DNA from: a virus
Taxonomy: Duplodnaviria; Caudoviricetes
Length of the DNA stretch: 61,199 nucleotides
IMG/VR virus record: IMGVR_UViG_3300032233_000543
Span: 1-61,199 of that record
Direction: 5' to 3' (one strand)
Under the pieces are notes generated by a model. It was not told where the DNA came from, did not search any database, and worked only from the letters and a program-made list of their open reading frames with translations. Below are positions 1 to 61,199 of the stretch, in pieces (the first letter of the stretch is position 1; the number at the start of each line of letters is the position of its first letter). A program made the translations under genes and the position numbers.

Positions 1-47
1 AGACCGGGGAGCAACTCTTTAAGTAGTTGTGCGCGTGAAATTGCCAT
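1..47 (-). CDS. Major capsid protein, 5' fragment (runs off the window)
   Basis: Reverse strand reads MAISRAQLLKELLPG(L) after an AAGGAG RBS. This N-terminus is typical of major capsid proteins of this phage type, and the gene lies downstream of the scaffold/decoration genes. Confidence 0.8.
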   Translation of the reverse strand, partial: MAISRAQLLKELLPG

Positions 48-60
48 GGTAATTTACTCC

Positions 61-663
61 TTACAGGCCAACGTTATTCAAATACGAATGGGCACTGGGA
101 TTGAATTTAACAAACACATCAGTGAACGCATCGCCCGGGGTGGACGCAAAGCCCACAATACGGAAAGCCGCAGCAGTAGTAACCACAGTTGACTCCAAAG
201 CGCTGGTTGAGTTACCAGTCTGGGTTGAACCAGTGCTAGTGCTCTGTACAGCAGCGAAGAAGGTGTTAGTGCCCAAAACTGATTGAGCGCCAGAACCATC
301 CAGCTGAGCTTGGAAGGTAACACTTGGGTCAGTAACTACGTATGCAGTCACCACGCCGGTTGTGCCGGAGGGGTAGTACTGGCCGTAGATTTGCTGGCCT
401 TGTGCGTTGATATAAGAACAACCGACGAAAACGCCGATTGCACCTACGCCAGAACCACCAAGGTTATTGGTAGTGATGTCTGCGCCGGTAGCGGTAGACA
501 AAGCGATATAACCATCTGAGCCGATGATAACAACTTGACCATAAAACAAGTTAGTACCTTCGCCAGCGGGGTCAATCAAGAACTGACTCGTAGCGCCAGC
601 ATAGGGCATGCCGTCGATACGATTGATGGGCCGTAGCCCATAGGGGGAAGCTGTAGATGCCAT
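61..663 (-). CDS. Putative capsid decoration/auxiliary head protein
   Basis: 200-aa G/T/A-rich ORF directly upstream of the capsid gene; GGAG RBS. Confidence 0.6.
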   Translation of the reverse strand: MASTASPYGLRPINRIDGMPYAGATSQFLIDPAGEGTNLFYGQVVIIGSDGYIALSTATGADITTNNLGGSGVGAIGVFVGCSYINAQGQQIYGQYYPSGTTGVVTAYVVTDPSVTFQAQLDGSGAQSVLGTNTFFAAVQSTSTGSTQTGNSTSALESTVVTTAAAFRIVGFASTPGDAFTDVFVKFNPSAHSYLNNVGL

Positions 664-680
664 TTAAGACTCCAAAAAAA

Positions 681-1142
681 TTAAGTACCTTTTCCGAAAG
701 TGACCGTGGACTTACGTTCTTTAAACATAGGCATCCTCGGATCATTCTCGCGCATGTAAGTGTTGTCTACTGACTGCATTTGTGCTTCCGCTTGATTGCG
801 ATAGTACGCATTGCGCTGTTCAGTAAGCTCCACAGGTGTTTTGCAAAGCAACAGGCCGCCCACTTCAACGCTATCAGGAAACTTAGCATTGCTGCTAGAA
901 CCAAACAAGCGAATCTCAGGGTGGTCAGAAGCCTTAACAGGTTCCCAGCCTTCGCGTAATTTTCCAGAAATGTTAGTGGCGTCGTCTTTACCTAACGATG
1001 CAATCCTGATCCAACGAAACGCATAACCTGCCTCTGGATTGGGGTCAGGTAGAAGTTGTGGTGGCATCCAATGTTTTGGACGCTCCATCTTCTCGCGGGT
1101 ATCAAGTTCACGGGTCATACGGTTAGTCTTTTCCATTTTCAT
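681..1142 (-). CDS. Head-module hypothetical protein
   Basis: Coupled to the scaffold stop; contains FRWIR and REGWEPV motifs. Confidence 0.6.
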   Translation of the reverse strand: MKMEKTNRMTRELDTREKMERPKHWMPPQLLPDPNPEAGYAFRWIRIASLGKDDATNISGKLREGWEPVKASDHPEIRLFGSSSNAKFPDSVEVGGLLLCKTPVELTEQRNAYYRNQAEAQMQSVDNTYMRENDPRMPMFKERKSTVTFGKGT

Positions 1143-2095
1143 TTCCTCATTTCTTCAGCAACCTTACGGGCGTACAGTTCCAACGGAACTCCCAACCGCT
1201 TGGCGAGATTTACCTGTGTCTGCGTAAGCACGATCTTTTTAGGCGCTGTGCTACGGGTCGCAGGTGCAACGATGTTGGATTTAGTGCGTTGAGGTTTCGC
1301 ATCAACGGACTCTTCGGCTCCAAACTGATCCGAGAATCTTTGCCTAATGTCAGTGTCAATACGTCGATAGTATTCTTCACTGCCACTTGGTATCCCTTCA
1401 GCTACCAGATCTTCATGCAAGCCTAAAGCATAGGCTGTCATACGTTTGTTGCTTCCAAACCACTGATTTTGGTCTTGCCATGCAAGTAGTTTTTCGTCAA
1501 CCGGTGCAGCTCTGGTGGGCTGTTGAGCGATTTGTACAGGAGTTTCTTGTTCCTGTAAAGGGGTAGGTTTAAAATTATTTACTTTATCTGCGCGGATCTT
1601 AGCGATAGTGAGTGCTTCTTGAGCCTCAACTAACTTTTCAGAATCGCCAGACTCGTAGGCTTCTTTGTACATGCGCTTAGCAGTTTCGACCTCGTTAGAG
1701 ACCACACGCTTAGCCTGCTCCAAGAGAGCTGTCTGGTTTTGGTTGACAGAACCTTTGAGCTTTTTGTTCTCTTCCAGCACGGCTTGCGCCAGCTTAAAAG
1801 CTTCTTCACGTTCACGCTCAGCTGTCTCTTTTGCGCGACGCTCTTCGTGATAACCCTTAGTAAAGTGCTTGATACGCTTCTGTACGCCCTCGTCGTACTT
1901 AGCCAGCTCCTCGTCTGTCACCTCTTTGGGAGGCTCGGCCATAGGTTTGCGCCCACGGTCTTCGGGGGGCGTGTCATCTACAACTTCGATTTCAGGTTCG
2001 CTGTCGCCTTCAACTTCAAAGTCAACCTTATCTTCAGTCTTAGCATTTTTGCTTTCGACTTCGTCAGGGAATTTATATTCTTCGTCTTTTGCCAT
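1139..2095 (-). CDS. Putative capsid scaffolding protein
   Basis: Acidic N-terminus, long coiled coil and short C-terminal helix (AKRLGVPLELYARK); lies between portal and capsid genes. Confidence 0.7.
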   Translation of the reverse strand: MAKDEEYKFPDEVESKNAKTEDKVDFEVEGDSEPEIEVVDDTPPEDRGRKPMAEPPKEVTDEELAKYDEGVQKRIKHFTKGYHEERRAKETAEREREEAFKLAQAVLEENKKLKGSVNQNQTALLEQAKRVVSNEVETAKRMYKEAYESGDSEKLVEAQEALTIAKIRADKVNNFKPTPLQEQETPVQIAQQPTRAAPVDEKLLAWQDQNQWFGSNKRMTAYALGLHEDLVAEGIPSGSEEYYRRIDTDIRQRFSDQFGAEESVDAKPQRTKSNIVAPATRSTAPKKIVLTQTQVNLAKRLGVPLELYARKVAEEMRK

Positions 2096-2105
2096 GATTT
2101 ACTCC

Positions 2106-2510
2106 TTAGTTAGGGCGCTGGATACCACGAGGGTCTTGCACAACAGCCTGAACGGAATCATCATTGATGAGTCTCCACTCTGTACCATGAATCTTCATGC
2201 GGGTTCCCGTGTTAGGACGTACTAACACAAAGTCACCGACTTTGCAGCTTGGGCCAGATGGGAATCTGGTCGCGTCTTTGAACGCATCAGGGCCGATCTT
2301 TGCAACAAACAACACGGGGGATAAAAGCTCCTCGTGGTACATCGCAGTAGCCGACTTCAAAATGCCGGTTTCGCTAAACTCTTCTTCTGCCTTGGGCAAC
2401 ATACACAAAATGTGATATGTCGCTGGATCTGGCACTTGTTTGGCTTTCTCTTCGGCGGAGGTATTGAGCACCCCACTTAGATCAACCGCACTAACATCAA
2501 ATTCAGTCAT
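2106..2510 (-). CDS. groES: GroES/Cpn10-like co-chaperonin
   Basis: P..YHIL, TGIL, KIGPDA, KVGDFVL, RLINDDSVQAVV pattern. Start moved to ATG 2510 (AAGGA RBS, overlap with the upstream stop). Confidence 0.8.
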   Translation of the reverse strand: MTEFDVSAVDLSGVLNTSAEEKAKQVPDPATYHILCMLPKAEEEFSETGILKSATAMYHEELLSPVLFVAKIGPDAFKDATRFPSGPSCKVGDFVLVRPNTGTRMKIHGTEWRLINDDSVQAVVQDPRGIQRPN

Positions 2511-2697
2511 CTTCATAATCCTTAGTTTTACGCACGAGGTCAGCAAGTTCGTACTGAGCGGTTTGCAGACCTCGGATAGTCCCGCACAGTTCTTTGTAGT
2601 GATCGTAGGATTTAGCTCCACCACCACTGACAACATCGACCAACTGCTGGACTTGTTCTTCAATCTTCTTGTCTAACACTTCAAGCATATTGGTCAT
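2503..2697 (-). CDS. Small hypothetical protein downstream of portal
   Basis: 64 aa with YKELCGTIRGL motif and AAGGAG RBS. Confidence 0.65.
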   Translation of the reverse strand: MTNMLEVLDKKIEEQVQQLVDVVSGGGAKSYDHYKELCGTIRGLQTAQYELADLVRKTKDYEDD

Positions 2698-2699
2698 GA

Positions 2700-5249
2700 T
2701 TACTCCTTGTTACCCTGTAATAACTTCTGAATTTTGTCCAGATCGGTATGCCTCAGTTTCTGCTCATGGACTTGTCCGCCGTGGGCCATCTTCTGTTGGG
2801 CTTGAGCTTGCTGCTGCATCATGGCCTGTTGCTGTTGGGCTTGCGCCTGCTGCAACTCCATCCGTTTAGCCGCCATCTCTAGACCGTGCATCTCTTGAGC
2901 CTGAGCAATCTCCTGTTGTAGGCGCATCGCCGCCATCGCTGGATCTTCTCCAGTTCTAGCCGCGCTTTCCTGCGCCTTGAGTGACAACTCCTCGGCTTTG
3001 AGCTGCAAGTCACCTTTGACTTTGAGCGCCTTGATGTCAGCTTCTTGTTTCTTGATCTGCAGTTCAGCTTGTTGCATCTGAATGATCGGATCTTGTGCTT
3101 GCTGCAGCGCTTGCTGCTGAGCTGCCTTGGCTTTGTCCATCGCAAGGAGTTGAACAGACGCTTGCGCCACAAGTTTGGAAACTTGAACTTCAACGTTGTT
3201 GTCAAGCTGCGCGTTCGGTGCTGGCAATGTCGCACCCAACTGCTCCTGAACTTTCTGACGGTACTGGAACGCCAAGTGTTCAGCAACGTGGGCCATGATC
3301 GCGCCCTGCATCTGCTGAGCCATGGGGCTCTGACCAATCTGACCCATAATCATCGGGTCCTGCATCATGCTGGTGTGAACAGCAATGTGTGCGTCGTGGT
3401 CCTGATGGATAAATGCCTTCGTAGGTTTGCCAGTGAGGAACGACATGTTCTCAGACACCGGATCACGTGGTGTCTGGTCATCATCTATCGGCACAAGTTT
3501 GTCTGCGTTCTTGATGCCAAGCACCTCAATCATCTGTCTGTGCAACTGTGGCAAGTCATAAATCTGTGGAGCGCCTTGTGCCAACTGAATCACAGCTTGG
3601 TACTGCATGATGCGCTGAGCCATCGTCGCACTGTTGGGGTCACTGACTGGAATCACCGACACCATGTCGTAGTCAGCTTGCTTAGCTCTGCGATCACCTT
3701 CTGCGGGGTCGTAGCTGTACTCATCAGGTGTGTGGTCACGGATGATGTCACGCAGCAACTGGAACTCTTGCTTCATGCTGAAGTGCACGCGGGCTTGAAC
3801 CGCAGACATTGTCTTAAGCTGACGCTCTAACAGAGCAAGCGTTGTACCTACCGGAGCATTTGCGCTCATGTCGCTGATGTTCATGTCAGCAATAGAACCC
3901 AAACGGCGGCCTTCTTCGGTCACTCTGTCCAAGAGGCCCGCCAGAACTTGTGATGGCTCTTTGTACGGCAGCGCCATGATGTTGTCACGCACTGAACCGC
4001 TAGGAACATCAACGTCACGGAACTCACCGGGGCTGATTGGGGTATCGTCATCTTTAATACGAAGCCCGCGAGTCTTCAGACCACCGGGCAAGTTAGACAA
4101 TGTACCCGCGTCGATCAACTGGCGAATCAGAGAAGTACCCGCACGGGCGTAACCACCAATTAAGTGGATCAGACCAAGACCATAAGCACCAAAGCCGGGT
4201 ACGTATGTGTACTGTACGAAGTGCTGGCGTTTTAATTTCTTCTTGTCGTCTTCTTCCCAGTTACGGCGAATGGCCAAAACTGTATTTGTGCCGCGCTCAA
4301 TTGTGATGATGTATGGCAGTGCAATACCGTCTTCATCTTCATAACCGGGCAGGTCGTAGTCAATGTGCACTTCAAGAATCTGATAGCGGTCATCATCTGT
4401 CAGGCTGTAGCCTTGATCTTCCGCTTTCTTTTTCTCCACGTCTGTGTGGATGGCAACAGGCTCGCCCAACTCTTCATCAACGTAGAACCCCGCGACTTGT
4501 AATTTCTTCAAGTCATTCTTTGTCTTACGCATGACGTGAGTCAGACGCTCAGCAGTGGCCGCGCTCGACGCGCCATAAGGAATGATGATGTCTTCAGCAG
4601 GGATAAACATCGCCACCTGACGGTCAAGTGACGGATCAAAATAAACTTTCTTGAACGCTGCGCCCGCTAATCCTAAGTTGTACAACATGCGCTCATGCTC
4701 TGGGCGATACTCAGTCATCACCTCGGTGAGCTGGTAGTTCATGTCATCTCTTACGCGCTCCGCCGCCTGCTCTTTGAGGCGATCAATTGCACCAACAATC
4801 TCAGTTTTGACCGGGCCCGCCGCTGGAAACGTTTCAATAATCGTTTCACTCTGGAACCTGACCGCCGCTTCAGTAAGAACCGTAGAGAAAACTCCACAGG
4901 CTCCGAGCCAAGGTTCTGTTCGTTCTTCATATTTCATCCCCAAAACATCAAGACCCTTGACGTACATGTCAACCCACTCTTTACGCGAGTTAATGTCGGC
5001 GTCCACCATCTCAACGATGTCACTTGCAACTTTCTGCAAGTCGCTTGCGTCCATCTCTTCGGCAAGGTTGGCATCAAAACTTAATTCTTCACCCTCGGGC
5101 ATCAGGTCAATCTCAAGTCCATCCATACCGATTTTTACACCCTCGGGGTCCTCGATCTCAATCTCAATCAGGGGCTCATCACCCATATCGTCCAGTGCGT
5201 CCAAGCCCAGTGGAGCTTGCGACAAAGAGGGAACCATATTAGTAGCCAT
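2700..5249 (-). CDS. Portal protein with long Gln-rich coiled-coil C-terminus
   Basis: 849 aa directly after TerL; GAAFKKVYFD, YGLGLIHL, IDAGTLSNLPGG and PGEFRDVD motifs of P22-like portals. Confidence 0.9.
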   Translation of the reverse strand: MATNMVPSLSQAPLGLDALDDMGDEPLIEIEIEDPEGVKIGMDGLEIDLMPEGEELSFDANLAEEMDASDLQKVASDIVEMVDADINSRKEWVDMYVKGLDVLGMKYEERTEPWLGACGVFSTVLTEAAVRFQSETIIETFPAAGPVKTEIVGAIDRLKEQAAERVRDDMNYQLTEVMTEYRPEHERMLYNLGLAGAAFKKVYFDPSLDRQVAMFIPAEDIIIPYGASSAATAERLTHVMRKTKNDLKKLQVAGFYVDEELGEPVAIHTDVEKKKAEDQGYSLTDDDRYQILEVHIDYDLPGYEDEDGIALPYIITIERGTNTVLAIRRNWEEDDKKKLKRQHFVQYTYVPGFGAYGLGLIHLIGGYARAGTSLIRQLIDAGTLSNLPGGLKTRGLRIKDDDTPISPGEFRDVDVPSGSVRDNIMALPYKEPSQVLAGLLDRVTEEGRRLGSIADMNISDMSANAPVGTTLALLERQLKTMSAVQARVHFSMKQEFQLLRDIIRDHTPDEYSYDPAEGDRRAKQADYDMVSVIPVSDPNSATMAQRIMQYQAVIQLAQGAPQIYDLPQLHRQMIEVLGIKNADKLVPIDDDQTPRDPVSENMSFLTGKPTKAFIHQDHDAHIAVHTSMMQDPMIMGQIGQSPMAQQMQGAIMAHVAEHLAFQYRQKVQEQLGATLPAPNAQLDNNVEVQVSKLVAQASVQLLAMDKAKAAQQQALQQAQDPIIQMQQAELQIKKQEADIKALKVKGDLQLKAEELSLKAQESAARTGEDPAMAAMRLQQEIAQAQEMHGLEMAAKRMELQQAQAQQQQAMMQQQAQAQQKMAHGGQVHEQKLRHTDLDKIQKLLQGNKE

Positions 5250-5269
5250 TGTTTAGTCCTTGCAATGTG

Positions 5270-6793
5270 TTAGTAGTACGCCTGCCGACGGGCCGCGTAG
5301 CGGGGTTCATTATCCTCGTAGTCACTGCTCAAGCGCAATAACCCACCTTTGCGAATTCTCATCAAGGCAAGCGTCATGGTGTCAACTTCGTCGTCATGCT
5401 CGCCCGCAGGAAACGCCAAAATCTCTTCGACAGTGGCCGCAGCCCACGCATTTTCTGGGAACCATACATGCCCAGACGCAAACATGTCTGCCACGGCGTT
5501 AAGTCTGGCAATCTTGTCCTGACCCTTACCGGGACTGAAGTCCTGCACAAATATACCTGACCTTCGCATCTCGTCAATCAGCGGCTGACCGCTGGCCTTG
5601 GCCTCGACGATCACACTGTCGGGCTGCCACTCTTTAAACTGCTCGTGCGCCATCGCCTTTAGCTCCGGGAACTCATATTTCCCCTTGACCTTGTTCAGCA
5701 GAATCACATTCTCCGTCCCGTCGTCCTCATTTGTCCACGTACCCCATGTATGGCACACGGAAAAGTCAGACCGCTGCTTAGTGGTAAGCGCCGTATCGAA
5801 AGACTGCACAATGAAGTTAATTTTAGGCGGATCGTCCTTCTCCCACCAGCGTATCCAGTCTCGTTTTATGATCGCAGCCTCGGCTGCTGTTGGGTTTTGC
5901 TGGTATTGAGCGTACCACTGCCACATGATGTGGTGCATTGACGAGCGGGTTTGCTGCAGTGCTTCTAAAGACCACTGTTCTGGCCAGATTGACTTCTCTT
6001 CCTCGGTGTTTTCGTTCAAGATTGCAGGGAATTCAAACGTTTCGTACTTGTCTCCGCCCTCATTCATGGCCGAGTCTTTAATTAGCCGTCCAATCAGGTC
6101 CCGCTGGTGCCACCTTGTGTGAAGAACGCAGATTTTCCCCTCTGGCATAAGACGAGTACGCAAACCAGCACTGAACCACTCGTATGTTGAGTCAAGTGAA
6201 GACGTATTCCCCGCCTTGATGTCCTGCTCTGACAGCGGATCGTCAGCAATAATGAGGTGAGCACCACGTCCGGCCAGCGCACCACCCACACCAATCGCAA
6301 AATACTCGCCACCTTTGGTCGTATTCCACTGCGCAGCAGCTTTTGCATCACTTGCGATGTTAGTTTGGGGGAAAATTGCCTTGTATTCAGGCGTATTAAT
6401 CAGATTTCGCACCTTACGGGCCATGACAATCGCCAAATCTGCAGTGTGTGAGGCCACAATTACCTTGTGGTCGGGGTGTTTTCCCAAGTACCAAGCCGGA
6501 TAGTAAATAGAAATCATCTGGGACTTGCCCATACGAGGTGCCATTGACACCGCAATCCGGTTCTTGACGTTGGTTTCCACCTCCATCAGCAGACCGCCCA
6601 GCCTTTTTAGGTGAACACCAAACTTATAGTTAGGATCAATTGCAGCAATGAACGACAAAAAGTCGTTTTGGGCCAGAGTCTGGCGCTTCCTACCGTCCAG
6701 CTCATCAAACATGGCAAGTAATTCAGCCGCCTCGTCTTTCGGCAGCTTCTTCGAAATCCGGTCAATGATCTCTGGCGTTAGGGTTGCGTCCAT
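5270..6793 (-). CDS. terL: Terminase large subunit
   Basis: Walker A APRMGKS, Walker B LIIADD, YQQNP, and nuclease motifs SFDTA, EAKASG and HDDEVD. Confidence 0.95.
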   Translation of the reverse strand: MDATLTPEIIDRISKKLPKDEAAELLAMFDELDGRKRQTLAQNDFLSFIAAIDPNYKFGVHLKRLGGLLMEVETNVKNRIAVSMAPRMGKSQMISIYYPAWYLGKHPDHKVIVASHTADLAIVMARKVRNLINTPEYKAIFPQTNIASDAKAAAQWNTTKGGEYFAIGVGGALAGRGAHLIIADDPLSEQDIKAGNTSSLDSTYEWFSAGLRTRLMPEGKICVLHTRWHQRDLIGRLIKDSAMNEGGDKYETFEFPAILNENTEEEKSIWPEQWSLEALQQTRSSMHHIMWQWYAQYQQNPTAAEAAIIKRDWIRWWEKDDPPKINFIVQSFDTALTTKQRSDFSVCHTWGTWTNEDDGTENVILLNKVKGKYEFPELKAMAHEQFKEWQPDSVIVEAKASGQPLIDEMRRSGIFVQDFSPGKGQDKIARLNAVADMFASGHVWFPENAWAAATVEEILAFPAGEHDDEVDTMTLALMRIRKGGLLRLSSDYEDNEPRYAARRQAYY

Positions 6794-7350
6794 CAGAGGG
6801 CTTCTATATCAGACACGTCTATTTTTACTTGGGCCATATTGGGTTTTGCAGTGTTGTCCACTACTTCGGCTTCCAGCACTTTGGTCAGGCGTTCACGCAG
6901 CATCTGCTCCAGCTCTTCGGTAGGCCGGTGACGCATTGTGATTTCTGTCTTGTCTGTGAAAAGTCCAACGTCGCTGATCTTGCCCAGCAGTTCCAGTGAC
7001 TTCATCCGTATGCGGGGGTCTGGGTTTGCAGTTTCTGCAAGTAGCTTATTAGTTACATAGGTTCGCATCTGCTGCGCCGACTTTACAACCATTGTGTCGT
7101 ATTCTGACAACAGCGACTGCAAGTAAACCACCATGCCGGGGGACGCTAAGTCCTCGTCTGACGCCAACTCGTTCCCAATAAATACCTCGCGGGCTTTGTG
7201 CTTGTCTTCGTCAGATATTTCGTTGGGGGCGGGTAAATTGTTAGTGTCTACTAACGCGGACATGGCAGCAGCCACGCGGGTCTCCAGCGACTCAAAGGTC
7301 GGGGAGTAGTTCGCAAGCGGAACGTCGTAATCTATAACAGGTGTATACAT
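6793..7350 (-). CDS. Putative terminase small subunit
   Basis: Abuts terL; RMKSLELLGKISDVGLF helix motif common in TerS-like proteins. Start uncertain (7350 or 7365). Confidence 0.6.
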   Translation of the reverse strand: MYTPVIDYDVPLANYSPTFESLETRVAAAMSALVDTNNLPAPNEISDEDKHKAREVFIGNELASDEDLASPGMVVYLQSLLSEYDTMVVKSAQQMRTYVTNKLLAETANPDPRIRMKSLELLGKISDVGLFTDKTEITMRHRPTEELEQMLRERLTKVLEAEVVDNTAKPNMAQVKIDVSDIEAL

Positions 7351-7411
7351 GGGAGGGGATCGCACTCCTTAAGTTTGGTGGATTATATATGTAATTTTTT
7401 TCTTGTGTGTT

Positions 7412-7930
7412 TTATTTAACAAGGGGGCGTCTTCCGTTAACGGACCCCCACGGTCTGCGGTTGGCAATTTGTTCTTGCATGGTCGCCCAGCGGCAGTTTT
7501 CTGGACTATAGTTTTTTGTATTGTCTATTCTGTCTATGGAATGCCCAGTAGGTTTGGGTCCCATATCTTCAAAAAAGCATAACCAGCCGGTCTTGCCATT
7601 TTCCCCAAATCTCCAACGATCGCAGACAGTTATGCCGCTTCCACCGTATTTTGAATAGCTGGGTTGCTTTGGGTTGTAGCATCTGGCAATCATTGCCGTG
7701 TGGGATTTGTGGGTGTAGCTTCGCCGTTCCTCATCGGCGGTTTTTATTAGTGCGGCACGAAACTCATCAGCGTAACAACCACAAGATTTTGTATGCCCGT
7801 TTTTAAGTTGGTGTTGCAAAACCACCGTTGTGTTGCCGCAGTCACAGAGACAGACCCAGCGCTTGTTGTATTTTTTATCCCGGCTGTGCAAACCCTGCAC
7901 TGTTAATCTACCGAATCGTTGTTGTTCCAT
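7412..7930 (-). CDS. HNH homing endonuclease
   Basis: CLCDCG...SCGC, YGGSGITVCDRW and HSIDRIDN...NCRWAT motifs. Confidence 0.88.
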   Translation of the reverse strand: MEQQRFGRLTVQGLHSRDKKYNKRWVCLCDCGNTTVVLQHQLKNGHTKSCGCYADEFRAALIKTADEERRSYTHKSHTAMIARCYNPKQPSYSKYGGSGITVCDRWRFGENGKTGWLCFFEDMGPKPTGHSIDRIDNTKNYSPENCRWATMQEQIANRRPWGSVNGRRPLVK

Positions 7931-8144
7931 GTGAATCCTTGGTGGGGGGTATGGTGGGGATTGTACTTGATTTTTATATTTTTTGTGTATAGCTTGTTAT
8001 AGGAATGTTGGGGGGTGGTTCTAGCGGATACAACACTCAGCGTATAGCAGACGCGGAGTCCCAGAACCTGCAAGTGGGCGTGGGGGACGGGTGGGGTCGA
8101 GGGAATCCGATAAAAAGATATAAGGTTAGACCTTTGTGTAAGTA

Positions 8145-8173
8145 TTGACAAATGATTCTATCCATGGTGTAAT
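8145..8173 (+). promoter_or_regulatory. Sigma70-type promoter
   Basis: TTGACA-N17-TGTAAT upstream of the first plus-strand gene. Confidence 0.6.
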
Positions 8174-8232
8174 TCAGTTGTCAGTTAATTTTGACTGATA
8201 TTTAAATCAACTTCTATTCAAAGGTATTCAAA

Positions 8233-8757
8233 ATGACAATGTTCACAAAAAACGTAGTTTCCGCAATTTACAATTCATTTGAGGGCGAAGCAAAGGCAAT
8301 TGCCAAAGCACGCGTCATTCAAGATCAAGCAATTCAACAAGCATTAGATGTTGTTACTTTGGTTTGCGATAAACCAAAGGCCGAATTCTTGAAAGGTAAT
8401 TCAAAAACGAATCTTGCACGCGGCGAAGTGAAAGCATTATTCGACGGCCTTGTTGAAAAGGGTTTCATTTCCAAGGCAACCGGCGCGCAATATCAATCTT
8501 GTTTTTGGATTGCTTTTGAAACCGGCGTCGAATTTTCCCGTGATCTTGCAAATAAGAAAAGTGACGCGAAAACCAAAAAAGACGCGTCCCCAAAATCCGG
8601 CCCCGTAATTTCGACAACCCGCGAATCATTGGACAAAACCCTAAGCAAAGCATTAGGTCAAGCACGCGCCCTTGGATTGACTGAATTCGCGGCGGAGATA
8701 TTAGACCTTTGCCTAGAATCATTGGACGGATTTCAAGAAACAGTACTTGACAAGTAA
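8233..8757 (+). CDS. First early gene, hypothetical protein
   Basis: 174-aa ORF with AAGGT RBS, its own promoter and its own terminator. Confidence 0.8.
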   Translation: MTMFTKNVVSAIYNSFEGEAKAIAKARVIQDQAIQQALDVVTLVCDKPKAEFLKGNSKTNLARGEVKALFDGLVEKGFISKATGAQYQSCFWIAFETGVEFSRDLANKKSDAKTKKDASPKSGPVISTTRESLDKTLSKALGQARALGLTEFAAEILDLCLESLDGFQETVLDK

Positions 8758-8775
8758 ACCCTAGGGTTTCCACCG

Positions 8776-8799
8776 AGCCACCGAAAGGTGGCTTTTTTT
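8776..8799 (+). terminator. Rho-independent terminator
   Basis: AGCCACC-GAAA-GGTGGCT followed by a T run. Confidence 0.9.
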
Positions 8800-9015
8800 C
8801 GTCCGTACTTTTCATGTGGGCGCTTATAGTATGCGTCCATAATGCGTCATAGTAGTCTGACCGTGCGGGAGAGCGAGTGCGCGAGCGCGTGCACGCGAAC
8901 GTGAGTGAGGGCTTCAGGGCGACCAAGCCACGGCAAAAACTTATAAGCTTAGAACTTTGCAGCTGGGGCATCGGGTTGGCAGGGCAACTATGACTTTCTC
9001 GGGGGACGGCATGCG

Positions 9016-9417
9016 TGTTACAATGTAACAAAAACAATCAATTTGTAACAAAACGCCTGTAACGCAATTAGTACGCGGAAATTAATACGATACGTTTCAA
9101 AAAACGCAGAGAGAGAGAGAGATTATATATTATTTATATATATGTTACATTGTAACGCCATTTTTGGAGAGCATCGGTCAAAATTCAAAATGTTAGAGTT
9201 CGTTATATGTTTGTCTTTGTGTCTATAACGAACTGTAAGGAAAATTATTTTGACTCGTGTTCCCCCAAAACCCCTGTTACAGTGTAACAACCCCAAAAAT
9301 ATACTCGGCTATATATAATTCCTAACCCTAAGTTGTTGTTTTCGTTGGAAACGCCTTATAGCACCCCCGTAACACCGCCTCTGTAACATCCACCACCCCT
9401 TTTGTAACATCGTAACA
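9016..9417. repeat. Iteron-like TGTAAC/GTTACA array, candidate replication origin
   Basis: Three TGTTACA-N-TGTAAC palindromes (9016, 9143, 9275) plus single copies at 9044, 9058, 9368, 9382, 9403 and 9411; (GA)n and AT-rich tract at about 9108-9142. Confidence 0.7.
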
Positions 9418-9489
9418 ACATCCCTATTGCATCCACCAACCCACCAAACTTATAATGTTATAACTTTCACCCAAACTTATAGGACAACT

Positions 9490-9948
9490 ATGACTCAAGA
9501 ACTCTACACTCTCGAACTCAACTTCCCCATGGATTTTGCCGACCGACTCGAAGCTTCCCACAACGACGGCATAAACGCTGCCACACAAGCCGCCATAAAA
9601 CTTTGGGTTGGGCTTGGCGACGACATCCGAGAAACCATCATCAAGCAAGCCAACAAAGAAGGACTATCCCGCGCCGAGTTCGTAGGCAAAGCTGTGAGCA
9701 AACTCATGAACCCCGAAGCCCCTGCCTATGTAAACCTGAACAATGGACTCACACTAGCTGAGCGCCGCGAAGCCCGCAACAAAGAAATCGTAGCCCGAGG
9801 ACTGCAGGGTATGCCACGCAAAGAGCTTGCCGCAATGTTTAAAGTCTCGGAAGTTCGTGTGCATCAGCTCATTGCACTGGGTAAAAAGGAATTATCGCGC
9901 CAAAAAATCCTCAACGATTGGCGCGGCGAGCCGGACGAAATAGCTTGA
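9490..9948 (+). CDS. DNA-binding regulator with RHH-like segment and C-terminal Mor/C-like HTH
   Basis: RNKEIV...GMPRKELAAMFKVSEVRVHQLI HTH; AGGA RBS before ATG 9490. Confidence 0.7.
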   Translation: MTQELYTLELNFPMDFADRLEASHNDGINAATQAAIKLWVGLGDDIRETIIKQANKEGLSRAEFVGKAVSKLMNPEAPAYVNLNNGLTLAERREARNKEIVARGLQGMPRKELAAMFKVSEVRVHQLIALGKKELSRQKILNDWRGEPDEIA

Positions 9949-9973
9949 CACAAAGCTATAATTCTGTTATAAT
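9945..9973 (+). promoter_or_regulatory. Consensus sigma70 promoter with extended -10
   Basis: TTGACA-N17-TATAAT with TGn directly before the -10. Confidence 0.92.
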
Positions 9974-9982
9974 TGATAACAT

Positions 9983-10072
9983 CAAGTCGAGTAACGCCTC
10001 GGCTTGTCACGCGCACCACCTACACCTCCGGTCGCATCGTTCTTTAATAATTTATCAGTTAGGTTTTTGTGT
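9983..10072 (+). promoter_or_regulatory. rrn-like antitermination leader (hairpin, boxA, boxC-like)
   Basis: Hairpin CAAGTCGAG/CTCGGCTTG at 9983-10006; CGTTCTTTAATAATTTATCAG at 10038-10058; TGTGT at 10068. Confidence 0.7.
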
Positions 10073-10109
10073 AAGTATTAGTGGGTCAAACTTCTAAGCT
10101 TATAACTTT

Positions 10110-10432
10110 GTAATACCTTCGAGCCGCCGCTGTCTAAATGGCAGAAGCCTGAAAGGATGCCTCGTGCAGTCCTCACTCGGTGAATAGGCGTTGGGTTCAG
10201 CCCCAGTATGTTGTGGTGTATTGAGTAGTGTGGCATGTGTCACCGAAAGAGATAGCAACATGCAATGCATACGCATACTACTTAAATGGGTGCAGTCCTC
10301 TGATGAGAAACGTCATGACTGCTAGGGATGTGGGACGGCATAGCCGGATAGATCACACCGACAAACCCTATCGTAGTCCAAAGATAATTTGTTTATCTTG
10401 TAGCCCTGCGGGTCAGGGCTATTGAATACACA
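10110..10432 (+). ncRNA. Candidate large structured non-coding RNA or leader
   Basis: No credible ORF; many nested stems containing G-U pairs. Confidence 0.5.
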
Positions 10433-10447
10433 AGGAGAGAAGACACC

Positions 10448-10675
10448 ATGGCAACATTGACATACTGGTATTGCTCAGCGGTCAGCAACAACGACTGTTA
10501 CAGCATCATTGCCAAGACCAAGAAAGAAGCGCATGCCAAACGCGAGGAGCACGGCACTAAGGATTACGAAGCGCCAATCAAAAAGACCTTGTACTACAAA
10601 GACGCATTCGATCTGTTCGACTGGGTAACCAGTGAGGGCGGAGGTCGTGGATGCGGTAGTACCGCCAAGCCCTAA
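10448..10675 (+). CDS. Hypothetical early protein
   Basis: AAGGAG RBS, 75 aa. Confidence 0.75.
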   Translation: MATLTYWYCSAVSNNDCYSIIAKTKKEAHAKREEHGTKDYEAPIKKTLYYKDAFDLFDWVTSEGGGRGCGSTAKP

Positions 10676-10693
10676 CCAACCAAGGAGAAAACC

Positions 10694-10906
10694 ATGACTC
10701 ACTACCACTTACCAATCTGCACATGCTGTTATGCCGTGAGGGTCGAACCCCAACGCAAGCACATGACACGACCCACATGCATGGCATGTGGTGAAAGCGA
10801 AGCACGCAAAGTAAAACACTGCGCCGTGCCTATGAACAAATCCAACTACATGTTGGTGACTGACAGGGCAACCCTGACGCAGCTCAACCCCAAACGAACG
10901 ATGTAA
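10694..10906 (+). CDS. Small zinc-finger protein
   Basis: CTCC...CMAC; AAGGAG RBS. Confidence 0.75.
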   Translation: MTHYHLPICTCCYAVRVEPQRKHMTRPTCMACGESEARKVKHCAVPMNKSNYMLVTDRATLTQLNPKRTM

Positions 10907-10956
10907 CTTACATCCAAACTTCTAACCTTATAACTTTAGATCTAAAGGAAACTATC

Positions 10957-11727
10957 ATGAGCATGTACACAACACTAATGATGCACTTGGCGAGGCACAT
11001 GTATAAGAAAGGCAGAAACAAGGGCGATGCCCCTGCCAACAAACACCGCAGAAGTATGACGCACTTTCGTGTGGTCAAGAACAACGACGGCACGATGGCT
11101 GTGCGAATGTTTGGCACGGACTTACTGAAGGCACACCCCGATGGTAGCGTGGTGATCGACACGGGTGGATGGTACGACAGACCGACAACTATCCTGCGAC
11201 TCAACGAAGCGTTTGGGTTCTTCGATGGGCTATCCGTTGCCATGCATAAACAATCCATACTCAGCTATTCGCAACCCGTACTACGCATAAACAATAAGCG
11301 CTTTTCTTACTACGACGGCATCACGCTTAACGAGCAGGGCGAGATCATCACCGAGTTGCGAGCGTTCGAGATGAAACGTATTGACAAGGCAGAGTCCAAA
11401 GAACTAGCCAACGACTTGCAAGAGTCAGGGTTCAAGGACGCGTACGCTTTGTTGTACGCCACGACAACACCCGAAGATAGGGGTGAGAACGACTACGCGT
11501 TGTTTGGTGAGAACATACCCGAGATGCTTGCCGATAGCGACAAAGCCGACAAGTGGAAGCTAATCATTGCAAGAAACAAATTCGAGCGTGTGTATTCATA
11601 TTCAAGTAGCACTCGTGGCTACGACTACACCGAGAAAGCAGATGCAAAAGCGTGTTGGGCATCCATCATGCAGTACTGCAAAAAGAACATGTATGTTGTG
11701 TCTCGCTCTGAGACATTCGTACTGTAA
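10957..11727 (+). CDS. Hypothetical early protein
   Basis: 256 aa, AAGGA RBS, follows a copy of the 22-bp motif. Confidence 0.8.
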   Translation: MSMYTTLMMHLARHMYKKGRNKGDAPANKHRRSMTHFRVVKNNDGTMAVRMFGTDLLKAHPDGSVVIDTGGWYDRPTTILRLNEAFGFFDGLSVAMHKQSILSYSQPVLRINNKRFSYYDGITLNEQGEIITELRAFEMKRIDKAESKELANDLQESGFKDAYALLYATTTPEDRGENDYALFGENIPEMLADSDKADKWKLIIARNKFERVYSYSSSTRGYDYTEKADAKACWASIMQYCKKNMYVVSRSETFVL

Positions 11728-11799
11728 GCGGGGCGCAAGCCTATTTAAGTAAACTTCTAACCTTAGAACTTCTAAACTTTTTAATCCAAGGAAATCAAA

Positions 11800-12867
11800 A
11801 TGAACTTGTCCGTAAACCTCAAGCAAGCCGCGACCCTCATCCGTAATGTGGGTACAACAAACACCATCCTACTGCGGGGTCAGCCCGGCGTAGGCAAATC
11901 GTCCATCCTTTCAACGCTAGGTCGTGAGATGCCTGACTATCAGGTGTGCTACATCGACTGTGCAAACTTAGACCTCGGTGACTTGGCGATGCCTGTCATT
12001 GACCGAGAGAACATGACCACATCCTACGCACCCAATGTGCGCTTCGGTGTAGGTAAGAATCAAACCCGACCCGTTATCCTAATGCTTGACGAGTTGGGTA
12101 AGGCGTCCCGCCCTGTGATGAACATGTTGTTGCCGACCATCCTCGAGCATCGAGTGGGTGATGTACCCCTGCCGACTGGCTCTATCGTATGTGCAACAAC
12201 CAACCTCGACACTGACGGCGTGGGTGACAACATCCCAGCTCACGCATACAACCGCATGACTGTGGTGAACCTAAGCAACCCAAGCGTAGAGCAGTGGCTC
12301 GAATGGGCGGCGGACAATGACATAGCCCCTGAAGTGATGGCGTTCGCCAAGCAATACCCGCAAGTGTTCGAGTGCTATGTTGACCTTGACCCCAAGGCTA
12401 AGAACCCGTACATCTTCAACCCACTGACAGGCAATGTGAAAGCATACTGCTCGCCTCGCTCGCTTGAGAAGGCATCCAACATTATCAAGATGCGTAACAT
12501 CCTCGGCGATGCAACCCTGCCTGCATTGGCGGGTACTGTGGGTGAACCTGCGGCGCGTGACATGGACGCACTCATTAACTTGGCAGATCAGTTGCCCCTG
12601 TTCGAGAACATTGTGAAAGACCCGTTCAAGGCCAAGGTGCCGACCAGTGCCGGTGCTCTGTTTATTCTCTCGTTCATGTTGGCCGGTCGTGTTGACGCTA
12701 AGACTATCGACGCTGTGATGGACTACGCAGATCGTATGGCTAACGAATCGTTCGAGGCACATGCGTTGTTTATCACATCGTTGGCATCCAACAAGTCCAA
12801 GGTAGGCATGGCATGCGGCAGTCGTAAGTTCACGGCGCAAGCTGCGAAGCTCGGCAAATTCTTCTAA
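11800..12867 (+). CDS. MoxR-like AAA+ ATPase
   Basis: Walker A GQPGVGKS, Walker B ILMLDE, sensor ATTN, NRM and SPRS. Confidence 0.9.
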   Translation: MNLSVNLKQAATLIRNVGTTNTILLRGQPGVGKSSILSTLGREMPDYQVCYIDCANLDLGDLAMPVIDRENMTTSYAPNVRFGVGKNQTRPVILMLDELGKASRPVMNMLLPTILEHRVGDVPLPTGSIVCATTNLDTDGVGDNIPAHAYNRMTVVNLSNPSVEQWLEWAADNDIAPEVMAFAKQYPQVFECYVDLDPKAKNPYIFNPLTGNVKAYCSPRSLEKASNIIKMRNILGDATLPALAGTVGEPAARDMDALINLADQLPLFENIVKDPFKAKVPTSAGALFILSFMLAGRVDAKTIDAVMDYADRMANESFEAHALFITSLASNKSKVGMACGSRKFTAQAAKLGKFF

Positions 12868-12879
12868 GGTTATAACTTT

Positions 12880-12969
12880 ATGTTCACACCATGGGAACGC
12901 TTCGAGCGCTTTATCTTAGTCCTAGCCATCATTGTGCTAGCCCTTGACCTTTATTACTGGAGACCGTGA
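12880..12969 (+). CDS. 29-aa membrane peptide (not in ORF track)
   Basis: MFTPWERFERFILVLAIIVLALDLYYWRP; one hydrophobic helix; stop overlaps the next start. Confidence 0.6.
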   Translation: MFTPWERFERFILVLAIIVLALDLYYWRP

Positions 12970-13148
12970 TGCTCATAACAGAACGCACAAGCGACGGTCG
13001 CACCATCGTGCGACTACACAAAGACTGGCACCCTGACCGTATCAGTAAGTCATACACACCACCACGCCCACGCTTTCACCTCTCGAAGGATGAGTGGGAC
13101 ATTCAAACAGGACTACTAAACAACCCAATCGTGAGGAAACAATCATGA
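12966..13148 (+). CDS. Hypothetical protein
   Basis: Translationally coupled on both sides. Confidence 0.6.
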   Translation: MMLITERTSDGRTIVRLHKDWHPDRISKSYTPPRPRFHLSKDEWDIQTGLLNNPIVRKQS

Positions 13149-13741
13149 GCAATATGTACGAACTCGCAAGACAACTGCAAGCCCCCGGTGTGCAGACAAT
13201 CGCAACCTTTAACCCAACTCGTTTGACTAAAACGATACGCAACATGACCCGCAAAAGTATTGCATCGGGCAACCACATCGGTGGGTGGTCAAGCAAGACT
13301 CGTGAGGTACGCAAGCTAATCTTTAGGTTGGCAGATGAGTACCCCATCGTGTATGTGTCGCAAGAAGCAGACTATGTAACCTTTCATATCCCACGCCCTA
13401 TCACTGCCGCCAATCAGTCCGAGATCATCGGGTTGTTTGAGGCGGACTGCACATTGCAGAAGATGGGGTACGACGATTCCGGTGAGCGCAGATACAAACC
13501 AACACGAGATGTGTTCAACAAAAATATTGACCAACGATGTGTAGAGAACATAACAAAAATAAAGTTTGCTGAGCAAGGTAAGGCGCGTCACATGGTCGTG
13601 CGTACAGCTAAGCTAAGGCAACAAATCGCTGAGGTATTCCTACGGGAACGCACAGTCGAGGAGATTGCCATAGCCGAGCGCATTGCACGAATACTAGATA
13701 GGGATGAGGAGTTCCCTATCCCGTCGTCACATAGCTTTTGA
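13145..13741 (+). CDS. Hypothetical protein
   Basis: GAGG RBS before ATG 13145; stop overlaps a 22-bp motif copy. Confidence 0.7.
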   Translation: MSNMYELARQLQAPGVQTIATFNPTRLTKTIRNMTRKSIASGNHIGGWSSKTREVRKLIFRLADEYPIVYVSQEADYVTFHIPRPITAANQSEIIGLFEADCTLQKMGYDDSGERRYKPTRDVFNKNIDQRCVENITKIKFAEQGKARHMVVRTAKLRQQIAEVFLRERTVEEIAIAERIARILDRDEEFPIPSSHSF

Positions 13742-13774
13742 AACTTATAACCTTATAACTTTTGGAGAAACATC

Positions 13775-14944
13775 ATGAATGTACAAGACCGAATCAAGAA
13801 GTCACACATCGCCATCATGCAACACAAAGTGTTCTGTGCGTTTGGCAGCATCCTTGCGTGCGGCAAGGTCAGAGTCAACGACGATGTACCCACTGCGGCT
13901 ACTAACGGGTGGGATGTGGTCTACAACCCCAACTTCATTGACCAATACATGAAGTCTGACCCCGAGCTACGCTTCCTAGTCTTACACGAGGCAATGCACA
14001 AAGCCTATCGTCACTTGCATGTGTGGGCGGCACTGCACGACGAGGACGCACGACTGGCCAACATTGCGGCAGACCACTTCGTTAACTTGTCATTGGTAGA
14101 TATGGACGCAGGCGAGGGGTTCGTCAAGATGCCTAGCGTTGGTGTTCAACCTGACACTAAGTATCGTGGATGGTCAGTCAAGCAGATCTTCGAAGCCCTC
14201 AAGCAAGAGCAAGAGGAAGGCGGCGAGGGCGGTGATGGTGATGGTGAGGGTATGGACGAGCATGATTGGGCTAACGCAACAAGCGGTGACCCCGCTACTG
14301 AGCAAGAACGCGCTAACGAAATCCAACGCGCTATCCGTCAAGGCGAGATCATTCGTCGCAAGATGGCGGGTAAGGGTGCGGGTGATTCGGATGGTGTGTT
14401 CGGTGAGTTGTTGCAACCCAAGATCGACTGGAAGAAAGTGTTGCGTGAGTTCATCACCGAGACATGCGCGGGTCGTGACGAGTCCTCGTGGCGTAAGCCT
14501 AATCGTAGGTTCATGAGCTACGACGTTTACATGCCCTCGATGATAGGCACAACTATGACGGAGTTGGTAATCGGCTTCGACACTTCCGGTTCGTGTTTCG
14601 GCGGCGAGGAGATGACTGCGTTCGTGTCAAACATCAAGACCATCATCGACGATGTTAAGCCAACCAAGACGCATGTGATCTATTGGGACACCGAGGTAGC
14701 AGGGCATCAGACATTCGAGGACGGACAGTTTGCAGTAGCCGACCTCAAACCCAAGGGCGGTGGTGGTACGGACGGCGCTGTGTTGTTTGACTACTTGCGT
14801 GACAACAACATCAACCCTCAAGCCATTGTGCAGTTTACCGACGGTTATGTAGGTGATTGGGGTAACACGAATGTGCCTACCTTGTGGGCTGTTACCTCTG
14901 ACTTAGTTGCGCCGTTCGGTACAACGATTCGTGTCGAAGTTTGA
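13775..14944 (+). CDS. HExxH metallopeptidase-like domain fused to vWA domain (DUF2201-like)
   Basis: PTAATNG, LHEAMH, MIDAS DTSGS, GGGGTD and FTDG motifs. Confidence 0.9.
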   Translation: MNVQDRIKKSHIAIMQHKVFCAFGSILACGKVRVNDDVPTAATNGWDVVYNPNFIDQYMKSDPELRFLVLHEAMHKAYRHLHVWAALHDEDARLANIAADHFVNLSLVDMDAGEGFVKMPSVGVQPDTKYRGWSVKQIFEALKQEQEEGGEGGDGDGEGMDEHDWANATSGDPATEQERANEIQRAIRQGEIIRRKMAGKGAGDSDGVFGELLQPKIDWKKVLREFITETCAGRDESSWRKPNRRFMSYDVYMPSMIGTTMTELVIGFDTSGSCFGGEEMTAFVSNIKTIIDDVKPTKTHVIYWDTEVAGHQTFEDGQFAVADLKPKGGGGTDGAVLFDYLRDNNINPQAIVQFTDGYVGDWGNTNVPTLWAVTSDLVAPFGTTIRVEV

Positions 14945-14976
14945 AACTTATAACCTTATAACTTTTGGAGAACATC

Positions 14977-15360
14977 ATGGGATACAGATCAGATGTGACG
15001 GCGCTCATCTACCCCGATGGGGGTGAGCATAGCGCTCTTAACTACGACAAACTCAAACTCTTAATGAACACCACATTCAAGGATGTGTTTGATGCGTGGG
15101 GCGGGGAGCGTGAGTTTAATGACGGGTGGGAGTGGAACGACAACGTGTTGGTATTGCAGTTTACCGCTACCTCGGTTAAGTGGTACGACTCGTACGCTGA
15201 TGTGGCTCGGTTCATTAGATTCTTGAGCGAGGTGCACGAGCTTGAGTATCAGTACGAGTTCATCCGACTTGGCGAGGACGCCGACGATATTGAAGAAGAT
15301 AGCACGGGCGATGCCAATAACTATCTGTCTATTAACCGTTCTGTGGAGGTGTCATTTTGA
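14977..15360 (+). CDS. Hypothetical acidic protein
   Basis: MGYRSDV start, VKWY and FIRLGED motifs; GGAG RBS. Confidence 0.75.
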   Translation: MGYRSDVTALIYPDGGEHSALNYDKLKLLMNTTFKDVFDAWGGEREFNDGWEWNDNVLVLQFTATSVKWYDSYADVARFIRFLSEVHELEYQYEFIRLGEDADDIEEDSTGDANNYLSINRSVEVSF

Positions 15361-15968
15361 AAACCGTAACTGCACAAGAATTGAAAGAGCTTGACCCCAA
15401 GCGTTTTGAGAAAGAGTACTACGCATGGATGGAGTACGCCGTGTACGACGATTGGGCTGACTGGATTAAGGAAGACTACATATCACAGATGCGGGTAGAG
15501 GGTATCAAGGTTGATAACTTCTATTGGGAAGTGTCGTACTCACAAAGTGACGGCGCGAACTTCGATGGGCATGTGATCGTGCATGAGTGGATGGAAGCTA
15601 ACCCGCAGTACATGGAGCAGTACCAAGCCTTGTACCTAGCGTGCAAACAGGACGGTAGCTACGTATCTGTACGCACAGATAGTCGTGGATACAACATGCA
15701 CTTCAACTTGAACGCATCATGGTGGGACACTGACCCATGCGGCATCTTCAATGGCTTAGACAAGGACACATGGGGTGAGTTGGTTGAAGACCAAGACAGT
15801 TCCGCAAGCCTAGAGAATGAAATCAAATCGACATGCGAAAGGTTCACGTCAGAGATGTACTACAAACTACGGGATGAGTATGAGCACGTCACTAGCGAGG
15901 AATCGTTTATTGATTCGTGCGAGTGCAACGAAATTACATTTGAACTAGAGGAAGAATATGAAGTTTAA
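15357..15968 (+). CDS. Hypothetical acidic protein
   Basis: YSQSDGANF and YYKLRDEYEH motifs; GGAGG RBS with TTG start. Confidence 0.7.
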   Translation: MKTVTAQELKELDPKRFEKEYYAWMEYAVYDDWADWIKEDYISQMRVEGIKVDNFYWEVSYSQSDGANFDGHVIVHEWMEANPQYMEQYQALYLACKQDGSYVSVRTDSRGYNMHFNLNASWWDTDPCGIFNGLDKDTWGELVEDQDSSASLENEIKSTCERFTSEMYYKLRDEYEHVTSEESFIDSCECNEITFELEEEYEV

Positions 15969-16245
15969 GATGACTGTGAATGGGCATCACATTTTGGTGG
16001 ATGCCAAGCAACTTGAGACTATCGTGGATACGCTGTCTTTTGCTGAACACCTAACTGAAATCCACGTGGGCAACAACCACGGGACGCAAGGGTATCAGAA
16101 CGCATACATGCCTGCGATTAAACCTATCGTGGGGCACGAGCTATTCCAAGTAGCGCCAGTTAGTCAAGACTTTATTGACACCATCAAGCTAGCCGCAAGG
16201 TTGGAAGATGAGACCAAGAAAATTGTATTGAACAGAAACTTATAA
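15958..16245 (+). CDS. Hypothetical protein
   Basis: GAGG RBS; stop lies inside a 22-bp motif copy. Confidence 0.7.
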   Translation: MKFKMTVNGHHILVDAKQLETIVDTLSFAEHLTEIHVGNNHGTQGYQNAYMPAIKPIVGHELFQVAPVSQDFIDTIKLAARLEDETKKIVLNRNL

Positions 16246-16268
16246 CCTTATAACTTTTGGAGAAACAA

Positions 16269-17195
16269 ATGAACTACTACACAACTGAAACACAAAAGCC
16301 TATTGCAGGTGTCGCTCGTTCCGCCATGATGGTGGACTTAAACATTGCAATCTACTCGGGTCGTAAGCAAGACAAGAGTACGCAAGCCGAGGTCACTAAC
16401 GCCAAGGGGTCAGGCTCCAAGAAAGCGGCATCGGTGTACAAGAACTTGTTTGCTGAGTGCAAAGAGTTAGACGCAATCACTAAGTTCCAAGCCCGTGCTC
16501 GAGCCGAGCATTACAAAATCACCCTCCCATGGAATGACCAAGGCGCAAGGCTTCTGCCCACTGCGGCTTTGCTCGACTACCAAAAGACAATGCAGCGTCA
16601 CAAAGATGAGTTCAATCGTTTGGTTGATGCGTTCTTGGACAAGTACGACACGCTCGTAGCAGGGGCGGCGTTCCAGCTTGGCACATTGTTTGACCGCAAC
16701 GAATACCCAAGCAGGGGTAAGGTAGCACAGCGCTTCCGTATGGAGACATCGTTCACTCCCTTGCCTACTGGCGGCGACTTTAGGTTAGACATTGAGAGCG
16801 AGGTACAGCGTGAGTTGGTCAAGCAGTACGAGGAGAAGCTCGACGCACAACTGGCGGCGGCTAACCAAGACTCATGGACTCGTTTGTATAACGCTATCAG
16901 TAAGTTGAGTGACCGCTTGACTGTGGATGAGGATGGCAAGAAGCGTACGTTCCACGATACAACGGTGACCAATGCGGTAGAGCTGTGCGAGTTGTTGCAT
17001 GTGATGAACATTACACAAGACCCGTCGTTGACGAAAGCTGCGCGTAAGCTTGCAGAAGTATTATCTGATGTAACACCTAAAGAATTGCGGGAAGAAGATA
17101 GCACTCGTGCTCTGACCAAGATCAAGGTGGACGAAATCCTTGGCGCATTTGATTGGGGGGTTGCAGATGGGGAAAGTGAAGGGACTAATGACTGA
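16269..17195 (+). CDS. DUF3150-like protein
   Basis: TLPW..GARLLP and LGTLFDRNEYP motifs; this family is usually linked to phage AAA/vWA pairs. Confidence 0.65.
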   Translation: MNYYTTETQKPIAGVARSAMMVDLNIAIYSGRKQDKSTQAEVTNAKGSGSKKAASVYKNLFAECKELDAITKFQARARAEHYKITLPWNDQGARLLPTAALLDYQKTMQRHKDEFNRLVDAFLDKYDTLVAGAAFQLGTLFDRNEYPSRGKVAQRFRMETSFTPLPTGGDFRLDIESEVQRELVKQYEEKLDAQLAAANQDSWTRLYNAISKLSDRLTVDEDGKKRTFHDTTVTNAVELCELLHVMNITQDPSLTKAARKLAEVLSDVTPKELREEDSTRALTKIKVDEILGAFDWGVADGESEGTND

Positions 17196-17517
17196 AATGA
17201 TGGATGAAACCGATACTCGTTTATCTGATGCACAACGCCAACTGGAGAACAAACTGGGGTACAACAAACAGGATGATATGTACGAATGCAGATACGAAGA
17301 ACGCAACGGTGACTACACGCTGAAGCAGTGGCGTGATGGACATGAGACGGCATCTCGTGGACTAGTACAAGACCTACCTGAATGGCTAGCAAACATCAGG
17401 GACGTGGCAATGGTGGGTGGGCATCTCAAGCGAGTGATGGTGCCTCCCCCTGACAACATCGTGTGGTTTACAACTGACGATGACGGAAACTTGATTAACT
17501 TTATGGAGCTTAAATGA
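17167..17517 (+). CDS. Hypothetical protein
   Basis: Fills the gap in the operon; start uncertain. Confidence 0.6.
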   Translation: MGKVKGLMTEMMDETDTRLSDAQRQLENKLGYNKQDDMYECRYEERNGDYTLKQWRDGHETASRGLVQDLPEWLANIRDVAMVGGHLKRVMVPPPDNIVWFTTDDDGNLINFMELK

Positions 17518-17690
17518 ATTATGACAACCTGACTGACGAAGAACTAATCCGATATGCCGATGGGCATTCGGGGTTAATCAAAGTTCTTTCTGAAAGGCTT
17601 GAGATGCGACTGCGTGACGTGCAAGACCTAGCGCACACCATGCCTGACCCACGACAACTTAACTTATTCGAGGATGATAAAGATGCCTGA
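17514..17690 (+). CDS. 58-aa protein with C-terminal QLNLF clamp-binding-like motif (not in ORF track)
   Basis: MNYDNLTDEELIRYA...DPRQLNLFEDDKDA; GGAG RBS and ATGA overlap. Confidence 0.7.
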   Translation: MNYDNLTDEELIRYADGHSGLIKVLSERLEMRLRDVQDLAHTMPDPRQLNLFEDDKDA

Positions 17691-18222
17691 CTTACAAACA
17701 GCAATGCAAAAGATATTGCAATCTTGGGAACAACCTGAAACAACTGAACCTACTAAGGAAACAACCGTGTTTACACCAACAACTAATACATCCCGCGCAA
17801 CATTTGAAATCGTACGCGACGACCCCGGCTTACTCACAATGCAGTACGTTCGTAAGCTAGAAGCTAGGGGGTACAAAAAGTCATCTACAACTTCTCTGCT
17901 TACTCAGATGCTCCGTCAAGGGCACATCCGTAAAGGCAGCGATGGCGGCTTGCATCCAAACCAAGCAGAGTACAGGCCGCTTAAGTCCACTACTACGCTG
18001 AAAAACAAGGCTAAGAAGGCGAAGCCTGTGAAAACTTCTAAGCTTAGAACTTCTGAAGCTCCTGCAGTATCACCTAACTATTTGGAAGACGCCAAACGCG
18101 CAATCATTGGTAAACGATCATATCGTACAAAGATACAAACCATCTTGGACGACATCAGCTTGAGCGATGCACACGAGTTGTATCGAGAACTGCATACGTA
18201 CTTCGGCGGCTTGCCTAAATGA
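17683..18222 (+). CDS. Putative winged-helix DNA-binding protein
   Basis: GYKKSSTTSLLTQMLRQGHI segment and basic linker. Confidence 0.6.
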   Translation: MPDLQTAMQKILQSWEQPETTEPTKETTVFTPTTNTSRATFEIVRDDPGLLTMQYVRKLEARGYKKSSTTSLLTQMLRQGHIRKGSDGGLHPNQAEYRPLKSTTTLKNKAKKAKPVKTSKLRTSEAPAVSPNYLEDAKRAIIGKRSYRTKIQTILDDISLSDAHELYRELHTYFGGLPK

Positions 18223-18413
18223 ACCCCAAAGTCATACTGGAGTTTACCTACCCCGAAGATGAGGACAAGTTACTGTTCGCATTAAAGGGGCAGGCTATGT
18301 ACAAGGCGCTAGCCAGTATCAATATGGTAATGTCTGCGCCCGCATCCAAGGCTGAGATGGTCAGCCAAGTCAAAACCATCCTTAACGAAATCTTTGTGGA
18401 GCTAGGTGAATGA
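18219..18413 (+). CDS. Hypothetical protein
   Basis: ATGA-coupled; LEFTYPEDE motif. Confidence 0.65.
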   Translation: MNPKVILEFTYPEDEDKLLFALKGQAMYKALASINMVMSAPASKAEMVSQVKTILNEIFVELGE

Positions 18414-18505
18414 CATGGCCTTTCCCCCCATTCCCAAACCCCAAGGACAAGGGCAACCGAGTCCCAAAGTTCAACCCTGATAACCATGAGGATGCACCGA
18501 GATGA
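18410..18505 (+). CDS. 31-aa Pro-rich peptide (not in ORF track)
   Basis: MTWPFPPFPNPKDKG...DAPR; ATGA overlaps at both ends. Confidence 0.6.
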   Translation: MTWPFPPFPNPKDKGNRVPKFNPDNHEDAPR

Positions 18506-18699
18506 AACAAGATGACGACGACATTCAAGACTACGTTCGCCCGTGGGTTTGGCTGACGGACGAGGAGGTCAATACGATATACAAACAGGCCGAAGTGCTT
18601 GTACACGATTCGTGGGTTGGCAACGGAACAGTTGGCTTGATGTTCCCCATCACGCTATACAAAATGTTGGAAGCCAAACTTAAGGAGAAGAACACATGA
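18502..18699 (+). CDS. Hypothetical protein
   Basis: WVWLTDEE...EAKLKEKN; coupled. Confidence 0.7.
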   Translation: MKQDDDDIQDYVRPWVWLTDEEVNTIYKQAEVLVHDSWVGNGTVGLMFPITLYKMLEAKLKEKNT

Positions 18700-18905
18700 T
18701 TCACACTGACGAAGATGACGAGTTCGCACGTATCGAGCATGAGAACCAAATGAAGTCAGGACAGCCATACGTCTTTGATGTGTATGTATCTCCGTCACAA
18801 CGCAACTTTGTGTTGGAAGAAGTGGCGCGTGAGTTTGATAAGATGCACGCCCTTGGTGACACAGCCGCAAGCTTTGCAGTATTTGTACGGGGGATGAAGC
18901 GATGA
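18696..18905 (+). CDS. Hypothetical protein
   Basis: AAGGAG RBS; RNFVLEEVA motif. Confidence 0.7.
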   Translation: MIHTDEDDEFARIEHENQMKSGQPYVFDVYVSPSQRNFVLEEVAREFDKMHALGDTAASFAVFVRGMKR

Positions 18906-19357
18906 GCCAACCATACGCGGGCACTGCAATACTCCAACCCGATGTGATTGATAGCAAAGGGTTAGGGTTTAGGGTTTCGACAATTACAAAGTTTGCCGCA
19001 AGTGAACTAACGCTAGACACAGGAACAAATTTAACAAGGAGAGCCAAGGATATGTCAACAGATTATGAAGCCGCAACTAAGATTGCGGATGAAGCAAACA
19101 AGATGTTCAAGAAAAGTTACAGCGACTTAATTGAAACAACAGCACAGCTACAAGCATCAGCCAAGAAAGCATCGGGTGATGTTCGTAAGTCAGCCGACGA
19201 TTTAGCGCAAGGATTGATAAAAGTACAAAAGCAAGCGGACTTCAACAACCTAACAAGGTATGTAGAGTTACTTGAGAGAGCGGCCACTGCTATGACTACG
19301 CTAGCCGAACTAGAGAAGGCGGGTAAGTTACAAAAGATTGCAGGGGCGTTGAAATGA
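18902..19357 (+). CDS. Hypothetical coiled-coil protein
   Basis: ATGA-coupled; a possible internal start with its own RBS at 19052. Confidence 0.65.
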   Translation: MSQPYAGTAILQPDVIDSKGLGFRVSTITKFAASELTLDTGTNLTRRAKDMSTDYEAATKIADEANKMFKKSYSDLIETTAQLQASAKKASGDVRKSADDLAQGLIKVQKQADFNNLTRYVELLERAATAMTTLAELEKAGKLQKIAGALK

Positions 19358-19608
19358 GCAAAAAAGCACTTGACCCGTGGGAAGAATTGGCACAAGTCCA
19401 ACGCCCAAGTATCTTTGCAAAAGACCCGTACTTTAAAGCCAAGCAAAGCACCGGTACGATCAAAAGCGAAGACGGCTTAGGCTACAAACAATTCGGCACG
19501 TACACACGAGCACAGAAACGACAACCCAACAAGCATGAAGGAGAACTTGAACATGCCAAGGCCAAAGCCCCCCGCCCCCCTAAAGGCACGATACGTACGT
19601 TTAGCTGA
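19354..19608 (+). CDS. Hypothetical basic protein
   Basis: ATGA-coupled. Confidence 0.55.
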   Translation: MSKKALDPWEELAQVQRPSIFAKDPYFKAKQSTGTIKSEDGLGYKQFGTYTRAQKRQPNKHEGELEHAKAKAPRPPKGTIRTFS

Positions 19609-19732
19609 TAAACATTGGCTAGTTTTAAAGCAGCTTGGTGGTGCCGAATGGTTGAGGGAGACCCTCGACAAGAAAGCCCCGATGCCCAAGCAGTACTATG
19701 ACGATTTATTAAAGGAGAAACAAGATGATTGA
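19553..19732 (+). CDS. Small DNA-binding protein, Arc/RHH-like
   Basis: MPRPK...YVRL...LGGAEWLR; AAGGAG RBS. Confidence 0.65.
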   Translation: MPRPKPPAPLKARYVRLADKHWLVLKQLGGAEWLRETLDKKAPMPKQYYDDLLKEKQDD

Positions 19733-19952
19733 CTTAGCACCAAACGCAAATGATGTGCAGGTTGCAGGCACGCACTACAAAGACAAAGCAATCCAACCAT
19801 GGGATTACATTATTGCCAATGAACTTGGCTACCTTGAGGGCAACATCGTGAAGTATGTATCACGTTGGAAAGACAAGGGCGGCTTGGACGATCTAAAGAA
19901 GGCACAGCACTACTTAGCCAAACTCATTGAGGTAGTTGAAGATGGAAACTGA
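19725..19952 (+). CDS. DUF3310/SaV-like protein
   Basis: QVAGTHY, IQPWD, GNIVKYVSR and KGGLDDLKKAQHYL motifs. Confidence 0.85.
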   Translation: MIDLAPNANDVQVAGTHYKDKAIQPWDYIIANELGYLEGNIVKYVSRWKDKGGLDDLKKAQHYLAKLIEVVEDGN

Positions 19953-20328
19953 TCGCATGACTAACGCCTTGACACTTGCAGATAAGTGTTGGGGTAAAGC
20001 CGTTAGGACTAGTCCTGACTTCGTTCACCGCTATTTGGAATTAGCTGAAGAACTTTTAGCATCCAAACAACAAGTACTTGGGGATGAGTTCCGCGAGTAC
20101 TGCAGTAAGAAGTTGTTGTTTCGACCCGCAGAGCTACATCCAAACGTATGGGTGTCGGGTGTTCGTGCCCTGCAGTCAATCGGGTGGATTGTTCACAATG
20201 GGTACACGATGCCCACTAAGTCACACAACCACATGCCCTCAGTATCAGTTTGGAGAAGCACAATATATGGCAGCTACACCGGAATCCAAAGTCAAAGCCA
20301 AGATCAAAGCGATCTTGAAGAAGCATGA
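19942..20328 (+). CDS. Hypothetical protein
   Basis: GAGG RBS; HPNVW motif. Confidence 0.65.
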   Translation: METDRMTNALTLADKCWGKAVRTSPDFVHRYLELAEELLASKQQVLGDEFREYCSKKLLFRPAELHPNVWVSGVRALQSIGWIVHNGYTMPTKSHNHMPSVSVWRSTIYGSYTGIQSQSQDQSDLEEA

Positions 20329-20572
20329 CATCTACTACGCCATGCCTATCGGTACTGGCTACGGCAACAGTGGAGTCCCTGACTTCCTGTGCTGTATTAA
20401 CGGACACTTCGTGGCTATCGAAGCCAAGGCGGGTAGGGGTGCGGCAACAGCCTTGCAACTAAAGAACCTTGACGCAATCCAAAAGTGTGGTGGGCATCCG
20501 ATGATTATCCGCGAGGATAATATGGAGTATTTAGAAAACGTAATCAAGGACTGCATGTGCCAAAAATTGTAA
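20267..20572 (+). CDS. VRR-NUC domain nuclease (resolvase-like)
   Basis: TPESKVK, GVPD, FVAIEAKA and TALQ motifs; GGAG RBS before ATG 20267. Confidence 0.88.
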   Translation: MAATPESKVKAKIKAILKKHDIYYAMPIGTGYGNSGVPDFLCCINGHFVAIEAKAGRGAATALQLKNLDAIQKCGGHPMIIREDNMEYLENVIKDCMCQKL

Positions 20573-22449
20573 CGCTCGATCTTGAGTGCTTCTACTCAAC
20601 TGAGTATTCCCTGACCAAGATTCCTACCGAGGAGTATGTGCGGTCGCCTCAGTTTGAGATGATTGGCATAGCGATCAAGGTGGACGATGGCGAAACGGTT
20701 TGGTATCCCAAGCCGCAAGTGGAACGGATACTAAAAGAATTCGACTGGTCTGATGCGATGGTCGTTGCACAGAACACTGCGTTCGATGGTGCCGTTCTTA
20801 ACTGGCTGTATGGCGTGAACCCTATGGCTTGGTTTGATACGCTCGGTATGTCTCGGGCGTTGTTCCCTCATGAGAAGGCGCACGGCTTAGCCAAGCAAGC
20901 TGAACGCATGGGTATCGGAGCCAAGGGCGATGAGGTGCTTCATGCCAAGGGCAAACACTACGCTGACTTCTCTGCCGAGGAGTTGGCTCGCTACGCTGAG
21001 TACTGCATCAACGATACCGAACTGACGTACAAGCTGTTCAACATGTACATGGCGATGGGTTTCCCTAAACAAGAATTGAAACTGCTTGACATGACTCTAC
21101 GTATGTTCATTGAGCCTGTGCTTGAGCTTGATAAGAAGCTGTTGGTTGACCACTTGGAAGCCGTGAAGGATGCCAAGGAAGCACTGATGGAATCTGTGCG
21201 GGACTTCATGTTAAAAGACGCTGATCCCGAGTATGTCCACGCAATCTTTAGCGAAGGTATGGATGGCATCAAGAAGTTACTCATGTCAAACCCCAAGTTT
21301 GCCTTAGTGCTTGAGAACTACGGCGTTGTACCGCCCACGAAAGTTAGCCTGCGTACTGGCAAGCTAGCCTTTGCATTTGCAAAAACTGACGAAGAATTTA
21401 AAGCCTTAGAGGAGCACCCAGATGAACGAGTCCAAATGCTTGTCGCAGCCCGACTTGGAAACAAGACGACTATTGAGGAAACTCGCACTGAGAGGTTTAT
21501 TGGTATGTCTACTCGAGGCAAGTTTCCTGTACCTCTGCGTTATTATGGTGCCCACTCTGGTCGGTGGTCTGGGCAAGATTCTGTAAACCTGCAGAACTTA
21601 CCATCACGCGGCACTAACGCAGGCAAGATCAAGAAGGCTATCAAAGCGCCCAAGGGTTACGTGGTGATTGACTGCGACTCAGCGCAGATCGAAGCTAGGA
21701 CGTTGGCTTGGCTAGCGGGGCAACAAGACTTGGTGGATGCGTTCTCAAGGTCTCAGGATGTGTACAAGCTGATGGCGAGCAAGATATACCACATGCCCCC
21801 CGAAGAGATTGACAAACAACAAAGACAGGTTGGCAAAGTTGTGATTCTTGGCGCAGGGTATGGCGTTGGACACCACAAGCTTAAGCTGTTCCTTAAGATG
21901 CAAGCGGGTGTTGATGCAACCGAAGACGAAGCAAAACGCATCATTGACGCATACAGGCATGGGTACTACAAGATACCTGAGTTATGGCGCAGAGCGGACG
22001 AGGCGTTGGTTGCGTTGCGTACAGGCAATGGCATGCAAGTGGACGCTCACGGGCTAATCAAGGCGGTTCCGGGCAAGGGGTTAACCCTACCTAGTGGGTT
22101 GTTTATCCAGTACCCAGACCTTGCCAAAGTGACTGACGCAAAGACTGGCAAAGACCAGTGGCGCTACTTCTCTAAGGGATTACCCGTGTATATCTACGGC
22201 GGAAAAGTAGTGGAGAACGTGTGTCAAGCTGTGGCAAGGCAGGTCGTGGCGGAGCAGATGCTCAAAATCGGCAAGAAGTACAAAGTCGTCTTGACAGTTC
22301 ATGATGCCGTTGCCTGTATTGCACCAATTGAAGAACAAACAGAAGCACAAAAATACGTTGAGGAGTGCATGTCATGGAGACCAAAGTGGGCACAAACTTT
22401 ACCGCTGGCCTGCGAATCAGGCGTAGGGGCTTCCTATGGGGACTGTTGA
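20557..22449 (+). CDS. polA: DNA polymerase family A with 3'-5' exonuclease
   Basis: Exo motifs DLE, NTAFD and YCIND; SGRWS, NLQNLP, motif A DSAQIEAR, motif B KVVILGAGYG, motif C VHDA. Confidence 0.95.
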   Translation: MPKIVTLDLECFYSTEYSLTKIPTEEYVRSPQFEMIGIAIKVDDGETVWYPKPQVERILKEFDWSDAMVVAQNTAFDGAVLNWLYGVNPMAWFDTLGMSRALFPHEKAHGLAKQAERMGIGAKGDEVLHAKGKHYADFSAEELARYAEYCINDTELTYKLFNMYMAMGFPKQELKLLDMTLRMFIEPVLELDKKLLVDHLEAVKDAKEALMESVRDFMLKDADPEYVHAIFSEGMDGIKKLLMSNPKFALVLENYGVVPPTKVSLRTGKLAFAFAKTDEEFKALEEHPDERVQMLVAARLGNKTTIEETRTERFIGMSTRGKFPVPLRYYGAHSGRWSGQDSVNLQNLPSRGTNAGKIKKAIKAPKGYVVIDCDSAQIEARTLAWLAGQQDLVDAFSRSQDVYKLMASKIYHMPPEEIDKQQRQVGKVVILGAGYGVGHHKLKLFLKMQAGVDATEDEAKRIIDAYRHGYYKIPELWRRADEALVALRTGNGMQVDAHGLIKAVPGKGLTLPSGLFIQYPDLAKVTDAKTGKDQWRYFSKGLPVYIYGGKVVENVCQAVARQVVAEQMLKIGKKYKVVLTVHDAVACIAPIEEQTEAQKYVEECMSWRPKWAQTLPLACESGVGASYGDC

Positions 22450-22490
22450 TTGGTACACTCGGGGTTACAAAAATCAACCCAGTTCTTTCC

Positions 22491-23156
22491 ATGACGCTAG
22501 CCCATTCCTATTCAGGTATCAAAGACTACGAAGGCTGCCCACGCAGATACCACGAAGTTAAGATACTAAAAAAGTTTAAATCTAAAGACACAGAAGCAAC
22601 CATGTACGGCACTGCCGTACACAAAGCATTTGAAGAATACATCCGTGATAAGACACCACTTCCAGCGAGTTTTGCGCACTACAAACCATTCGTGGAACCC
22701 CTTGCCAACTTCAAAGGCGACGTCCGTTGCGAAGAGAAACTTGGCATCCGCGCAGACTTTACCCCCTGCGGGTTCTTCGACAAAGACGTATGGTTCCGAG
22801 GCATCCCCGACTATCTTGCAATCAACCACGAGAACGGTGTTGCACGTGTAGCCGACTATAAGACTGGTAAGTCAAGCCGGTATGCAGATAGCGCTCAGTT
22901 AGAGCTTATGGCAGCTATGGTGATGATTCACCATCCCGACGTGAATACCGTCAAGGGGGCACTGTTGTTTGTTGTAGTTGGCGACATTATCAAGTCTGAG
23001 TACACTCGGAAACAGTTGCCTGAAATCCTGTCGAAATGGGCTGGCAGGGCTAGTGCAATCGAAGCGGCTGTGGTGCATGGGGTGTGGAACCCCAAAAGCT
23101 CTGCGCTGTGTAAATTCTGCCCAGTTACTACTTGTGAGAATCACAATGGCCACTAA
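22491..23156 (+). CDS. Cas4/RecB-like PD-(D/E)XK exonuclease
   Basis: SYS..CPR, GTAVH, GIPD, DYKTG and C-terminal CKFC...C. Confidence 0.9.
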   Translation: MTLAHSYSGIKDYEGCPRRYHEVKILKKFKSKDTEATMYGTAVHKAFEEYIRDKTPLPASFAHYKPFVEPLANFKGDVRCEEKLGIRADFTPCGFFDKDVWFRGIPDYLAINHENGVARVADYKTGKSSRYADSAQLELMAAMVMIHHPDVNTVKGALLFVVVGDIIKSEYTRKQLPEILSKWAGRASAIEAAVVHGVWNPKSSALCKFCPVTTCENHNGH

Positions 23157-23430
23157 ACGCAATTATGCCGCTGAGTATAAAAACTATCAGGGCACACCAA
23201 AACAACTAGCCGCTCAATCCGAGAGGCACAAGGCACGACGAGCGTACGAGAAGGCTCACGGCACCCTACCCGACGATGTGGATGTAGACCATAAGAAGGC
23301 TATGTCCAAGGGCGGTACCTCCAGTCTAAGCAACCTCCGTGCCGCCACAGACAACGCAAACCGTAGCTTCGCCCGTACAAAAAATGGCGGTCTGAAATCA
23401 CAAATTTCTAAGCGCGAGCGAAAAAAGTAA
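23146..23430 (+). CDS. Small HNH endonuclease
   Basis: DVDHKK...GG...SNLR...NRS. Confidence 0.8.
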   Translation: MATKRNYAAEYKNYQGTPKQLAAQSERHKARRAYEKAHGTLPDDVDVDHKKAMSKGGTSSLSNLRAATDNANRSFARTKNGGLKSQISKRERKK

Positions 23431-23503
23431 TGTAAGATAAAAACACTTAGCGGTTGCCACTTCTAAGTTGTTTTGATTTGGTTCTCCTCCCAGTAATGGG
23501 TTT

Positions 23504-23533
23504 GCCCAGTAGCACTGCTACTGGGCTATTTTT
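23504..23533 (+). terminator. Terminator-like hairpin before the helicase gene
   Basis: GCCCAGTAGCA/TGCTACTGGGC inverted repeat followed by TATTTTT. Confidence 0.65.
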
Positions 23534-23556
23534 GTCACTTCTATTCAAAATTTATT

Positions 23557-25116
23557 ATGCAAATTATTGACAACAAGGCATTGCTGTTTAATACACGCAA
23601 GGCACCACAGATTACTTCAATCATCCCTAAGAGCAAAGTGCTAGGTAGCAATGGTGACATTGACCAAGTGCTAGTCAACTGGGGTTTTGACGAAGTGCAA
23701 CTCCTACGCAATCTAGGTATTCGTGAAGTGCCTAGTCCTATTCTTGGTCGGTACGAGTGGCCCGGAATGTTTACACCCTTTGACCATCAGCGCACCACTG
23801 CGGAGTTTCTTACTCTGCATCCACGTTGCTTTGTGTTTAACGAAGCAGGCACAGGCAAGACAAGTGCGGCGGCATGGGCGGCTGACTACCTCATGAACCA
23901 AGGCAAAGTCAAGCGGGTGCTTGTTGTGTGCCCAGTGTCCATCATGGACACCGCATGGCGCTCTGATTTATTTAAGACAGTCATGCACCGCACAGTGGCG
24001 ATTGCGCAAGGCTCACGCACACAAAGACAGAAGGTCATCAGTGGCGACTACGAGTTCGTCATCATTAACTTCGATGGCGTAAAGGTTGTAAACAAAGAGT
24101 TGATAGCGGGTGGGTTTGATCTAATCATCGTCGACGAAGCCAATGCAGTTAAGAGTGTGCAGACAGACCGTTGGAAGTGCCTTGCCGCATTGGTTAAGCC
24201 TACTACACGCCTGTGGCTCATGACAGGTACGCCTGCATCGCAGTCGCCTCTAGACGCATACGGCTTGGCTAAGCTTGTGACACCTGACTCAGTGCCTAGA
24301 TTCTTTGGTGCGTTCCGTGACAAGGTGATGCTCAAGCTCACGCAGTACAAGTGGGTGCCAAGGCAAGACGCACAACAGATGGTTCACCAAGTATTGCAAC
24401 CCGCCATTAGGTTCACAAAGCTTGAGTGCTTGGACTTGCCTGACTTGTTGTACTCCACTCGTGAAGTCCCCTTGACGGCTCAGCAGGCTAAGTACTATGA
24501 CGCTTTGAAGAAGCAAATGATGACAATCGCAGCAGGCTCAGAAATCACGGCGGTAAATGCGGCAGCAATGCTTAACAAACTTTTGCAAGTTGCACAAGGT
24601 GCGGTATATACGGATGATGGGGGCGTTGTTGAGTTTGACGTAAACAATCGCATGAGTGAACTGCTCAATGTGATTGAGCAAACCGACCACAAAGTATTGG
24701 TGTTTATCCCATATCGACATACGCTTGAGATGGTGGAGAATGCTCTGCTCAAAGAAGGATATACAGTGCAGACAATTCATGGCGGCGTTGCTTCTACACG
24801 CCGAGCAGACATCATCAAACAATTCCAAACGGAAGACGACCCACGCATACTACTGCTAGTACCGCAGGCTACGGCTCACGGCATTACGCTAACTCGTGCA
24901 GACCAAGTAGTGTGGTGGGGTCCAGTAAGCTCCACAGAAATATATTTGCAAGCTAACTCACGGGCACACCGAGCAGGGCAGACAAACAAAGTTACAGTCA
25001 CCCACTTGCAAGGCAGTCCAGTCGAGCGGCGCATGTACACCATGCTGCAAAATAAAATAGATTTACATCAAAGTTTAGTTGATTTATACAAACAAGAGCT
25101 TGACACTGAAATTTGA
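23557..25116 (+). CDS. SNF2-family helicase
   Basis: EAGTGKT, IIVDEAN, MTGTP, HGITLT and QANSRAHRAGQ motifs. Confidence 0.93.
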   Translation: MQIIDNKALLFNTRKAPQITSIIPKSKVLGSNGDIDQVLVNWGFDEVQLLRNLGIREVPSPILGRYEWPGMFTPFDHQRTTAEFLTLHPRCFVFNEAGTGKTSAAAWAADYLMNQGKVKRVLVVCPVSIMDTAWRSDLFKTVMHRTVAIAQGSRTQRQKVISGDYEFVIINFDGVKVVNKELIAGGFDLIIVDEANAVKSVQTDRWKCLAALVKPTTRLWLMTGTPASQSPLDAYGLAKLVTPDSVPRFFGAFRDKVMLKLTQYKWVPRQDAQQMVHQVLQPAIRFTKLECLDLPDLLYSTREVPLTAQQAKYYDALKKQMMTIAAGSEITAVNAAAMLNKLLQVAQGAVYTDDGGVVEFDVNNRMSELLNVIEQTDHKVLVFIPYRHTLEMVENALLKEGYTVQTIHGGVASTRRADIIKQFQTEDDPRILLLVPQATAHGITLTRADQVVWWGPVSSTEIYLQANSRAHRAGQTNKVTVTHLQGSPVERRMYTMLQNKIDLHQSLVDLYKQELDTEI

Positions 25117-25127
25117 CAGTGTATAAT
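25100..25127 (+). promoter_or_regulatory. Sigma70 promoter overlapped by an inverted repeat
   Basis: TTGACA-N16-TATAAT; ACACTG-N8-CAGTGT spans the spacer. Confidence 0.75.
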
Positions 25128-25220
25128 TTCTAAAAAACGGGGGGAACGTCGCGCAATATTTTCTTGCGGACGAGCGGCTAGTACCCCCACCCAAGTTCAA
25201 CGTAAATCAAAAGGTATCGT

Positions 25221-25610
25221 ATGGATGCAAGCCAGTTAGTCAATGTGTATATCAAAATACGTGACGCCAAAGACATGAAGAAGCGCCAGATGGAAGAAGA
25301 GATTGCCGCACTCGATCAGCAACTTTCTGTCGTCGAGCAAGAGCTTTTAGAAATCTGCAAGACCACCGGCCAAGATGGTGGCAAAACACAACATGGCTCG
25401 TTTACACGAGCAGTCAAAACACGCTACTGGACCAGTGACTGGGACAGTATGTACAAATTCATCCGTGAGCATGATGCCCCTGACCTTCTCGAACGCCGGA
25501 TTGCGCAAGGTAACTTCGCACAGTTCGTCCAAGAGAACCCAGACAAAATGCCCGCAGGTGTGAATATCGAGTCGAAATACTCGATCACGGTTCGCCGTTC
25601 ATCTAAGTAA
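25221..25610 (+). CDS. Replication-module hypothetical protein
   Basis: N-terminal coiled coil, KTQHGSF, DWD and LLERRI motifs. Confidence 0.75.
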   Translation: MDASQLVNVYIKIRDAKDMKKRQMEEEIAALDQQLSVVEQELLEICKTTGQDGGKTQHGSFTRAVKTRYWTSDWDSMYKFIREHDAPDLLERRIAQGNFAQFVQENPDKMPAGVNIESKYSITVRRSSK

Positions 25611-25631
25611 CCTCCCATTAAGGAAATCAAA

Positions 25632-26513
25632 ATGAGTAACATGACACTTTTCAAATCCGGTTCCGTTATCCCTGACTATTTACGTGAAGCTTCAGACGCT
25701 ACTACCCGTGACATTGCAGGTAGCTCTGGCGGTAAGCAAATCTCAATCAAAGGCGGCGTGTGGCGCATGGTCGTAGGCGGCGAAGAAGTTGCCAAGAACG
25801 AAGACCGTGCCATGAACTTCGTGGTTATTGCATCTGGCAAAGGTGTGACACGTACGTTCTACGCAGACAAATACGAAGAAGGCAAAGACATTAAACCTGC
25901 CTGCTGGTCTGCCGAAGGCGTAGTGCCCAACGAAGAAGTGACAAACCCACAAAGCAAGTCCTGCGCTACCTGCCCTCAGAACATCGAAGGCTCTGGCGAT
26001 GGTAAGGCTCGTGCCTGCCGTTACAGCAAGCGTTTGGCTGTGGCTTTGGAGAACGATATTGGCGGCAACATTTACCGCTTGTCTGTCCCTGCCAAGTCAT
26101 ACTTTGGTCGTGCTGAAGGCGAGAAGATGCCTTTGCAAGCGTTTGGTAAGTTCTTGTCAGGACATGGTATCCCGATTACAGGCATCGTGACCGAAGCTCG
26201 CTTCGACACAGCCGAAGCAGTGCCAGTGTTGAAGTTCCGTGCTGTACGCCCCTTGACGAAAGAAGAGTGGGAACTGGGTAAAGCACAGAGCCAGACAGAA
26301 GACGCTCGTCAAGCAATCGAGTTGAAGATGGTTCCATCTAAAGCTGAAGGCATGCCTGCGTTACCACAAGCGTTTAAGGAAGAGCCTGCCGCTAAAGCGG
26401 AAGTCGTGGCGGAGCCTGTCAAGCGTAGCCCTGCCAAGCCTAAAGCGGACGCACCGGCTCCTAAGGACGTATCTGATATTTTGAGCGACTGGGCTACTGA
26501 CGAAGATGCGTAA
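25632..26513 (+). CDS. Putative ssDNA-binding/annealing protein
   Basis: ISIKGG, CWS, CATCPQN and ACRY; acidic tail ending DWATDEDA. Confidence 0.6.
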   Translation: MSNMTLFKSGSVIPDYLREASDATTRDIAGSSGGKQISIKGGVWRMVVGGEEVAKNEDRAMNFVVIASGKGVTRTFYADKYEEGKDIKPACWSAEGVVPNEEVTNPQSKSCATCPQNIEGSGDGKARACRYSKRLAVALENDIGGNIYRLSVPAKSYFGRAEGEKMPLQAFGKFLSGHGIPITGIVTEARFDTAEAVPVLKFRAVRPLTKEEWELGKAQSQTEDARQAIELKMVPSKAEGMPALPQAFKEEPAAKAEVVAEPVKRSPAKPKADAPAPKDVSDILSDWATDEDA

Positions 26514-26754
26514 TAGATTGCGGGGGCACTACACCCTTTTCATTCAGAAGGTTGAAGATGCAGATCAGAAGCCGATTGTTATGCAGTTGGCGGATGTTTG
26601 CATCAACAAAGGTACACCCATTACCGAGCTTGCGCAGATGTTTGGCGTGACTCGTGCGACTGTGTACAACTGGCTGACTGGTAAATCGGTGCCGCGCGCC
26701 CGCCATCAGGCAGCAATGCCTAAAGTTATTGCACGTCTTTTAAAACGTAAGTAA
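26506..26754 (+). CDS. Cro/XRE-type HTH protein
   Basis: ITELAQMFGVTRATVYNWLTGKSVP. Confidence 0.88.
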   Translation: MRNRLRGHYTLFIQKVEDADQKPIVMQLADVCINKGTPITELAQMFGVTRATVYNWLTGKSVPRARHQAAMPKVIARLLKRK

Positions 26755-26760
26755 CCCTCG

Positions 26761-26794
26761 GGGGTAACAGGTAGCACTGTTGCCCCTATTTTTT
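26761..26794 (+). terminator. Terminator-like hairpin before the primase gene
   Basis: GGGGTAACAG-GTAGCA-CTGTTGCCCC followed by TATTTTTT. Confidence 0.7.
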
Positions 26795-26818
26795 CCCCCC
26801 TCAACCCAGTGAGGTTCT

Positions 26819-29659
26819 GTGACTGACTTTCTCAACTCCGTTTTACCTACGCAGGGCATCTATTGCACTGTTGGTATTCGGTCAGGTGCCGTCAAACAGT
26901 CGTTCCAACAAACGATTGAAGACGTGGAGGCTGTCGGCTCGGGTATGGATTCTCAAGGCGTAGATGCGTACTTCGCACTCGCCACATTCAACGACGACTC
27001 AGGTCGAAAGGTTGATAACGCCGCTTTCCTACGGGCGTTCTTTTTAGACTTAGACTGTGGAACTGGTAAGCCCTACGCTGACCAAGCCGCCGCTGCCCAA
27101 GCACTATCCATATTCATTGCTGATACACAACTCCCAAGCCCAACGCTTGTTAACTCAGGTGGTGGACTCCATGTCTACTGGCCCTTGACTGAAGACGTGC
27201 CTGCATCCGAGTGGGTGCGACACGCGAAATCCCTGAAGCGCTTGTGCGCTCAGAAGAAACTATTTGCTGACCCTGCGGTAACTGCCGATGCCGCGCGTAT
27301 CTTACGCATACCCGGCACACATAACTTTAAAAACGAAACCCCGAGACCTGTACAGATTATTGCAATGGGTACGCCTGTATCCCTTGCTGAGTTTACTGAG
27401 CCATTACCTGCACCGGCAATGGACTTGAGCGCGGCTAAACAGTTTGGTATGGACGAGACGTCCAAAGATCTTGGTGGCGAGTATCCCAAGTGTTCGTTCA
27501 AGCGCATTGCGATACGTAGCGTTAACGGTAACGGTTGCGCACAGATGAAACACGCCATCGAGCAAGCCGCATCTTTAGAAGAACCGTTGTGGAGGGCTGC
27601 GCTGTCTATCGCTGTACGCTGTGAAGATGGTGCTACGGCTATCCATACGATGTCTAAACGGCATCCTGATTACGATGCGGTAGCAACTGAAACTAAAGCG
27701 GCTGAGACTAAAGGCCCATACACCTGCGAGTGGTATCGGGACAACAACCCATCCCTATGCGCAGAATGCCCACAAAAGATTTCTACTCCAATTCTGTTGG
27801 GTAAGTTTGTTGAAGCGGCTGTTGTTGAAGACGACCAGTACATCATTGAAACGCCTGAAGATGAATCGGCACCGGCACTCACAACGTCAATTCCTGCATA
27901 CCCGTACCCATACTTTCGCGGTGCGGCAGGTGGTGTGTTCAAGAAAGAACGTACCCCCGATGGTGAGGAGAAAGACGTTGAAATCTATCCGTACGACCTA
28001 TACCTAACAGAACGGTTCTTTGACTCGGATCAGTACGGCAACGGCGAAGGCGAGATGGTGGGGCTGAACTTGCACATGAAGCAAGACGGTATTCGCAGGT
28101 TCTATGCCCCAGTGACTACACTGTTCACTAAAGACAAAATGCGCGACTTACTGATTAAAAACGGTGTGGTCGCTTACGGAAAACACTTGGACGCAATCAT
28201 GGCATATTTTGCTTCGACATTACGCAAGCTGCAATCGCAGTACGCTGCGAACAAAACACGTAGCCAAATGGGATGGACACCTGACGGGCTTGGCTTCGTC
28301 GTGGGTGAGCTGGAATACACAGCGGCAGGCACTAAGCTAGCGCCCCCTTCTAGTGGCACACGGGCACTAGCGGAACAATTCAAACCAACTGGCACGTTGG
28401 AGGAATGGAAATCAATCGTTAACTTCTACAACCGTCCCGGTCTTGAGACACACGCACTGGCTTTGTTCTTTGGTTTTGGTTCACCCTTATTGAAGTTCAT
28501 TGGCCCCAAGCAGAACGTGAAGGGCGCACAGATTCACCTGAAACACAACGGCTCAGGCTCTGGCAAGTCAACGGCGCAGATGGTGGCTAACTCTATCTTC
28601 GGCAATCCAGACACGTTGCTGATGAAGAAGGAAGACACCTACGCATCAAAGATGCACATGCTTGGCATGATGAACAGCATTGTGTTTACGGTTGACGAAA
28701 TCACCAACGAGAAGCACGAAGTGCTGTCTGACTACGCTTATGGGTTCACCTCAGGGCGAGGCAAGCACCGTATGGAAAATCAGGCTAACAAGTTGCGTAT
28801 CAACAACACAACGTGGTGCAACTTCACACTTACTTCGGGCAATGCGTCAGTTGTGGATATGTTGCAGAGTGTCAAGAGTACGGCAGATGGGGAGCTTCGT
28901 CGGGTTTTGGAGGTTCCGTTCCATGCGTATACCGGCGCGACCAAGGCTGAGATTGACGCTGTGTTCAGTAAGCTTAGCACTAACTACGGAGTGGCGGGAC
29001 CGATCTACATCCAGTACATCATTGACAACCCTGAGAAGGTTCAGACACTGCTGACCAACATGCAAGCCAAGGTGGACAAGGCGTTGGGCTTAGACCAGAC
29101 AGACCGTTTCTATTCTTGCTTATTGACATGCGCGTTCGTTGGCGCTTTGATTGCTCAAAAATTGGGTTTGCTTGACATTGAAATCCCACGCATCTATCAG
29201 TACGCACTGGGTGTAGTGGGTGATGCACGTATCGCAAATCAGTCCAACATCGGCAACTCTCTGACCGTTGCACAAGAGACACTTGGTGCCTTCATCAACG
29301 AGAACGTCAACAATGCGATGGTAGCGGCATATAGCCCCAAGGGTGGTCTGCCCGAAAGACCGGCGCTAATGCCAAAAGGGAAACTGGTTATGCGTTATGA
29401 CCCCGAGACTCGGACCTTGGCTATACCAGTGGCAGAGTTCCGCAAGTTTTTTACAGCGCGTCAAGTGGACGTCAGAGAAAGTCTGGCTAAACTAACCGAG
29501 GCAAAGTATCTAAAGTATGACGGCAAGTCACACCCAACCCGTATCGGCGCAGGTGCTGTGGGCGGTCTTAGCGGTATCGCAGTGCGCTGCTACATCTTTG
29601 ATGGAGACGTAATTGGCATCGACGAAACGGCGTTCACGCAAGGCCAAGACGCAATCTAA
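26819..29659 (+). CDS. Primase-helicase (RepB/AEP-like primase plus DUF927-like helicase)
   Basis: FLDLD, SGGGLHVYW, RILRIPGTHN, Cys cluster, Walker A GSGSGKS and Walker B VDE. Confidence 0.9.
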   Translation: MTDFLNSVLPTQGIYCTVGIRSGAVKQSFQQTIEDVEAVGSGMDSQGVDAYFALATFNDDSGRKVDNAAFLRAFFLDLDCGTGKPYADQAAAAQALSIFIADTQLPSPTLVNSGGGLHVYWPLTEDVPASEWVRHAKSLKRLCAQKKLFADPAVTADAARILRIPGTHNFKNETPRPVQIIAMGTPVSLAEFTEPLPAPAMDLSAAKQFGMDETSKDLGGEYPKCSFKRIAIRSVNGNGCAQMKHAIEQAASLEEPLWRAALSIAVRCEDGATAIHTMSKRHPDYDAVATETKAAETKGPYTCEWYRDNNPSLCAECPQKISTPILLGKFVEAAVVEDDQYIIETPEDESAPALTTSIPAYPYPYFRGAAGGVFKKERTPDGEEKDVEIYPYDLYLTERFFDSDQYGNGEGEMVGLNLHMKQDGIRRFYAPVTTLFTKDKMRDLLIKNGVVAYGKHLDAIMAYFASTLRKLQSQYAANKTRSQMGWTPDGLGFVVGELEYTAAGTKLAPPSSGTRALAEQFKPTGTLEEWKSIVNFYNRPGLETHALALFFGFGSPLLKFIGPKQNVKGAQIHLKHNGSGSGKSTAQMVANSIFGNPDTLLMKKEDTYASKMHMLGMMNSIVFTVDEITNEKHEVLSDYAYGFTSGRGKHRMENQANKLRINNTTWCNFTLTSGNASVVDMLQSVKSTADGELRRVLEVPFHAYTGATKAEIDAVFSKLSTNYGVAGPIYIQYIIDNPEKVQTLLTNMQAKVDKALGLDQTDRFYSCLLTCAFVGALIAQKLGLLDIEIPRIYQYALGVVGDARIANQSNIGNSLTVAQETLGAFINENVNNAMVAAYSPKGGLPERPALMPKGKLVMRYDPETRTLAIPVAEFRKFFTARQVDVRESLAKLTEAKYLKYDGKSHPTRIGAGAVGGLSGIAVRCYIFDGDVIGIDETAFTQGQDAI

Positions 29660-29912
29660 GCCGAAGCCAGTACCTAAGCCTGTACCAAAGCTGGCGGATA
29701 ACCTGAGAGTACTCACCCTTTGCGGGGTGGAGTACTTTATGCAGTGGGAGAAACTGTTGGTTGGCAGTTCGTTCTTCTTGCCGACTACCGCAACGCCCGT
29801 ACAGGTGCGAGCCGCGCTTGCTCCCGCATCTAGATTTCTTAAGTTTAGATTTGAAGTACGCTCCCGCTGTGAATACGGGAGGTATGGCGCTCGAGTCTGG
29901 CGGGTTTACTGA
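29613..29912 (+). CDS. Hypothetical protein, last gene of the plus arm
   Basis: W..L.VGSSFFLP and YGARVWR motifs; converges on the late arm. Confidence 0.65.
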   Translation: MASTKRRSRKAKTQSKPKPVPKPVPKLADNLRVLTLCGVEYFMQWEKLLVGSSFFLPTTATPVQVRAALAPASRFLKFRFEVRSRCEYGRYGARVWRVY

Positions 29913-32900
29913 GCCTTGCGTAGCTCAGTCTTGGCCTCACGCACCCACTGTACGTATTCCAACTCCGCCTGCTTAAGTTCTTTTAGCTCGGCTTCACGAT
30001 CTTCTTTGCTCATGTCCGCAGCGCCTTCAGCGCTGTTAAGCCACTTGCGGTAAGCACGGGTGCGCTCCAGTTGTTCAAGCGTAGAGTTAATTAAACCTTC
30101 CAACTGCAACTCATCTGCATGGGCTTCCGCATACTTCTCAGCGCGGTCTAAGTCAGTCTTCATCAACTCGTTTAGCGTGGTGTTAGCCTTGCCAACTTTT
30201 TCGCGTTCTTCGTAGAACTCAGTCATACGGCGTGTGCCAACTGGGTCGTACATGTAGTTACTAAGCAATGCGTATTTGTGCAGTGGGCGATCAACTCGCG
30301 TTGGGTTTAGCAAGCTGTCCGTAACCATTGTTGTAATGGCGGCAGTCGAGCCAAAGTACCCACGCATAGCGTTGTCAATCATGATTGGGGAAACTTCAAC
30401 ACCAATCTGATCGCGGCTGAACTTAGAAATAGCTTTTGCCAACTCAGAAGTTTGCTCAGTCATACGCATGCTTGGGTCCATAGCCCTGTGGTGGTAGCCT
30501 TCCAAGTCCCTGCCAGTCAAGAATGACTTGTTAGCCCATGCTTCCAGCACTGGTTTGATAGCCTGCGGCACTGGCACTGCACGGCCTAGATACTGTTCGT
30601 ACATGTATGCAAGCGTCGTACGCATCGCTTCAAATGCAGTTTGTTCTTCTGGTGTACCTTGGCGCTTCATGTACTCCACAATGCGTTCGGGGATAACTTT
30701 GAAGATTGCGCCCAGTTCCCCCGGCACAGGAAGCTTGTAGCCACCCGGGAGAATCCAGTTGCTGTCCCGTGTACGCAAGTCCATCTCTTTGTAGTCTTCG
30801 TCCTCATCGTCCATACCTAACGCATACAGAGAACTGAGCATCATGACTGTTGAAGCACGGCTCCAGAACAGTTGGCGAGCTTGCGCACGATCAACAGAAG
30901 AACTTGAGTCCTTGCCAGATGCCGCACGGTACAGCACATCCATACCTTGAATGTAAGCGTTGAAGAACGGGATGGTTGTAACCATTGCACCTACGAAATC
31001 ATTTGCCCCACGGCGGCGGAAGTTAATGAACTCACGGGCACGGGTCTGCGCCAACAATTCATTGCCTTGGGTTTCTTTTAGGGTCTGGTCGTAGATAGCC
31101 TTACGAACTGCCAAGTCAGAAGCGCGTGTAATGCCATCTAAACGGTGTACCAACTCCTCAAACTTACCGCGTTTTTTATAACCAAGATCTTTCAGTAAAG
31201 ACGACGCAGGTTTTCCGGCTTCAAAGTCGTACTCACCGGTCAAACCAAGACGGCCAAAGTCCTTGACTATTGGATGCTGGATACCCCGCAGTTCTGCCAA
31301 TGCCAACTTGGGGAAGTTAGTCAAAGACATCCAGATCAAAGCGCCGGGGTTACGCACACCCGATGTGAGGATGGCACGTTGAACGTCGTCTGTTACCTGC
31401 TTCAACGCAAATGGTGGCAGGATAGTAACGGTTTTACGTAGCACGTTGGAGAACGCGCCCATTGCACGAAGCCAACCGGCTTTAGGTGGGTTCAAATCTT
31501 TGAATGCTAATACGTCGTATTTGCTTGGCACCGACCAATAGTTCAGTTCGCCATCGACATACCCGCTGACTACGTTGGGATTACCCTGAGAGGTGTTGCC
31601 CAGTTTCTTTGCAAAGCCAAGGTCTTGCAAACTCTTTAGTGTCTGCACGGTGGCATCAGTCTTCATGGTCTGACCGACCATCCAACCTAGTGTGTTTATG
31701 TAGTTATCGAACACATTGCCCACCGGACGTACATCAGAGCCAATCAACTCTGGCAGCTTACCAAGTTGGGAGATACCCTTACCGCTAATTTTCTTAGCCG
31801 ATGAGTACTTGGTTGCAAAGTCTTCAATGCGGTCAAACGGAACGTAGCCAACGACTTCTCGCCATTCTTTGCCCTGCTCTGCGGACAGACGACCAACTTT
31901 GACCAAGTTGTTGACCATTGCAATACGGGCCTCGTCCATGAGCTTGCTCATTTCTTTTAGGTCCGGATCAGCGTTGTATTCCTTCAGTAACTGGTCGATC
32001 TGGGCATCATTCAGATGCAGTCTAAAGTTGGTAAGCCCTGATTTATTGGATGCACGCATTTCATTTAGACGCACACCTTCAAGTACCCGACTGGCAATCT
32101 GTGTGGCACGGTCACGGCTGTAGCCGTTCTTTTCTGCGTACTTGTCAAGCAATGCATAGACTTCTGCGGGTGGGCGTACACCTGTACCAACACCAGACTT
32201 CCACAGCCCCGTAGCAGGTTCTTTGTATAGAGTGCCAGTTTGAAAATACTCCAACAGCATCTTGGTGTAGTCTTGCGCTTGGCGGTACAGACCCATTGGG
32301 TTTAGGTTACCCATAGAGTCGCGCACAGCGCCGTCAAACTTATCACTCAAACGCTTTTCAATAGTTGCAGCAGTGTCGGTAACTTGCGTACGGAACTTAG
32401 TCACGTAGCCAATGTCCGGCTCGCTCTTAGCTTGGTCAACCCACTTAGTTAGCGTAGACTTCGCATCGCGGTCAAGCGGACCCATAGAGTCAATCAGTGC
32501 TTCCGTAGATGGGTTGATTGAAAACTCAGCACGAGTCGATGGTTGAACCACATCGTCTTTACCGGTCAACCACAGCTTAGCGTCGTCAGGACCCATCTTG
32601 TTTAAGAAGTCGGCAACTGTTTTTGCTGGCGGGTATTTACGACCAGTCACGACAGCGACCAGATCGCGCATCATTTGTGCAACTTTGGAGAAGAACTTCT
32701 CAGTAACACTCAATGGCTTTTCGTTGGTAGATGCCCAACGAGATACGTTATCTGCAAACCATTCGTTGAAGCTTGTCCAGTACGGACGCAATTCTGATGC
32801 TGGTTGATTCTCTCGTACCGACAGCATTTGAGTATCCGCAGTTTCGCGGTTGCGCAGCATTTGGATTAGTTCGCGGCCTGTTTTACCTTTAGTTGATGCC

Positions 32901-35900
32901 AGCCACTGTTCGTACTCCGTTTTGATAGCGTCTTTCGTTTCTTGTGGCGCATTGTCATACGCAATGTTTTGAATTGCATGACCAAGCTCGTGCGAAATTA
33001 CTTCCAGAGTTTTGTTCTCTGACATGCCGGGAATAAACGAAATGTAGAAATCACGTCTTTCAGGGCCGTAGGTACGCTTTGACCCTTCTTCACCGGCGTC
33101 CTGACCCGCTGTTTTTACGGATGCGTAGTCTTTATACAGTTTGTATTTCTCAACGGCATTGGGCGCTGCCATATCCTCAGGGTTGACCAAAAATATGCGC
33201 ACATTACCGAGGCCAAGCTCTTGCATCAAACCATGTAGATAGTCAGCATACCGCTGGTCTACAGAGTCAGACTTAGCAACGTTAGTTTTTGCGCCAGTGA
33301 ACGGGCCATCTGGGTTCTTAGCAAACTTTTTACTCTCTGCAAATATTGCTTTGGCGCGTTCGTCGATTAGCTTAGCTTTTTGTTCGTCAGTAAACAACTT
33401 GCCTGTGTATCTTTCGATGTCCACTCTGGTTTTGTCGCCATTTTTAGCCCGTCCTACATACACATATTGACCTAATGTATTGTGTTCACGCACTAAGGCC
33501 GTATCATCATCAGCGTAAATCGTAGTGGACGTGGGGCTGTCGTACTTAGTAGCCCATTTGGGAAGTCCGGTAAAGTCCAACTCAGCTTGGCGTTCATCTT
33601 TGGTGGGCGCTTCTTCTGCAGGGGCTTCCTCAGCTTTGGTTTCTTTGCGCTCAGCGTACTCAATCTCCTCACGCTTGGACATGGGGAACAGCATGCCTTG
33701 TGGTCCGCGTACGATTTCCTTTTCGCCTTCTTCCATACCAAACTCGGATGTACCGACAGGCTCACGCAACTTCTCTGGGATCTCTTTTGCGGCAGGTTTC
33801 TCAGCCTTTGATGCAGGGGCAGGGGTCTCGGCCTTTAACGCAGGCTTCTCAACTTTCTTTTCTAGCGCTTCTAACCGGCGTTTGAAGTCTTCAGCTTCCC
33901 GTTTGCGGGCGGCTTCTTCCTCGGCAGTTTCAGTTTCTACAGCTTCAGGAGTGATAGCAGGAGCCGGTGCTTGAGGCGCTTTGGCAGGGGTAGCTTTAGG
34001 AGTTGGCTTAGCAGCCACCGCTGGTTTCGCAGTAGGTACGGCAGGGGCAACAGGAGCAGCAACAGGAGTAGGAGTAACAGGTGCATTTAGTGAAGGCTGA
34101 GCCGCTCTCGCAGCTGGAGCTCCCGCGCTAATAGGCTGTCCAGTAGGTGCCAGTCCGAGTCCGTCAGGTGTTGCAAGTGCTCCGGTGGCGGTGGGTACTC
34201 CGGGTCTGGGTTGTAGAAGTTCGGGGCTGGTAGGTTCACCAGATACTCCCACGCTTGGCTCACCTCTTCCGGGCTGAGGTCTTGGCTTAGGCAGATTCGT
34301 CTTGGTAGGGGTCGTGACACGGGGTTCCTCCTTAAAACCTTCAGGTACGGGCGCAGTCAAGTATTTCAATATCTGAGCGCGTGAGCCTGTACCCAACAGC
34401 AAGTCTGGGTTATTGCCAACAAGCACTTGGATTTCTGCAGGGGTTTTGCCAAGTACGTTTTGCTCCATCCATCGTTTGGAAGTGCGCATAGGAACGCCAA
34501 TGTCTTCCAAGTCCTGCATGGTAATTTCAGTAGGACGTGCAGGAATAGGCAGGTCGCGTCTAACGTTTCTATCTTCAGGTATGTTACGCAGTGGCAACCG
34601 ATACTGGCCACCCTTGCGTTCTTGTTCTTTTTGAGCGGCATCAGCTGCGGCTTGGGCATCAGTAACTTCTAGTCTACGGCGGGCTTCTTCTTGGCTAAGC
34701 GTCAGGCGTCTGATAGGTTCTGGTATTGCAGTATCCGGACGAACTACGTCAAGTTCGGGGAACAACCCTTGCTGCGCAGGTTCTGCTGCTAAGCCGGGGA
34801 ACATATCCCGAGTTTCTGCATCCACTTGTTTTTCCGCACGGATAGCGGCAACTTCCTGCTCGTGCAGGCCCAAGACCATATTGTTTAATTCTGCAACACG
34901 GGCTTTGACTTCTGGAGTTTGTGGCTGTAGTTTGAGTGCTTCGCGCTCTTTAACAATGTCTGCGTAGTCGCGTTGGAAATCTAAGCCAAGACCAAGTTGT
35001 TCACCTCGGGGCGTTGTGGCCGCAGGCTGGGTAATTGGCGCTTCTTTAGGGGCGGGTACACGCTTACCCATTTCCTCTTCGGTAAACAAGGCACCTTGCG
35101 TACCTGCTGGCGCTTCGGGTGGTAGCTGTGCGCCACGACCGGCAATGCGTTCTTGTTCTGCTCGTGCTTCTGCAGCGTTCTGTTGCTCTAGTTGTACGCG
35201 AGCTCGGCTACGTCCCATAGCCCCACCAGCACCACCAAGTGGCGTACCAATCAAAGTGGCTTGATAGGCAGACTCACCGTATTCTTTAAGCGCTTCTGGT
35301 GACGTTAAGTCTAGCCCGGCTTGGTATCGTTCGACAATCTGTTGGCTAATCTCAACCGGTATTTCAACTAGGCCACGAGCAGCGCCACGCCCTGCGGAGG
35401 CAGCTAACGAACGCTCAGCGGCTTTGACCAACTCGGCTTGTGCTTTGGCAGACTGGATAGCAGCGTCATCCGCAACACCTAAAACACCTTTAACAACTCG
35501 TTTACCTAAAGTGAACGCTGTACCGGCACTTTCTAATGCGGCTTGCGCTGCAGCACCTGTGTATGCTTTTGTGCGGTCAATAGATACATCTTTACCGGCT
35601 TCCATTTGCTCGGCAGCTTGACGCTCAACATTGGACCCCATGAACTGTGGCAGAAGCGTAGCGCCAGCGCCCAGTATTCCACCGCCAATTACGCCCGCAG
35701 GGCCAAGGGGAGCGCCAGCCATTGCACCCAAACGCGCTCCGCCAGCCATAGCTGCTAAATTAGCGGCTTGCCCAGCTAATGCTCGGGAGGCTTGTGATGG
35801 GAGTTCTTTGGCTGCGCCTAGCAGACCTTCTCTTTCGTAAGCTTTCTTTAGGGCTTCAAACGATGCGCCTTCTCCGGCTTCTTTACCAATCTCTTCACTA

Positions 35901-36145
35901 CGGGCAACGCCAGCCTTGGCTGACTCTTCAGGAGTAAAAATACTTCCAAGGCCAGTACGCCCAGAAGATATTACCCGTTTAGCCCCACCAACCAGCTCAC
36001 TGCCAATCGTGGATTGTTTTGTGGTTTGCCCCGATTCAGGGTACTGCGCCATCACTGCATCAGCTACTTCCGCATCAGTTGCCCCGGGTGGGCCTTCAAT
36101 TCGATAGGTTTGTCCGTTGGGGGCCGTGATGCGGTAGATTGGCAT
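29906..36145 (-). CDS. Large ejection/internal virion protein (polyvalent-protein-like)
   Basis: 2079 aa; HExxH (SHELGH) with downstream EWFA; C-terminal IPFFNAYIQG region resembling LPD38; low-complexity linkers. Confidence 0.75.
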   Translation of the reverse strand: MPIYRITAPNGQTYRIEGPPGATDAEVADAVMAQYPESGQTTKQSTIGSELVGGAKRVISSGRTGLGSIFTPEESAKAGVARSEEIGKEAGEGASFEALKKAYEREGLLGAAKELPSQASRALAGQAANLAAMAGGARLGAMAGAPLGPAGVIGGGILGAGATLLPQFMGSNVERQAAEQMEAGKDVSIDRTKAYTGAAAQAALESAGTAFTLGKRVVKGVLGVADDAAIQSAKAQAELVKAAERSLAASAGRGAARGLVEIPVEISQQIVERYQAGLDLTSPEALKEYGESAYQATLIGTPLGGAGGAMGRSRARVQLEQQNAAEARAEQERIAGRGAQLPPEAPAGTQGALFTEEEMGKRVPAPKEAPITQPAATTPRGEQLGLGLDFQRDYADIVKEREALKLQPQTPEVKARVAELNNMVLGLHEQEVAAIRAEKQVDAETRDMFPGLAAEPAQQGLFPELDVVRPDTAIPEPIRRLTLSQEEARRRLEVTDAQAAADAAQKEQERKGGQYRLPLRNIPEDRNVRRDLPIPARPTEITMQDLEDIGVPMRTSKRWMEQNVLGKTPAEIQVLVGNNPDLLLGTGSRAQILKYLTAPVPEGFKEEPRVTTPTKTNLPKPRPQPGRGEPSVGVSGEPTSPELLQPRPGVPTATGALATPDGLGLAPTGQPISAGAPAARAAQPSLNAPVTPTPVAAPVAPAVPTAKPAVAAKPTPKATPAKAPQAPAPAITPEAVETETAEEEAARKREAEDFKRRLEALEKKVEKPALKAETPAPASKAEKPAAKEIPEKLREPVGTSEFGMEEGEKEIVRGPQGMLFPMSKREEIEYAERKETKAEEAPAEEAPTKDERQAELDFTGLPKWATKYDSPTSTTIYADDDTALVREHNTLGQYVYVGRAKNGDKTRVDIERYTGKLFTDEQKAKLIDERAKAIFAESKKFAKNPDGPFTGAKTNVAKSDSVDQRYADYLHGLMQELGLGNVRIFLVNPEDMAAPNAVEKYKLYKDYASVKTAGQDAGEEGSKRTYGPERRDFYISFIPGMSENKTLEVISHELGHAIQNIAYDNAPQETKDAIKTEYEQWLASTKGKTGRELIQMLRNRETADTQMLSVRENQPASELRPYWTSFNEWFADNVSRWASTNEKPLSVTEKFFSKVAQMMRDLVAVVTGRKYPPAKTVADFLNKMGPDDAKLWLTGKDDVVQPSTRAEFSINPSTEALIDSMGPLDRDAKSTLTKWVDQAKSEPDIGYVTKFRTQVTDTAATIEKRLSDKFDGAVRDSMGNLNPMGLYRQAQDYTKMLLEYFQTGTLYKEPATGLWKSGVGTGVRPPAEVYALLDKYAEKNGYSRDRATQIASRVLEGVRLNEMRASNKSGLTNFRLHLNDAQIDQLLKEYNADPDLKEMSKLMDEARIAMVNNLVKVGRLSAEQGKEWREVVGYVPFDRIEDFATKYSSAKKISGKGISQLGKLPELIGSDVRPVGNVFDNYINTLGWMVGQTMKTDATVQTLKSLQDLGFAKKLGNTSQGNPNVVSGYVDGELNYWSVPSKYDVLAFKDLNPPKAGWLRAMGAFSNVLRKTVTILPPFALKQVTDDVQRAILTSGVRNPGALIWMSLTNFPKLALAELRGIQHPIVKDFGRLGLTGEYDFEAGKPASSLLKDLGYKKRGKFEELVHRLDGITRASDLAVRKAIYDQTLKETQGNELLAQTRAREFINFRRRGANDFVGAMVTTIPFFNAYIQGMDVLYRAASGKDSSSSVDRAQARQLFWSRASTVMMLSSLYALGMDDEDEDYKEMDLRTRDSNWILPGGYKLPVPGELGAIFKVIPERIVEYMKRQGTPEEQTAFEAMRTTLAYMYEQYLGRAVPVPQAIKPVLEAWANKSFLTGRDLEGYHHRAMDPSMRMTEQTSELAKAISKFSRDQIGVEVSPIMIDNAMRGYFGSTAAITTMVTDSLLNPTRVDRPLHKYALLSNYMYDPVGTRRMTEFYEEREKVGKANTTLNELMKTDLDRAEKYAEAHADELQLEGLINSTLEQLERTRAYRKWLNSAEGAADMSKEDREAELKELKQAELEYVQWVREAKTELRKAQ

Positions 36146-36154
36146 GATTACTCT

Positions 36155-37804
36155 CTATTTTTCAACTGAGGCTTTCCCCCAGCCGGGTTTGGTTCCGCCG
36201 GGGCTTCCTGCGCCGGGGGCTGCTGCCATTGTACTAATACCAGCCATTTTTGCAATCTCAGCTTCAATAATGGCCAATTCATTTTGCAGGCGTTTTTTGT
36301 CGGAACCGTAAGCGGTTTTAAGCTGATTGGTCTTAGAAGTTTGCAACGCTTTGAGTTCATTCAACTGTTGTTTATCACCAGCACCAGCCCCACGACCGGC
36401 AAGCGCAGCCAAGCGAGCTTTAGCTTCATCTTTACGTTGCTCTGTCAGCTCATCAGTCCGCACCAAGCTAGTCGCGTTGGTGGCTGCAGCGGTGCGACGA
36501 TCATTAACTTCTTTGTATGCGGCCATACCTTGTTTAACCAGCTCTTTGTTACCGTCGATTTTGGCATTCGTAATAACGTCGCGCAGTTGGGCCAATTCTT
36601 TCTGATATGCAAGATCTTGATTCGCATAAGCTTCACGAGTAGCTTGAGCTGCATTACCCATCTGGCCTAACAGTGAACCAAGACCGCCACGAACTGGCCT
36701 GCCAGCAGCAGATAGCGCTTCAACCCAATCCGGCATGCGCTCTCCTTGGGCCCGCTTAATCAGTGCCTCACGCTCATTAGCACGGCGTTCTTTTTCAGCC
36801 AGTAATGCGTCAAGCCCCAGAGTCTTTTTAGTAAAATCAACAGTTTTATCGCGCTCTGCTTCTGGGCTTAACTTAAACTCACCCTTGAGGTAGGCTTCAG
36901 TAAGTCCGCGCAAGCTTTCAGGATCAAGCGCTGCTGCAGCAGGTGCGGTGTTTATACCACTTGGTCTCGGTGCAGACGGCGCTGGGGTTAAGGCTGGGGC
37001 TGGTGCGTTAGCAGTACCGGGTTGACTACGCAAAGTAGCGTCGGCTGCGTTAAGTGCGGCACGATTGGATTGTTGTGGGAATCCATCAACAGGAGCGGAT
37101 CTGCGCGTTTCGGCAGCGGCTTGAAGTGCTTCCCTACGACGCTGTTCTGCGGGGGTAATATTTGAATAGAAAAATTTCTCTAAAAAAGTCCCCATGTTTT
37201 CTTTTGGTTTTACAGGTTCTTGTGTCGCAGCTTTAACATTTGCTTCCATTTGTTGGGGTGTTAAAGGTTCTTGTTGCGTAGGCGCTTCTTTTGCAGCAGC
37301 GATAGCTTGAAGCGCTGCCATACGTCGCTGTTCCGCAGGGGTGGTATTTGAGTAGAAAAATTTCTCCAACAACGAACGCTTGTCTTCGTTTGGATCTTTT
37401 ACTTTACTTTCATCTTCGCCATTAAACGCAATGATGCCACCACCTGCATAGTAACGGCCAAGGTTAGACATGAGCTGGTCAATACTGCCACCACGAGCTG
37501 CCATGACGGGTTCTCCTTGAGCCATTTGTTGAGGGGCTTGAGCCATCTGTGCTTGCTGCTGCATACCACCTAACATTTGACGTAGTTTTTCTACAACAGA
37601 CGGTTGAGCGCCACCTGCTTGCATGGCTTGCTGACTCTGTGCGCTGTTGCGCAACTCAGTAATTTTTTGAAGTGCCAATGCTTCTTCTAAGTCAGCGGGG
37701 ATTTTACCCGGCGGTTGGTTTTGCTGAGCCTTTTGCACGCTTGCTGCCAAAGGTTGGGGATTACCCTTATATGTATCTACAAGTTGGTTTATTCCGCCGT
37801 ACAT
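36155..37804 (-). CDS. Putative ejection/internal virion protein
   Basis: A/Q-rich helical protein; internal repeat LEKFFYSN.TPAEQRR occurs twice. Confidence 0.65.
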   Translation of the reverse strand: MYGGINQLVDTYKGNPQPLAASVQKAQQNQPPGKIPADLEEALALQKITELRNSAQSQQAMQAGGAQPSVVEKLRQMLGGMQQQAQMAQAPQQMAQGEPVMAARGGSIDQLMSNLGRYYAGGGIIAFNGEDESKVKDPNEDKRSLLEKFFYSNTTPAEQRRMAALQAIAAAKEAPTQQEPLTPQQMEANVKAATQEPVKPKENMGTFLEKFFYSNITPAEQRRREALQAAAETRRSAPVDGFPQQSNRAALNAADATLRSQPGTANAPAPALTPAPSAPRPSGINTAPAAAALDPESLRGLTEAYLKGEFKLSPEAERDKTVDFTKKTLGLDALLAEKERRANEREALIKRAQGERMPDWVEALSAAGRPVRGGLGSLLGQMGNAAQATREAYANQDLAYQKELAQLRDVITNAKIDGNKELVKQGMAAYKEVNDRRTAAATNATSLVRTDELTEQRKDEAKARLAALAGRGAGAGDKQQLNELKALQTSKTNQLKTAYGSDKKRLQNELAIIEAEIAKMAGISTMAAAPGAGSPGGTKPGWGKASVEK

Positions 37805-37813
37805 ATTAATTCC

Positions 37814-39742
37814 TTATTTGCCCAAGCCTAAATTACCCAACAGATCGGTAACAGATTGCAGTGAAACATTGCTGGGATTGTTACCAACCATCTTAATGCC
37901 ACCACCAATACCGCTTAAAATTTCTTGAAGGGTACTAGGCGTTGCCATATTAATATTGGTTGCAGAAATTGGCATGCCTTGCAGCAAAGATTGCTGATAC
38001 TGAACCATCTTATAGGGGTTCTCACGAGCCTGCTCAAATGCGGCCTTGTCTGCGGCAATACCTTCAGCTTCAATGTTGCGTTGCTGTCCGCCTTGATCTG
38101 ACATGAATTTAGCCAAGCCCAAATCTCTAGCCTGCTCGGTATTGAACTGACCCATAGCCTTATCAAACGCATTTGAGTAACCAGCGCCAATTGTTTTGTT
38201 TTGCTCTGCCAACAAGTTGCGGGCCCCTTCAGATTCCATGATGGCTTGACGGCCACCACCAAACGCGCCTGACTTAGTAAACGCACCCAGACCAGCCAAG
38301 TTGTTAATCTGAGCCTGACGACGCATCTCTTCCATCTGAGGCTGCAAAACAGACTGCAAGTACGGGTTCATGTACTGCGCTGCAATGCCTTGGGGCTGTT
38401 GGATACCGCCTGCTGGGTTTGGTTGTGGGCTAGTAGTAGCGCCGGGTGTTGGAAACTCCCCATATTGAGGCATGCCTATAGCGTCTCGGGAGATTGGCGC
38501 TCCCTGTCCAGTACCAATAGGCTGCTGTTGGTAAGCCCCCATATTCATTTGCGGCGCTGGGTATGCGCCAGCCGAACTAAAACTTGCCCCCAGATTACCG
38601 GGAAAGTTCATGCTTTGCAAACCACCAAACACTTTACTCTGCAAGCCAGACTCGCCAGCAGTCAAAGGACCCATGTACTGTTGGTATGGCGCATTGGCCA
38701 GTGCCTGACCTTTGCCCAGCATGTTCGCTATGTACTCACCAGCAAATGTATTAGGGGCAGTTTCTGAACCAGTAACACCCGCTGCAGCCGCAGTGCCAAG
38801 CCCGGATACCGCACTTCCAGTTTCTCCGGCAAACTTTTTAACTTCACCGCCAGCAGCATAAGCACTGGCCAAACCACCGGGCATAAACTTGTCAGGGTTA
38901 ATTCTCTTGCCTTGTTCTTTTGTGCCTGTACGGGCTTGGCGAATCTTGTCCATCATGCTGTACAGCTTCTTGGCCCCAGCATCAGAGTTACCGTTGCCTA
39001 AATGAGACACAACATCCGCAGGGATAACAAACTCACCATGGCTAAGTGCTGCGGGTTGATCTTCGCCAATCTGGGCAGGAATCTTGTCGGCCATACCATC
39101 AGTCTCTCCTTGTAGGTAACGACCTTTGGCTAACTCCATCAATCCACCGTGCGCGGCTTTAACTTCTGGTGCAACTGGGGCTGAACCCCTTGGTACAAAC
39201 GAAACGTCGCCACCGTAGTTAATGCCGCCTTGGCCGGGGCGATACCCCTGCGCTCTTGTTGGGGGAGCAGTGACCATATTGCGCACCGCGTCGTACTTGG
39301 GGATGCTGCCTTGGTATCCAGACTTTTGCTTGTTGGGGCTAAGTGCGCCAAGCCCGCCAGCCAAACCGCCAGCAATTCCAGCAAGGGTTTTTAAATTTAG
39401 ATTGCCTTTATCGTCAACAAACAGCTTTCTAAGTAAACCGCTGCTATCCGCGTTAATAAGTTTAATAGCTTCCGCTGCCGATGCACTCATATTACCAGCG
39501 CCAACGCCTCCAGCTCCTGTGTCTGTACTGGCTGTGCCGTCGTTCTCGTAATAGATATTACCTACGTTAGGATTGTTGAAGCCACCACTGGCAGTAGTGC
39601 CAGTACCATCGTTTTCGTAATAAACAGGCTCTGTAGACGTAGAAGACGTGCCATCGTTTTCGTAATAAACAGGGTTGGTATAGCCAGAAAATAAATTGAA
39701 ATCGTCACTAGAGACAGTGCCGTCATTTTCGTAAAAATCCAT
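37814..39742 (-). CDS. Putative ejection/DNA-transfer protein
   Basis: YENDGT x4, DKIPA..LSHGEFV segment, YMNPY and GAFGGGRQ motifs. Confidence 0.7.
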   Translation of the reverse strand: MDFYENDGTVSSDDFNLFSGYTNPVYYENDGTSSTSTEPVYYENDGTGTTASGGFNNPNVGNIYYENDGTASTDTGAGGVGAGNMSASAAEAIKLINADSSGLLRKLFVDDKGNLNLKTLAGIAGGLAGGLGALSPNKQKSGYQGSIPKYDAVRNMVTAPPTRAQGYRPGQGGINYGGDVSFVPRGSAPVAPEVKAAHGGLMELAKGRYLQGETDGMADKIPAQIGEDQPAALSHGEFVIPADVVSHLGNGNSDAGAKKLYSMMDKIRQARTGTKEQGKRINPDKFMPGGLASAYAAGGEVKKFAGETGSAVSGLGTAAAAGVTGSETAPNTFAGEYIANMLGKGQALANAPYQQYMGPLTAGESGLQSKVFGGLQSMNFPGNLGASFSSAGAYPAPQMNMGAYQQQPIGTGQGAPISRDAIGMPQYGEFPTPGATTSPQPNPAGGIQQPQGIAAQYMNPYLQSVLQPQMEEMRRQAQINNLAGLGAFTKSGAFGGGRQAIMESEGARNLLAEQNKTIGAGYSNAFDKAMGQFNTEQARDLGLAKFMSDQGGQQRNIEAEGIAADKAAFEQARENPYKMVQYQQSLLQGMPISATNINMATPSTLQEILSGIGGGIKMVGNNPSNVSLQSVTDLLGNLGLGK

Positions 39743-39743
39743 A

Positions 39744-42203
39744 TTAGCCCCTTAAAATTCGCAGTAAGGCATCAACGTCAAAGTCATCTACGTGTCCACC
39801 TGTAAAAAGTTGTTCTTCACCTTCGTTTTGCGAAGCCGTACCTGAGTCATCCCTGCTACCATAATCTGCATCAGCTTGCGGTCCACCCGCTGACGGTGGT
39901 ACATAACTATCCCCAAACAAGCCTTCACCAAAAAGTTCTTTAAACGATTTTATATTAGCAAGCTGATCTTTGCTACTTAAAAGATTTAACAAATCTGCAT
40001 TTGATGTTGGTTGCCCCAGTCCAAACAAAGCGGTCCCCGCTGCCGTTCCGATTGGCAGTGTCCCAGTAGTTCCTGAACCGCCCGTGGTTGTTGTACCGGG
40101 TTTGGTAGGAGTAACAGTTTTTGGAGGGGTAACGGTACTTGGCGGGGCGACGGTACTTGGTGGGGTAGTAGGCGCTGGGCCGCTTCCTCCGGGTGTATTT
40201 CCAGTCCCACCAGTAGCGGCAACATAACCAGAATCGGCGGTATTAAGTAGCCCATTTTTAATCATGGAGCTAACTTCTTCTCGGCTTAAAGCATAAGAAT
40301 CGCCATTTTCATTTGTGCCAATACCCGTACCGTCATCGTTAACCATCACCCGGTCATTGCCAACAGTCTGCCATTGAGAGGTATACCCGCCTTTATTCTC
40401 AATAATATCTGTCAGATTTTTGTTGTACGAATCCCAGTTGTCTGGCGTTACCTGCATTTCTTGGCCGGGCAACGATGCAAGTAAAGCTTCACGCTTGGCA
40501 ATTTCTTCTGCAGACAAGCCCGTGTTGTACAAAGCATTCCAGTCTGTTTCTTCTGGGCTAGTTGGTAAAGTACCACCAAACGTTGGGTCAAACACGCTTT
40601 CAGAATTACCGCTAGATGGCGGTATTGTGGGTACAAAGTCTTCGTCTGGACTTGGCGTTCCGGAATTTAATAGCTGATCAACAACATCAGGTGTTGGCGC
40701 TTCATTCACCGGAATAGTTGGCCCCTCATCTAAGCCTGTGGTGTCTTGAATAGGGGGCGCTTCAATTTGAGTTTCTTTGGTAGTTAGGCCTGCATCTTGT
40801 AGTTGTTGAACCACATCTTTGGTAGCGGGTGTTGGCTCTGGTGTTGGTTCTGGCTCCGGTGTCGGTGCTGGCTCTGGAACAACTTTTGCCTCTGCCATTT
40901 TTTGAGCAGCTAACTTATCATCAAATGCCTGCTTAATGATTTGGGCATTCTTTTCTTCTTGCGTTTGGTAATTTGCAACAGTTGCGTCTAGCGCAGCCTT
41001 TTTGTTTAGGAATGCACTTTCTAACCCTGTGTATTGTGATTTTGCAGAATTTAACGTAGACTCAAGTTGAGCAAGGCCAGTTTTATTTGCTTCAAGAGCG
41101 GGCGATCCGTTATTAACTATATCTGCATATTTAGTAGCTTCTGCTGCGTGGTGATTAGCTGCACTTTGGAGTCTTAGCAGAACGTCGTTCCAAGTCGTTA
41201 TCTCGCCTGTGGCAGCGCTCATCCAACGCCCCCGGCCTATGTGCATCCATTCCGGTTGGTAGAGGGTTCCAGCAAGGCCGGTTTCGCTGTCCACATACTG
41301 TTTAGCCACTTGAGGTTGACCGTTATACCAAGTTTCAAAATCCGTCTGCGCTAAATTAAGTTGGTCGTTGTATTTGTTATATTGATCAAAGTTTGTTTGA
41401 TATTGATTGTAGGCCGATTGAAGTTCTGATTGTTGTGCCTGAGCCTCTGCAAGCTTGGCGTTATATTGCTCAGCAATGTTGTTTTGGTGGGCAATGTTAT
41501 TGTCTAATGCCTGCCCTGCGGTAGATGTTTCATCATAGGAAGAACGCAAAGAACTACTTAAATCTTTTATGCCGTTATTAATATAAGAACCGGCCTCTTT
41601 TGCAAGGCTTCCAAGCAAAGACTGCGTTACAGTGTCGCCAACATTTTGACCCAGAACACCAGCGGCAAGGCCAGCATTAATAGCACGTTGTGCGGCTGCA
41701 CCAGCGTCTCCGTACTCTGACTTTAAGCTGCTAAAGCCGGGTATTTCGTTTGTAAAGGCATTAACACCTTCCATCACCCCGGTGGATAACCCAGCTGTTA
41801 AGCCACCTCTAATTAAAGCTTCAATAGGATCTTGACCACTTAGTGTCGACCCAATTACCCCTCGGACAGCGCCTCCCGCCATAGACCCAGCAACTTTTCC
41901 AATTGATGCTGCAATTGAGGTAGCGCCAGCATCTGACGCCGCTTGTGTAATAGCTCCAGTAACTTCTCCGGCTATCCCAGCCCCAACAAAAGACGCGATA
42001 CCTCCAACAACCGCGCCTTTCAAAGAATCGCTTAAAGATCTGCCTTGGGCTAGCGACGCACCCGCAGACAAAACGCCTGCGCCAATAGCGGTAGCAGCTG
42101 CTCCAGTAATTGTGGCCCCAACGAGAGCTGCCGCTGCCGTTCCAATAGAAGCTGCTACACCCGTTGCCGCCGCCCCGGCTAGAAGAAATGGTACTGCTGG
42201 CAT
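39744..42203 (-). CDS. Putative ejection protein with hydrophobic G/A-rich N-terminus
   Basis: Membrane-like N-terminus, coiled coil and P/T-rich C-terminus. Confidence 0.6.
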   Translation of the reverse strand: MPAVPFLLAGAAATGVAASIGTAAAALVGATITGAAATAIGAGVLSAGASLAQGRSLSDSLKGAVVGGIASFVGAGIAGEVTGAITQAASDAGATSIAASIGKVAGSMAGGAVRGVIGSTLSGQDPIEALIRGGLTAGLSTGVMEGVNAFTNEIPGFSSLKSEYGDAGAAAQRAINAGLAAGVLGQNVGDTVTQSLLGSLAKEAGSYINNGIKDLSSSLRSSYDETSTAGQALDNNIAHQNNIAEQYNAKLAEAQAQQSELQSAYNQYQTNFDQYNKYNDQLNLAQTDFETWYNGQPQVAKQYVDSETGLAGTLYQPEWMHIGRGRWMSAATGEITTWNDVLLRLQSAANHHAAEATKYADIVNNGSPALEANKTGLAQLESTLNSAKSQYTGLESAFLNKKAALDATVANYQTQEEKNAQIIKQAFDDKLAAQKMAEAKVVPEPAPTPEPEPTPEPTPATKDVVQQLQDAGLTTKETQIEAPPIQDTTGLDEGPTIPVNEAPTPDVVDQLLNSGTPSPDEDFVPTIPPSSGNSESVFDPTFGGTLPTSPEETDWNALYNTGLSAEEIAKREALLASLPGQEMQVTPDNWDSYNKNLTDIIENKGGYTSQWQTVGNDRVMVNDDGTGIGTNENGDSYALSREEVSSMIKNGLLNTADSGYVAATGGTGNTPGGSGPAPTTPPSTVAPPSTVTPPKTVTPTKPGTTTTGGSGTTGTLPIGTAAGTALFGLGQPTSNADLLNLLSSKDQLANIKSFKELFGEGLFGDSYVPPSAGGPQADADYGSRDDSGTASQNEGEEQLFTGGHVDDFDVDALLRILRG

Positions 42204-42204
42204 A

Positions 42205-42618
42205 TTAGAACTCCATTACGTAAGCGGTCATAGGCTTACCTTTAACTTTGACATCGTAAGATTTAAAAGGCAACCCAGTCATTTTTGCTAAACGAGCAAA
42301 CCGTTTGTCTTCTGTATATGTGTATGCAGTTTTTACGTCAATGTTCTTTAGATAAGCAGCAAGCTGTTTAAAGTCTTCCGCGAGCATACGCGGTTGTTCT
42401 TCATTACCAATGGTGTGAATTTCTACAATACCCTTACCACGAACCATAACGAGAAAAAGAACATTACCCAAATTAACCAGCTTTGCGCCGTCTTCTTGAA
42501 CAATACCCGCAAGTTTTCCCAGCAGTTCTTCCGCTTGCTGTTGAGAGCCGGTTTGTTGCTTAAAATAATTTAGAGCAATGTTGACAATTTTTTGTTCTTC
42601 AGCTGTTTGATTTGCCAT
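42205..42618 (-). CDS. Hypothetical protein, possibly GNAT-like fold
   Basis: Sits between tail and ejection genes; start probably at MANQ. Confidence 0.55.
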   Translation of the reverse strand: MANQTAEEQKIVNIALNYFKQQTGSQQQAEELLGKLAGIVQEDGAKLVNLGNVLFLVMVRGKGIVEIHTIGNEEQPRMLAEDFKQLAAYLKNIDVKTAYTYTEDKRFARLAKMTGLPFKSYDVKVKGKPMTAYVMEF

Positions 42619-42620
42619 TT

Positions 42621-42968
42621 TTAACCCACCTTCCAATTAGTTCCGTCTGAATATACGGGCACAGCCACTGCACCGCCAGTAACAACAGTAGCGCCAAATG
42701 TTGGCGTTAAAGCATCCGTAACAAAAGCCCTCGCCCCCTTGCCAGACGTAACGGCACTAGGCAATGTAGACACCGTGTAGTTAACCAATGGCGGCTGAAT
42801 GCCAGAAGTTTTTAACTGGTCAAGAATTGCATCTACCCGGTTAAAGTACAAGCGAAACACGTTATTAAGCTGGTCTGTATAGGCCCGAGAATACTGTTCT
42901 GTGGCCAGCGGCAAGTTAGGCGCGGCTACTTGACTAAGTTCAAACTCTGCCGTAACAAGTAAAGTCAT
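42621..42968 (-). CDS. Virion structural protein
   Basis: LRLYFN-like and SDGTNW motifs; coupled to the upstream gene. Confidence 0.6.
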   Translation of the reverse strand: MTLLVTAEFELSQVAAPNLPLATEQYSRAYTDQLNNVFRLYFNRVDAILDQLKTSGIQPPLVNYTVSTLPSAVTSGKGARAFVTDALTPTFGATVVTGGAVAVPVYSDGTNWKVG

Positions 42969-44833
42969 GAGTTACCTCTGCGACCGTCTTGTTTGATGTC
43001 AATACGTGGGCTACCAAGCTGCCAAGCGCAACCCAGCTGGTTGTTTTCAACCTTCAAAATCATCTGACGGCCACGCACCCGAACATAAACCTGCCCAGTA
43101 AACTGCTCAATAGGAACGGTAGCGCTACGCACAACTGTGGCATCAGTGTTACCACCCACAGAAATAGGATCGTTGTAGCCTGAACCAGAGTTCTGCATTG
43201 GGATCAAAGTCATGGTGACTTGGGGGGCCGCAGCGTCGGAACCTACAAAAGTCATGTCGGGCAGCATACGCCACACAAAGCCAAAGTGATCGCCGTCGTC
43301 AATGTCAAATTCAGTAGTCTCAATTAACGAATTAATTGGCAATGATGTTTCAGTGGAGTTGTCATCGTTTCCAAGTTCGTGGTAAACAATGTTGTTAATT
43401 GCGGTTGCGGCCATGGGGTTGTTCCGCAAGCCAGAGTCAAGCCATGCGGTTCTGGACATTTCGCCGTAATACCATACGCCTTCGCCGTTGTTCTCAGCAT
43501 AGTTGTACACCACATATCGGTCAATTTCAGTGGCGTTTGTAGAGCAATAGAAGAACCAGACTTCGTTAAAGCCTTCGTTGGTGCTTGCAAAAAACTGATC
43601 CTGTTGGGCTAAATTAATGTCTTCAAAAATAAACTTACGCAAGTCGCAACGCAATGTTTGCAAACGGCCATCGTATTTATAAAACTTATCTATGCCCATC
43701 CAGTAAATCACGCCCGAGCCAATTGCTGTGGCATTAGGGCTGACAATAGAAATGTTGTCGCCCAACAACTGAGAACTCCAAATTACAGGCGGTCCTTGGT
43801 ATTGAAGTGAATACAAGGCCGAATCCGTCAGCACTACAATCTCTTGACGGGTCTGGATGGCAGTAACAATCTTAGAGCCATGAGACAACAACAAACTACT
43901 AGCTTGGTTAGTTGCCGCAGGCGTCCACTGAGTTACGCTTTCTTGGTCAGACCAACGCAGTAGCATAGGGTTCTGTGTAGCGCTACCGTAGTCGTTTACA
44001 CCAAAACAAAATACAAACCGGTTGATGGCGGAAACAAGTAAATAATTCTGCATGAGCGGAACATCAGAAGCGCCGCCCAAGCTAGACACCAAGACACCCC
44101 TAGCCCCAAGGCCGCCGGTGTTGTCCCAGTAATACAACGCTCCGCCACGGTAGCCAAACACCAAGTCTTCGCCAAAGTTAGCCTGCGCCCACAACCTAAT
44201 TGGAATGGTTGATGCTCCCCCGCCAGTACCCCAAGGGCCAGCGCCCCAATTTCCAGCGCCCCATCCAGTAAACGGCAGCGCATAGGCCGCCCCTATTTGA
44301 ATTTGATACGCAGCCACGACAGATGCACCGCCAGAACTTCCAGCTGCAATTACAGAAGTCGTAGTGATTGTGTACGTGTCAACTGTTAAAACAGTAATCA
44401 CAAACTCGGCGTTAAAGATAGCGGCGTAAGTGCCTGTAGCGCCGCTAAAGGTTACAAAGTCCCCAGTAGTGCCGCCGTGCGCAGTGTCTGTAACAGTGAC
44501 CGTAGTTGTGCCGTTACCAGTAAAAGGGTTGTTGTTGATTGTGGAAGAGGCGCGGAGCGGCGTAATGTCGTTGTAAGTGCCACCCGACTCAATGTAAAAC
44601 TTTAGATTTGTACCAACGCCAAGATAGTTAGCGCCTCCTAACGTCGCCCAGTTCCATAAAGAACGGCAAACGCCAAGAAAAAAGTTGGCCGAAAGCCGAG
44701 TCCAACCACCAATTTTCTCGGGCGTACCCTGACGGAAACGGACGTTGTTTGAAACGTAGTATCCGTTTTCATTGGTATAGCGGGTGTTTTCTCTGTTTAC
44801 ACCAGCTCTTAGGGTTAGTTTCTTTAATGGCAT
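42965..44833 (-). CDS. Tail tubular/nozzle protein (P22 gp10-like)
   Basis: 622-aa beta-rich protein; VRFR.G.PEKIGGW, RWSDQE and RGRQ motifs. Confidence 0.75.
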   Translation of the reverse strand: MPLKKLTLRAGVNRENTRYTNENGYYVSNNVRFRQGTPEKIGGWTRLSANFFLGVCRSLWNWATLGGANYLGVGTNLKFYIESGGTYNDITPLRASSTINNNPFTGNGTTTVTVTDTAHGGTTGDFVTFSGATGTYAAIFNAEFVITVLTVDTYTITTTSVIAAGSSGGASVVAAYQIQIGAAYALPFTGWGAGNWGAGPWGTGGGASTIPIRLWAQANFGEDLVFGYRGGALYYWDNTGGLGARGVLVSSLGGASDVPLMQNYLLVSAINRFVFCFGVNDYGSATQNPMLLRWSDQESVTQWTPAATNQASSLLLSHGSKIVTAIQTRQEIVVLTDSALYSLQYQGPPVIWSSQLLGDNISIVSPNATAIGSGVIYWMGIDKFYKYDGRLQTLRCDLRKFIFEDINLAQQDQFFASTNEGFNEVWFFYCSTNATEIDRYVVYNYAENNGEGVWYYGEMSRTAWLDSGLRNNPMAATAINNIVYHELGNDDNSTETSLPINSLIETTEFDIDDGDHFGFVWRMLPDMTFVGSDAAAPQVTMTLIPMQNSGSGYNDPISVGGNTDATVVRSATVPIEQFTGQVYVRVRGRQMILKVENNQLGCAWQLGSPRIDIKQDGRRGNS

Positions 44834-44863
44834 GGCTTATTTTCCCATCAATTTGGGTGCGCA

Positions 44864-45301
44864 TCAAGCATAAAGCCGTGTGCCAGTTTTGTCGATGATT
44901 AATGCTTGTTTTCTTGGGGCAGCATCTGGCGTGTTTGGGATGCTTAAATGCGTCCAGCGGTCAAACTCACGAATGACTTGGTCAAATGGCAGGCCAGACG
45001 CAATGATGGCTTTAACCACCTGATCGGGGGTTAGTTGAGGTACTCGGAAGTCCACAGCACAACCAAGGCGATGCTGAGAAGTATCTTTACTGCCCACAGA
45101 ATCATTGACTTGCTTGCCGCGATAACCCGAGCTGACCATGATGGGCTTGCCTCCAAGTGCTGTTTTGACGTCTTCAAGGAAGGCAGCAAGACGTTTGAGG
45201 TTTGCAAGTTCGGTTTCATTTGGCGTGTTATCCCAGCCGTTGCGCTCTGCGGTTTCTGAAGATGTAAGTTCATCCAACGTAAAGTGTTCTGTCAAATTCA
45301 T
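44864..45301 (-). CDS. Endolysin, peptidase M15A
   Basis: HFTLDEL, SSGYR, SQHRLGCAVD and WTHLS motifs. Confidence 0.9.
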   Translation of the reverse strand: MNLTEHFTLDELTSSETAERNGWDNTPNETELANLKRLAAFLEDVKTALGGKPIMVSSGYRGKQVNDSVGSKDTSQHRLGCAVDFRVPQLTPDQVVKAIIASGLPFDQVIREFDRWTHLSIPNTPDAAPRKQALIIDKTGTRLYA

Positions 45302-45705
45302 TTCTTAACCCTGTCGGCAATTTTTTCCATGGTGCGGCCACCAAAGTAGAACGACATTACGAGCATGCCCCACTGGCCCAGTAATTCAACGTAAGCGCCA
45401 CGGGTTTCATACTCAAAGATAGACGCGATGGCAAAGCCAGAATACGCCACAAGCAAGAAGATCAGCGTCATGGGGCGGATGTTTTTAGACAGCCACGAGT
45501 CACTACCCATATCGGCTTGAACACGCTGGGTGAGGTTGTTTTGCTCGGTCTCGTACAGTTTAGTTTCATTGGCTATCTTAGCCAGCTCACCGTCTTGCGC
45601 CAACTTTGCTAACTCAAGTTGCGCTTTGGCCTTGGCTTCGGGATCCGGGATGAGCTTGTCGATGAGCTTACCGCCCACGTTTAAAAGTGCGTCTAGTCCA
45701 ATCAT
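45298..45705 (-). CDS. Holin (GTA 3TM-like)
   Basis: SWLSKNIRP, transmembrane helices and FYFGGRT; adjacent to the endolysin. Confidence 0.8.
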   Translation of the reverse strand: MIGLDALLNVGGKLIDKLIPDPEAKAKAQLELAKLAQDGELAKIANETKLYETEQNNLTQRVQADMGSDSWLSKNIRPMTLIFLLVAYSGFAIASIFEYETRGAYVELLGQWGMLVMSFYFGGRTMEKIADRVKK

Positions 45706-45971
45706 TTTGGTTCCTCGTGTTTGTTTTCTTCATTCTGCATGAGTTTGATACCAGACAGGAACCCAATCATGCCGCCGATAAGAGTAGAAAAAGCGGGTGA
45801 AATCATTTTGAATATCTCTGCGTTGTCTACTTCTTTTGCCCACAGACCAAGGAGAAAGGCAAACACCATAGCCAAAACAGAGATGCACAGGGTGGTGCTT
45901 ACCATCAGCGTGACGTACAGCGTCAGCTTTTCCTTGGTGTCCGGTACGTGTTGTGGTGGCTTCTTCGTCAT
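45702..45971 (-). CDS. Two-TM membrane protein, lysis-associated
   Basis: Two hydrophobic helices. Confidence 0.65.
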   Translation of the reverse strand: MTKKPPQHVPDTKEKLTLYVTLMVSTTLCISVLAMVFAFLLGLWAKEVDNAEIFKMISPAFSTLIGGMIGFLSGIKLMQNEENKHEEPK

Positions 45972-46204
45972 ACATAAATGTCCAGTTTACGATTTTGAAA
46001 AATCTCCATGCGGAGCCGCTCTTGAACTACCTTTTTGCAGTAGATTTCAAACCCAATGTCCTGAAGTTCCGTTTGCTTTTGCTTGGCCACTTCAACCGTT
46101 TTGTTAACGTCTTGTTGTTTTTCTAGTTTAGCTTGGGCAAGGTCGTGCTTGTCGGGATAACCTGACGCTACAACTGTCGGAAATAATCTGATCGTTTCAA
46201 TCAT
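45968..46204 (-). CDS. Hypothetical protein
   Basis: Coupled; ends in LDIYV. Confidence 0.55.
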   Translation of the reverse strand: MIETIRLFPTVVASGYPDKHDLAQAKLEKQQDVNKTVEVAKQKQTELQDIGFEIYCKKVVQERLRMEIFQNRKLDIYV

Positions 46205-46485
46205 TTGCCTTCCCTTTCCCGAGCCCTTGCGTAGTAGTACAGCACTTTGGACCTCAATTCTGCGCTATCTGCAACACCGGCCCATTCCGCCAATTTATTC
46301 CAAATTCCAGCAAGCTGCTCTGAACTGCAATTATTCCCATTTGTTGTCAGCCACCTAGACAGCTCCATGTGGCGCATCGTCGGTTCACTAATCCAGCTCA
46401 GCGCATAAAAGTCCGTAACTATGCACGGCGCTTTAGCCTGCGCCCACAACATCCAACCTATGAGCAGCAGCCAAAACCAGCGCAT
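46201..46485 (-). CDS. Secreted/periplasmic hypothetical protein
   Basis: N-terminal signal-peptide-like stretch and two Cys. Confidence 0.6.
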   Translation of the reverse strand: MRWFWLLLIGWMLWAQAKAPCIVTDFYALSWISEPTMRHMELSRWLTTNGNNCSSEQLAGIWNKLAEWAGVADSAELRSKVLYYYARAREREGK

Positions 46486-46505
46486 TCATTTTGCCGTTTC
46501 CGTTA

Positions 46506-47051
46506 TCAACCACCCACCACAATTTGACCAGACTCCCAAGCATCTGTTGGCACAAGATTACCAAACGACCAGCAAATTCGGGTAGTACCTCCAGTGACTG
46601 GGGTCGTGTATTGAGTGTTGTTTGACGTTAAATACACAAGCAAATCGCCTTGGCCTACAGGGTAATCAACACCATTAATTTGAGTAACCCCGCCTGATTC
46701 AGTTGGTTGCGTAATAATAAAAGACCACAACTGCCCTTGGCCTTCAATCAAATAACCGTGATAATTAAAAATATCTGCGCCAGTAGGCATATAAGTTGTG
46801 ACAATACCATCACCGCCTTGCCCATCAACAATCGGGTACGCAGCCACACCACAGTACGCCCGCACTTGCGCGGCAACATCCAAAACATACTGTGGGTATG
46901 TATACAAACTTGTATCAATCCGAGAAGTGTACCGAAGCGTAGTGTAAGTCCCTAGCGTCATTTGGTTGTGATCGTGCCCGTACTGCGTCACTGCGCTAAG
47001 TTGAGCGCACTGCTCCGGGGTTAAGTAATTTTCAACGGTAACGATTCGCAT
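46506..47051 (-). CDS. 2OG-Fe(II) oxygenase-like protein, apparently degenerate
   Basis: ENYLTPEQC, ESGG.T, GDLLVY and TPV.GG.TRI pattern; no canonical HxD...H. Confidence 0.6.
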   Translation of the reverse strand: MRIVTVENYLTPEQCAQLSAVTQYGHDHNQMTLGTYTTLRYTSRIDTSLYTYPQYVLDVAAQVRAYCGVAAYPIVDGQGGDGIVTTYMPTGADIFNYHGYLIEGQGQLWSFIITQPTESGGVTQINGVDYPVGQGDLLVYLTSNNTQYTTPVTGGTTRICWSFGNLVPTDAWESGQIVVGG

Positions 47052-47452
47052 TACATACCTCTTTGAGTGGTTCTTTGGCTAAGATCGTCTTCTGTTAACG
47101 GGTAAAAATTAATATCAACTTCGCCTATATGGTAGCTTGTGGGAACAGATGCCGGATCAACAATATCTTCTACACGCTCACCATCTCGCATAGCGTGGAT
47201 ACAGTGGGCAAGAGTATCGTCCTCTAAGGCCACCAACTCGTGTACAACCCCGGCTTTAATAAAAATGTGGTGTGGCGCTTTAAAGTCAGTTGATTTACCC
47301 AAAGCATTTAAACGAAGACTTCCAGCAGACAATAAAGTCACATGGTCAAAACAATGGGCATGGCCCTGCTCTGTGTCTCCTGCTTTCATAAAACGCATTT
47401 GTTTAATAAACACATTTGAAACACAGCTAATGTGAGAGTGTGGTCTGTCCAT
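47051..47452 (-). CDS. Cupin-domain protein
   Basis: GHAHCFDHVTLL..GS and HELVALED..CIH motifs. Confidence 0.8.
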   Translation of the reverse strand: MDRPHSHISCVSNVFIKQMRFMKAGDTEQGHAHCFDHVTLLSAGSLRLNALGKSTDFKAPHHIFIKAGVVHELVALEDDTLAHCIHAMRDGERVEDIVDPASVPTSYHIGEVDINFYPLTEDDLSQRTTQRGM

Positions 47453-47455
47453 TTT

Positions 47456-47845
47456 TTATCCTATAACCGTTGATGTTGGAACTTTAATCCAAGATCTTGT
47501 TGTATCACTCCAGTAGTACTCAAACCCATCAACAGGATAAGGGACCGGTGGAATCCAAGAACAAGTTGTTTTATCCAAAACAAAGTACGGGTAAAAAGGA
47601 GGATGCGCAAACCCACCATGCTCGCCGCATTCAGGGTGAAATGTCCACCCAATACCCGCATACCTAAACCTGAAATTATGGTTGTAGGAAGTTTGTTTCC
47701 ACGTTGTGTTTGGAATTAAGTTTTGTAAGAAGGCAACCCCTAAAGGCTCACTTTCGGGAAATGGTAAATTTTGAAGGTCATCGTTGCTAACCACCAGTAC
47801 AGCAGTCACAATATTGTTTTCATTGAGTTGTGCAAAATGCGCCAT
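47456..47845 (-). CDS. Tail-fibre-associated hypothetical protein
   Basis: MAHFAQL, WKQTSYN, RYAGIG and W.PPVPYP motifs. Confidence 0.7.
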   Translation of the reverse strand: MAHFAQLNENNIVTAVLVVSNDDLQNLPFPESEPLGVAFLQNLIPNTTWKQTSYNHNFRFRYAGIGWTFHPECGEHGGFAHPPFYPYFVLDKTTCSWIPPVPYPVDGFEYYWSDTTRSWIKVPTSTVIG

Positions 47846-47846
47846 A

Positions 47847-48860
47847 TTAACTCACCGTAAAAGTGCCGGAGCTTGTGAATGTATGGAAGTAGTATGTGCC
47901 GTCGCTGGTTTGAATGCCGCCACTACCACGATTTCCAGCGCTCATTAAATATCTGATAACTACAATACCCGAGCTTCCAGAACCGCTGTTCAAAACAGGA
48001 GCACCGGGGCCTTGACCCGCACCGCCACCACCACCACCATAATTTGCAGTTCCGCTTGTTGCGGCTTGATAAGATGGCTGATTAAGTCCGCCATCACCAC
48101 CGCCAGCTTGACCGATACCCACGGCCTGAGGTTGCCCAACAAAACCGTTGTCTGCGGGGCCACCACCACCACCTGCCCTAACAGTTCCCGCTATATCAGC
48201 GGTTCCAGCGCCACCATTGCCGCCATAAGTATAAAGCGGAGCAGGGAAACCATCTGCGAATCCATCAGCGCCAACGCCACCATTTCCACCACCGCCTCCA
48301 CCCGCCGAAGTTACAGGACCCGATTTTGGATCCGAGTATCCCGCAACGGATGTACCGCCTGCATTACCGTTTCCTGACGCGCCACCATTGCCAAGACGGG
48401 TCAATCTCCCCAAGCCGCCCTGACCGCCAGCAGATGTTGAACTTCTAAATGCTGATGATGTTCCATTACCACCATCAGCACCGCCCGATCCACTGACGCT
48501 ATTGCAGTTTACAGCAGCGCCGCCACCACCGACAGTTACTGAGTATGCGCCATTACTTAATGTATCACTACTTACGGTGATTAATTGGCCGCCACCGCCA
48601 CCGCCACCAACGCCACCCGGCTGGTTTGCTCCGCCGCCACCGCCACCGCCAACAACACTGTATGCAACAGTCAAGCCGACGCTAGGCGCTAATTGAGTGC
48701 CATAAAAATTACTAAATGAAATAGCGCCGGAGGGGAAATTAAATGGCCCCGCAGATGCGGTGTAATAAACAGTGCCGCGATATGCGTTTAAATTAAGGCC
48801 ACGCCCAAACTCCGCATTAATTGCAAGCAGTGATATAGGGCCAGAAGCGGGTAAAGGCAT
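47847..48860 (-). CDS. Glycine-rich tail/receptor-binding protein
   Basis: VVGGGGGGG, GSSGIVVIRY and HTFTSSGTF motifs. Confidence 0.75.
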   Translation of the reverse strand: MPLPASGPISLLAINAEFGRGLNLNAYRGTVYYTASAGPFNFPSGAISFSNFYGTQLAPSVGLTVAYSVVGGGGGGGANQPGGVGGGGGGGQLITVSSDTLSNGAYSVTVGGGGAAVNCNSVSGSGGADGGNGTSSAFRSSTSAGGQGGLGRLTRLGNGGASGNGNAGGTSVAGYSDPKSGPVTSAGGGGGGNGGVGADGFADGFPAPLYTYGGNGGAGTADIAGTVRAGGGGGPADNGFVGQPQAVGIGQAGGGDGGLNQPSYQAATSGTANYGGGGGGAGQGPGAPVLNSGSGSSGIVVIRYLMSAGNRGSGGIQTSDGTYYFHTFTSSGTFTVS

Positions 48861-49963
48861 TATTTACCCTTTAATTGTTTTTCCAAAGACACAACACGCT
48901 TAGCCAATTCAATCACAGCCGCCAGTGCCGCGTTGCCGTAAGCCACAGACATCAAACCACTTTCATTGTTTTGTACAGCGTCGGGCATTACTTTTTGGAG
49001 TGACCCAGCACCCACACCAACTTGCGTCATACCAGAGTCAATTCGATCAAAGATACCGCTTTGGATTTGGGCAAGCTGCTCAATAAAGTCTTCAGGAAAC
49101 CCACGCCAATTTGTCTTCAAGGTTTCATCAGAGTAGGCCGTAACGTTGCCGGCGCAGGTTAAGTTAGTACCATCAAACGTTAAGTTGGCTGAACCCGCAA
49201 ACGAGCCGCCAGAGTTATATTGCACCTGTGATGTTGAACCGCCGGGAGTGCCGCCACTAGCGGGGGTTGCCCAGACTCCATCACCACGCCAAAATGTGCT
49301 GGCTGAAGCGCTTGTCCCGCTGTTTAAATTAGCTGTAGACAAATTACCAGTAACGCTATTTGCCAAATTAACTGCAGTCCATGTGCCGTCACCGCGCCAA
49401 AAAGAAGTTGACGACGCTCCAGCGCCGTTATTTAGGTTGCTTACAGGTAAGTTGCCCGTGACATTAGTGGCCAAATTAACAAACGTTGTAGAGGTAGAAC
49501 CTGTACCGCCAGAGGCAACTGGAAGCGCAGCGCCAAGGGTCAGGCTAGATAAATAGCTAATCTGGTCACCAACGTCAGTGCCGTTGTTGTACACCACTGT
49601 GCGCCTACCGGCTGGGACTACAACGCCTGTTAAACCTGATACTTTTACCGTCACAGCAAAGCTGCTACCGTTGATAATCAAATAAGGTTTTTGAATAGCG
49701 GGGACGTTGATTGTGCCAGCTGCAGATACCGCTCCCGCCGCAATATTTAAACACAGCGCTCTGGCGTTTTGGGCAGCGTTGGTGTTTGTTAGAGTAAGAG
49801 TAGCTACGTTGGCTGCAAAATCGGATGATGTCAGCGTAGCCATACCCACAATCGCCTGCTCAATTGCAGTGCCAATATTCGTGTTCGTTGTATTGCCCCA
49901 CGCTCCAGACTGCTCACCAGTTGCAATCAGCTCAAATTTTAAATTGGAAAAAGTACTTGACAT
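48860..49963 (-). CDS. Tail fibre with C-terminal S74-type intramolecular chaperone
   Basis: AYSDETLK..., FWRGDG repeat x2, SVAYGN. Confidence 0.75.
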   Translation of the reverse strand: MSSTFSNLKFELIATGEQSGAWGNTTNTNIGTAIEQAIVGMATLTSSDFAANVATLTLTNTNAAQNARALCLNIAAGAVSAAGTINVPAIQKPYLIINGSSFAVTVKVSGLTGVVVPAGRRTVVYNNGTDVGDQISYLSSLTLGAALPVASGGTGSTSTTFVNLATNVTGNLPVSNLNNGAGASSTSFWRGDGTWTAVNLANSVTGNLSTANLNSGTSASASTFWRGDGVWATPASGGTPGGSTSQVQYNSGGSFAGSANLTFDGTNLTCAGNVTAYSDETLKTNWRGFPEDFIEQLAQIQSGIFDRIDSGMTQVGVGAGSLQKVMPDAVQNNESGLMSVAYGNAALAAVIELAKRVVSLEKQLKGK

Positions 49964-49996
49964 GTGCGTCCTTACATTTAGGGTATTTTTGCAGGT

Positions 49997-50923
49997 TTAT
50001 GCAACAATTTCTTGCCAATTTGGAGCTTGTGTGTCGTCAATTTGAACCCACACATTTGTGGCGGGATTGTATGTTGCGTTTAGTGGCCCGGTAAATGATA
50101 GCGTCCCAAAACTGGATCCCGCAAATACCGCATAGTCGTTAATTGTAAATACTTTAATAATGTCTGTCCATACCACGTTTGAGTCGTCATTAATCGGCTC
50201 CCAAAGCAAACGACGGGTTACAACATCTTGGGCAAGCAAAACTTCCTGCACCAACGCACGGAATTGGACGGCGGAAAACGGACTATCTTGTAAAGCCGCC
50301 GCCTCGGAAATCGCGGTAGCAAAACCTACTAGCGCTGACTCGACCGCATTTGCCGACACAGCCTCTGAAACCGAAGCAGGCAAATTAAGTACGGCCACCT
50401 CCAGCGGTGTGCCAGTGACACTCTCATCGACAAAACTATTAAATGCAAACGAAGCCACTACGCTGTCAGACGCTTGGCTACTTTCTGAAACTAGCGGCGT
50501 GAAATTGGCAATCGTTGATCCGGTCGCATCCCCTGTAGCAGTCTCAGCTATGGTCACCGCATAGTTGGGTAGGGATGAGAATATGGCGTCAGCCAGCGCC
50601 GTGTCTGCAAAAGATACAGGGAACGTTGCCCGCGCTAACGCCACATCATCTGCCGTTGCCGTGTCGCTCAAGCTAGCTCCAAACACCAGCGTTGTGTTCA
50701 GCGTGTCAAGGGCTGTGGCTGTTTCAGAAATGTTAGATGTAAATGTGAGCGATGAAGTTGTGGTGTCTGCCGCCACGCCACTATCGGCTACCTGCGCGGT
50801 GAAGTCGGCAAATGCATCGATTACGTCCGCCCCCTGCGCAGATTCAAGGACTGAACTGGCGTAGATTGACCCGACTTCCGCAGTAGCGAAAGGTGCTTGG
50901 GCAAAGGCGAACGTTCCGAACAT
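49997..50923 (-). CDS. Structural/tail protein with acidic A/S/T repeats
   Basis: MFG..FAQAPFA start; roughly 19-aa periodic repeats. Confidence 0.6.
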   Translation of the reverse strand: MFGTFAFAQAPFATAEVGSIYASSVLESAQGADVIDAFADFTAQVADSGVAADTTTSSLTFTSNISETATALDTLNTTLVFGASLSDTATADDVALARATFPVSFADTALADAIFSSLPNYAVTIAETATGDATGSTIANFTPLVSESSQASDSVVASFAFNSFVDESVTGTPLEVAVLNLPASVSEAVSANAVESALVGFATAISEAAALQDSPFSAVQFRALVQEVLLAQDVVTRRLLWEPINDDSNVVWTDIIKVFTINDYAVFAGSSFGTLSFTGPLNATYNPATNVWVQIDDTQAPNWQEIVA

Positions 50924-50987
50924 TCAGATTAACTTGTAACTTCTAATTTACTTTTATGCGCCACCAAGCTCGGGTGGTGGCTTCCCG

Positions 50988-51959
50988 TTACAGATTAGCG
51001 GCATCTAAACGAGCCTTGAGTGATTCAATGATTGCTTGTTGTTCTTGTATGGCTTTGACCAATGTAGGAATTAAGTTGGCATTGACTGCTTTATAAGGCT
51101 CTTCACCTTCGGGCGCAGGGTCTTTCCATATATCAATCATGTCAGGCAAAACTTGTTCAAACTCTTGTGCAATAAAACCACGAGCATTTTTAATGTCTGC
51201 CCCTTTGCCTTCTTTCCAATCAAATTTGCGAGGCTTTAAAGCCAGAACAACATTAAGACCATCATCTAAATCACGAATGTTTTCTTTAAGTCGTTGGTCT
51301 GAAATGGCTGTTATAGCTGTGTTTGTTGCAAAAACAGTTCCAGCCAAACCCACATAAAAACGGTAATTGGTTGCGGTGGACGAATAGACATTGAGGGTAT
51401 CCAATGAGTTTGTTGAAGATGCCATTGTAAAAACAGCATATCCATTTGGCTTGGCCTCAACACCAACAACACCAAGGCTTGTTGCTGTTTTCCCCACCAG
51501 CAAGTTACCGCTTGAGTCTAGAGTCATTGCCTGAGTAAAGGTAATGGCGTTTCCTGCTGTGCCTGATGCGGCTGTACGCCAAATGTGACCACCACTACTT
51601 GATGACTGGAAATAATCTAACGCAAATCCGTTTCTGCTGTATATGTAATTGCCTGAAGAATTGTAAAACGCATTGTTGATTAGCCCCAATCCAAAAGTGG
51701 AATATGACCAAAGAGAACCACCATTAAGTTGTAAGGCTCTTTCGCTATTAGCAGTTCCCCAAGCACTCGGAGTAACTCCCAAGCCTAGATTGCCTGCCGA
51801 GTCAATCCGCATAGACTCCACGCCGCCTTCAGCAAAAGCAATGGTGTCAGCGGCAGGGAAGAATATGCCCGTGTTTGCATCAGTACCTCTAATAGCAGGG
51901 GTTGCGGCAGAACCGTCAACATCTGATAAACCATCTGTTCCAGAGAGAATTAAACTCAT
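50988..51959 (-). CDS. Tail fibre with peptidase S74 chaperone domain
   Basis: MRIDSAGN, SDQRLKENI, GFIAQE and LVKAIQE motifs. Confidence 0.85.
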   Translation of the reverse strand: MSLILSGTDGLSDVDGSAATPAIRGTDANTGIFFPAADTIAFAEGGVESMRIDSAGNLGLGVTPSAWGTANSERALQLNGGSLWSYSTFGLGLINNAFYNSSGNYIYSRNGFALDYFQSSSSGGHIWRTAASGTAGNAITFTQAMTLDSSGNLLVGKTATSLGVVGVEAKPNGYAVFTMASSTNSLDTLNVYSSTATNYRFYVGLAGTVFATNTAITAISDQRLKENIRDLDDGLNVVLALKPRKFDWKEGKGADIKNARGFIAQEFEQVLPDMIDIWKDPAPEGEEPYKAVNANLIPTLVKAIQEQQAIIESLKARLDAANL

Positions 51960-52126
51960 GATTGCACCTCGTCAGCAGGGGTTGGAGTGTTGCCTTCGCT
52001 TACCCACTTTAGGTAGGCTTGGTAGTCGGTGTTGTCGGGGTCTATGGGGATAGAAATAAGCGGATTATTAATAAGCCCAATAGACACTATTTTTCCTGAT
52101 AAATTATCTTTTTGTAATTTATACAT
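51956..52126 (-). CDS. Small tail-fibre assembly-like protein, copy 2 (not in ORF track)
   Basis: 56 aa: MYKL...IPIDPDNTDYQAYLKWVSEGNTP. Confidence 0.75.
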   Translation of the reverse strand: MYKLQKDNLSGKIVSIGLINNPLISIPIDPDNTDYQAYLKWVSEGNTPTPADEVQS

Positions 52127-52127
52127 T

Positions 52128-53222
52128 TTATAATTCCGATGAATAGGTTATAAATGATGCGACATTGTCAATAATAACTGCCGCACGACCGACTACCAAG
52201 CCGCCAGCAGAAGCGGCCAAAACTAAAGAAGCACCCCAAAAATTAGAAGTATTATTAACTATACTAGTAGTTGCTACTGCAGTACTGCCGTCATATATTC
52301 TAGGGTTTGAAGTTCCGCCTATTGCCGCTGTTGGGGAAGAACGCATTGGAACAGGAAATCTCATTCCACACCTATTTGCGTCTGTTGCAGTTGAAATAAC
52401 TCCACATAAAAATGTAGCAGTAACAGTCTCTTGTAAATCTTTGACAAAATACCGCTGACACAACGCCAACTCAGTACCATACGAACGATAGTCAAATGAT
52501 GTGGCTACAGTTCCTACTTCTAGTTGGACACCTGTGATGTAGAAGGTAGCGCCAGTTGTTGCCACCACATTTGTTGCGCCCGTAGCAGACCGGTAGTCAG
52601 CCGCCGCCCATGCGCCAGCAGTGCCGTTAAAGGTAGAACCATTGCCAAGACCAATATACAAAATAATTCCAACGCCATTTGTCGTTAGCCAAGTGCCAGA
52701 TGTGTCGCCAGCAATAGTGACTGTTTTTTGTTCGTAAGTGTTAGCGGCGTTGATGGTATAGGTAAACGGATATGAACGATCACCAGCCGAATTTTGCAAA
52801 GCCCCACCAAATGTCCCTGTCAGGCTTGAGCGAACCCAAAACGATAAAGTTACTGTAGCCGCGCTTGCAGTGCCCCAAGCAAAATCATAAACATTTAACC
52901 CTTCGATTGGTTGTTGAATGTAATTACGACCACCAGAAGCTGGCGCTGCGCCTGTGCCAATCGTGACAATAAGAGAGTTTTTAAACCCTGTTGGAACTGT
53001 TGTTGATTGCTGTGTAGTGTTGCCAGTACCTGTGTCAGTTCGCACTAACCAGCGGTCAAGTGTGTACGCATTACCAGCGGCGACACTCGCCCCCGCATTC
53101 CTCTGGTCAATCACCATAGCGCCATTGATGATGCGGTTCTTAAAGGACGAAGCATTACCAGCGCCTAGCGTAAAGCCAGACTGCGTGGTTAGCTGTTCAG
53201 CGTTAATCGTGCCGTATGCCAT
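52128..53222 (-). CDS. Tail fibre/carbohydrate-binding-like protein, paralog 2
   Basis: KNRIING.M.IDQRN, ITGVQLE.G and ELALCQRY motifs. Confidence 0.8.
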   Translation of the reverse strand: MAYGTINAEQLTTQSGFTLGAGNASSFKNRIINGAMVIDQRNAGASVAAGNAYTLDRWLVRTDTGTGNTTQQSTTVPTGFKNSLIVTIGTGAAPASGGRNYIQQPIEGLNVYDFAWGTASAATVTLSFWVRSSLTGTFGGALQNSAGDRSYPFTYTINAANTYEQKTVTIAGDTSGTWLTTNGVGIILYIGLGNGSTFNGTAGAWAAADYRSATGATNVVATTGATFYITGVQLEVGTVATSFDYRSYGTELALCQRYFVKDLQETVTATFLCGVISTATDANRCGMRFPVPMRSSPTAAIGGTSNPRIYDGSTAVATTSIVNNTSNFWGASLVLAASAGGLVVGRAAVIIDNVASFITYSSEL

Positions 53223-53224
53223 AT

Positions 53225-53395
53225 TTATGCTCCTTGCTCATCTGCTGGAAGAGGTGTGTTGCCCTCTGCAAGCCATTTGAGGTATTGTTGGTAGTCGGTG
53301 TTGGCTGGGTCGAATGGGATAAAGGCGTTGTCAACCAAACGAATAACTGCTTGTGATTCAGTTGCGCCTAAAGGAGGTTTGTTCAATTTGTACAT
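53225..53395 (-). CDS. Small tail-fibre assembly-like protein, copy 1 (not in ORF track)
   Basis: 56 aa: MYKL...[23 protein letters not shown]. Confidence 0.75.
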
Positions 53396-54469
53396 TTACA
53401 ACTCCGCAGAAGCAGTTACAGAAAAGTTTGCAGTAGTGCTATAAGACGCATTGAAACCATATAGCGATTGCGCGTTAATAGTCCCGCTACTTAAAACAAT
53501 AGTTGGGTTAGATCGCATTTGAACAGGCCACCAAGCAGATGTGTATTGAGTGCCGTTGTAAATTAAGTTAGCCCCATTGTTTTGATAATACCGTTGACAC
53601 AAAGCCAACTCAGTGCCGTAGCTACGGAAGTCAAACGATGTGGCTTGAGTGCCTTTTTCAAGCTGTACGCCTGTGATGTAAAAGGTAGCATTGACTGTAG
53701 AAATCAATTGAACAGAACCTGTTGCTCCAAAAGATTGTGCGCCAACCCAAGCGTTTGCAGTGTTAAGCCTTGTTGAACCAGTGCCAAGGTCAAAATTTAT
53801 GTAGATTCCAACGCCATTAGTAGTTAACCAAGTACCACTTGTATCACCAGCAATTGTTATGCTAATGTTTGTCCAAGTGTTTGCTGATGCAATTGAGTAT
53901 GTAAATGGGTAACTTCTATCTTCGGCAGAATTTTCTAATGCACCAGAAAATGTGCCTGTAACACTTGAACGAACCTTAAACGACAAAGTTACTGAAGCCG
54001 CAGTTTTCCCAGCGGCGGCGGCTGTTGCACCCCAATTCAAATCAGCAACATTTAACCCCTCAATTGCATGACGCAACAAATAATAGTCACCAGCGGCAAT
54101 TGATGCATCAGCAGTACTGACCGTTGTAAAGATGCTATTGATGAAATCAGTTGGCGCTGTAGAAGATTGTTGCGATGTCAAAACACCGCCGCCAGACATT
54201 AATTGATTAAACCGGTCAACAGGATATGCCCCGTTGGTATTTACACTAGCCCCCGCATTTCTCTGGTCAATCACCATCCCGCCATTAATGATGCGGTTCT
54301 CAAAGCCAAAGGTATTTAAGGAGCTGATTGAGCCTGTGGTCGATAAGTTAGCGCCAGTGGCTGTCAATGCTGTCGTACCATTTGACTGAAGTTGCAGTAC
54401 ACCAGAGGCATCACCACTGGAGATTAGACCCCCAGAGCCAGTGCTTAATGCGTTAATCGTTGAAGCCAT
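53396..54469 (-). CDS. Tail fibre/carbohydrate-binding-like protein, paralog 1
   Basis: Same motifs as 52128-53222. Confidence 0.8.
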   Translation of the reverse strand: MASTINALSTGSGGLISSGDASGVLQLQSNGTTALTATGANLSTTGSISSLNTFGFENRIINGGMVIDQRNAGASVNTNGAYPVDRFNQLMSGGGVLTSQQSSTAPTDFINSIFTTVSTADASIAAGDYYLLRHAIEGLNVADLNWGATAAAAGKTAASVTLSFKVRSSVTGTFSGALENSAEDRSYPFTYSIASANTWTNISITIAGDTSGTWLTTNGVGIYINFDLGTGSTRLNTANAWVGAQSFGATGSVQLISTVNATFYITGVQLEKGTQATSFDFRSYGTELALCQRYYQNNGANLIYNGTQYTSAWWPVQMRSNPTIVLSSGTINAQSLYGFNASYSTTANFSVTASAEL

Positions 54470-54478
54470 TTTCTATCC

Positions 54479-55525
54479 TTATTGAACGAGCCAGCGTTGA
54501 CCACTGGAAATAGTTACAGACTGACCTGATGCAACAGTGATCGGGCCGACAGAGAATGCGTTGTAACCACTTGCAATGGTGTAACTTGCGCTTACTGTAG
54601 TTGCATTCAAAAGCAGGCCGTTGCTTGCGGCAATCTCAGAGGCCTGCAACTCACCAGTCGAAGGCTTGTACAGGAACTTAGCGTTCGATGTATACAGCGT
54701 CGATGCCGTGCCAGTTGTAGCAGAGGCAGACAGCGGGTAGATGTTTGTAGCAGTCGACGTGTCGTTGCTCAGTGCCGCGCCACCCACAGATGCCCATGTT
54801 GTACCGTTGTAGCCTTCAAACTCGGTGCTAGTGGTGTTAAACCGAAGCATACCGCTTACGGCAGTTGGACGCTGTCCAGTCGTGCCCTTACTGATTGTTA
54901 AAGCACCGGTCGAGCTGAAAGTTGAATCAGAGGAAGCCGTCACACTGGTGAATGCGCCCGTGTTTGCAGTTGTTGCGCCAACAGTGCCGTTAATGTTAAT
55001 GCTTGCTGTGCCTGTGAGGTTGGTAACCACGCCAGAGGACGGTGTACCAAGAGCAGGAGTTACTAAAGTGGGTGAGGTGGCAAGAACATTATCGCCTGTA
55101 CCCGTGTTGGTCACGCTAACTATTTGTTTGCTAGCGTTGAGCGCCAGAGCTGTAGACACTGTGAGACCGGAAATTGTGATTCCGGGGACTGTAGTGTTTG
55201 CAGCCGTGTCCAAGTACACCGCACGCTGTGATGGCTGAGTACAGATAACGTCTTTAGAACCTGCGGAAAAGTTAACCAGACTGCCCGAGTTACTGGAGGA
55301 CAGCACTGTGGTCCGACTAAGCGTATTGCCACTGGATGTGTATGTTCCAAGACCGACTTCCCACTCGTTTAGTGCCAAGTTAGAAATCGCATAATACGTG
55401 GTATTGCTATTACCAATAGCTGCCAAGAAAGTTTGGAAGCCCGGGTATGCTCCCGCCAGCACTACTGACCCCGTGCCGGTAGTTGTAGAGGTTTCCCGAA
55501 CACGATCAGCAAGAACAAGCGCCAT
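54479..55525 (-). CDS. Tail fibre/structural protein
   Basis: DRVRETSTTTGTG, WEVGLG and GMLRFNT..FEGY motifs. Confidence 0.7.
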   Translation of the reverse strand: MALVLADRVRETSTTTGTGSVVLAGAYPGFQTFLAAIGNSNTTYYAISNLALNEWEVGLGTYTSSGNTLSRTTVLSSSNSGSLVNFSAGSKDVICTQPSQRAVYLDTAANTTVPGITISGLTVSTALALNASKQIVSVTNTGTGDNVLATSPTLVTPALGTPSSGVVTNLTGTASININGTVGATTANTGAFTSVTASSDSTFSSTGALTISKGTTGQRPTAVSGMLRFNTTSTEFEGYNGTTWASVGGAALSNDTSTATNIYPLSASATTGTASTLYTSNAKFLYKPSTGELQASEIAASNGLLLNATTVSASYTIASGYNAFSVGPITVASGQSVTISSGQRWLVQ

Positions 55526-55526
55526 A

Positions 55527-55706
55527 TTAAACTCCGATTAAATCATTTTCTGCAAACCAACGCTGTTGCGTACCGCCGTTACTGTCTACCCACTCGATCA
55601 AATAAAATATCTGACCTTCGTCATCCATCCGTAGCGAAAGTACCGGGCCTTGCGGCACGGTTTGGTTTACTTTGACTACGTCGCCTTTTTTAAATGCGGT
55701 TGCCAT
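55527..55706 (-). CDS. 59-aa hypothetical protein (not in ORF track)
   Basis: MATAFKKGDVV...QRWFAENDL; AAGGAG RBS. Confidence 0.7.
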   Translation of the reverse strand: MATAFKKGDVVKVNQTVPQGPVLSLRMDDEGQIFYLIEWVDSNGGTQQRWFAENDLIGV

Positions 55707-55715
55707 GTTGGCTCC

Positions 55716-56300
55716 TTATGCAGCATCAAGGCTGAATGAATACGTGACATTCAAGGTGTCACCAGACACCACCGAACGATCACCGGGAGCAGCAAAGTCT
55801 GCTGCAGAGAACAATGTGCCCGTTGTACCGCTCTTGGTATTGCTAGTGGTTAAGAACGCGCCGCCAACTGTAGTGGTAGCATTAATGCTGAACACCGCAG
55901 GGGATGCTGAGTTTGTAATAACAGACGGGTCGGCAGTAGATGCCGCTGCAAAAGTAGCCACTGGGCGAGTTGCTTGGCTGTAAGCCACAACCTCAGTCCA
56001 TCCAGCGTGAGAAGACATTGTGTCGCCCGCAGCGGGAGTATTTGTAGCACCCGAGCCGTATATACCAATGTACCAAGCAGCCGTATAGGCGCTGCCGGTG
56101 AAGTACTTGTCGTTCATGTCTTTGAGGCCGACGTTGACCACGAGGTTGTGTTTACTAGTTTCCCACTTTAGAAGGCCATCTTTGTCACGGCACTGAATGG
56201 TAAACACACCGCCTGCTTTAGCGCAGGTATCGGACTTGTTTGCGCTGCTCACAGCGCTAGAAAATTTGTCTTCGGCGTGGCTGTTATTAAAAGTAGACAT
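55716..56300 (-). CDS. Structural protein
   Basis: NLVVNVG and GDTLNVTY motifs. Confidence 0.65.
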   Translation of the reverse strand: MSTFNNSHAEDKFSSAVSSANKSDTCAKAGGVFTIQCRDKDGLLKWETSKHNLVVNVGLKDMNDKYFTGSAYTAAWYIGIYGSGATNTPAAGDTMSSHAGWTEVVAYSQATRPVATFAAASTADPSVITNSASPAVFSINATTTVGGAFLTTSNTKSGTTGTLFSAADFAAPGDRSVVSGDTLNVTYSFSLDAA

Positions 56301-56312
56301 GAAAGATCCTGT

Positions 56313-56765
56313 TTAATTAATACGCACAATGGCGCTGTTGGCATCGGCTGTTGGGAAAGTGACTTGGAAATTGTCACCAACTGTAGTTTTATCTGAACCA
56401 AAGTCCAGAACTGCTACTGATTTATTACCCTGTGTAGAGTTATAAATTAATGCACCACGACAAGTCAACGTAACGTTTGTCCAAGTACTTGTGGCAAATG
56501 AAATAAACGCTGTTGGGACGTTTGCGGAGTTATTACCAGAAGTTGGTGCTACTGAAATCACCAAAACATTCCCACCAGCTGTGTAACCTGTACCACTGCT
56601 AGACACTTCATTGGTGGTTGTGTAAACGGTAGTACCAGCACCCAAATCTGCGGCTGCAGTATACAAAGCAATCTTAAAAGTATTGGCTGATGTTGGGCCA
56701 AAATTGTGAACCCCTTGAAGGAGCTCAACCTTAAAGCTTGTGGTTGCAGTTTGTAGAATGCTCAT
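56313..56765 (-). CDS. Structural protein
   Basis: SFKVELL.G.H.F, FKIALYT, GYTAGG and VLDFG motifs. Confidence 0.7.
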   Translation of the reverse strand: MSILQTATTSFKVELLQGVHNFGPTSANTFKIALYTAAADLGAGTTVYTTTNEVSSSGTGYTAGGNVLVISVAPTSGNNSANVPTAFISFATSTWTNVTLTCRGALIYNSTQGNKSVAVLDFGSDKTTVGDNFQVTFPTADANSAIVRIN

Positions 56766-57415
56766 GATACAGAGACCCTTACCTGACCATCACGATACGC
56801 ATCCATGCGTTGCTTACCATCCGCCAGATTTTTATACAAAGCAATAGCTTGAACATAACGGTCTTGGGCAACTTTTAACATGTCGCCTTCACCCTTCATG
56901 TAAACCAATGCCTCACAAATTGTGCCGTACAACAACACAGAATCAAAGTTATCACCGAGCCATGTGGTGTTAGCGGTAACAATCGACTGAGGGTAGTAGT
57001 AATAATGCAATTCAACGTTGTAGTTGGCATCAGGCGTAGGGCCTAAAATAAATGACAACTCATTTGGGTTACCTGATTGCGGTCCAAAGATGGCGTAATG
57101 TTTTGGCTTGCCCAATGAATTTGGGTTTGGGTACGCATCACGAATAAAATTCACATCTTTGTTTAGCAAGTACACAAAGTCGCCACCAGCAGCTGGGTAG
57201 ATGGCGATTGAATACGTTGAAAGAAAATCTTCCGGCGCACTCAAATACTTGTTGTTAGCGGTCAACGAGCCTTCTACGTTTCTTCTCAAATTAGCGGGTT
57301 GCGCAGTGTTGTAAACGCGCTGCTCCGCCTGCTGAATGAACGTATTCATGTCAGTTGTTGGGAAAGAGTTTTCGCAGTAATTGTTTACTGCGGTAACCAA
57401 CTGCGTGTAATTCAT
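56762..57415 (-). CDS. Putative head-tail adaptor/tail tubular protein
   Basis: FIQQAEQR, G.PKHY, LGPTPD and LLYG motifs. Confidence 0.65.
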   Translation of the reverse strand: MNYTQLVTAVNNYCENSFPTTDMNTFIQQAEQRVYNTAQPANLRRNVEGSLTANNKYLSAPEDFLSTYSIAIYPAAGGDFVYLLNKDVNFIRDAYPNPNSLGKPKHYAIFGPQSGNPNELSFILGPTPDANYNVELHYYYYPQSIVTANTTWLGDNFDSVLLYGTICEALVYMKGEGDMLKVAQDRYVQAIALYKNLADGKQRMDAYRDGQVRVSVS

Positions 57416-57675
57416 GCCATCGGGCCCCGTGACATCACGCCTTTAGTAGCTGCGCCAGTACCGCGCATTTTGATGCCAGTTGTCTTAGTTGCTGGCTGCG
57501 CACGACGAGAAATATTACCAACAGACATGTTAACTGTATTTGCATCGCTGTGGTCAGGGCCTGAGCCGGGATTATCGGTAGCCTTAACAACTTTACCAGT
57601 CATGGTGTGTGGCTTGGCATAGACTTTGGCATCGCCAACTTCTTTACCCATTAATTTTTTGCTAAATGTAGCCAT
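57412..57675 (-). CDS. Small basic protein
   Basis: RGTGAATKG motif; coupled. Confidence 0.7.
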   Translation of the reverse strand: MATFSKKLMGKEVGDAKVYAKPHTMTGKVVKATDNPGSGPDHSDANTVNMSVGNISRRAQPATKTTGIKMRGTGAATKGVMSRGPMA

Positions 57676-57677
57676 GA

Positions 57678-57866
57678 TTAGCCTCTTTTCTGTGCGGCAA
57701 TTTTTGCCAAGTTGCGACCCATTGACTTCATGTCTGCATTGGTCTTACCGCCGCCCTTGCCTTTACCACCGTGCATCATTTTAGCAACGGGGCCGCTATC
57801 GCCGTAGTTTTTGCCAACGGTTTTGCCTTGTTTAGCGATGCCGTCTGCTGATTTTGTGAATGCCAT
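57678..57866 (-). CDS. Small basic protein
   Basis: ADGIAKQGKT and MMHGG; GGAG RBS. Confidence 0.65.
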   Translation of the reverse strand: MAFTKSADGIAKQGKTVGKNYGDSGPVAKMMHGGKGKGGGKTNADMKSMGRNLAKIAAQKRG

Positions 57867-57867
57867 T

Positions 57868-58260
57868 TTAAGCTCCTGTAGTTATCGTGACTGTACCAAT
57901 TTGTACGCCCAATGCCAAGTAGTTTGGCGTTAATAAATTATCAAAGAATCTTGAACCACCAACCGGGGCCCAACCCCACTGAATGTCTCGTGAACCACCC
58001 GAGACATACCCATTGACGTTAACGCCAGAAGTCACATAAGTCGTGTCTTTGCGTGGGTTACGCAAAGCCTGCGGGTCCTCAACTGGAAATGTACCTAACA
58101 TAAGCTGTGGCTGATCGGGGTCCCAGCACGTAGGGCATACCAACAACTCGTACTTACGTTGCTTAATGATCTCAGTCTTAAGCGTCTTCAATCTAAACTG
58201 TTGGCCGCAGCGATCACATTCAGCAATCGCTATCTTGCCGGATGCAAATCTATTGCCCAT
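57868..58260 (-). CDS. Zinc-finger hypothetical protein
   Basis: CDRCG...VCPTCWD..QPQ. Confidence 0.75.
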   Translation of the reverse strand: MGNRFASGKIAIAECDRCGQQFRLKTLKTEIIKQRKYELLVCPTCWDPDQPQLMLGTFPVEDPQALRNPRKDTTYVTSGVNVNGYVSGGSRDIQWGWAPVGGSRFFDNLLTPNYLALGVQIGTVTITTGA

Positions 58261-59189
58261 TAGTAGCTACCACCAATGTACTGCTGTCTTGGCACAAACC
58301 TGACTGGGGCTTTCTCGCGGTCTTCGCCCGCCGCAATGTTAAATGTCTCGTCGTAAATCTGTTTGAGCATCTCAATACGGGGCATCAGCTCTGGGACTTT
58401 AATGGCAATATGGTACGCCAAGCCCGCTACCAAACAGGGTAGGAAGCGAAAGTTCATGTCGGCAGTCTGTACACCTGCGCCAGCGTCTTGAACACGTCTA
58501 AGGCGGTAGTAAACAAACTGATAGGGTATTGAGTTATCAGGTGTAGGCCAGAGCGTCACAGCTGGAAGCTGGGGTACAAACACTGCAGTGCTGTTGATAT
58601 GGGAAGCTGCAGTTGTATTATTTTGGCCACGGAACACCCCACCAAGCACATTGCCTGTGACGTAGGTGTAGTAAATGTCTTCTGAATCAAGGCGGATAAA
58701 GCCCGATCCAGCCAGTCCTACAACGCTGTTAAGCGTTATTGTGGTGTCCGTTGCCGTAATCGCGCCCACCAAGACCGAACTGGTTGGGTTAGTTTCGCCA
58801 GAGAGTCTTTGAATCCAGACTTGAATTGGTCGAGCTTGGCTAAGCTTGTTTGGAATAGTTGCATAAGTAGAAACGCTAATGCGTGAAATGGTTAAATCGG
58901 CCTGCGTAGAGGATGTATTTTGTCCAGTTCGGATCACATGTTCCATCAAATCAATAGTATCTAATGGCAACGCATAAGTTGCTAAACCCGGAGTCAGGTT
59001 AATAATACCCTGTTCCATCGTCCACATGTTGATACCCTTAGACTGCCACTCAATGGTCATCAAGTTCATGGAACGACGCGCTGTACGCAAGTCATAACCA
59101 GTACGCATCTCACGGCCAGCCCTCTCCCAAGCTTCCTCGGCTATCTCCGTGAAGTCCATATTGAATAGGGTTGAGCCGGTAGTGGTCAT
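58260..59189 (-). CDS. Putative head completion/adaptor protein
   Basis: EEAWERAG, TARRSMNL..EW, WPTPD and GLAY motifs. Confidence 0.7.
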   Translation of the reverse strand: MTTTGSTLFNMDFTEIAEEAWERAGREMRTGYDLRTARRSMNLMTIEWQSKGINMWTMEQGIINLTPGLATYALPLDTIDLMEHVIRTGQNTSSTQADLTISRISVSTYATIPNKLSQARPIQVWIQRLSGETNPTSSVLVGAITATDTTITLNSVVGLAGSGFIRLDSEDIYYTYVTGNVLGGVFRGQNNTTAASHINSTAVFVPQLPAVTLWPTPDNSIPYQFVYYRLRRVQDAGAGVQTADMNFRFLPCLVAGLAYHIAIKVPELMPRIEMLKQIYDETFNIAAGEDREKAPVRFVPRQQYIGGSY

Positions 59190-59419
59190 CTAAATCCTGC
59201 CGTTTTCTTTGCAATGGTTTTGGGTTGAGCCACAAACTGTTTACCAGCCGCCTTGCCCGCACGTTTGGCACGGGTTGTAGCTGCGTATTCTGATGGTGTT
59301 AACGACTTGATAGCTTTCTCAGGCAAATATCGCTCTCCCGTCTTGCTTGACGGCTTACCAGACTTAGTGCGCCATTTCTGGTCGCCCCAATCTTTAAGCG
59401 ATTTCTGAGGAGCTTTCAA
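59186..59419 (-). CDS. Small basic protein
   Basis: SLKDW..QKWRTKSG and GERYLP motifs. Confidence 0.7.
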   Translation of the reverse strand: MKAPQKSLKDWGDQKWRTKSGKPSSKTGERYLPEKAIKSLTPSEYAATTRAKRAGKAAGKQFVAQPKTIAKKTAGFR

Positions 59420-59691
59420 TCTTTGTAACCCCCACCAGCTTCTTTGTACTTCTTAGCAACAAGTTGCGCTTTTCTGGCTGACCATTGGCCTGCATTAGTA
59501 CCGTGGGTAGCTGCCGCTTTGACCTGAGACACAATCTTCTTGCGAAGACCGGGCTTGGTGTAGTTACCAGCAGCATTGACTTTACCGCCTTCAGCATACT
59601 GCGTGAAGTCAGTGTCGTCACGGCGGGCTTTCTTCTTCCCGCCGGGCATTTTACTGGGGGAGATGGCCCCCATACCACGGCTGGCCATCAT
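59416..59691 (-). CDS. Small basic protein
   Basis: NYTKP.LR, GQWSARKAQ and GGGYK motifs. Confidence 0.7.
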   Translation of the reverse strand: MMASRGMGAISPSKMPGGKKKARRDDTDFTQYAEGGKVNAAGNYTKPGLRKKIVSQVKAAATHGTNAGQWSARKAQLVAKKYKEAGGGYKD

Positions 59692-59694
59692 GAT

Positions 59695-60108
59695 TTAGCA
59701 GGCGTAGCCGCCCTTGTTCATCTTGACCATTGTGCCTTTGGTTTTGCCTTTAACAGCAATACCGTCTGGTGTTTTACCGGTTTTTACAGCGCCCATCTTA
59801 GATGGAGCCATGCCGCCTTTAGCAAGCTTGGTCATAGCAGCGCCTTTGTGCAAGCGGCCTTCGTGTTTGTTCACGGCCTTTTGCATCATCTTCTTGTCCA
59901 TCTTTACGTCTTTGTGGGCCATACCACCGTCTGCGTATCCACCCATGTTCATCTTTTTCATATCATCACCTTTTGAAAATTTACGGCCCTTGTCCGCGTT
60001 GGAGAATTCTTTGCCCACAGATTGTGGGACGCCTACTTTCTTGGCGAACGCTGGACTGTGAGCCACCGCCTCCATGAAATTGTGTTGTTTTTTAGAACTA
60101 CTCGGCAT
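59695..60108 (-). CDS. Basic K/M/G-rich protein
   Basis: MPSSSKKQHNFM; several xxGG motifs; DGIAVKGKTKG. Confidence 0.7.
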   Translation of the reverse strand: MPSSSKKQHNFMEAVAHSPAFAKKVGVPQSVGKEFSNADKGRKFSKGDDMKKMNMGGYADGGMAHKDVKMDKKMMQKAVNKHEGRLHKGAAMTKLAKGGMAPSKMGAVKTGKTPDGIAVKGKTKGTMVKMNKGGYAC

Positions 60109-60289
60109 TTTGCTTGCCTTTCCTACCTAACAAATTTTGAACTGTTTCGGTTTCCCAGATGCGGATGCCTGTCCACACAATCGTAAATATGGCGGCTACA
60201 GACGGCAACATTTCAACTAAGGTTCCTACAACAGTCATTATCGACAGTGCGTCGACAACATGCTTAGCGGTTTCGTGAGATTCGCTCAT
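60098..60289 (-). CDS. Small membrane protein, holin-like
   Basis: Hydrophobic segments; IRIWETETV. Confidence 0.6.
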   Translation of the reverse strand: MSESHETAKHVVDALSIMTVVGTLVEMLPSVAAIFTIVWTGIRIWETETVQNLLGRKGKQNAE

Positions 60290-60290
60290 T

Positions 60291-60536
60291 TCAGCAGTTC
60301 CACGCCCGCAGGCTCTTGTTGATACGTGAGTTTGGATCGTTGGCCGTCTTTGCGGAGGTCAACTTTTTCTTCATACCACTCATCCTTGCACAGAAGGAGT
60401 CGCGCCGTGAGCCGCCTTCCGGCTGGGGAGGTTTCAAGTTCATGCCTTGCGCTTTGGCAGAGGCTCGCCCCTTGGCGTTTAAACCGCCCTTCTCGGACTT
60501 GCCTTCTTTCCTCTGCCATGCTGGTGACTTAGCCAT
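60291..60536 (-). CDS. Small basic protein
   Basis: GGLNAKGR, SFCARM and LRAWNC motifs. Confidence 0.75.
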   Translation of the reverse strand: MAKSPAWQRKEGKSEKGGLNAKGRASAKAQGMNLKPPQPEGGSRRDSFCARMSGMKKKLTSAKTANDPNSRINKSLRAWNC

Positions 60537-61032
60537 AATAAATATTAGCAGAAGTTATGTTGGACATGCTCAAGTAGATACCGTTTTTAACCAGTATCCC
60601 CTCGCCGGGAATCAACGCAAAGTTACCAAATACATCGCCTGCGCCAATGTCATAACTAGCAAGCCACAAAGGTGCGTATGCGGCTACCGTTCCACCAGCA
60701 ATAGTCCCAGAGTTAATGTCTGTAACTGTAAATGTGTCTGCGCCTGTGCGTGTAATTGTGTAGTTACCGTTTGTGCCAGATGATCCGCTTGCGGTGGCAA
60801 AAGTAAGCCCGACTACATTCCCAGTAACCAAACCGTGGGCTACCTTTGTAACGGTAATAACCGCAGCAGTCCTTGCGTATGTGGCAGCAACGGGTGCTGT
60901 AGTTGTGTCAAAGATGTCCAGTGTTCCAGCCGTAGCTGTACCAACCAGAGAAACAGCTTTAAGCCTATTTCGACCTAAAACAACAAAACCAGAGTTGTTT
61001 AGGTGGCCCGATTTAACGTCAGTTTGCATCAT
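60529..61032 (-). CDS. Structural hypothetical protein
   Basis: QTDVK and IPGEGIL..GIY motifs; AGGAG RBS. Confidence 0.65.
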   Translation of the reverse strand: MMQTDVKSGHLNNSGFVVLGRNRLKAVSLVGTATAGTLDIFDTTTAPVAATYARTAAVITVTKVAHGLVTGNVVGLTFATASGSSGTNGNYTITRTGADTFTVTDINSGTIAGGTVAAYAPLWLASYDIGAGDVFGNFALIPGEGILVKNGIYLSMSNITSANIYYG

Positions 61033-61046
61033 AATCAATCTCCTTT

Positions 61047-61066
61047 AAAAACGGGGCCGAAGCCCC
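61047..61066 (-). terminator. Rho-independent terminator after the capsid module
   Basis: Minus strand reads GGGGC-TTCG-GCCCC-GTTTTT. Confidence 0.85.
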
Positions 61067-61075
61067 TTGGGTTGA

Positions 61076-61199
61076 TTAGGAATCTGCGAATGGTGTAGCA
61101 ACAGTGCCGGAACCAATAACGTTTCCAGTCACCATGTACTTGTCAGCAGCAATCGCCACAATCTGAATCCATGTGCCAGCAACACCGCCGGTAGTTGTA
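61076..61199 (-). CDS. 3' fragment of a structural gene, probably downstream of the capsid gene
   Basis: Open frame TTTGGVAGTWIQIVAIAADKYMV...ATPFADS*. Confidence 0.65.
   Translation of the reverse strand, partial: TTTGGVAGTWIQIVAIAADKYMVTGNVIGSGTVATPFADS

What the first reader, a model, noticed from the sequence alone, without database searches (positions are those of the whole stretch)
10110..10432. Candidate ~320-nt structured non-coding RNA at the head of the early transcript
Seen: the segment has no credible ORF and is dense in stems. These include CGAG/CTCG enclosing CTGTC/GGCAG and a GAAA-capped hairpin; TTGAGTAGTGTG/CATACTACTTAA (12 bp with G-U pairs) enclosing GCATGT/ACATGC; GCAGTC/GACTGC; TAGGG/CCCTA enclosing CGGC/GCCG; AAGATAA/TTATCTT; and TAGCCCTG/CAGGGCTA. 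GTGCAGTCCTC occurs twice (about 10164 and 10290). G-U pairs on the plus strand favour selection at the RNA level. Inference: an abundant early RNA (decoy, anti-defence RNA or regulatory leader) transcribed under rRNA-like control. I do not recognise the family.
Basis: partly seen in the sequence, partly recalled or inferred. Interest (0 to 1): 0.75.

Follow-up and report, generated by a model that had tools for sequence, protein, structure and literature searches.

The report
Structured RNA leading phage early operon
The flagged stretch at the start of an uncultured phage's early genes encodes a conserved, folded non-coding RNA of a family not yet catalogued, made just behind a leader that copies the anti-termination signals of bacterial ribosomal RNA operons; what the RNA does is still unknown.

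Summary
Window 10110-10432 is one copy of a non-coding RNA family that I found in about 50 viral and metagenome contigs and in no Rfam 15 family. It was absent from two exact-pattern scans of 185,579 prokaryote genomes.

Covariation supports about ten helices. In the 3' domain 95.4% of cells pair against 76.8% in shuffles, and 23 of 33 pairs change on both sides. In the central domain the figures are 91.0% against 69.2%, and 15 of 19 pairs. A long-range helix and the first hairpin pair in 176 of 176 cells on an unfitted alignment. G-U pairs outnumber A-C 75 to 13, which places the RNA on the + strand.

No ORF is conserved. Folding energy is no better than shuffled sequence: z = -0.74 for the window, and mean -0.32 over 14 members.

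Upstream lie a perfect sigma-70 promoter, a covarying boxB-like hairpin, an exact boxA consensus and a boxC-like block. The function is unknown. My best guess is a stand-alone immediate-early RNA that binds a partner; the main rival is a cis-acting operon leader.

The parts
9945..9973 (+). Consensus sigma-70 promoter: TTGACA, 17 nt, TATAAT, with TG upstream of the -10. The transcript start is inferred at about 9980.
   Evidence: Scores 12 of 12 in the scan. It is one of only 2 perfect matches in 61 kb, where 0.02 are expected. A TTGACA..TAYAAT promoter lies 309-572 nt upstream of the conserved block in 36 of 40 copies; the other 4 loci have under 500 nt upstream of the block.
9973..9985 (.). 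Palindrome that overlaps the -10 and the inferred start; a candidate operator at the DNA level.
   Evidence: Seen in the sequence. In L033, L035 and L042 both halves are changed together (alignment). Not tested further.
9984..10005 (+). boxB-like hairpin: 8-bp stem with a 6-nt loop.
   Evidence: The six inner pairs were counted: 96.0% of cells pair against 82.4% in shuffles, and 4 of 6 pairs change on both sides, on a MAFFT alignment of 23 leaders.
10039..10049 (+). boxA: exact match to the published consensus GYTCTTTAANA.
   Evidence: There are 2 matches in the window, this one and a stray one at 34945, where 0.37 are expected. The consensus comes from a passage of PMC5725501. An exact match is present in 45 of the 61 loci held; where I checked positions (window, L046, L047, L051, L053, L054, L055, L058) it lies upstream of the RNA.
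10066..10075 (+). boxC-like block, part of the nearly invariant stretch 10059-10073.
   Evidence: 7 of 10 letters match the boxC string printed in PMC10250234. It lies 16 nt after boxA, against 18-19 nt in Enterobacteriaceae. It is conserved in most leaders. A pairing with a trailer is not supported.
10089..10109 (+). 21-nt near-palindromic motif that also precedes the early genes.
   Evidence: The search gave 12 matches at up to 3 mismatches, which are 10 sites since two palindromic sites match on both strands. All lie in 8937-18053; 0 are expected by chance. At 13742, 14945 and 16237 the motif sits directly 5' of the Shine-Dalgarno sequence. Relatives carry lineage-specific versions on both sides of the RNA.
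10125..10190 (+). Domain 1. It is closed by a long-range 4-bp helix (10125-10128 with 10187-10190) and holds hairpin 10130-10134/10140-10144 and a variable interior. The interior is 59 nt here and about 100 or 245 nt in relatives.
   Evidence: 176 of 176 cells pair on an unfitted alignment of 22 sequences. The closing helix shows G-C to A-U in 4 sequences and U-A to C-G in 5.
10191..10206 (+). Hairpin with a T-loop-like loop (10191-10195 with 10202-10206).
   Evidence: The four inner pairs were counted: 100% of cells pair and 3 of 4 pairs change on both sides (helix 1).
10206..10263 (+). Central helix 10206-10214 with 10255-10263. In most relatives it encloses a 5-bp variable helix and a conserved loop. 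In the window that inner helix is missing; it is replaced by 10221-10229, which is complementary to 10277-10285, and by a small hairpin at 10229-10242.
   Evidence: 94.7% of cells pair and 6 of 9 pairs change on both sides (helix 2). The inner helix pairs in 74.8% of cells, with 6 of 6 pairs changed on both sides, but is absent in the window and L024.
10264..10293 (+). Nearly invariant stretch with no pairing that is conserved across the family. It is the most conserved part of the family.
   Evidence: Invariant columns. It served as the search pattern that found 18 viral and 21 metagenome loci.
10292..10322 (+). Two-part hairpin: outer stem 10292-10297/10317-10322 and inner stem 10301-10305/10311-10315, with a 5-nt loop.
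   Evidence: The outer stem pairs in 98.3% of cells. All 7 pairs of the inner stem change on both sides (helices 1-3). In L024 the 5' arm and its partner changed together while the upstream 11-mer copy did not.
10325..10368 (+). Three stacked helices: 10325-10327/10366-10368, 10329-10332/10354-10357 and 10336-10339/10343-10346. Conserved asymmetric internal loops lie between them.
   Evidence: Cells pair at 94.0%, 100% and 97.7%. 3 of 4 and 5 of 5 pairs change on both sides in the inner two helices. The same holds on an unfitted alignment (helices 6-8).
10368..10376 (+). Invariant 9-mer that ends the conserved core.
   Evidence: Invariant. A pattern built on it found 27 viral loci, 13 of them new.
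10381..10421 (+). Two 3' hairpins, 10381-10387/10393-10399 and 10401-10408/10414-10421. Only some relatives have them; others carry a different set of 3' hairpins.
   Evidence: The second hairpin shows swapped G and C runs in L012, L015, L024, L049, L051 and L057. The first is conserved without compensatory change. No U-run follows, and the scan called no terminator here.
10432..10450 (+). Shine-Dalgarno sequence and start codon of the 75-aa ORF 10448-10675. This marks the end of the untranslated stretch.
   Evidence: The ORF is absent from the closest relatives L002 and L006, where the RNA abuts the homologue of ORF 10694-10906.

Best explanation
Window 10110-10432 is one copy of an uncatalogued family of phage-encoded structured RNAs. 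The conserved core runs from about 10118 to 10379 and is followed by two 3' hairpins that end at 10421.

Shown by the sequences:
- The RNA lies on the + strand, about 140 nt downstream of a perfect sigma-70 promoter.
- It follows a leader with a covarying boxB-like hairpin, an exact boxA and a boxC-like block, in the order of bacterial rrn operons.
- It folds into three domains of short helices (3 to 9 bp), separated by nearly invariant unpaired stretches. Expansion segments differ between lineages.
- No ORF is conserved.
- No terminator follows, so the RNA is the first about 470 nt of the early operon transcript.

Inferred:
- Host RNA polymerase starts at about 9980.
- boxA recruits host NusB and NusE with the other Nus factors. 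Transcription therefore resists Rho across the long untranslated RNA and on into the early genes, as at rRNA operons and at boxA-led CRISPR arrays.
- The RNA acts as a unit of its own, not as a switch for one gene. Its invariant single-stranded stretches and internal loops bind a host or phage partner (a protein or another RNA) in the first minutes of infection, as a scaffold or decoy. It may act after being cut out of the transcript.

Which partner it binds, and whether it is cut out, are unknown.
For: Family and conservation:
- 5 loci were found through the neighbouring 256-aa protein, and they keep the non-coding stretch at 70-80% nucleotide identity.
- Pattern scans found 18 viral and 21 metagenome loci and 13 more viral loci.
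- These give 27 distinct cores, and pairwise identity is 46-99% among the 26 full-length regions compared.
- Model R1, built without the window's subgroup, finds the window at 70 bits, E = 1.4e-15. It hits all 32 sources given; 8 duplicate or near-duplicate loci were not given. It also hits 12 of the 13 later loci.
- Model R2 hits 32 of 32 sources and 11 of 13 later loci.

Structure:
- 95.4% of cells pair against 76.8% in shuffles; 23 of 33 pairs and 126 cells change on both sides, against 33.9 cells in shuffles; slid controls pair at 25-39%.
- 91.0% against 69.2%; 15 of 19 pairs.
- Unfitted alignments agree: 176 of 176 cells; 94.0% against 88.0%; 32 cells against 11.1.

Strand: 75 G-U cells against 13 A-C cells out of 1290.

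Not coding.

Not a catalogued RNA: no Rfam hit in the window or in 10 relatives; no tRNA or tmRNA.

Leader:
- Promoter.
- boxA is exact and present in 45 of 61 loci.
- boxB-like hairpin covaries.
- The published consensus and the rrn order come from passages of PMC5725501 and PMC10250234.
- The stretch from boxA onward matches the rrnB boxA primer printed in PMC2176067 at 18 of 21 letters (my count).
- boxA upstream of untranslated CRISPR arrays is discussed as a block to Rho-dependent termination in a passage of PMC7862264.

A unit of its own: the first gene downstream is of at least 8 different kinds among the relatives, while the promoter, leader and RNA stay the same.

RNA libraries: contigs from two studies hold the core, 10159-10341 with no mismatch and 10157-10359 from a relative.
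Against: - Folding energy is no better than shuffled sequence in the window and across 14 members, so thermodynamics gives no support.
- Two of the pair counts come from alignments fitted to the model. The sequences are related, and both facts inflate such counts, as the tool itself warns.
- No partner, processing site or mature end has been shown.
- The RNA-library contigs are short (151-209 nt) and shallow (depth 4-5), and such libraries can hold DNA.
- boxC matches only 7 of 10 letters, at a spacing 2-3 nt shorter than in Enterobacteriaceae, and no leader-trailer helix is supported.
- The host is unknown, so it is an assumption that it uses this boxA consensus.
- The position, with no terminator and read-through into the early genes, fits a cis-acting leader equally well.
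- Cultured distant relatives (Phage DSL-LC04, Pelagibacter phage HTVC023P, phage 023Pt_psg01) gave no R2 match, so no isolate is at hand.
Confidence: 0.5

Rival explanations
1. The RNA is a cis-acting leader of the early operon. It works only on its own transcript. Possible modes: it modifies the transcribing polymerase for processive anti-termination beyond what boxA gives, it protects the 5' end of the long early mRNA from decay, or it sets the translation of the first genes.
For: It lies between the promoter and the first early gene, with no terminator. In the window its 3' end is 11 nt from a Shine-Dalgarno sequence. It always travels with the promoter and leader. It carries Nus-type signals, which act in cis.
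Against: boxA alone is described as sufficient for forming the anti-termination complex (passage of PMC10250234), so a further 260-560 nt of conserved fold would need another reason. The first downstream gene varies. In most relatives a separate motif and hairpins lie between the RNA and the next ribosome-binding site, so no conserved expression platform exists.
Confidence: 0.3
2. The RNA is a self-cleaving or self-processing ribozyme, or a dedicated RNase substrate that punctuates the early transcript.
For: It has invariant unpaired nucleotides around multi-helix junctions. RNA-library contigs from two studies begin within 2 nt of each other, at 10157 and 10159, which the tool rates as a weak hint at most.
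Against: There is no match to any ribozyme family in Rfam 15, even at E up to 10. The CUGAUGA-like string at 10299-10305 is not conserved in relatives. Contig ends in mixed populations often reflect strain variation.
Confidence: 0.07
3. The conservation reflects a DNA-level element, such as a replication origin, a packaging site or a cluster of protein-binding sites, and not an RNA.
For: Palindromic DNA motifs flank the region. A set of four spaced palindromes lies 700-1100 bp upstream.
Against: The compensatory changes keep Watson-Crick and G-U pairs on the + strand only, with 75 G-U cells against 13 A-C. The helices are short, nested and separated by lineage-specific insertions, a pattern that protein-binding sites in DNA would not be expected to give.
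Confidence: 0.04
4. The region encodes a small protein, and that explains its conservation.
For: The window has + strand ORFs of 44 and 65 aa. A 46-aa ORF is intact in 13 of 27 distinct relatives.
Against: That ORF is cut to 5-25 aa in 14 of 27 relatives, including the window. The window's own ORFs are interrupted in L015 and L024. The ATG in the conserved block is not preceded by a Shine-Dalgarno sequence. Insertions of about 40 to 250 nt fall between the conserved blocks.
Confidence: 0.02

Closest known systems
Leader of bacterial rRNA (rrn) operons: boxB, boxA and boxC, which assemble the Nus-factor anti-termination complex (rrnTAC)
   Same: The order is boxB-like hairpin, boxA, then boxC-like block, directly after a strong sigma-70 promoter. 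boxA matches the published consensus exactly. The letters after boxA also resemble the E. coli rrnB leader as printed in a primer. The leader sits ahead of a long untranslated structured RNA.
   Different: It is in a phage and ahead of an RNA of about 330-600 nt that is unrelated to rRNA. boxC matches only 7 of 10 letters, at 16-nt rather than 18-19-nt spacing. No leader-trailer helix is supported. Protein genes follow on the same transcript.
boxA elements upstream of CRISPR arrays and of suhB (Nus-factor targets outside rRNA)
   Same: A boxA is placed ahead of RNA that is not translated, where Rho would otherwise terminate (passage of PMC7862264; PMC5725501).
   Different: Those are cellular loci without an accompanying large fold. 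Here boxA comes with boxB-like and boxC-like elements and a conserved structured RNA.
Lambda nut sites and HK022 put RNAs (early-operon anti-termination elements of phages; recalled from general knowledge apart from the nut description)
   Same: These are RNA elements just downstream of early promoters that make the polymerase resistant to terminators. nut sites use boxA and boxB with the host Nus factors.
   Different: As I recall it, lambda has boxA before boxB, and by the passage its anti-termination uses the phage N protein bound at boxB. Here the order is the rrn order, and no N-like protein was identified (I did not search for one). put RNAs are two stem-loops of about 70 nt, as I recall them; this RNA is several times larger.
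Large orphan structured RNAs linked to phages, such as GOLLD and ROOL (recalled; both families are in Rfam)
   Same: They are large multi-domain RNAs, conserved with covariation, found in phage or prophage DNA, with unknown function.
   Different: No sequence or structure match to them or to any other Rfam family. This RNA is smaller and has a fixed place at the head of the early operon.
Candidate structured RNAs predicted from IMG/VR intergenic regions (Fremin, Bhatt and Kyrpides 2023, PMC10690425)
   Same: That screen used the same kind of source (IMG/VR viral contigs) and the same kind of evidence (covariation). It reports 8495 novel candidates (abstract and passages).
   Different: The main text does not describe an RNA behind an rrn-like leader: a word search of the text for 'antitermination' and 'promoter' found none.

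Membership tests
rrn-type anti-termination leader (boxB-boxA-boxC) | boxA matching the consensus GYTCTTTAANA | tested here: met
   Exact match at 10039-10049. The consensus is from a passage of PMC5725501. It is present in 45 of 61 loci.
rrn-type anti-termination leader (boxB-boxA-boxC) | Order boxB, boxA, boxC from 5' to 3', just after the promoter, with boxB a stem-loop | tested here: met
   Hairpin at 9984-10005, boxA at 10039-10049, boxC-like block at 10066-10075, all after the promoter at 9945-9973. The hairpin covaries. The order is as described in PMC10250234.
rrn-type anti-termination leader (boxB-boxA-boxC) | boxC sequence (UCUGUGUGGG) 18-19 nt after boxA | tested here: inconclusive
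   7 of 10 letters match, at 16-nt spacing. The published figures are for Enterobacteriaceae, and the host here is unknown.
rrn-type anti-termination leader (boxB-boxA-boxC) | boxC pairs with a trailer to form a leader-trailer helix around the mature RNA | tested here: not met
   The best duplex partner of the leader differs from sequence to sequence. L054 keeps the trailer but has a different leader. There is no compensatory change.
rrn-type anti-termination leader (boxB-boxA-boxC) | Binding of NusB and NusE, and resistance to Rho | not testable with these tools
   Needs biochemistry or genetics.
Any Rfam 15 family (4227 models) | Covariance-model score at or above the family threshold | tested here: not met
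   0 matches in the whole window at gathering scores. At E up to 10, region 9900-10500 gave only two chance-level hits. 9 relatives gave one unrelated hit outside the RNA. L009 gave none.
tRNA or tmRNA | Cloverleaf or tRNA-like domain found by ARAGORN | tested here: not met
   0 genes in the window and 0 in 12 relatives. One hairpin loop merely resembles a T-loop.
Riboswitch or gene-specific cis-regulatory leader | A constant downstream gene family, with an expression platform (terminator or sequestered ribosome-binding site) | tested here: not met
   There are at least 8 kinds of first downstream gene. The scan called no terminator on the + strand within 10110-10432. The 3' hairpins differ between groups of relatives.
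Small protein gene | An ORF kept open across relatives | tested here: not met
   the best candidate is broken in 14 of 27 relatives.

The most novel reading that the evidence does not exclude
A clade of uncultured phages hijacks the host's ribosomal anti-termination and RNA-chaperone complex to make and fold a large immediate-early RNA before any phage protein exists. This RNA, of a family with no known relatives, acts by itself or as a ribonucleoprotein in the first minutes of infection. It might sequester a host defence or gene-expression factor. On this reading the invariant single-stranded stretches are the binding surface, and the lineage-specific expansion segments track different hosts.
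Probability: 0.25. Interest if true: 0.85.

Novelty: new variant of a known kind. Interest (0 to 1): 0.7.

Why it matters
Large structured RNAs with conserved folds are rare in phages, and most phage early functions are assigned to proteins. This one is the very first thing transcribed from one of only two perfect host-type promoters in the genome. It also sits behind a copy of the signals that cells reserve for rRNA.

If the leader works as it does in rrn operons, this would be a case of a phage using the host ribosomal anti-termination complex without an identified N-type protein, and for an RNA product. I found no such case in the searches named in this report.

The RNA is short enough, and has enough natural variants (about 30 distinct sequences with modular expansions), to be directly testable by probing, pull-down and deletion. 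The finding also gives a concrete handle, in the two covariance models and the conserved blocks, for finding the family in freshwater-type viromes and metatranscriptomes.

Tried and rejected
- **Thermodynamic test.** No signal.
- **Rfam.** Nothing at gathering or E-value thresholds in the window or in 10 relatives.
- **tRNA or tmRNA.** None.
- **Cultured-phage collection.** blastn of 9900-10500 and tblastn of the neighbouring 256-aa protein gave no match. The large terminase subunit is 42-45% identical to those of Pelagibacter phages HTVC023P and HTVC027P and Phage DSL-LC04. Model R2 finds nothing in HTVC023P, DSL-LC04 or phage 023Pt_psg01; the tool notes that an empty answer shows little.
- **E. 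coli genomes with the leader.** One chance hit, none at rrn operons, so I took the rrn comparison from papers instead.
- **Prokaryote genomes.** Two exact-pattern scans found 0. These detect only exact matches to conserved blocks.
- **Leader-trailer helix, as in rRNA.** Rejected.
- **Pairing of the boxC-like leader with the invariant block 10264-10293.** Complementary in many members, but both sides are invariant, and divergent members (L026, L030, L034) lack it. Left open.
- **Hammerhead-like string at 10299-10310.** Not conserved.
- **The 11-mer repeat as an alternative pairing partner.** In L024 only the local partner changed in step, so local pairing is what is kept.
- **Antisense targets of the invariant blocks within the phage genome.** Only chance-length matches of 9-12 nt.
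- **RNA-library coverage.** In runs X15 and X19 nothing was laid on the flanking coding parts of 9700-10900. Run X18 is probably DNA.
- **The search of earlier findings.** Closed.
- **Supplementary tables of PMC10690425.** These could list this family, but they are closed.
- **Literature word searches.** Searches on boxA plus phage plus leader, on structured phage RNAs, and on the conserved strings found no description of this RNA.
Full report
**Setting.** The window is a whole virus record of 61,199 bp, about 96% complete. It is a tailed-phage genome. A large terminase subunit, a portal protein and tail-fibre genes lie on the minus strand. A plus-strand block from about 8.2 to 29.7 kb holds an AAA ATPase, a DUF2201 protein, a DNA polymerase, a helicase and a primase. 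The nearest cultured phages by terminase are Pelagibacter phages HTVC023P and HTVC027P and the lake phage DSL-LC04, at 42-45% amino-acid identity.

The flagged stretch lies in a 499-nt gap without a credible gene. The gap runs from the end of a 152-aa protein with a weak sigma-70 region 4-like helix-turn-helix (9490-9948) to a 75-aa ORF that starts at 10448.

**The observation.** By folding energy, though, the region is ordinary. For the plus strand z = -0.74, and 21 of 100 shuffles fold as well. For the minus strand z = -0.57. Fourteen family members give a mean z of -0.32. The other two are not, as shown below.

**Relatives.** The cultured-phage collection gave nothing. The neighbouring 256-aa protein led to five viral contigs that keep the non-coding stretch at about 70-80% nucleotide identity. 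That is about as well kept as the flanking genes.

A pattern from the most conserved block found 18 viral and 21 metagenome loci. A pattern from the block that ends the core found 13 further viral loci. Two exact-pattern scans of one genome from each of 185,579 prokaryote species found none. After removing duplicates there are 27 distinct cores, and the 26 full-length regions compared are 46-99% identical to one another.

The family has four nearly invariant blocks. The segments between them come in discrete sizes: 59, about 100 or about 245 nt; 90 or 127 nt; and 95, 145 or about 200 nt. The window carries the shortest form.

**Structure.** I wrote helices from the alignments and tested them in two ways.

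The first way used plain MAFFT alignments that were not fitted to any structure:
- A long-range 4-bp helix (10125-10128 with 10187-10190) and the first hairpin pair in 176 of 176 cells. The long-range helix switches G-C to A-U in 4 sequences and U-A to C-G in 5.
- The 3' domain of 16 longer relatives pairs in 94.0% of cells against 88.0% in shuffles, with 32 doubly changed cells against 11.1.

The second way used two covariance models:
- R1 covers the 3' domain and was built without the window's subgroup. It finds the window at 70 bits (E = 1.4e-15) and hits all 32 sources given. On its alignment 95.4% of cells pair against 76.8% in shuffles, and 23 of 33 pairs change on both sides. Sliding the partner by 1-3 columns drops pairing to 25-39%.
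- R2 covers the central domain. It gives 91.0% against 69.2%, and 15 of 19 pairs change on both sides.
- Both models also hit 11-12 of the 13 later loci.

These two alignments are fitted to the models, and the sequences are related. Both facts inflate such counts. The unfitted counts point the same way.

G-U pairs outnumber A-C mismatches by 75 to 13 among 1290 cells. The fold is therefore read on the plus strand, which is the direction of the early genes.

- Five are confirmed by compensatory change: the first hairpin, the GCAGTC/GACTGC stem, the GGG/CCC and CGGC/GCCG stems, and the last 3' hairpin.
- One, AAGATAA/TTATCTT, is conserved without compensatory change.
- CGAG/CTCG is not kept in the closest relatives.
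- GCATGT/ACATGC is replaced by a covarying 9-bp helix, 10206-10214 with 10255-10263. For example, one relative has both arms rewritten together.
- The 12-bp stem is real only in a subgroup. Most relatives carry there a 5-bp helix that covaries strongly and caps a conserved loop. The window, L024, L051 and L057 lack that helix. They carry instead a stretch complementary to the invariant block, and L046 and the L009 group carry a shorter one. That stretch would form a pseudoknot across the 9-bp helix.
- The exact 11-mer repeat is real. In L024 only the second copy and its local partner changed together, so selection is on the local hairpin.

**Not coding.** The window's 44-aa and 65-aa ORFs are interrupted in close relatives. 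One ORF runs from an ATG inside the invariant block to the TAG of the closing 9-mer. It is open (46 aa) in 13 of 27 distinct sequences, but frameshifts or stops cut it to 5-25 aa in 14 of 27, including the window. It has no ribosome-binding site.

**Not a catalogued RNA.** No Rfam 15 model reaches its threshold anywhere in the window. E-value searches of the region, of nine relatives and of a long-form relative give only chance-level or unrelated hits. ARAGORN finds no tRNA or tmRNA.

A large screen of IMG/VR for structured RNAs exists (PMC10690425; I read the abstract and some passages). Word searches of the paper library found no description of it.

**The leader.**
- The promoter at 9945-9973 scores 12 of 12. 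It is one of two perfect matches in the genome. A like promoter precedes 36 of 40 copies; the other 4 loci have under 500 nt upstream of the conserved block.
- From the inferred start near 9980 the transcript opens with a hairpin whose stem covaries: 96.0% of cells pair, and 4 of 6 pairs change on both sides. Many relatives have a second hairpin after it.
- Next comes an exact match to the published boxA consensus at 10039-10049. An exact match is present in 45 of the 61 loci held.
- Then follows a nearly invariant stretch that includes a 7-of-10 match to boxC, 16 nt after boxA.
- The order boxB, boxA, boxC is that of rrn operons. The letters after boxA also follow the E. coli rrnB leader as printed in a primer.

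I infer, but cannot show, that the leader loads the host Nus factors. That would protect about 470 nt of untranslated RNA from Rho, as discussed for boxA-led CRISPR arrays. A leader-trailer helix like that of rRNA is not supported.

**Function.** No terminator follows the RNA, so it is the 5' part of the early operon transcript. Three observations favour a unit of its own over a gene-specific switch:
- The first downstream gene is of at least eight kinds, while promoter, leader and RNA stay the same.
- In most relatives the RNA occupies a slot bounded by the same near-palindromic motif that precedes each early gene.
- The best-kept parts are unpaired stretches and asymmetric internal loops, as expected for binding surfaces.

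RNA libraries of two studies hold short contigs of the core, one identical to the window over 10159-10341. This shows presence in such libraries, not abundance or ends.

I therefore put about 0.5 on a stand-alone immediate-early RNA that binds a partner, and about 0.3 on a purely cis-acting operon leader. The remainder is spread over a ribozyme or processing element, a DNA-level element, a small protein and chance.

**Verdict.** This is a real, conserved, plus-strand structured RNA of an uncatalogued family, with an rrn-style leader.

Noticed in passing
window 8937-18053 (sites at 8938, 9447, 10089, 10917, 11752, 12859, 13742, 14945, 16237, 18033): A 21-nt near-palindromic motif occurs at 10 sites, where 0 are expected by chance. 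All sites lie in the early plus-strand region, mostly directly 5' of the ribosome-binding site of a gene. Related phages carry their own versions in which both half-sites changed together. It could be an operator for a dimeric regulator, a phage-specific promoter or an RNA processing signal.
   Followed up: partly
window 9016-9418: Four copies of a 16-nt palindrome are spaced 127, 132 and 128 nt apart, inside a second gene-free stretch (about 8800-9426) just upstream of the helix-turn-helix gene (family D3). The pattern looks like iterons or operators.
   Followed up: no
window 9973-9985: A palindrome overlaps the -10 element and the inferred start of the early promoter. In L033, L035 and L042 both halves are replaced together. 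It is a candidate repressor site for early shut-off.
   Followed up: no
window 25100-25220: This is the only other perfect sigma-70 consensus promoter in the genome. It is followed by a 5' leader of about 90 nt with a G-run and a C-run that could pair, ahead of ORF 25221-25610.
   Followed up: no
window 10448-10675: The 75-aa ORF directly after the RNA is missing from the closest relatives (L002, L006), where the RNA abuts the homologue of the Cys-rich 70-aa ORF 10694-10906. This is an insertion or deletion of one small early gene.
   Followed up: partly
L009 2654-2807, also L021 and L042: These relatives carry an extra insertion of about 37 nt in the central domain. Two of its short motifs reminded me of the loop E region of 5S rRNA. 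That is recall only; Rfam gave no 5S match.
   Followed up: partly
L008, L009, L011, L016 and others (3' domain): A 46-aa ORF spans the 3' domain in 13 of 27 distinct relatives and ends at the invariant closing 9-mer. It is most likely a by-product of sequence conservation, because frameshifts break it in the other relatives.
   Followed up: yes
window 8775-8794: A strong terminator-like hairpin with a T-run lies right after ORF 8233-8757. That gene therefore appears to be a transcription unit separate from the operon that the RNA heads.
   Followed up: no
window 34945-34955: A second exact boxA-consensus match lies on the plus strand, inside the region occupied by the 2079-aa minus-strand ORF. 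It is most likely chance: 8 of 100 shuffles give two matches.
   Followed up: no
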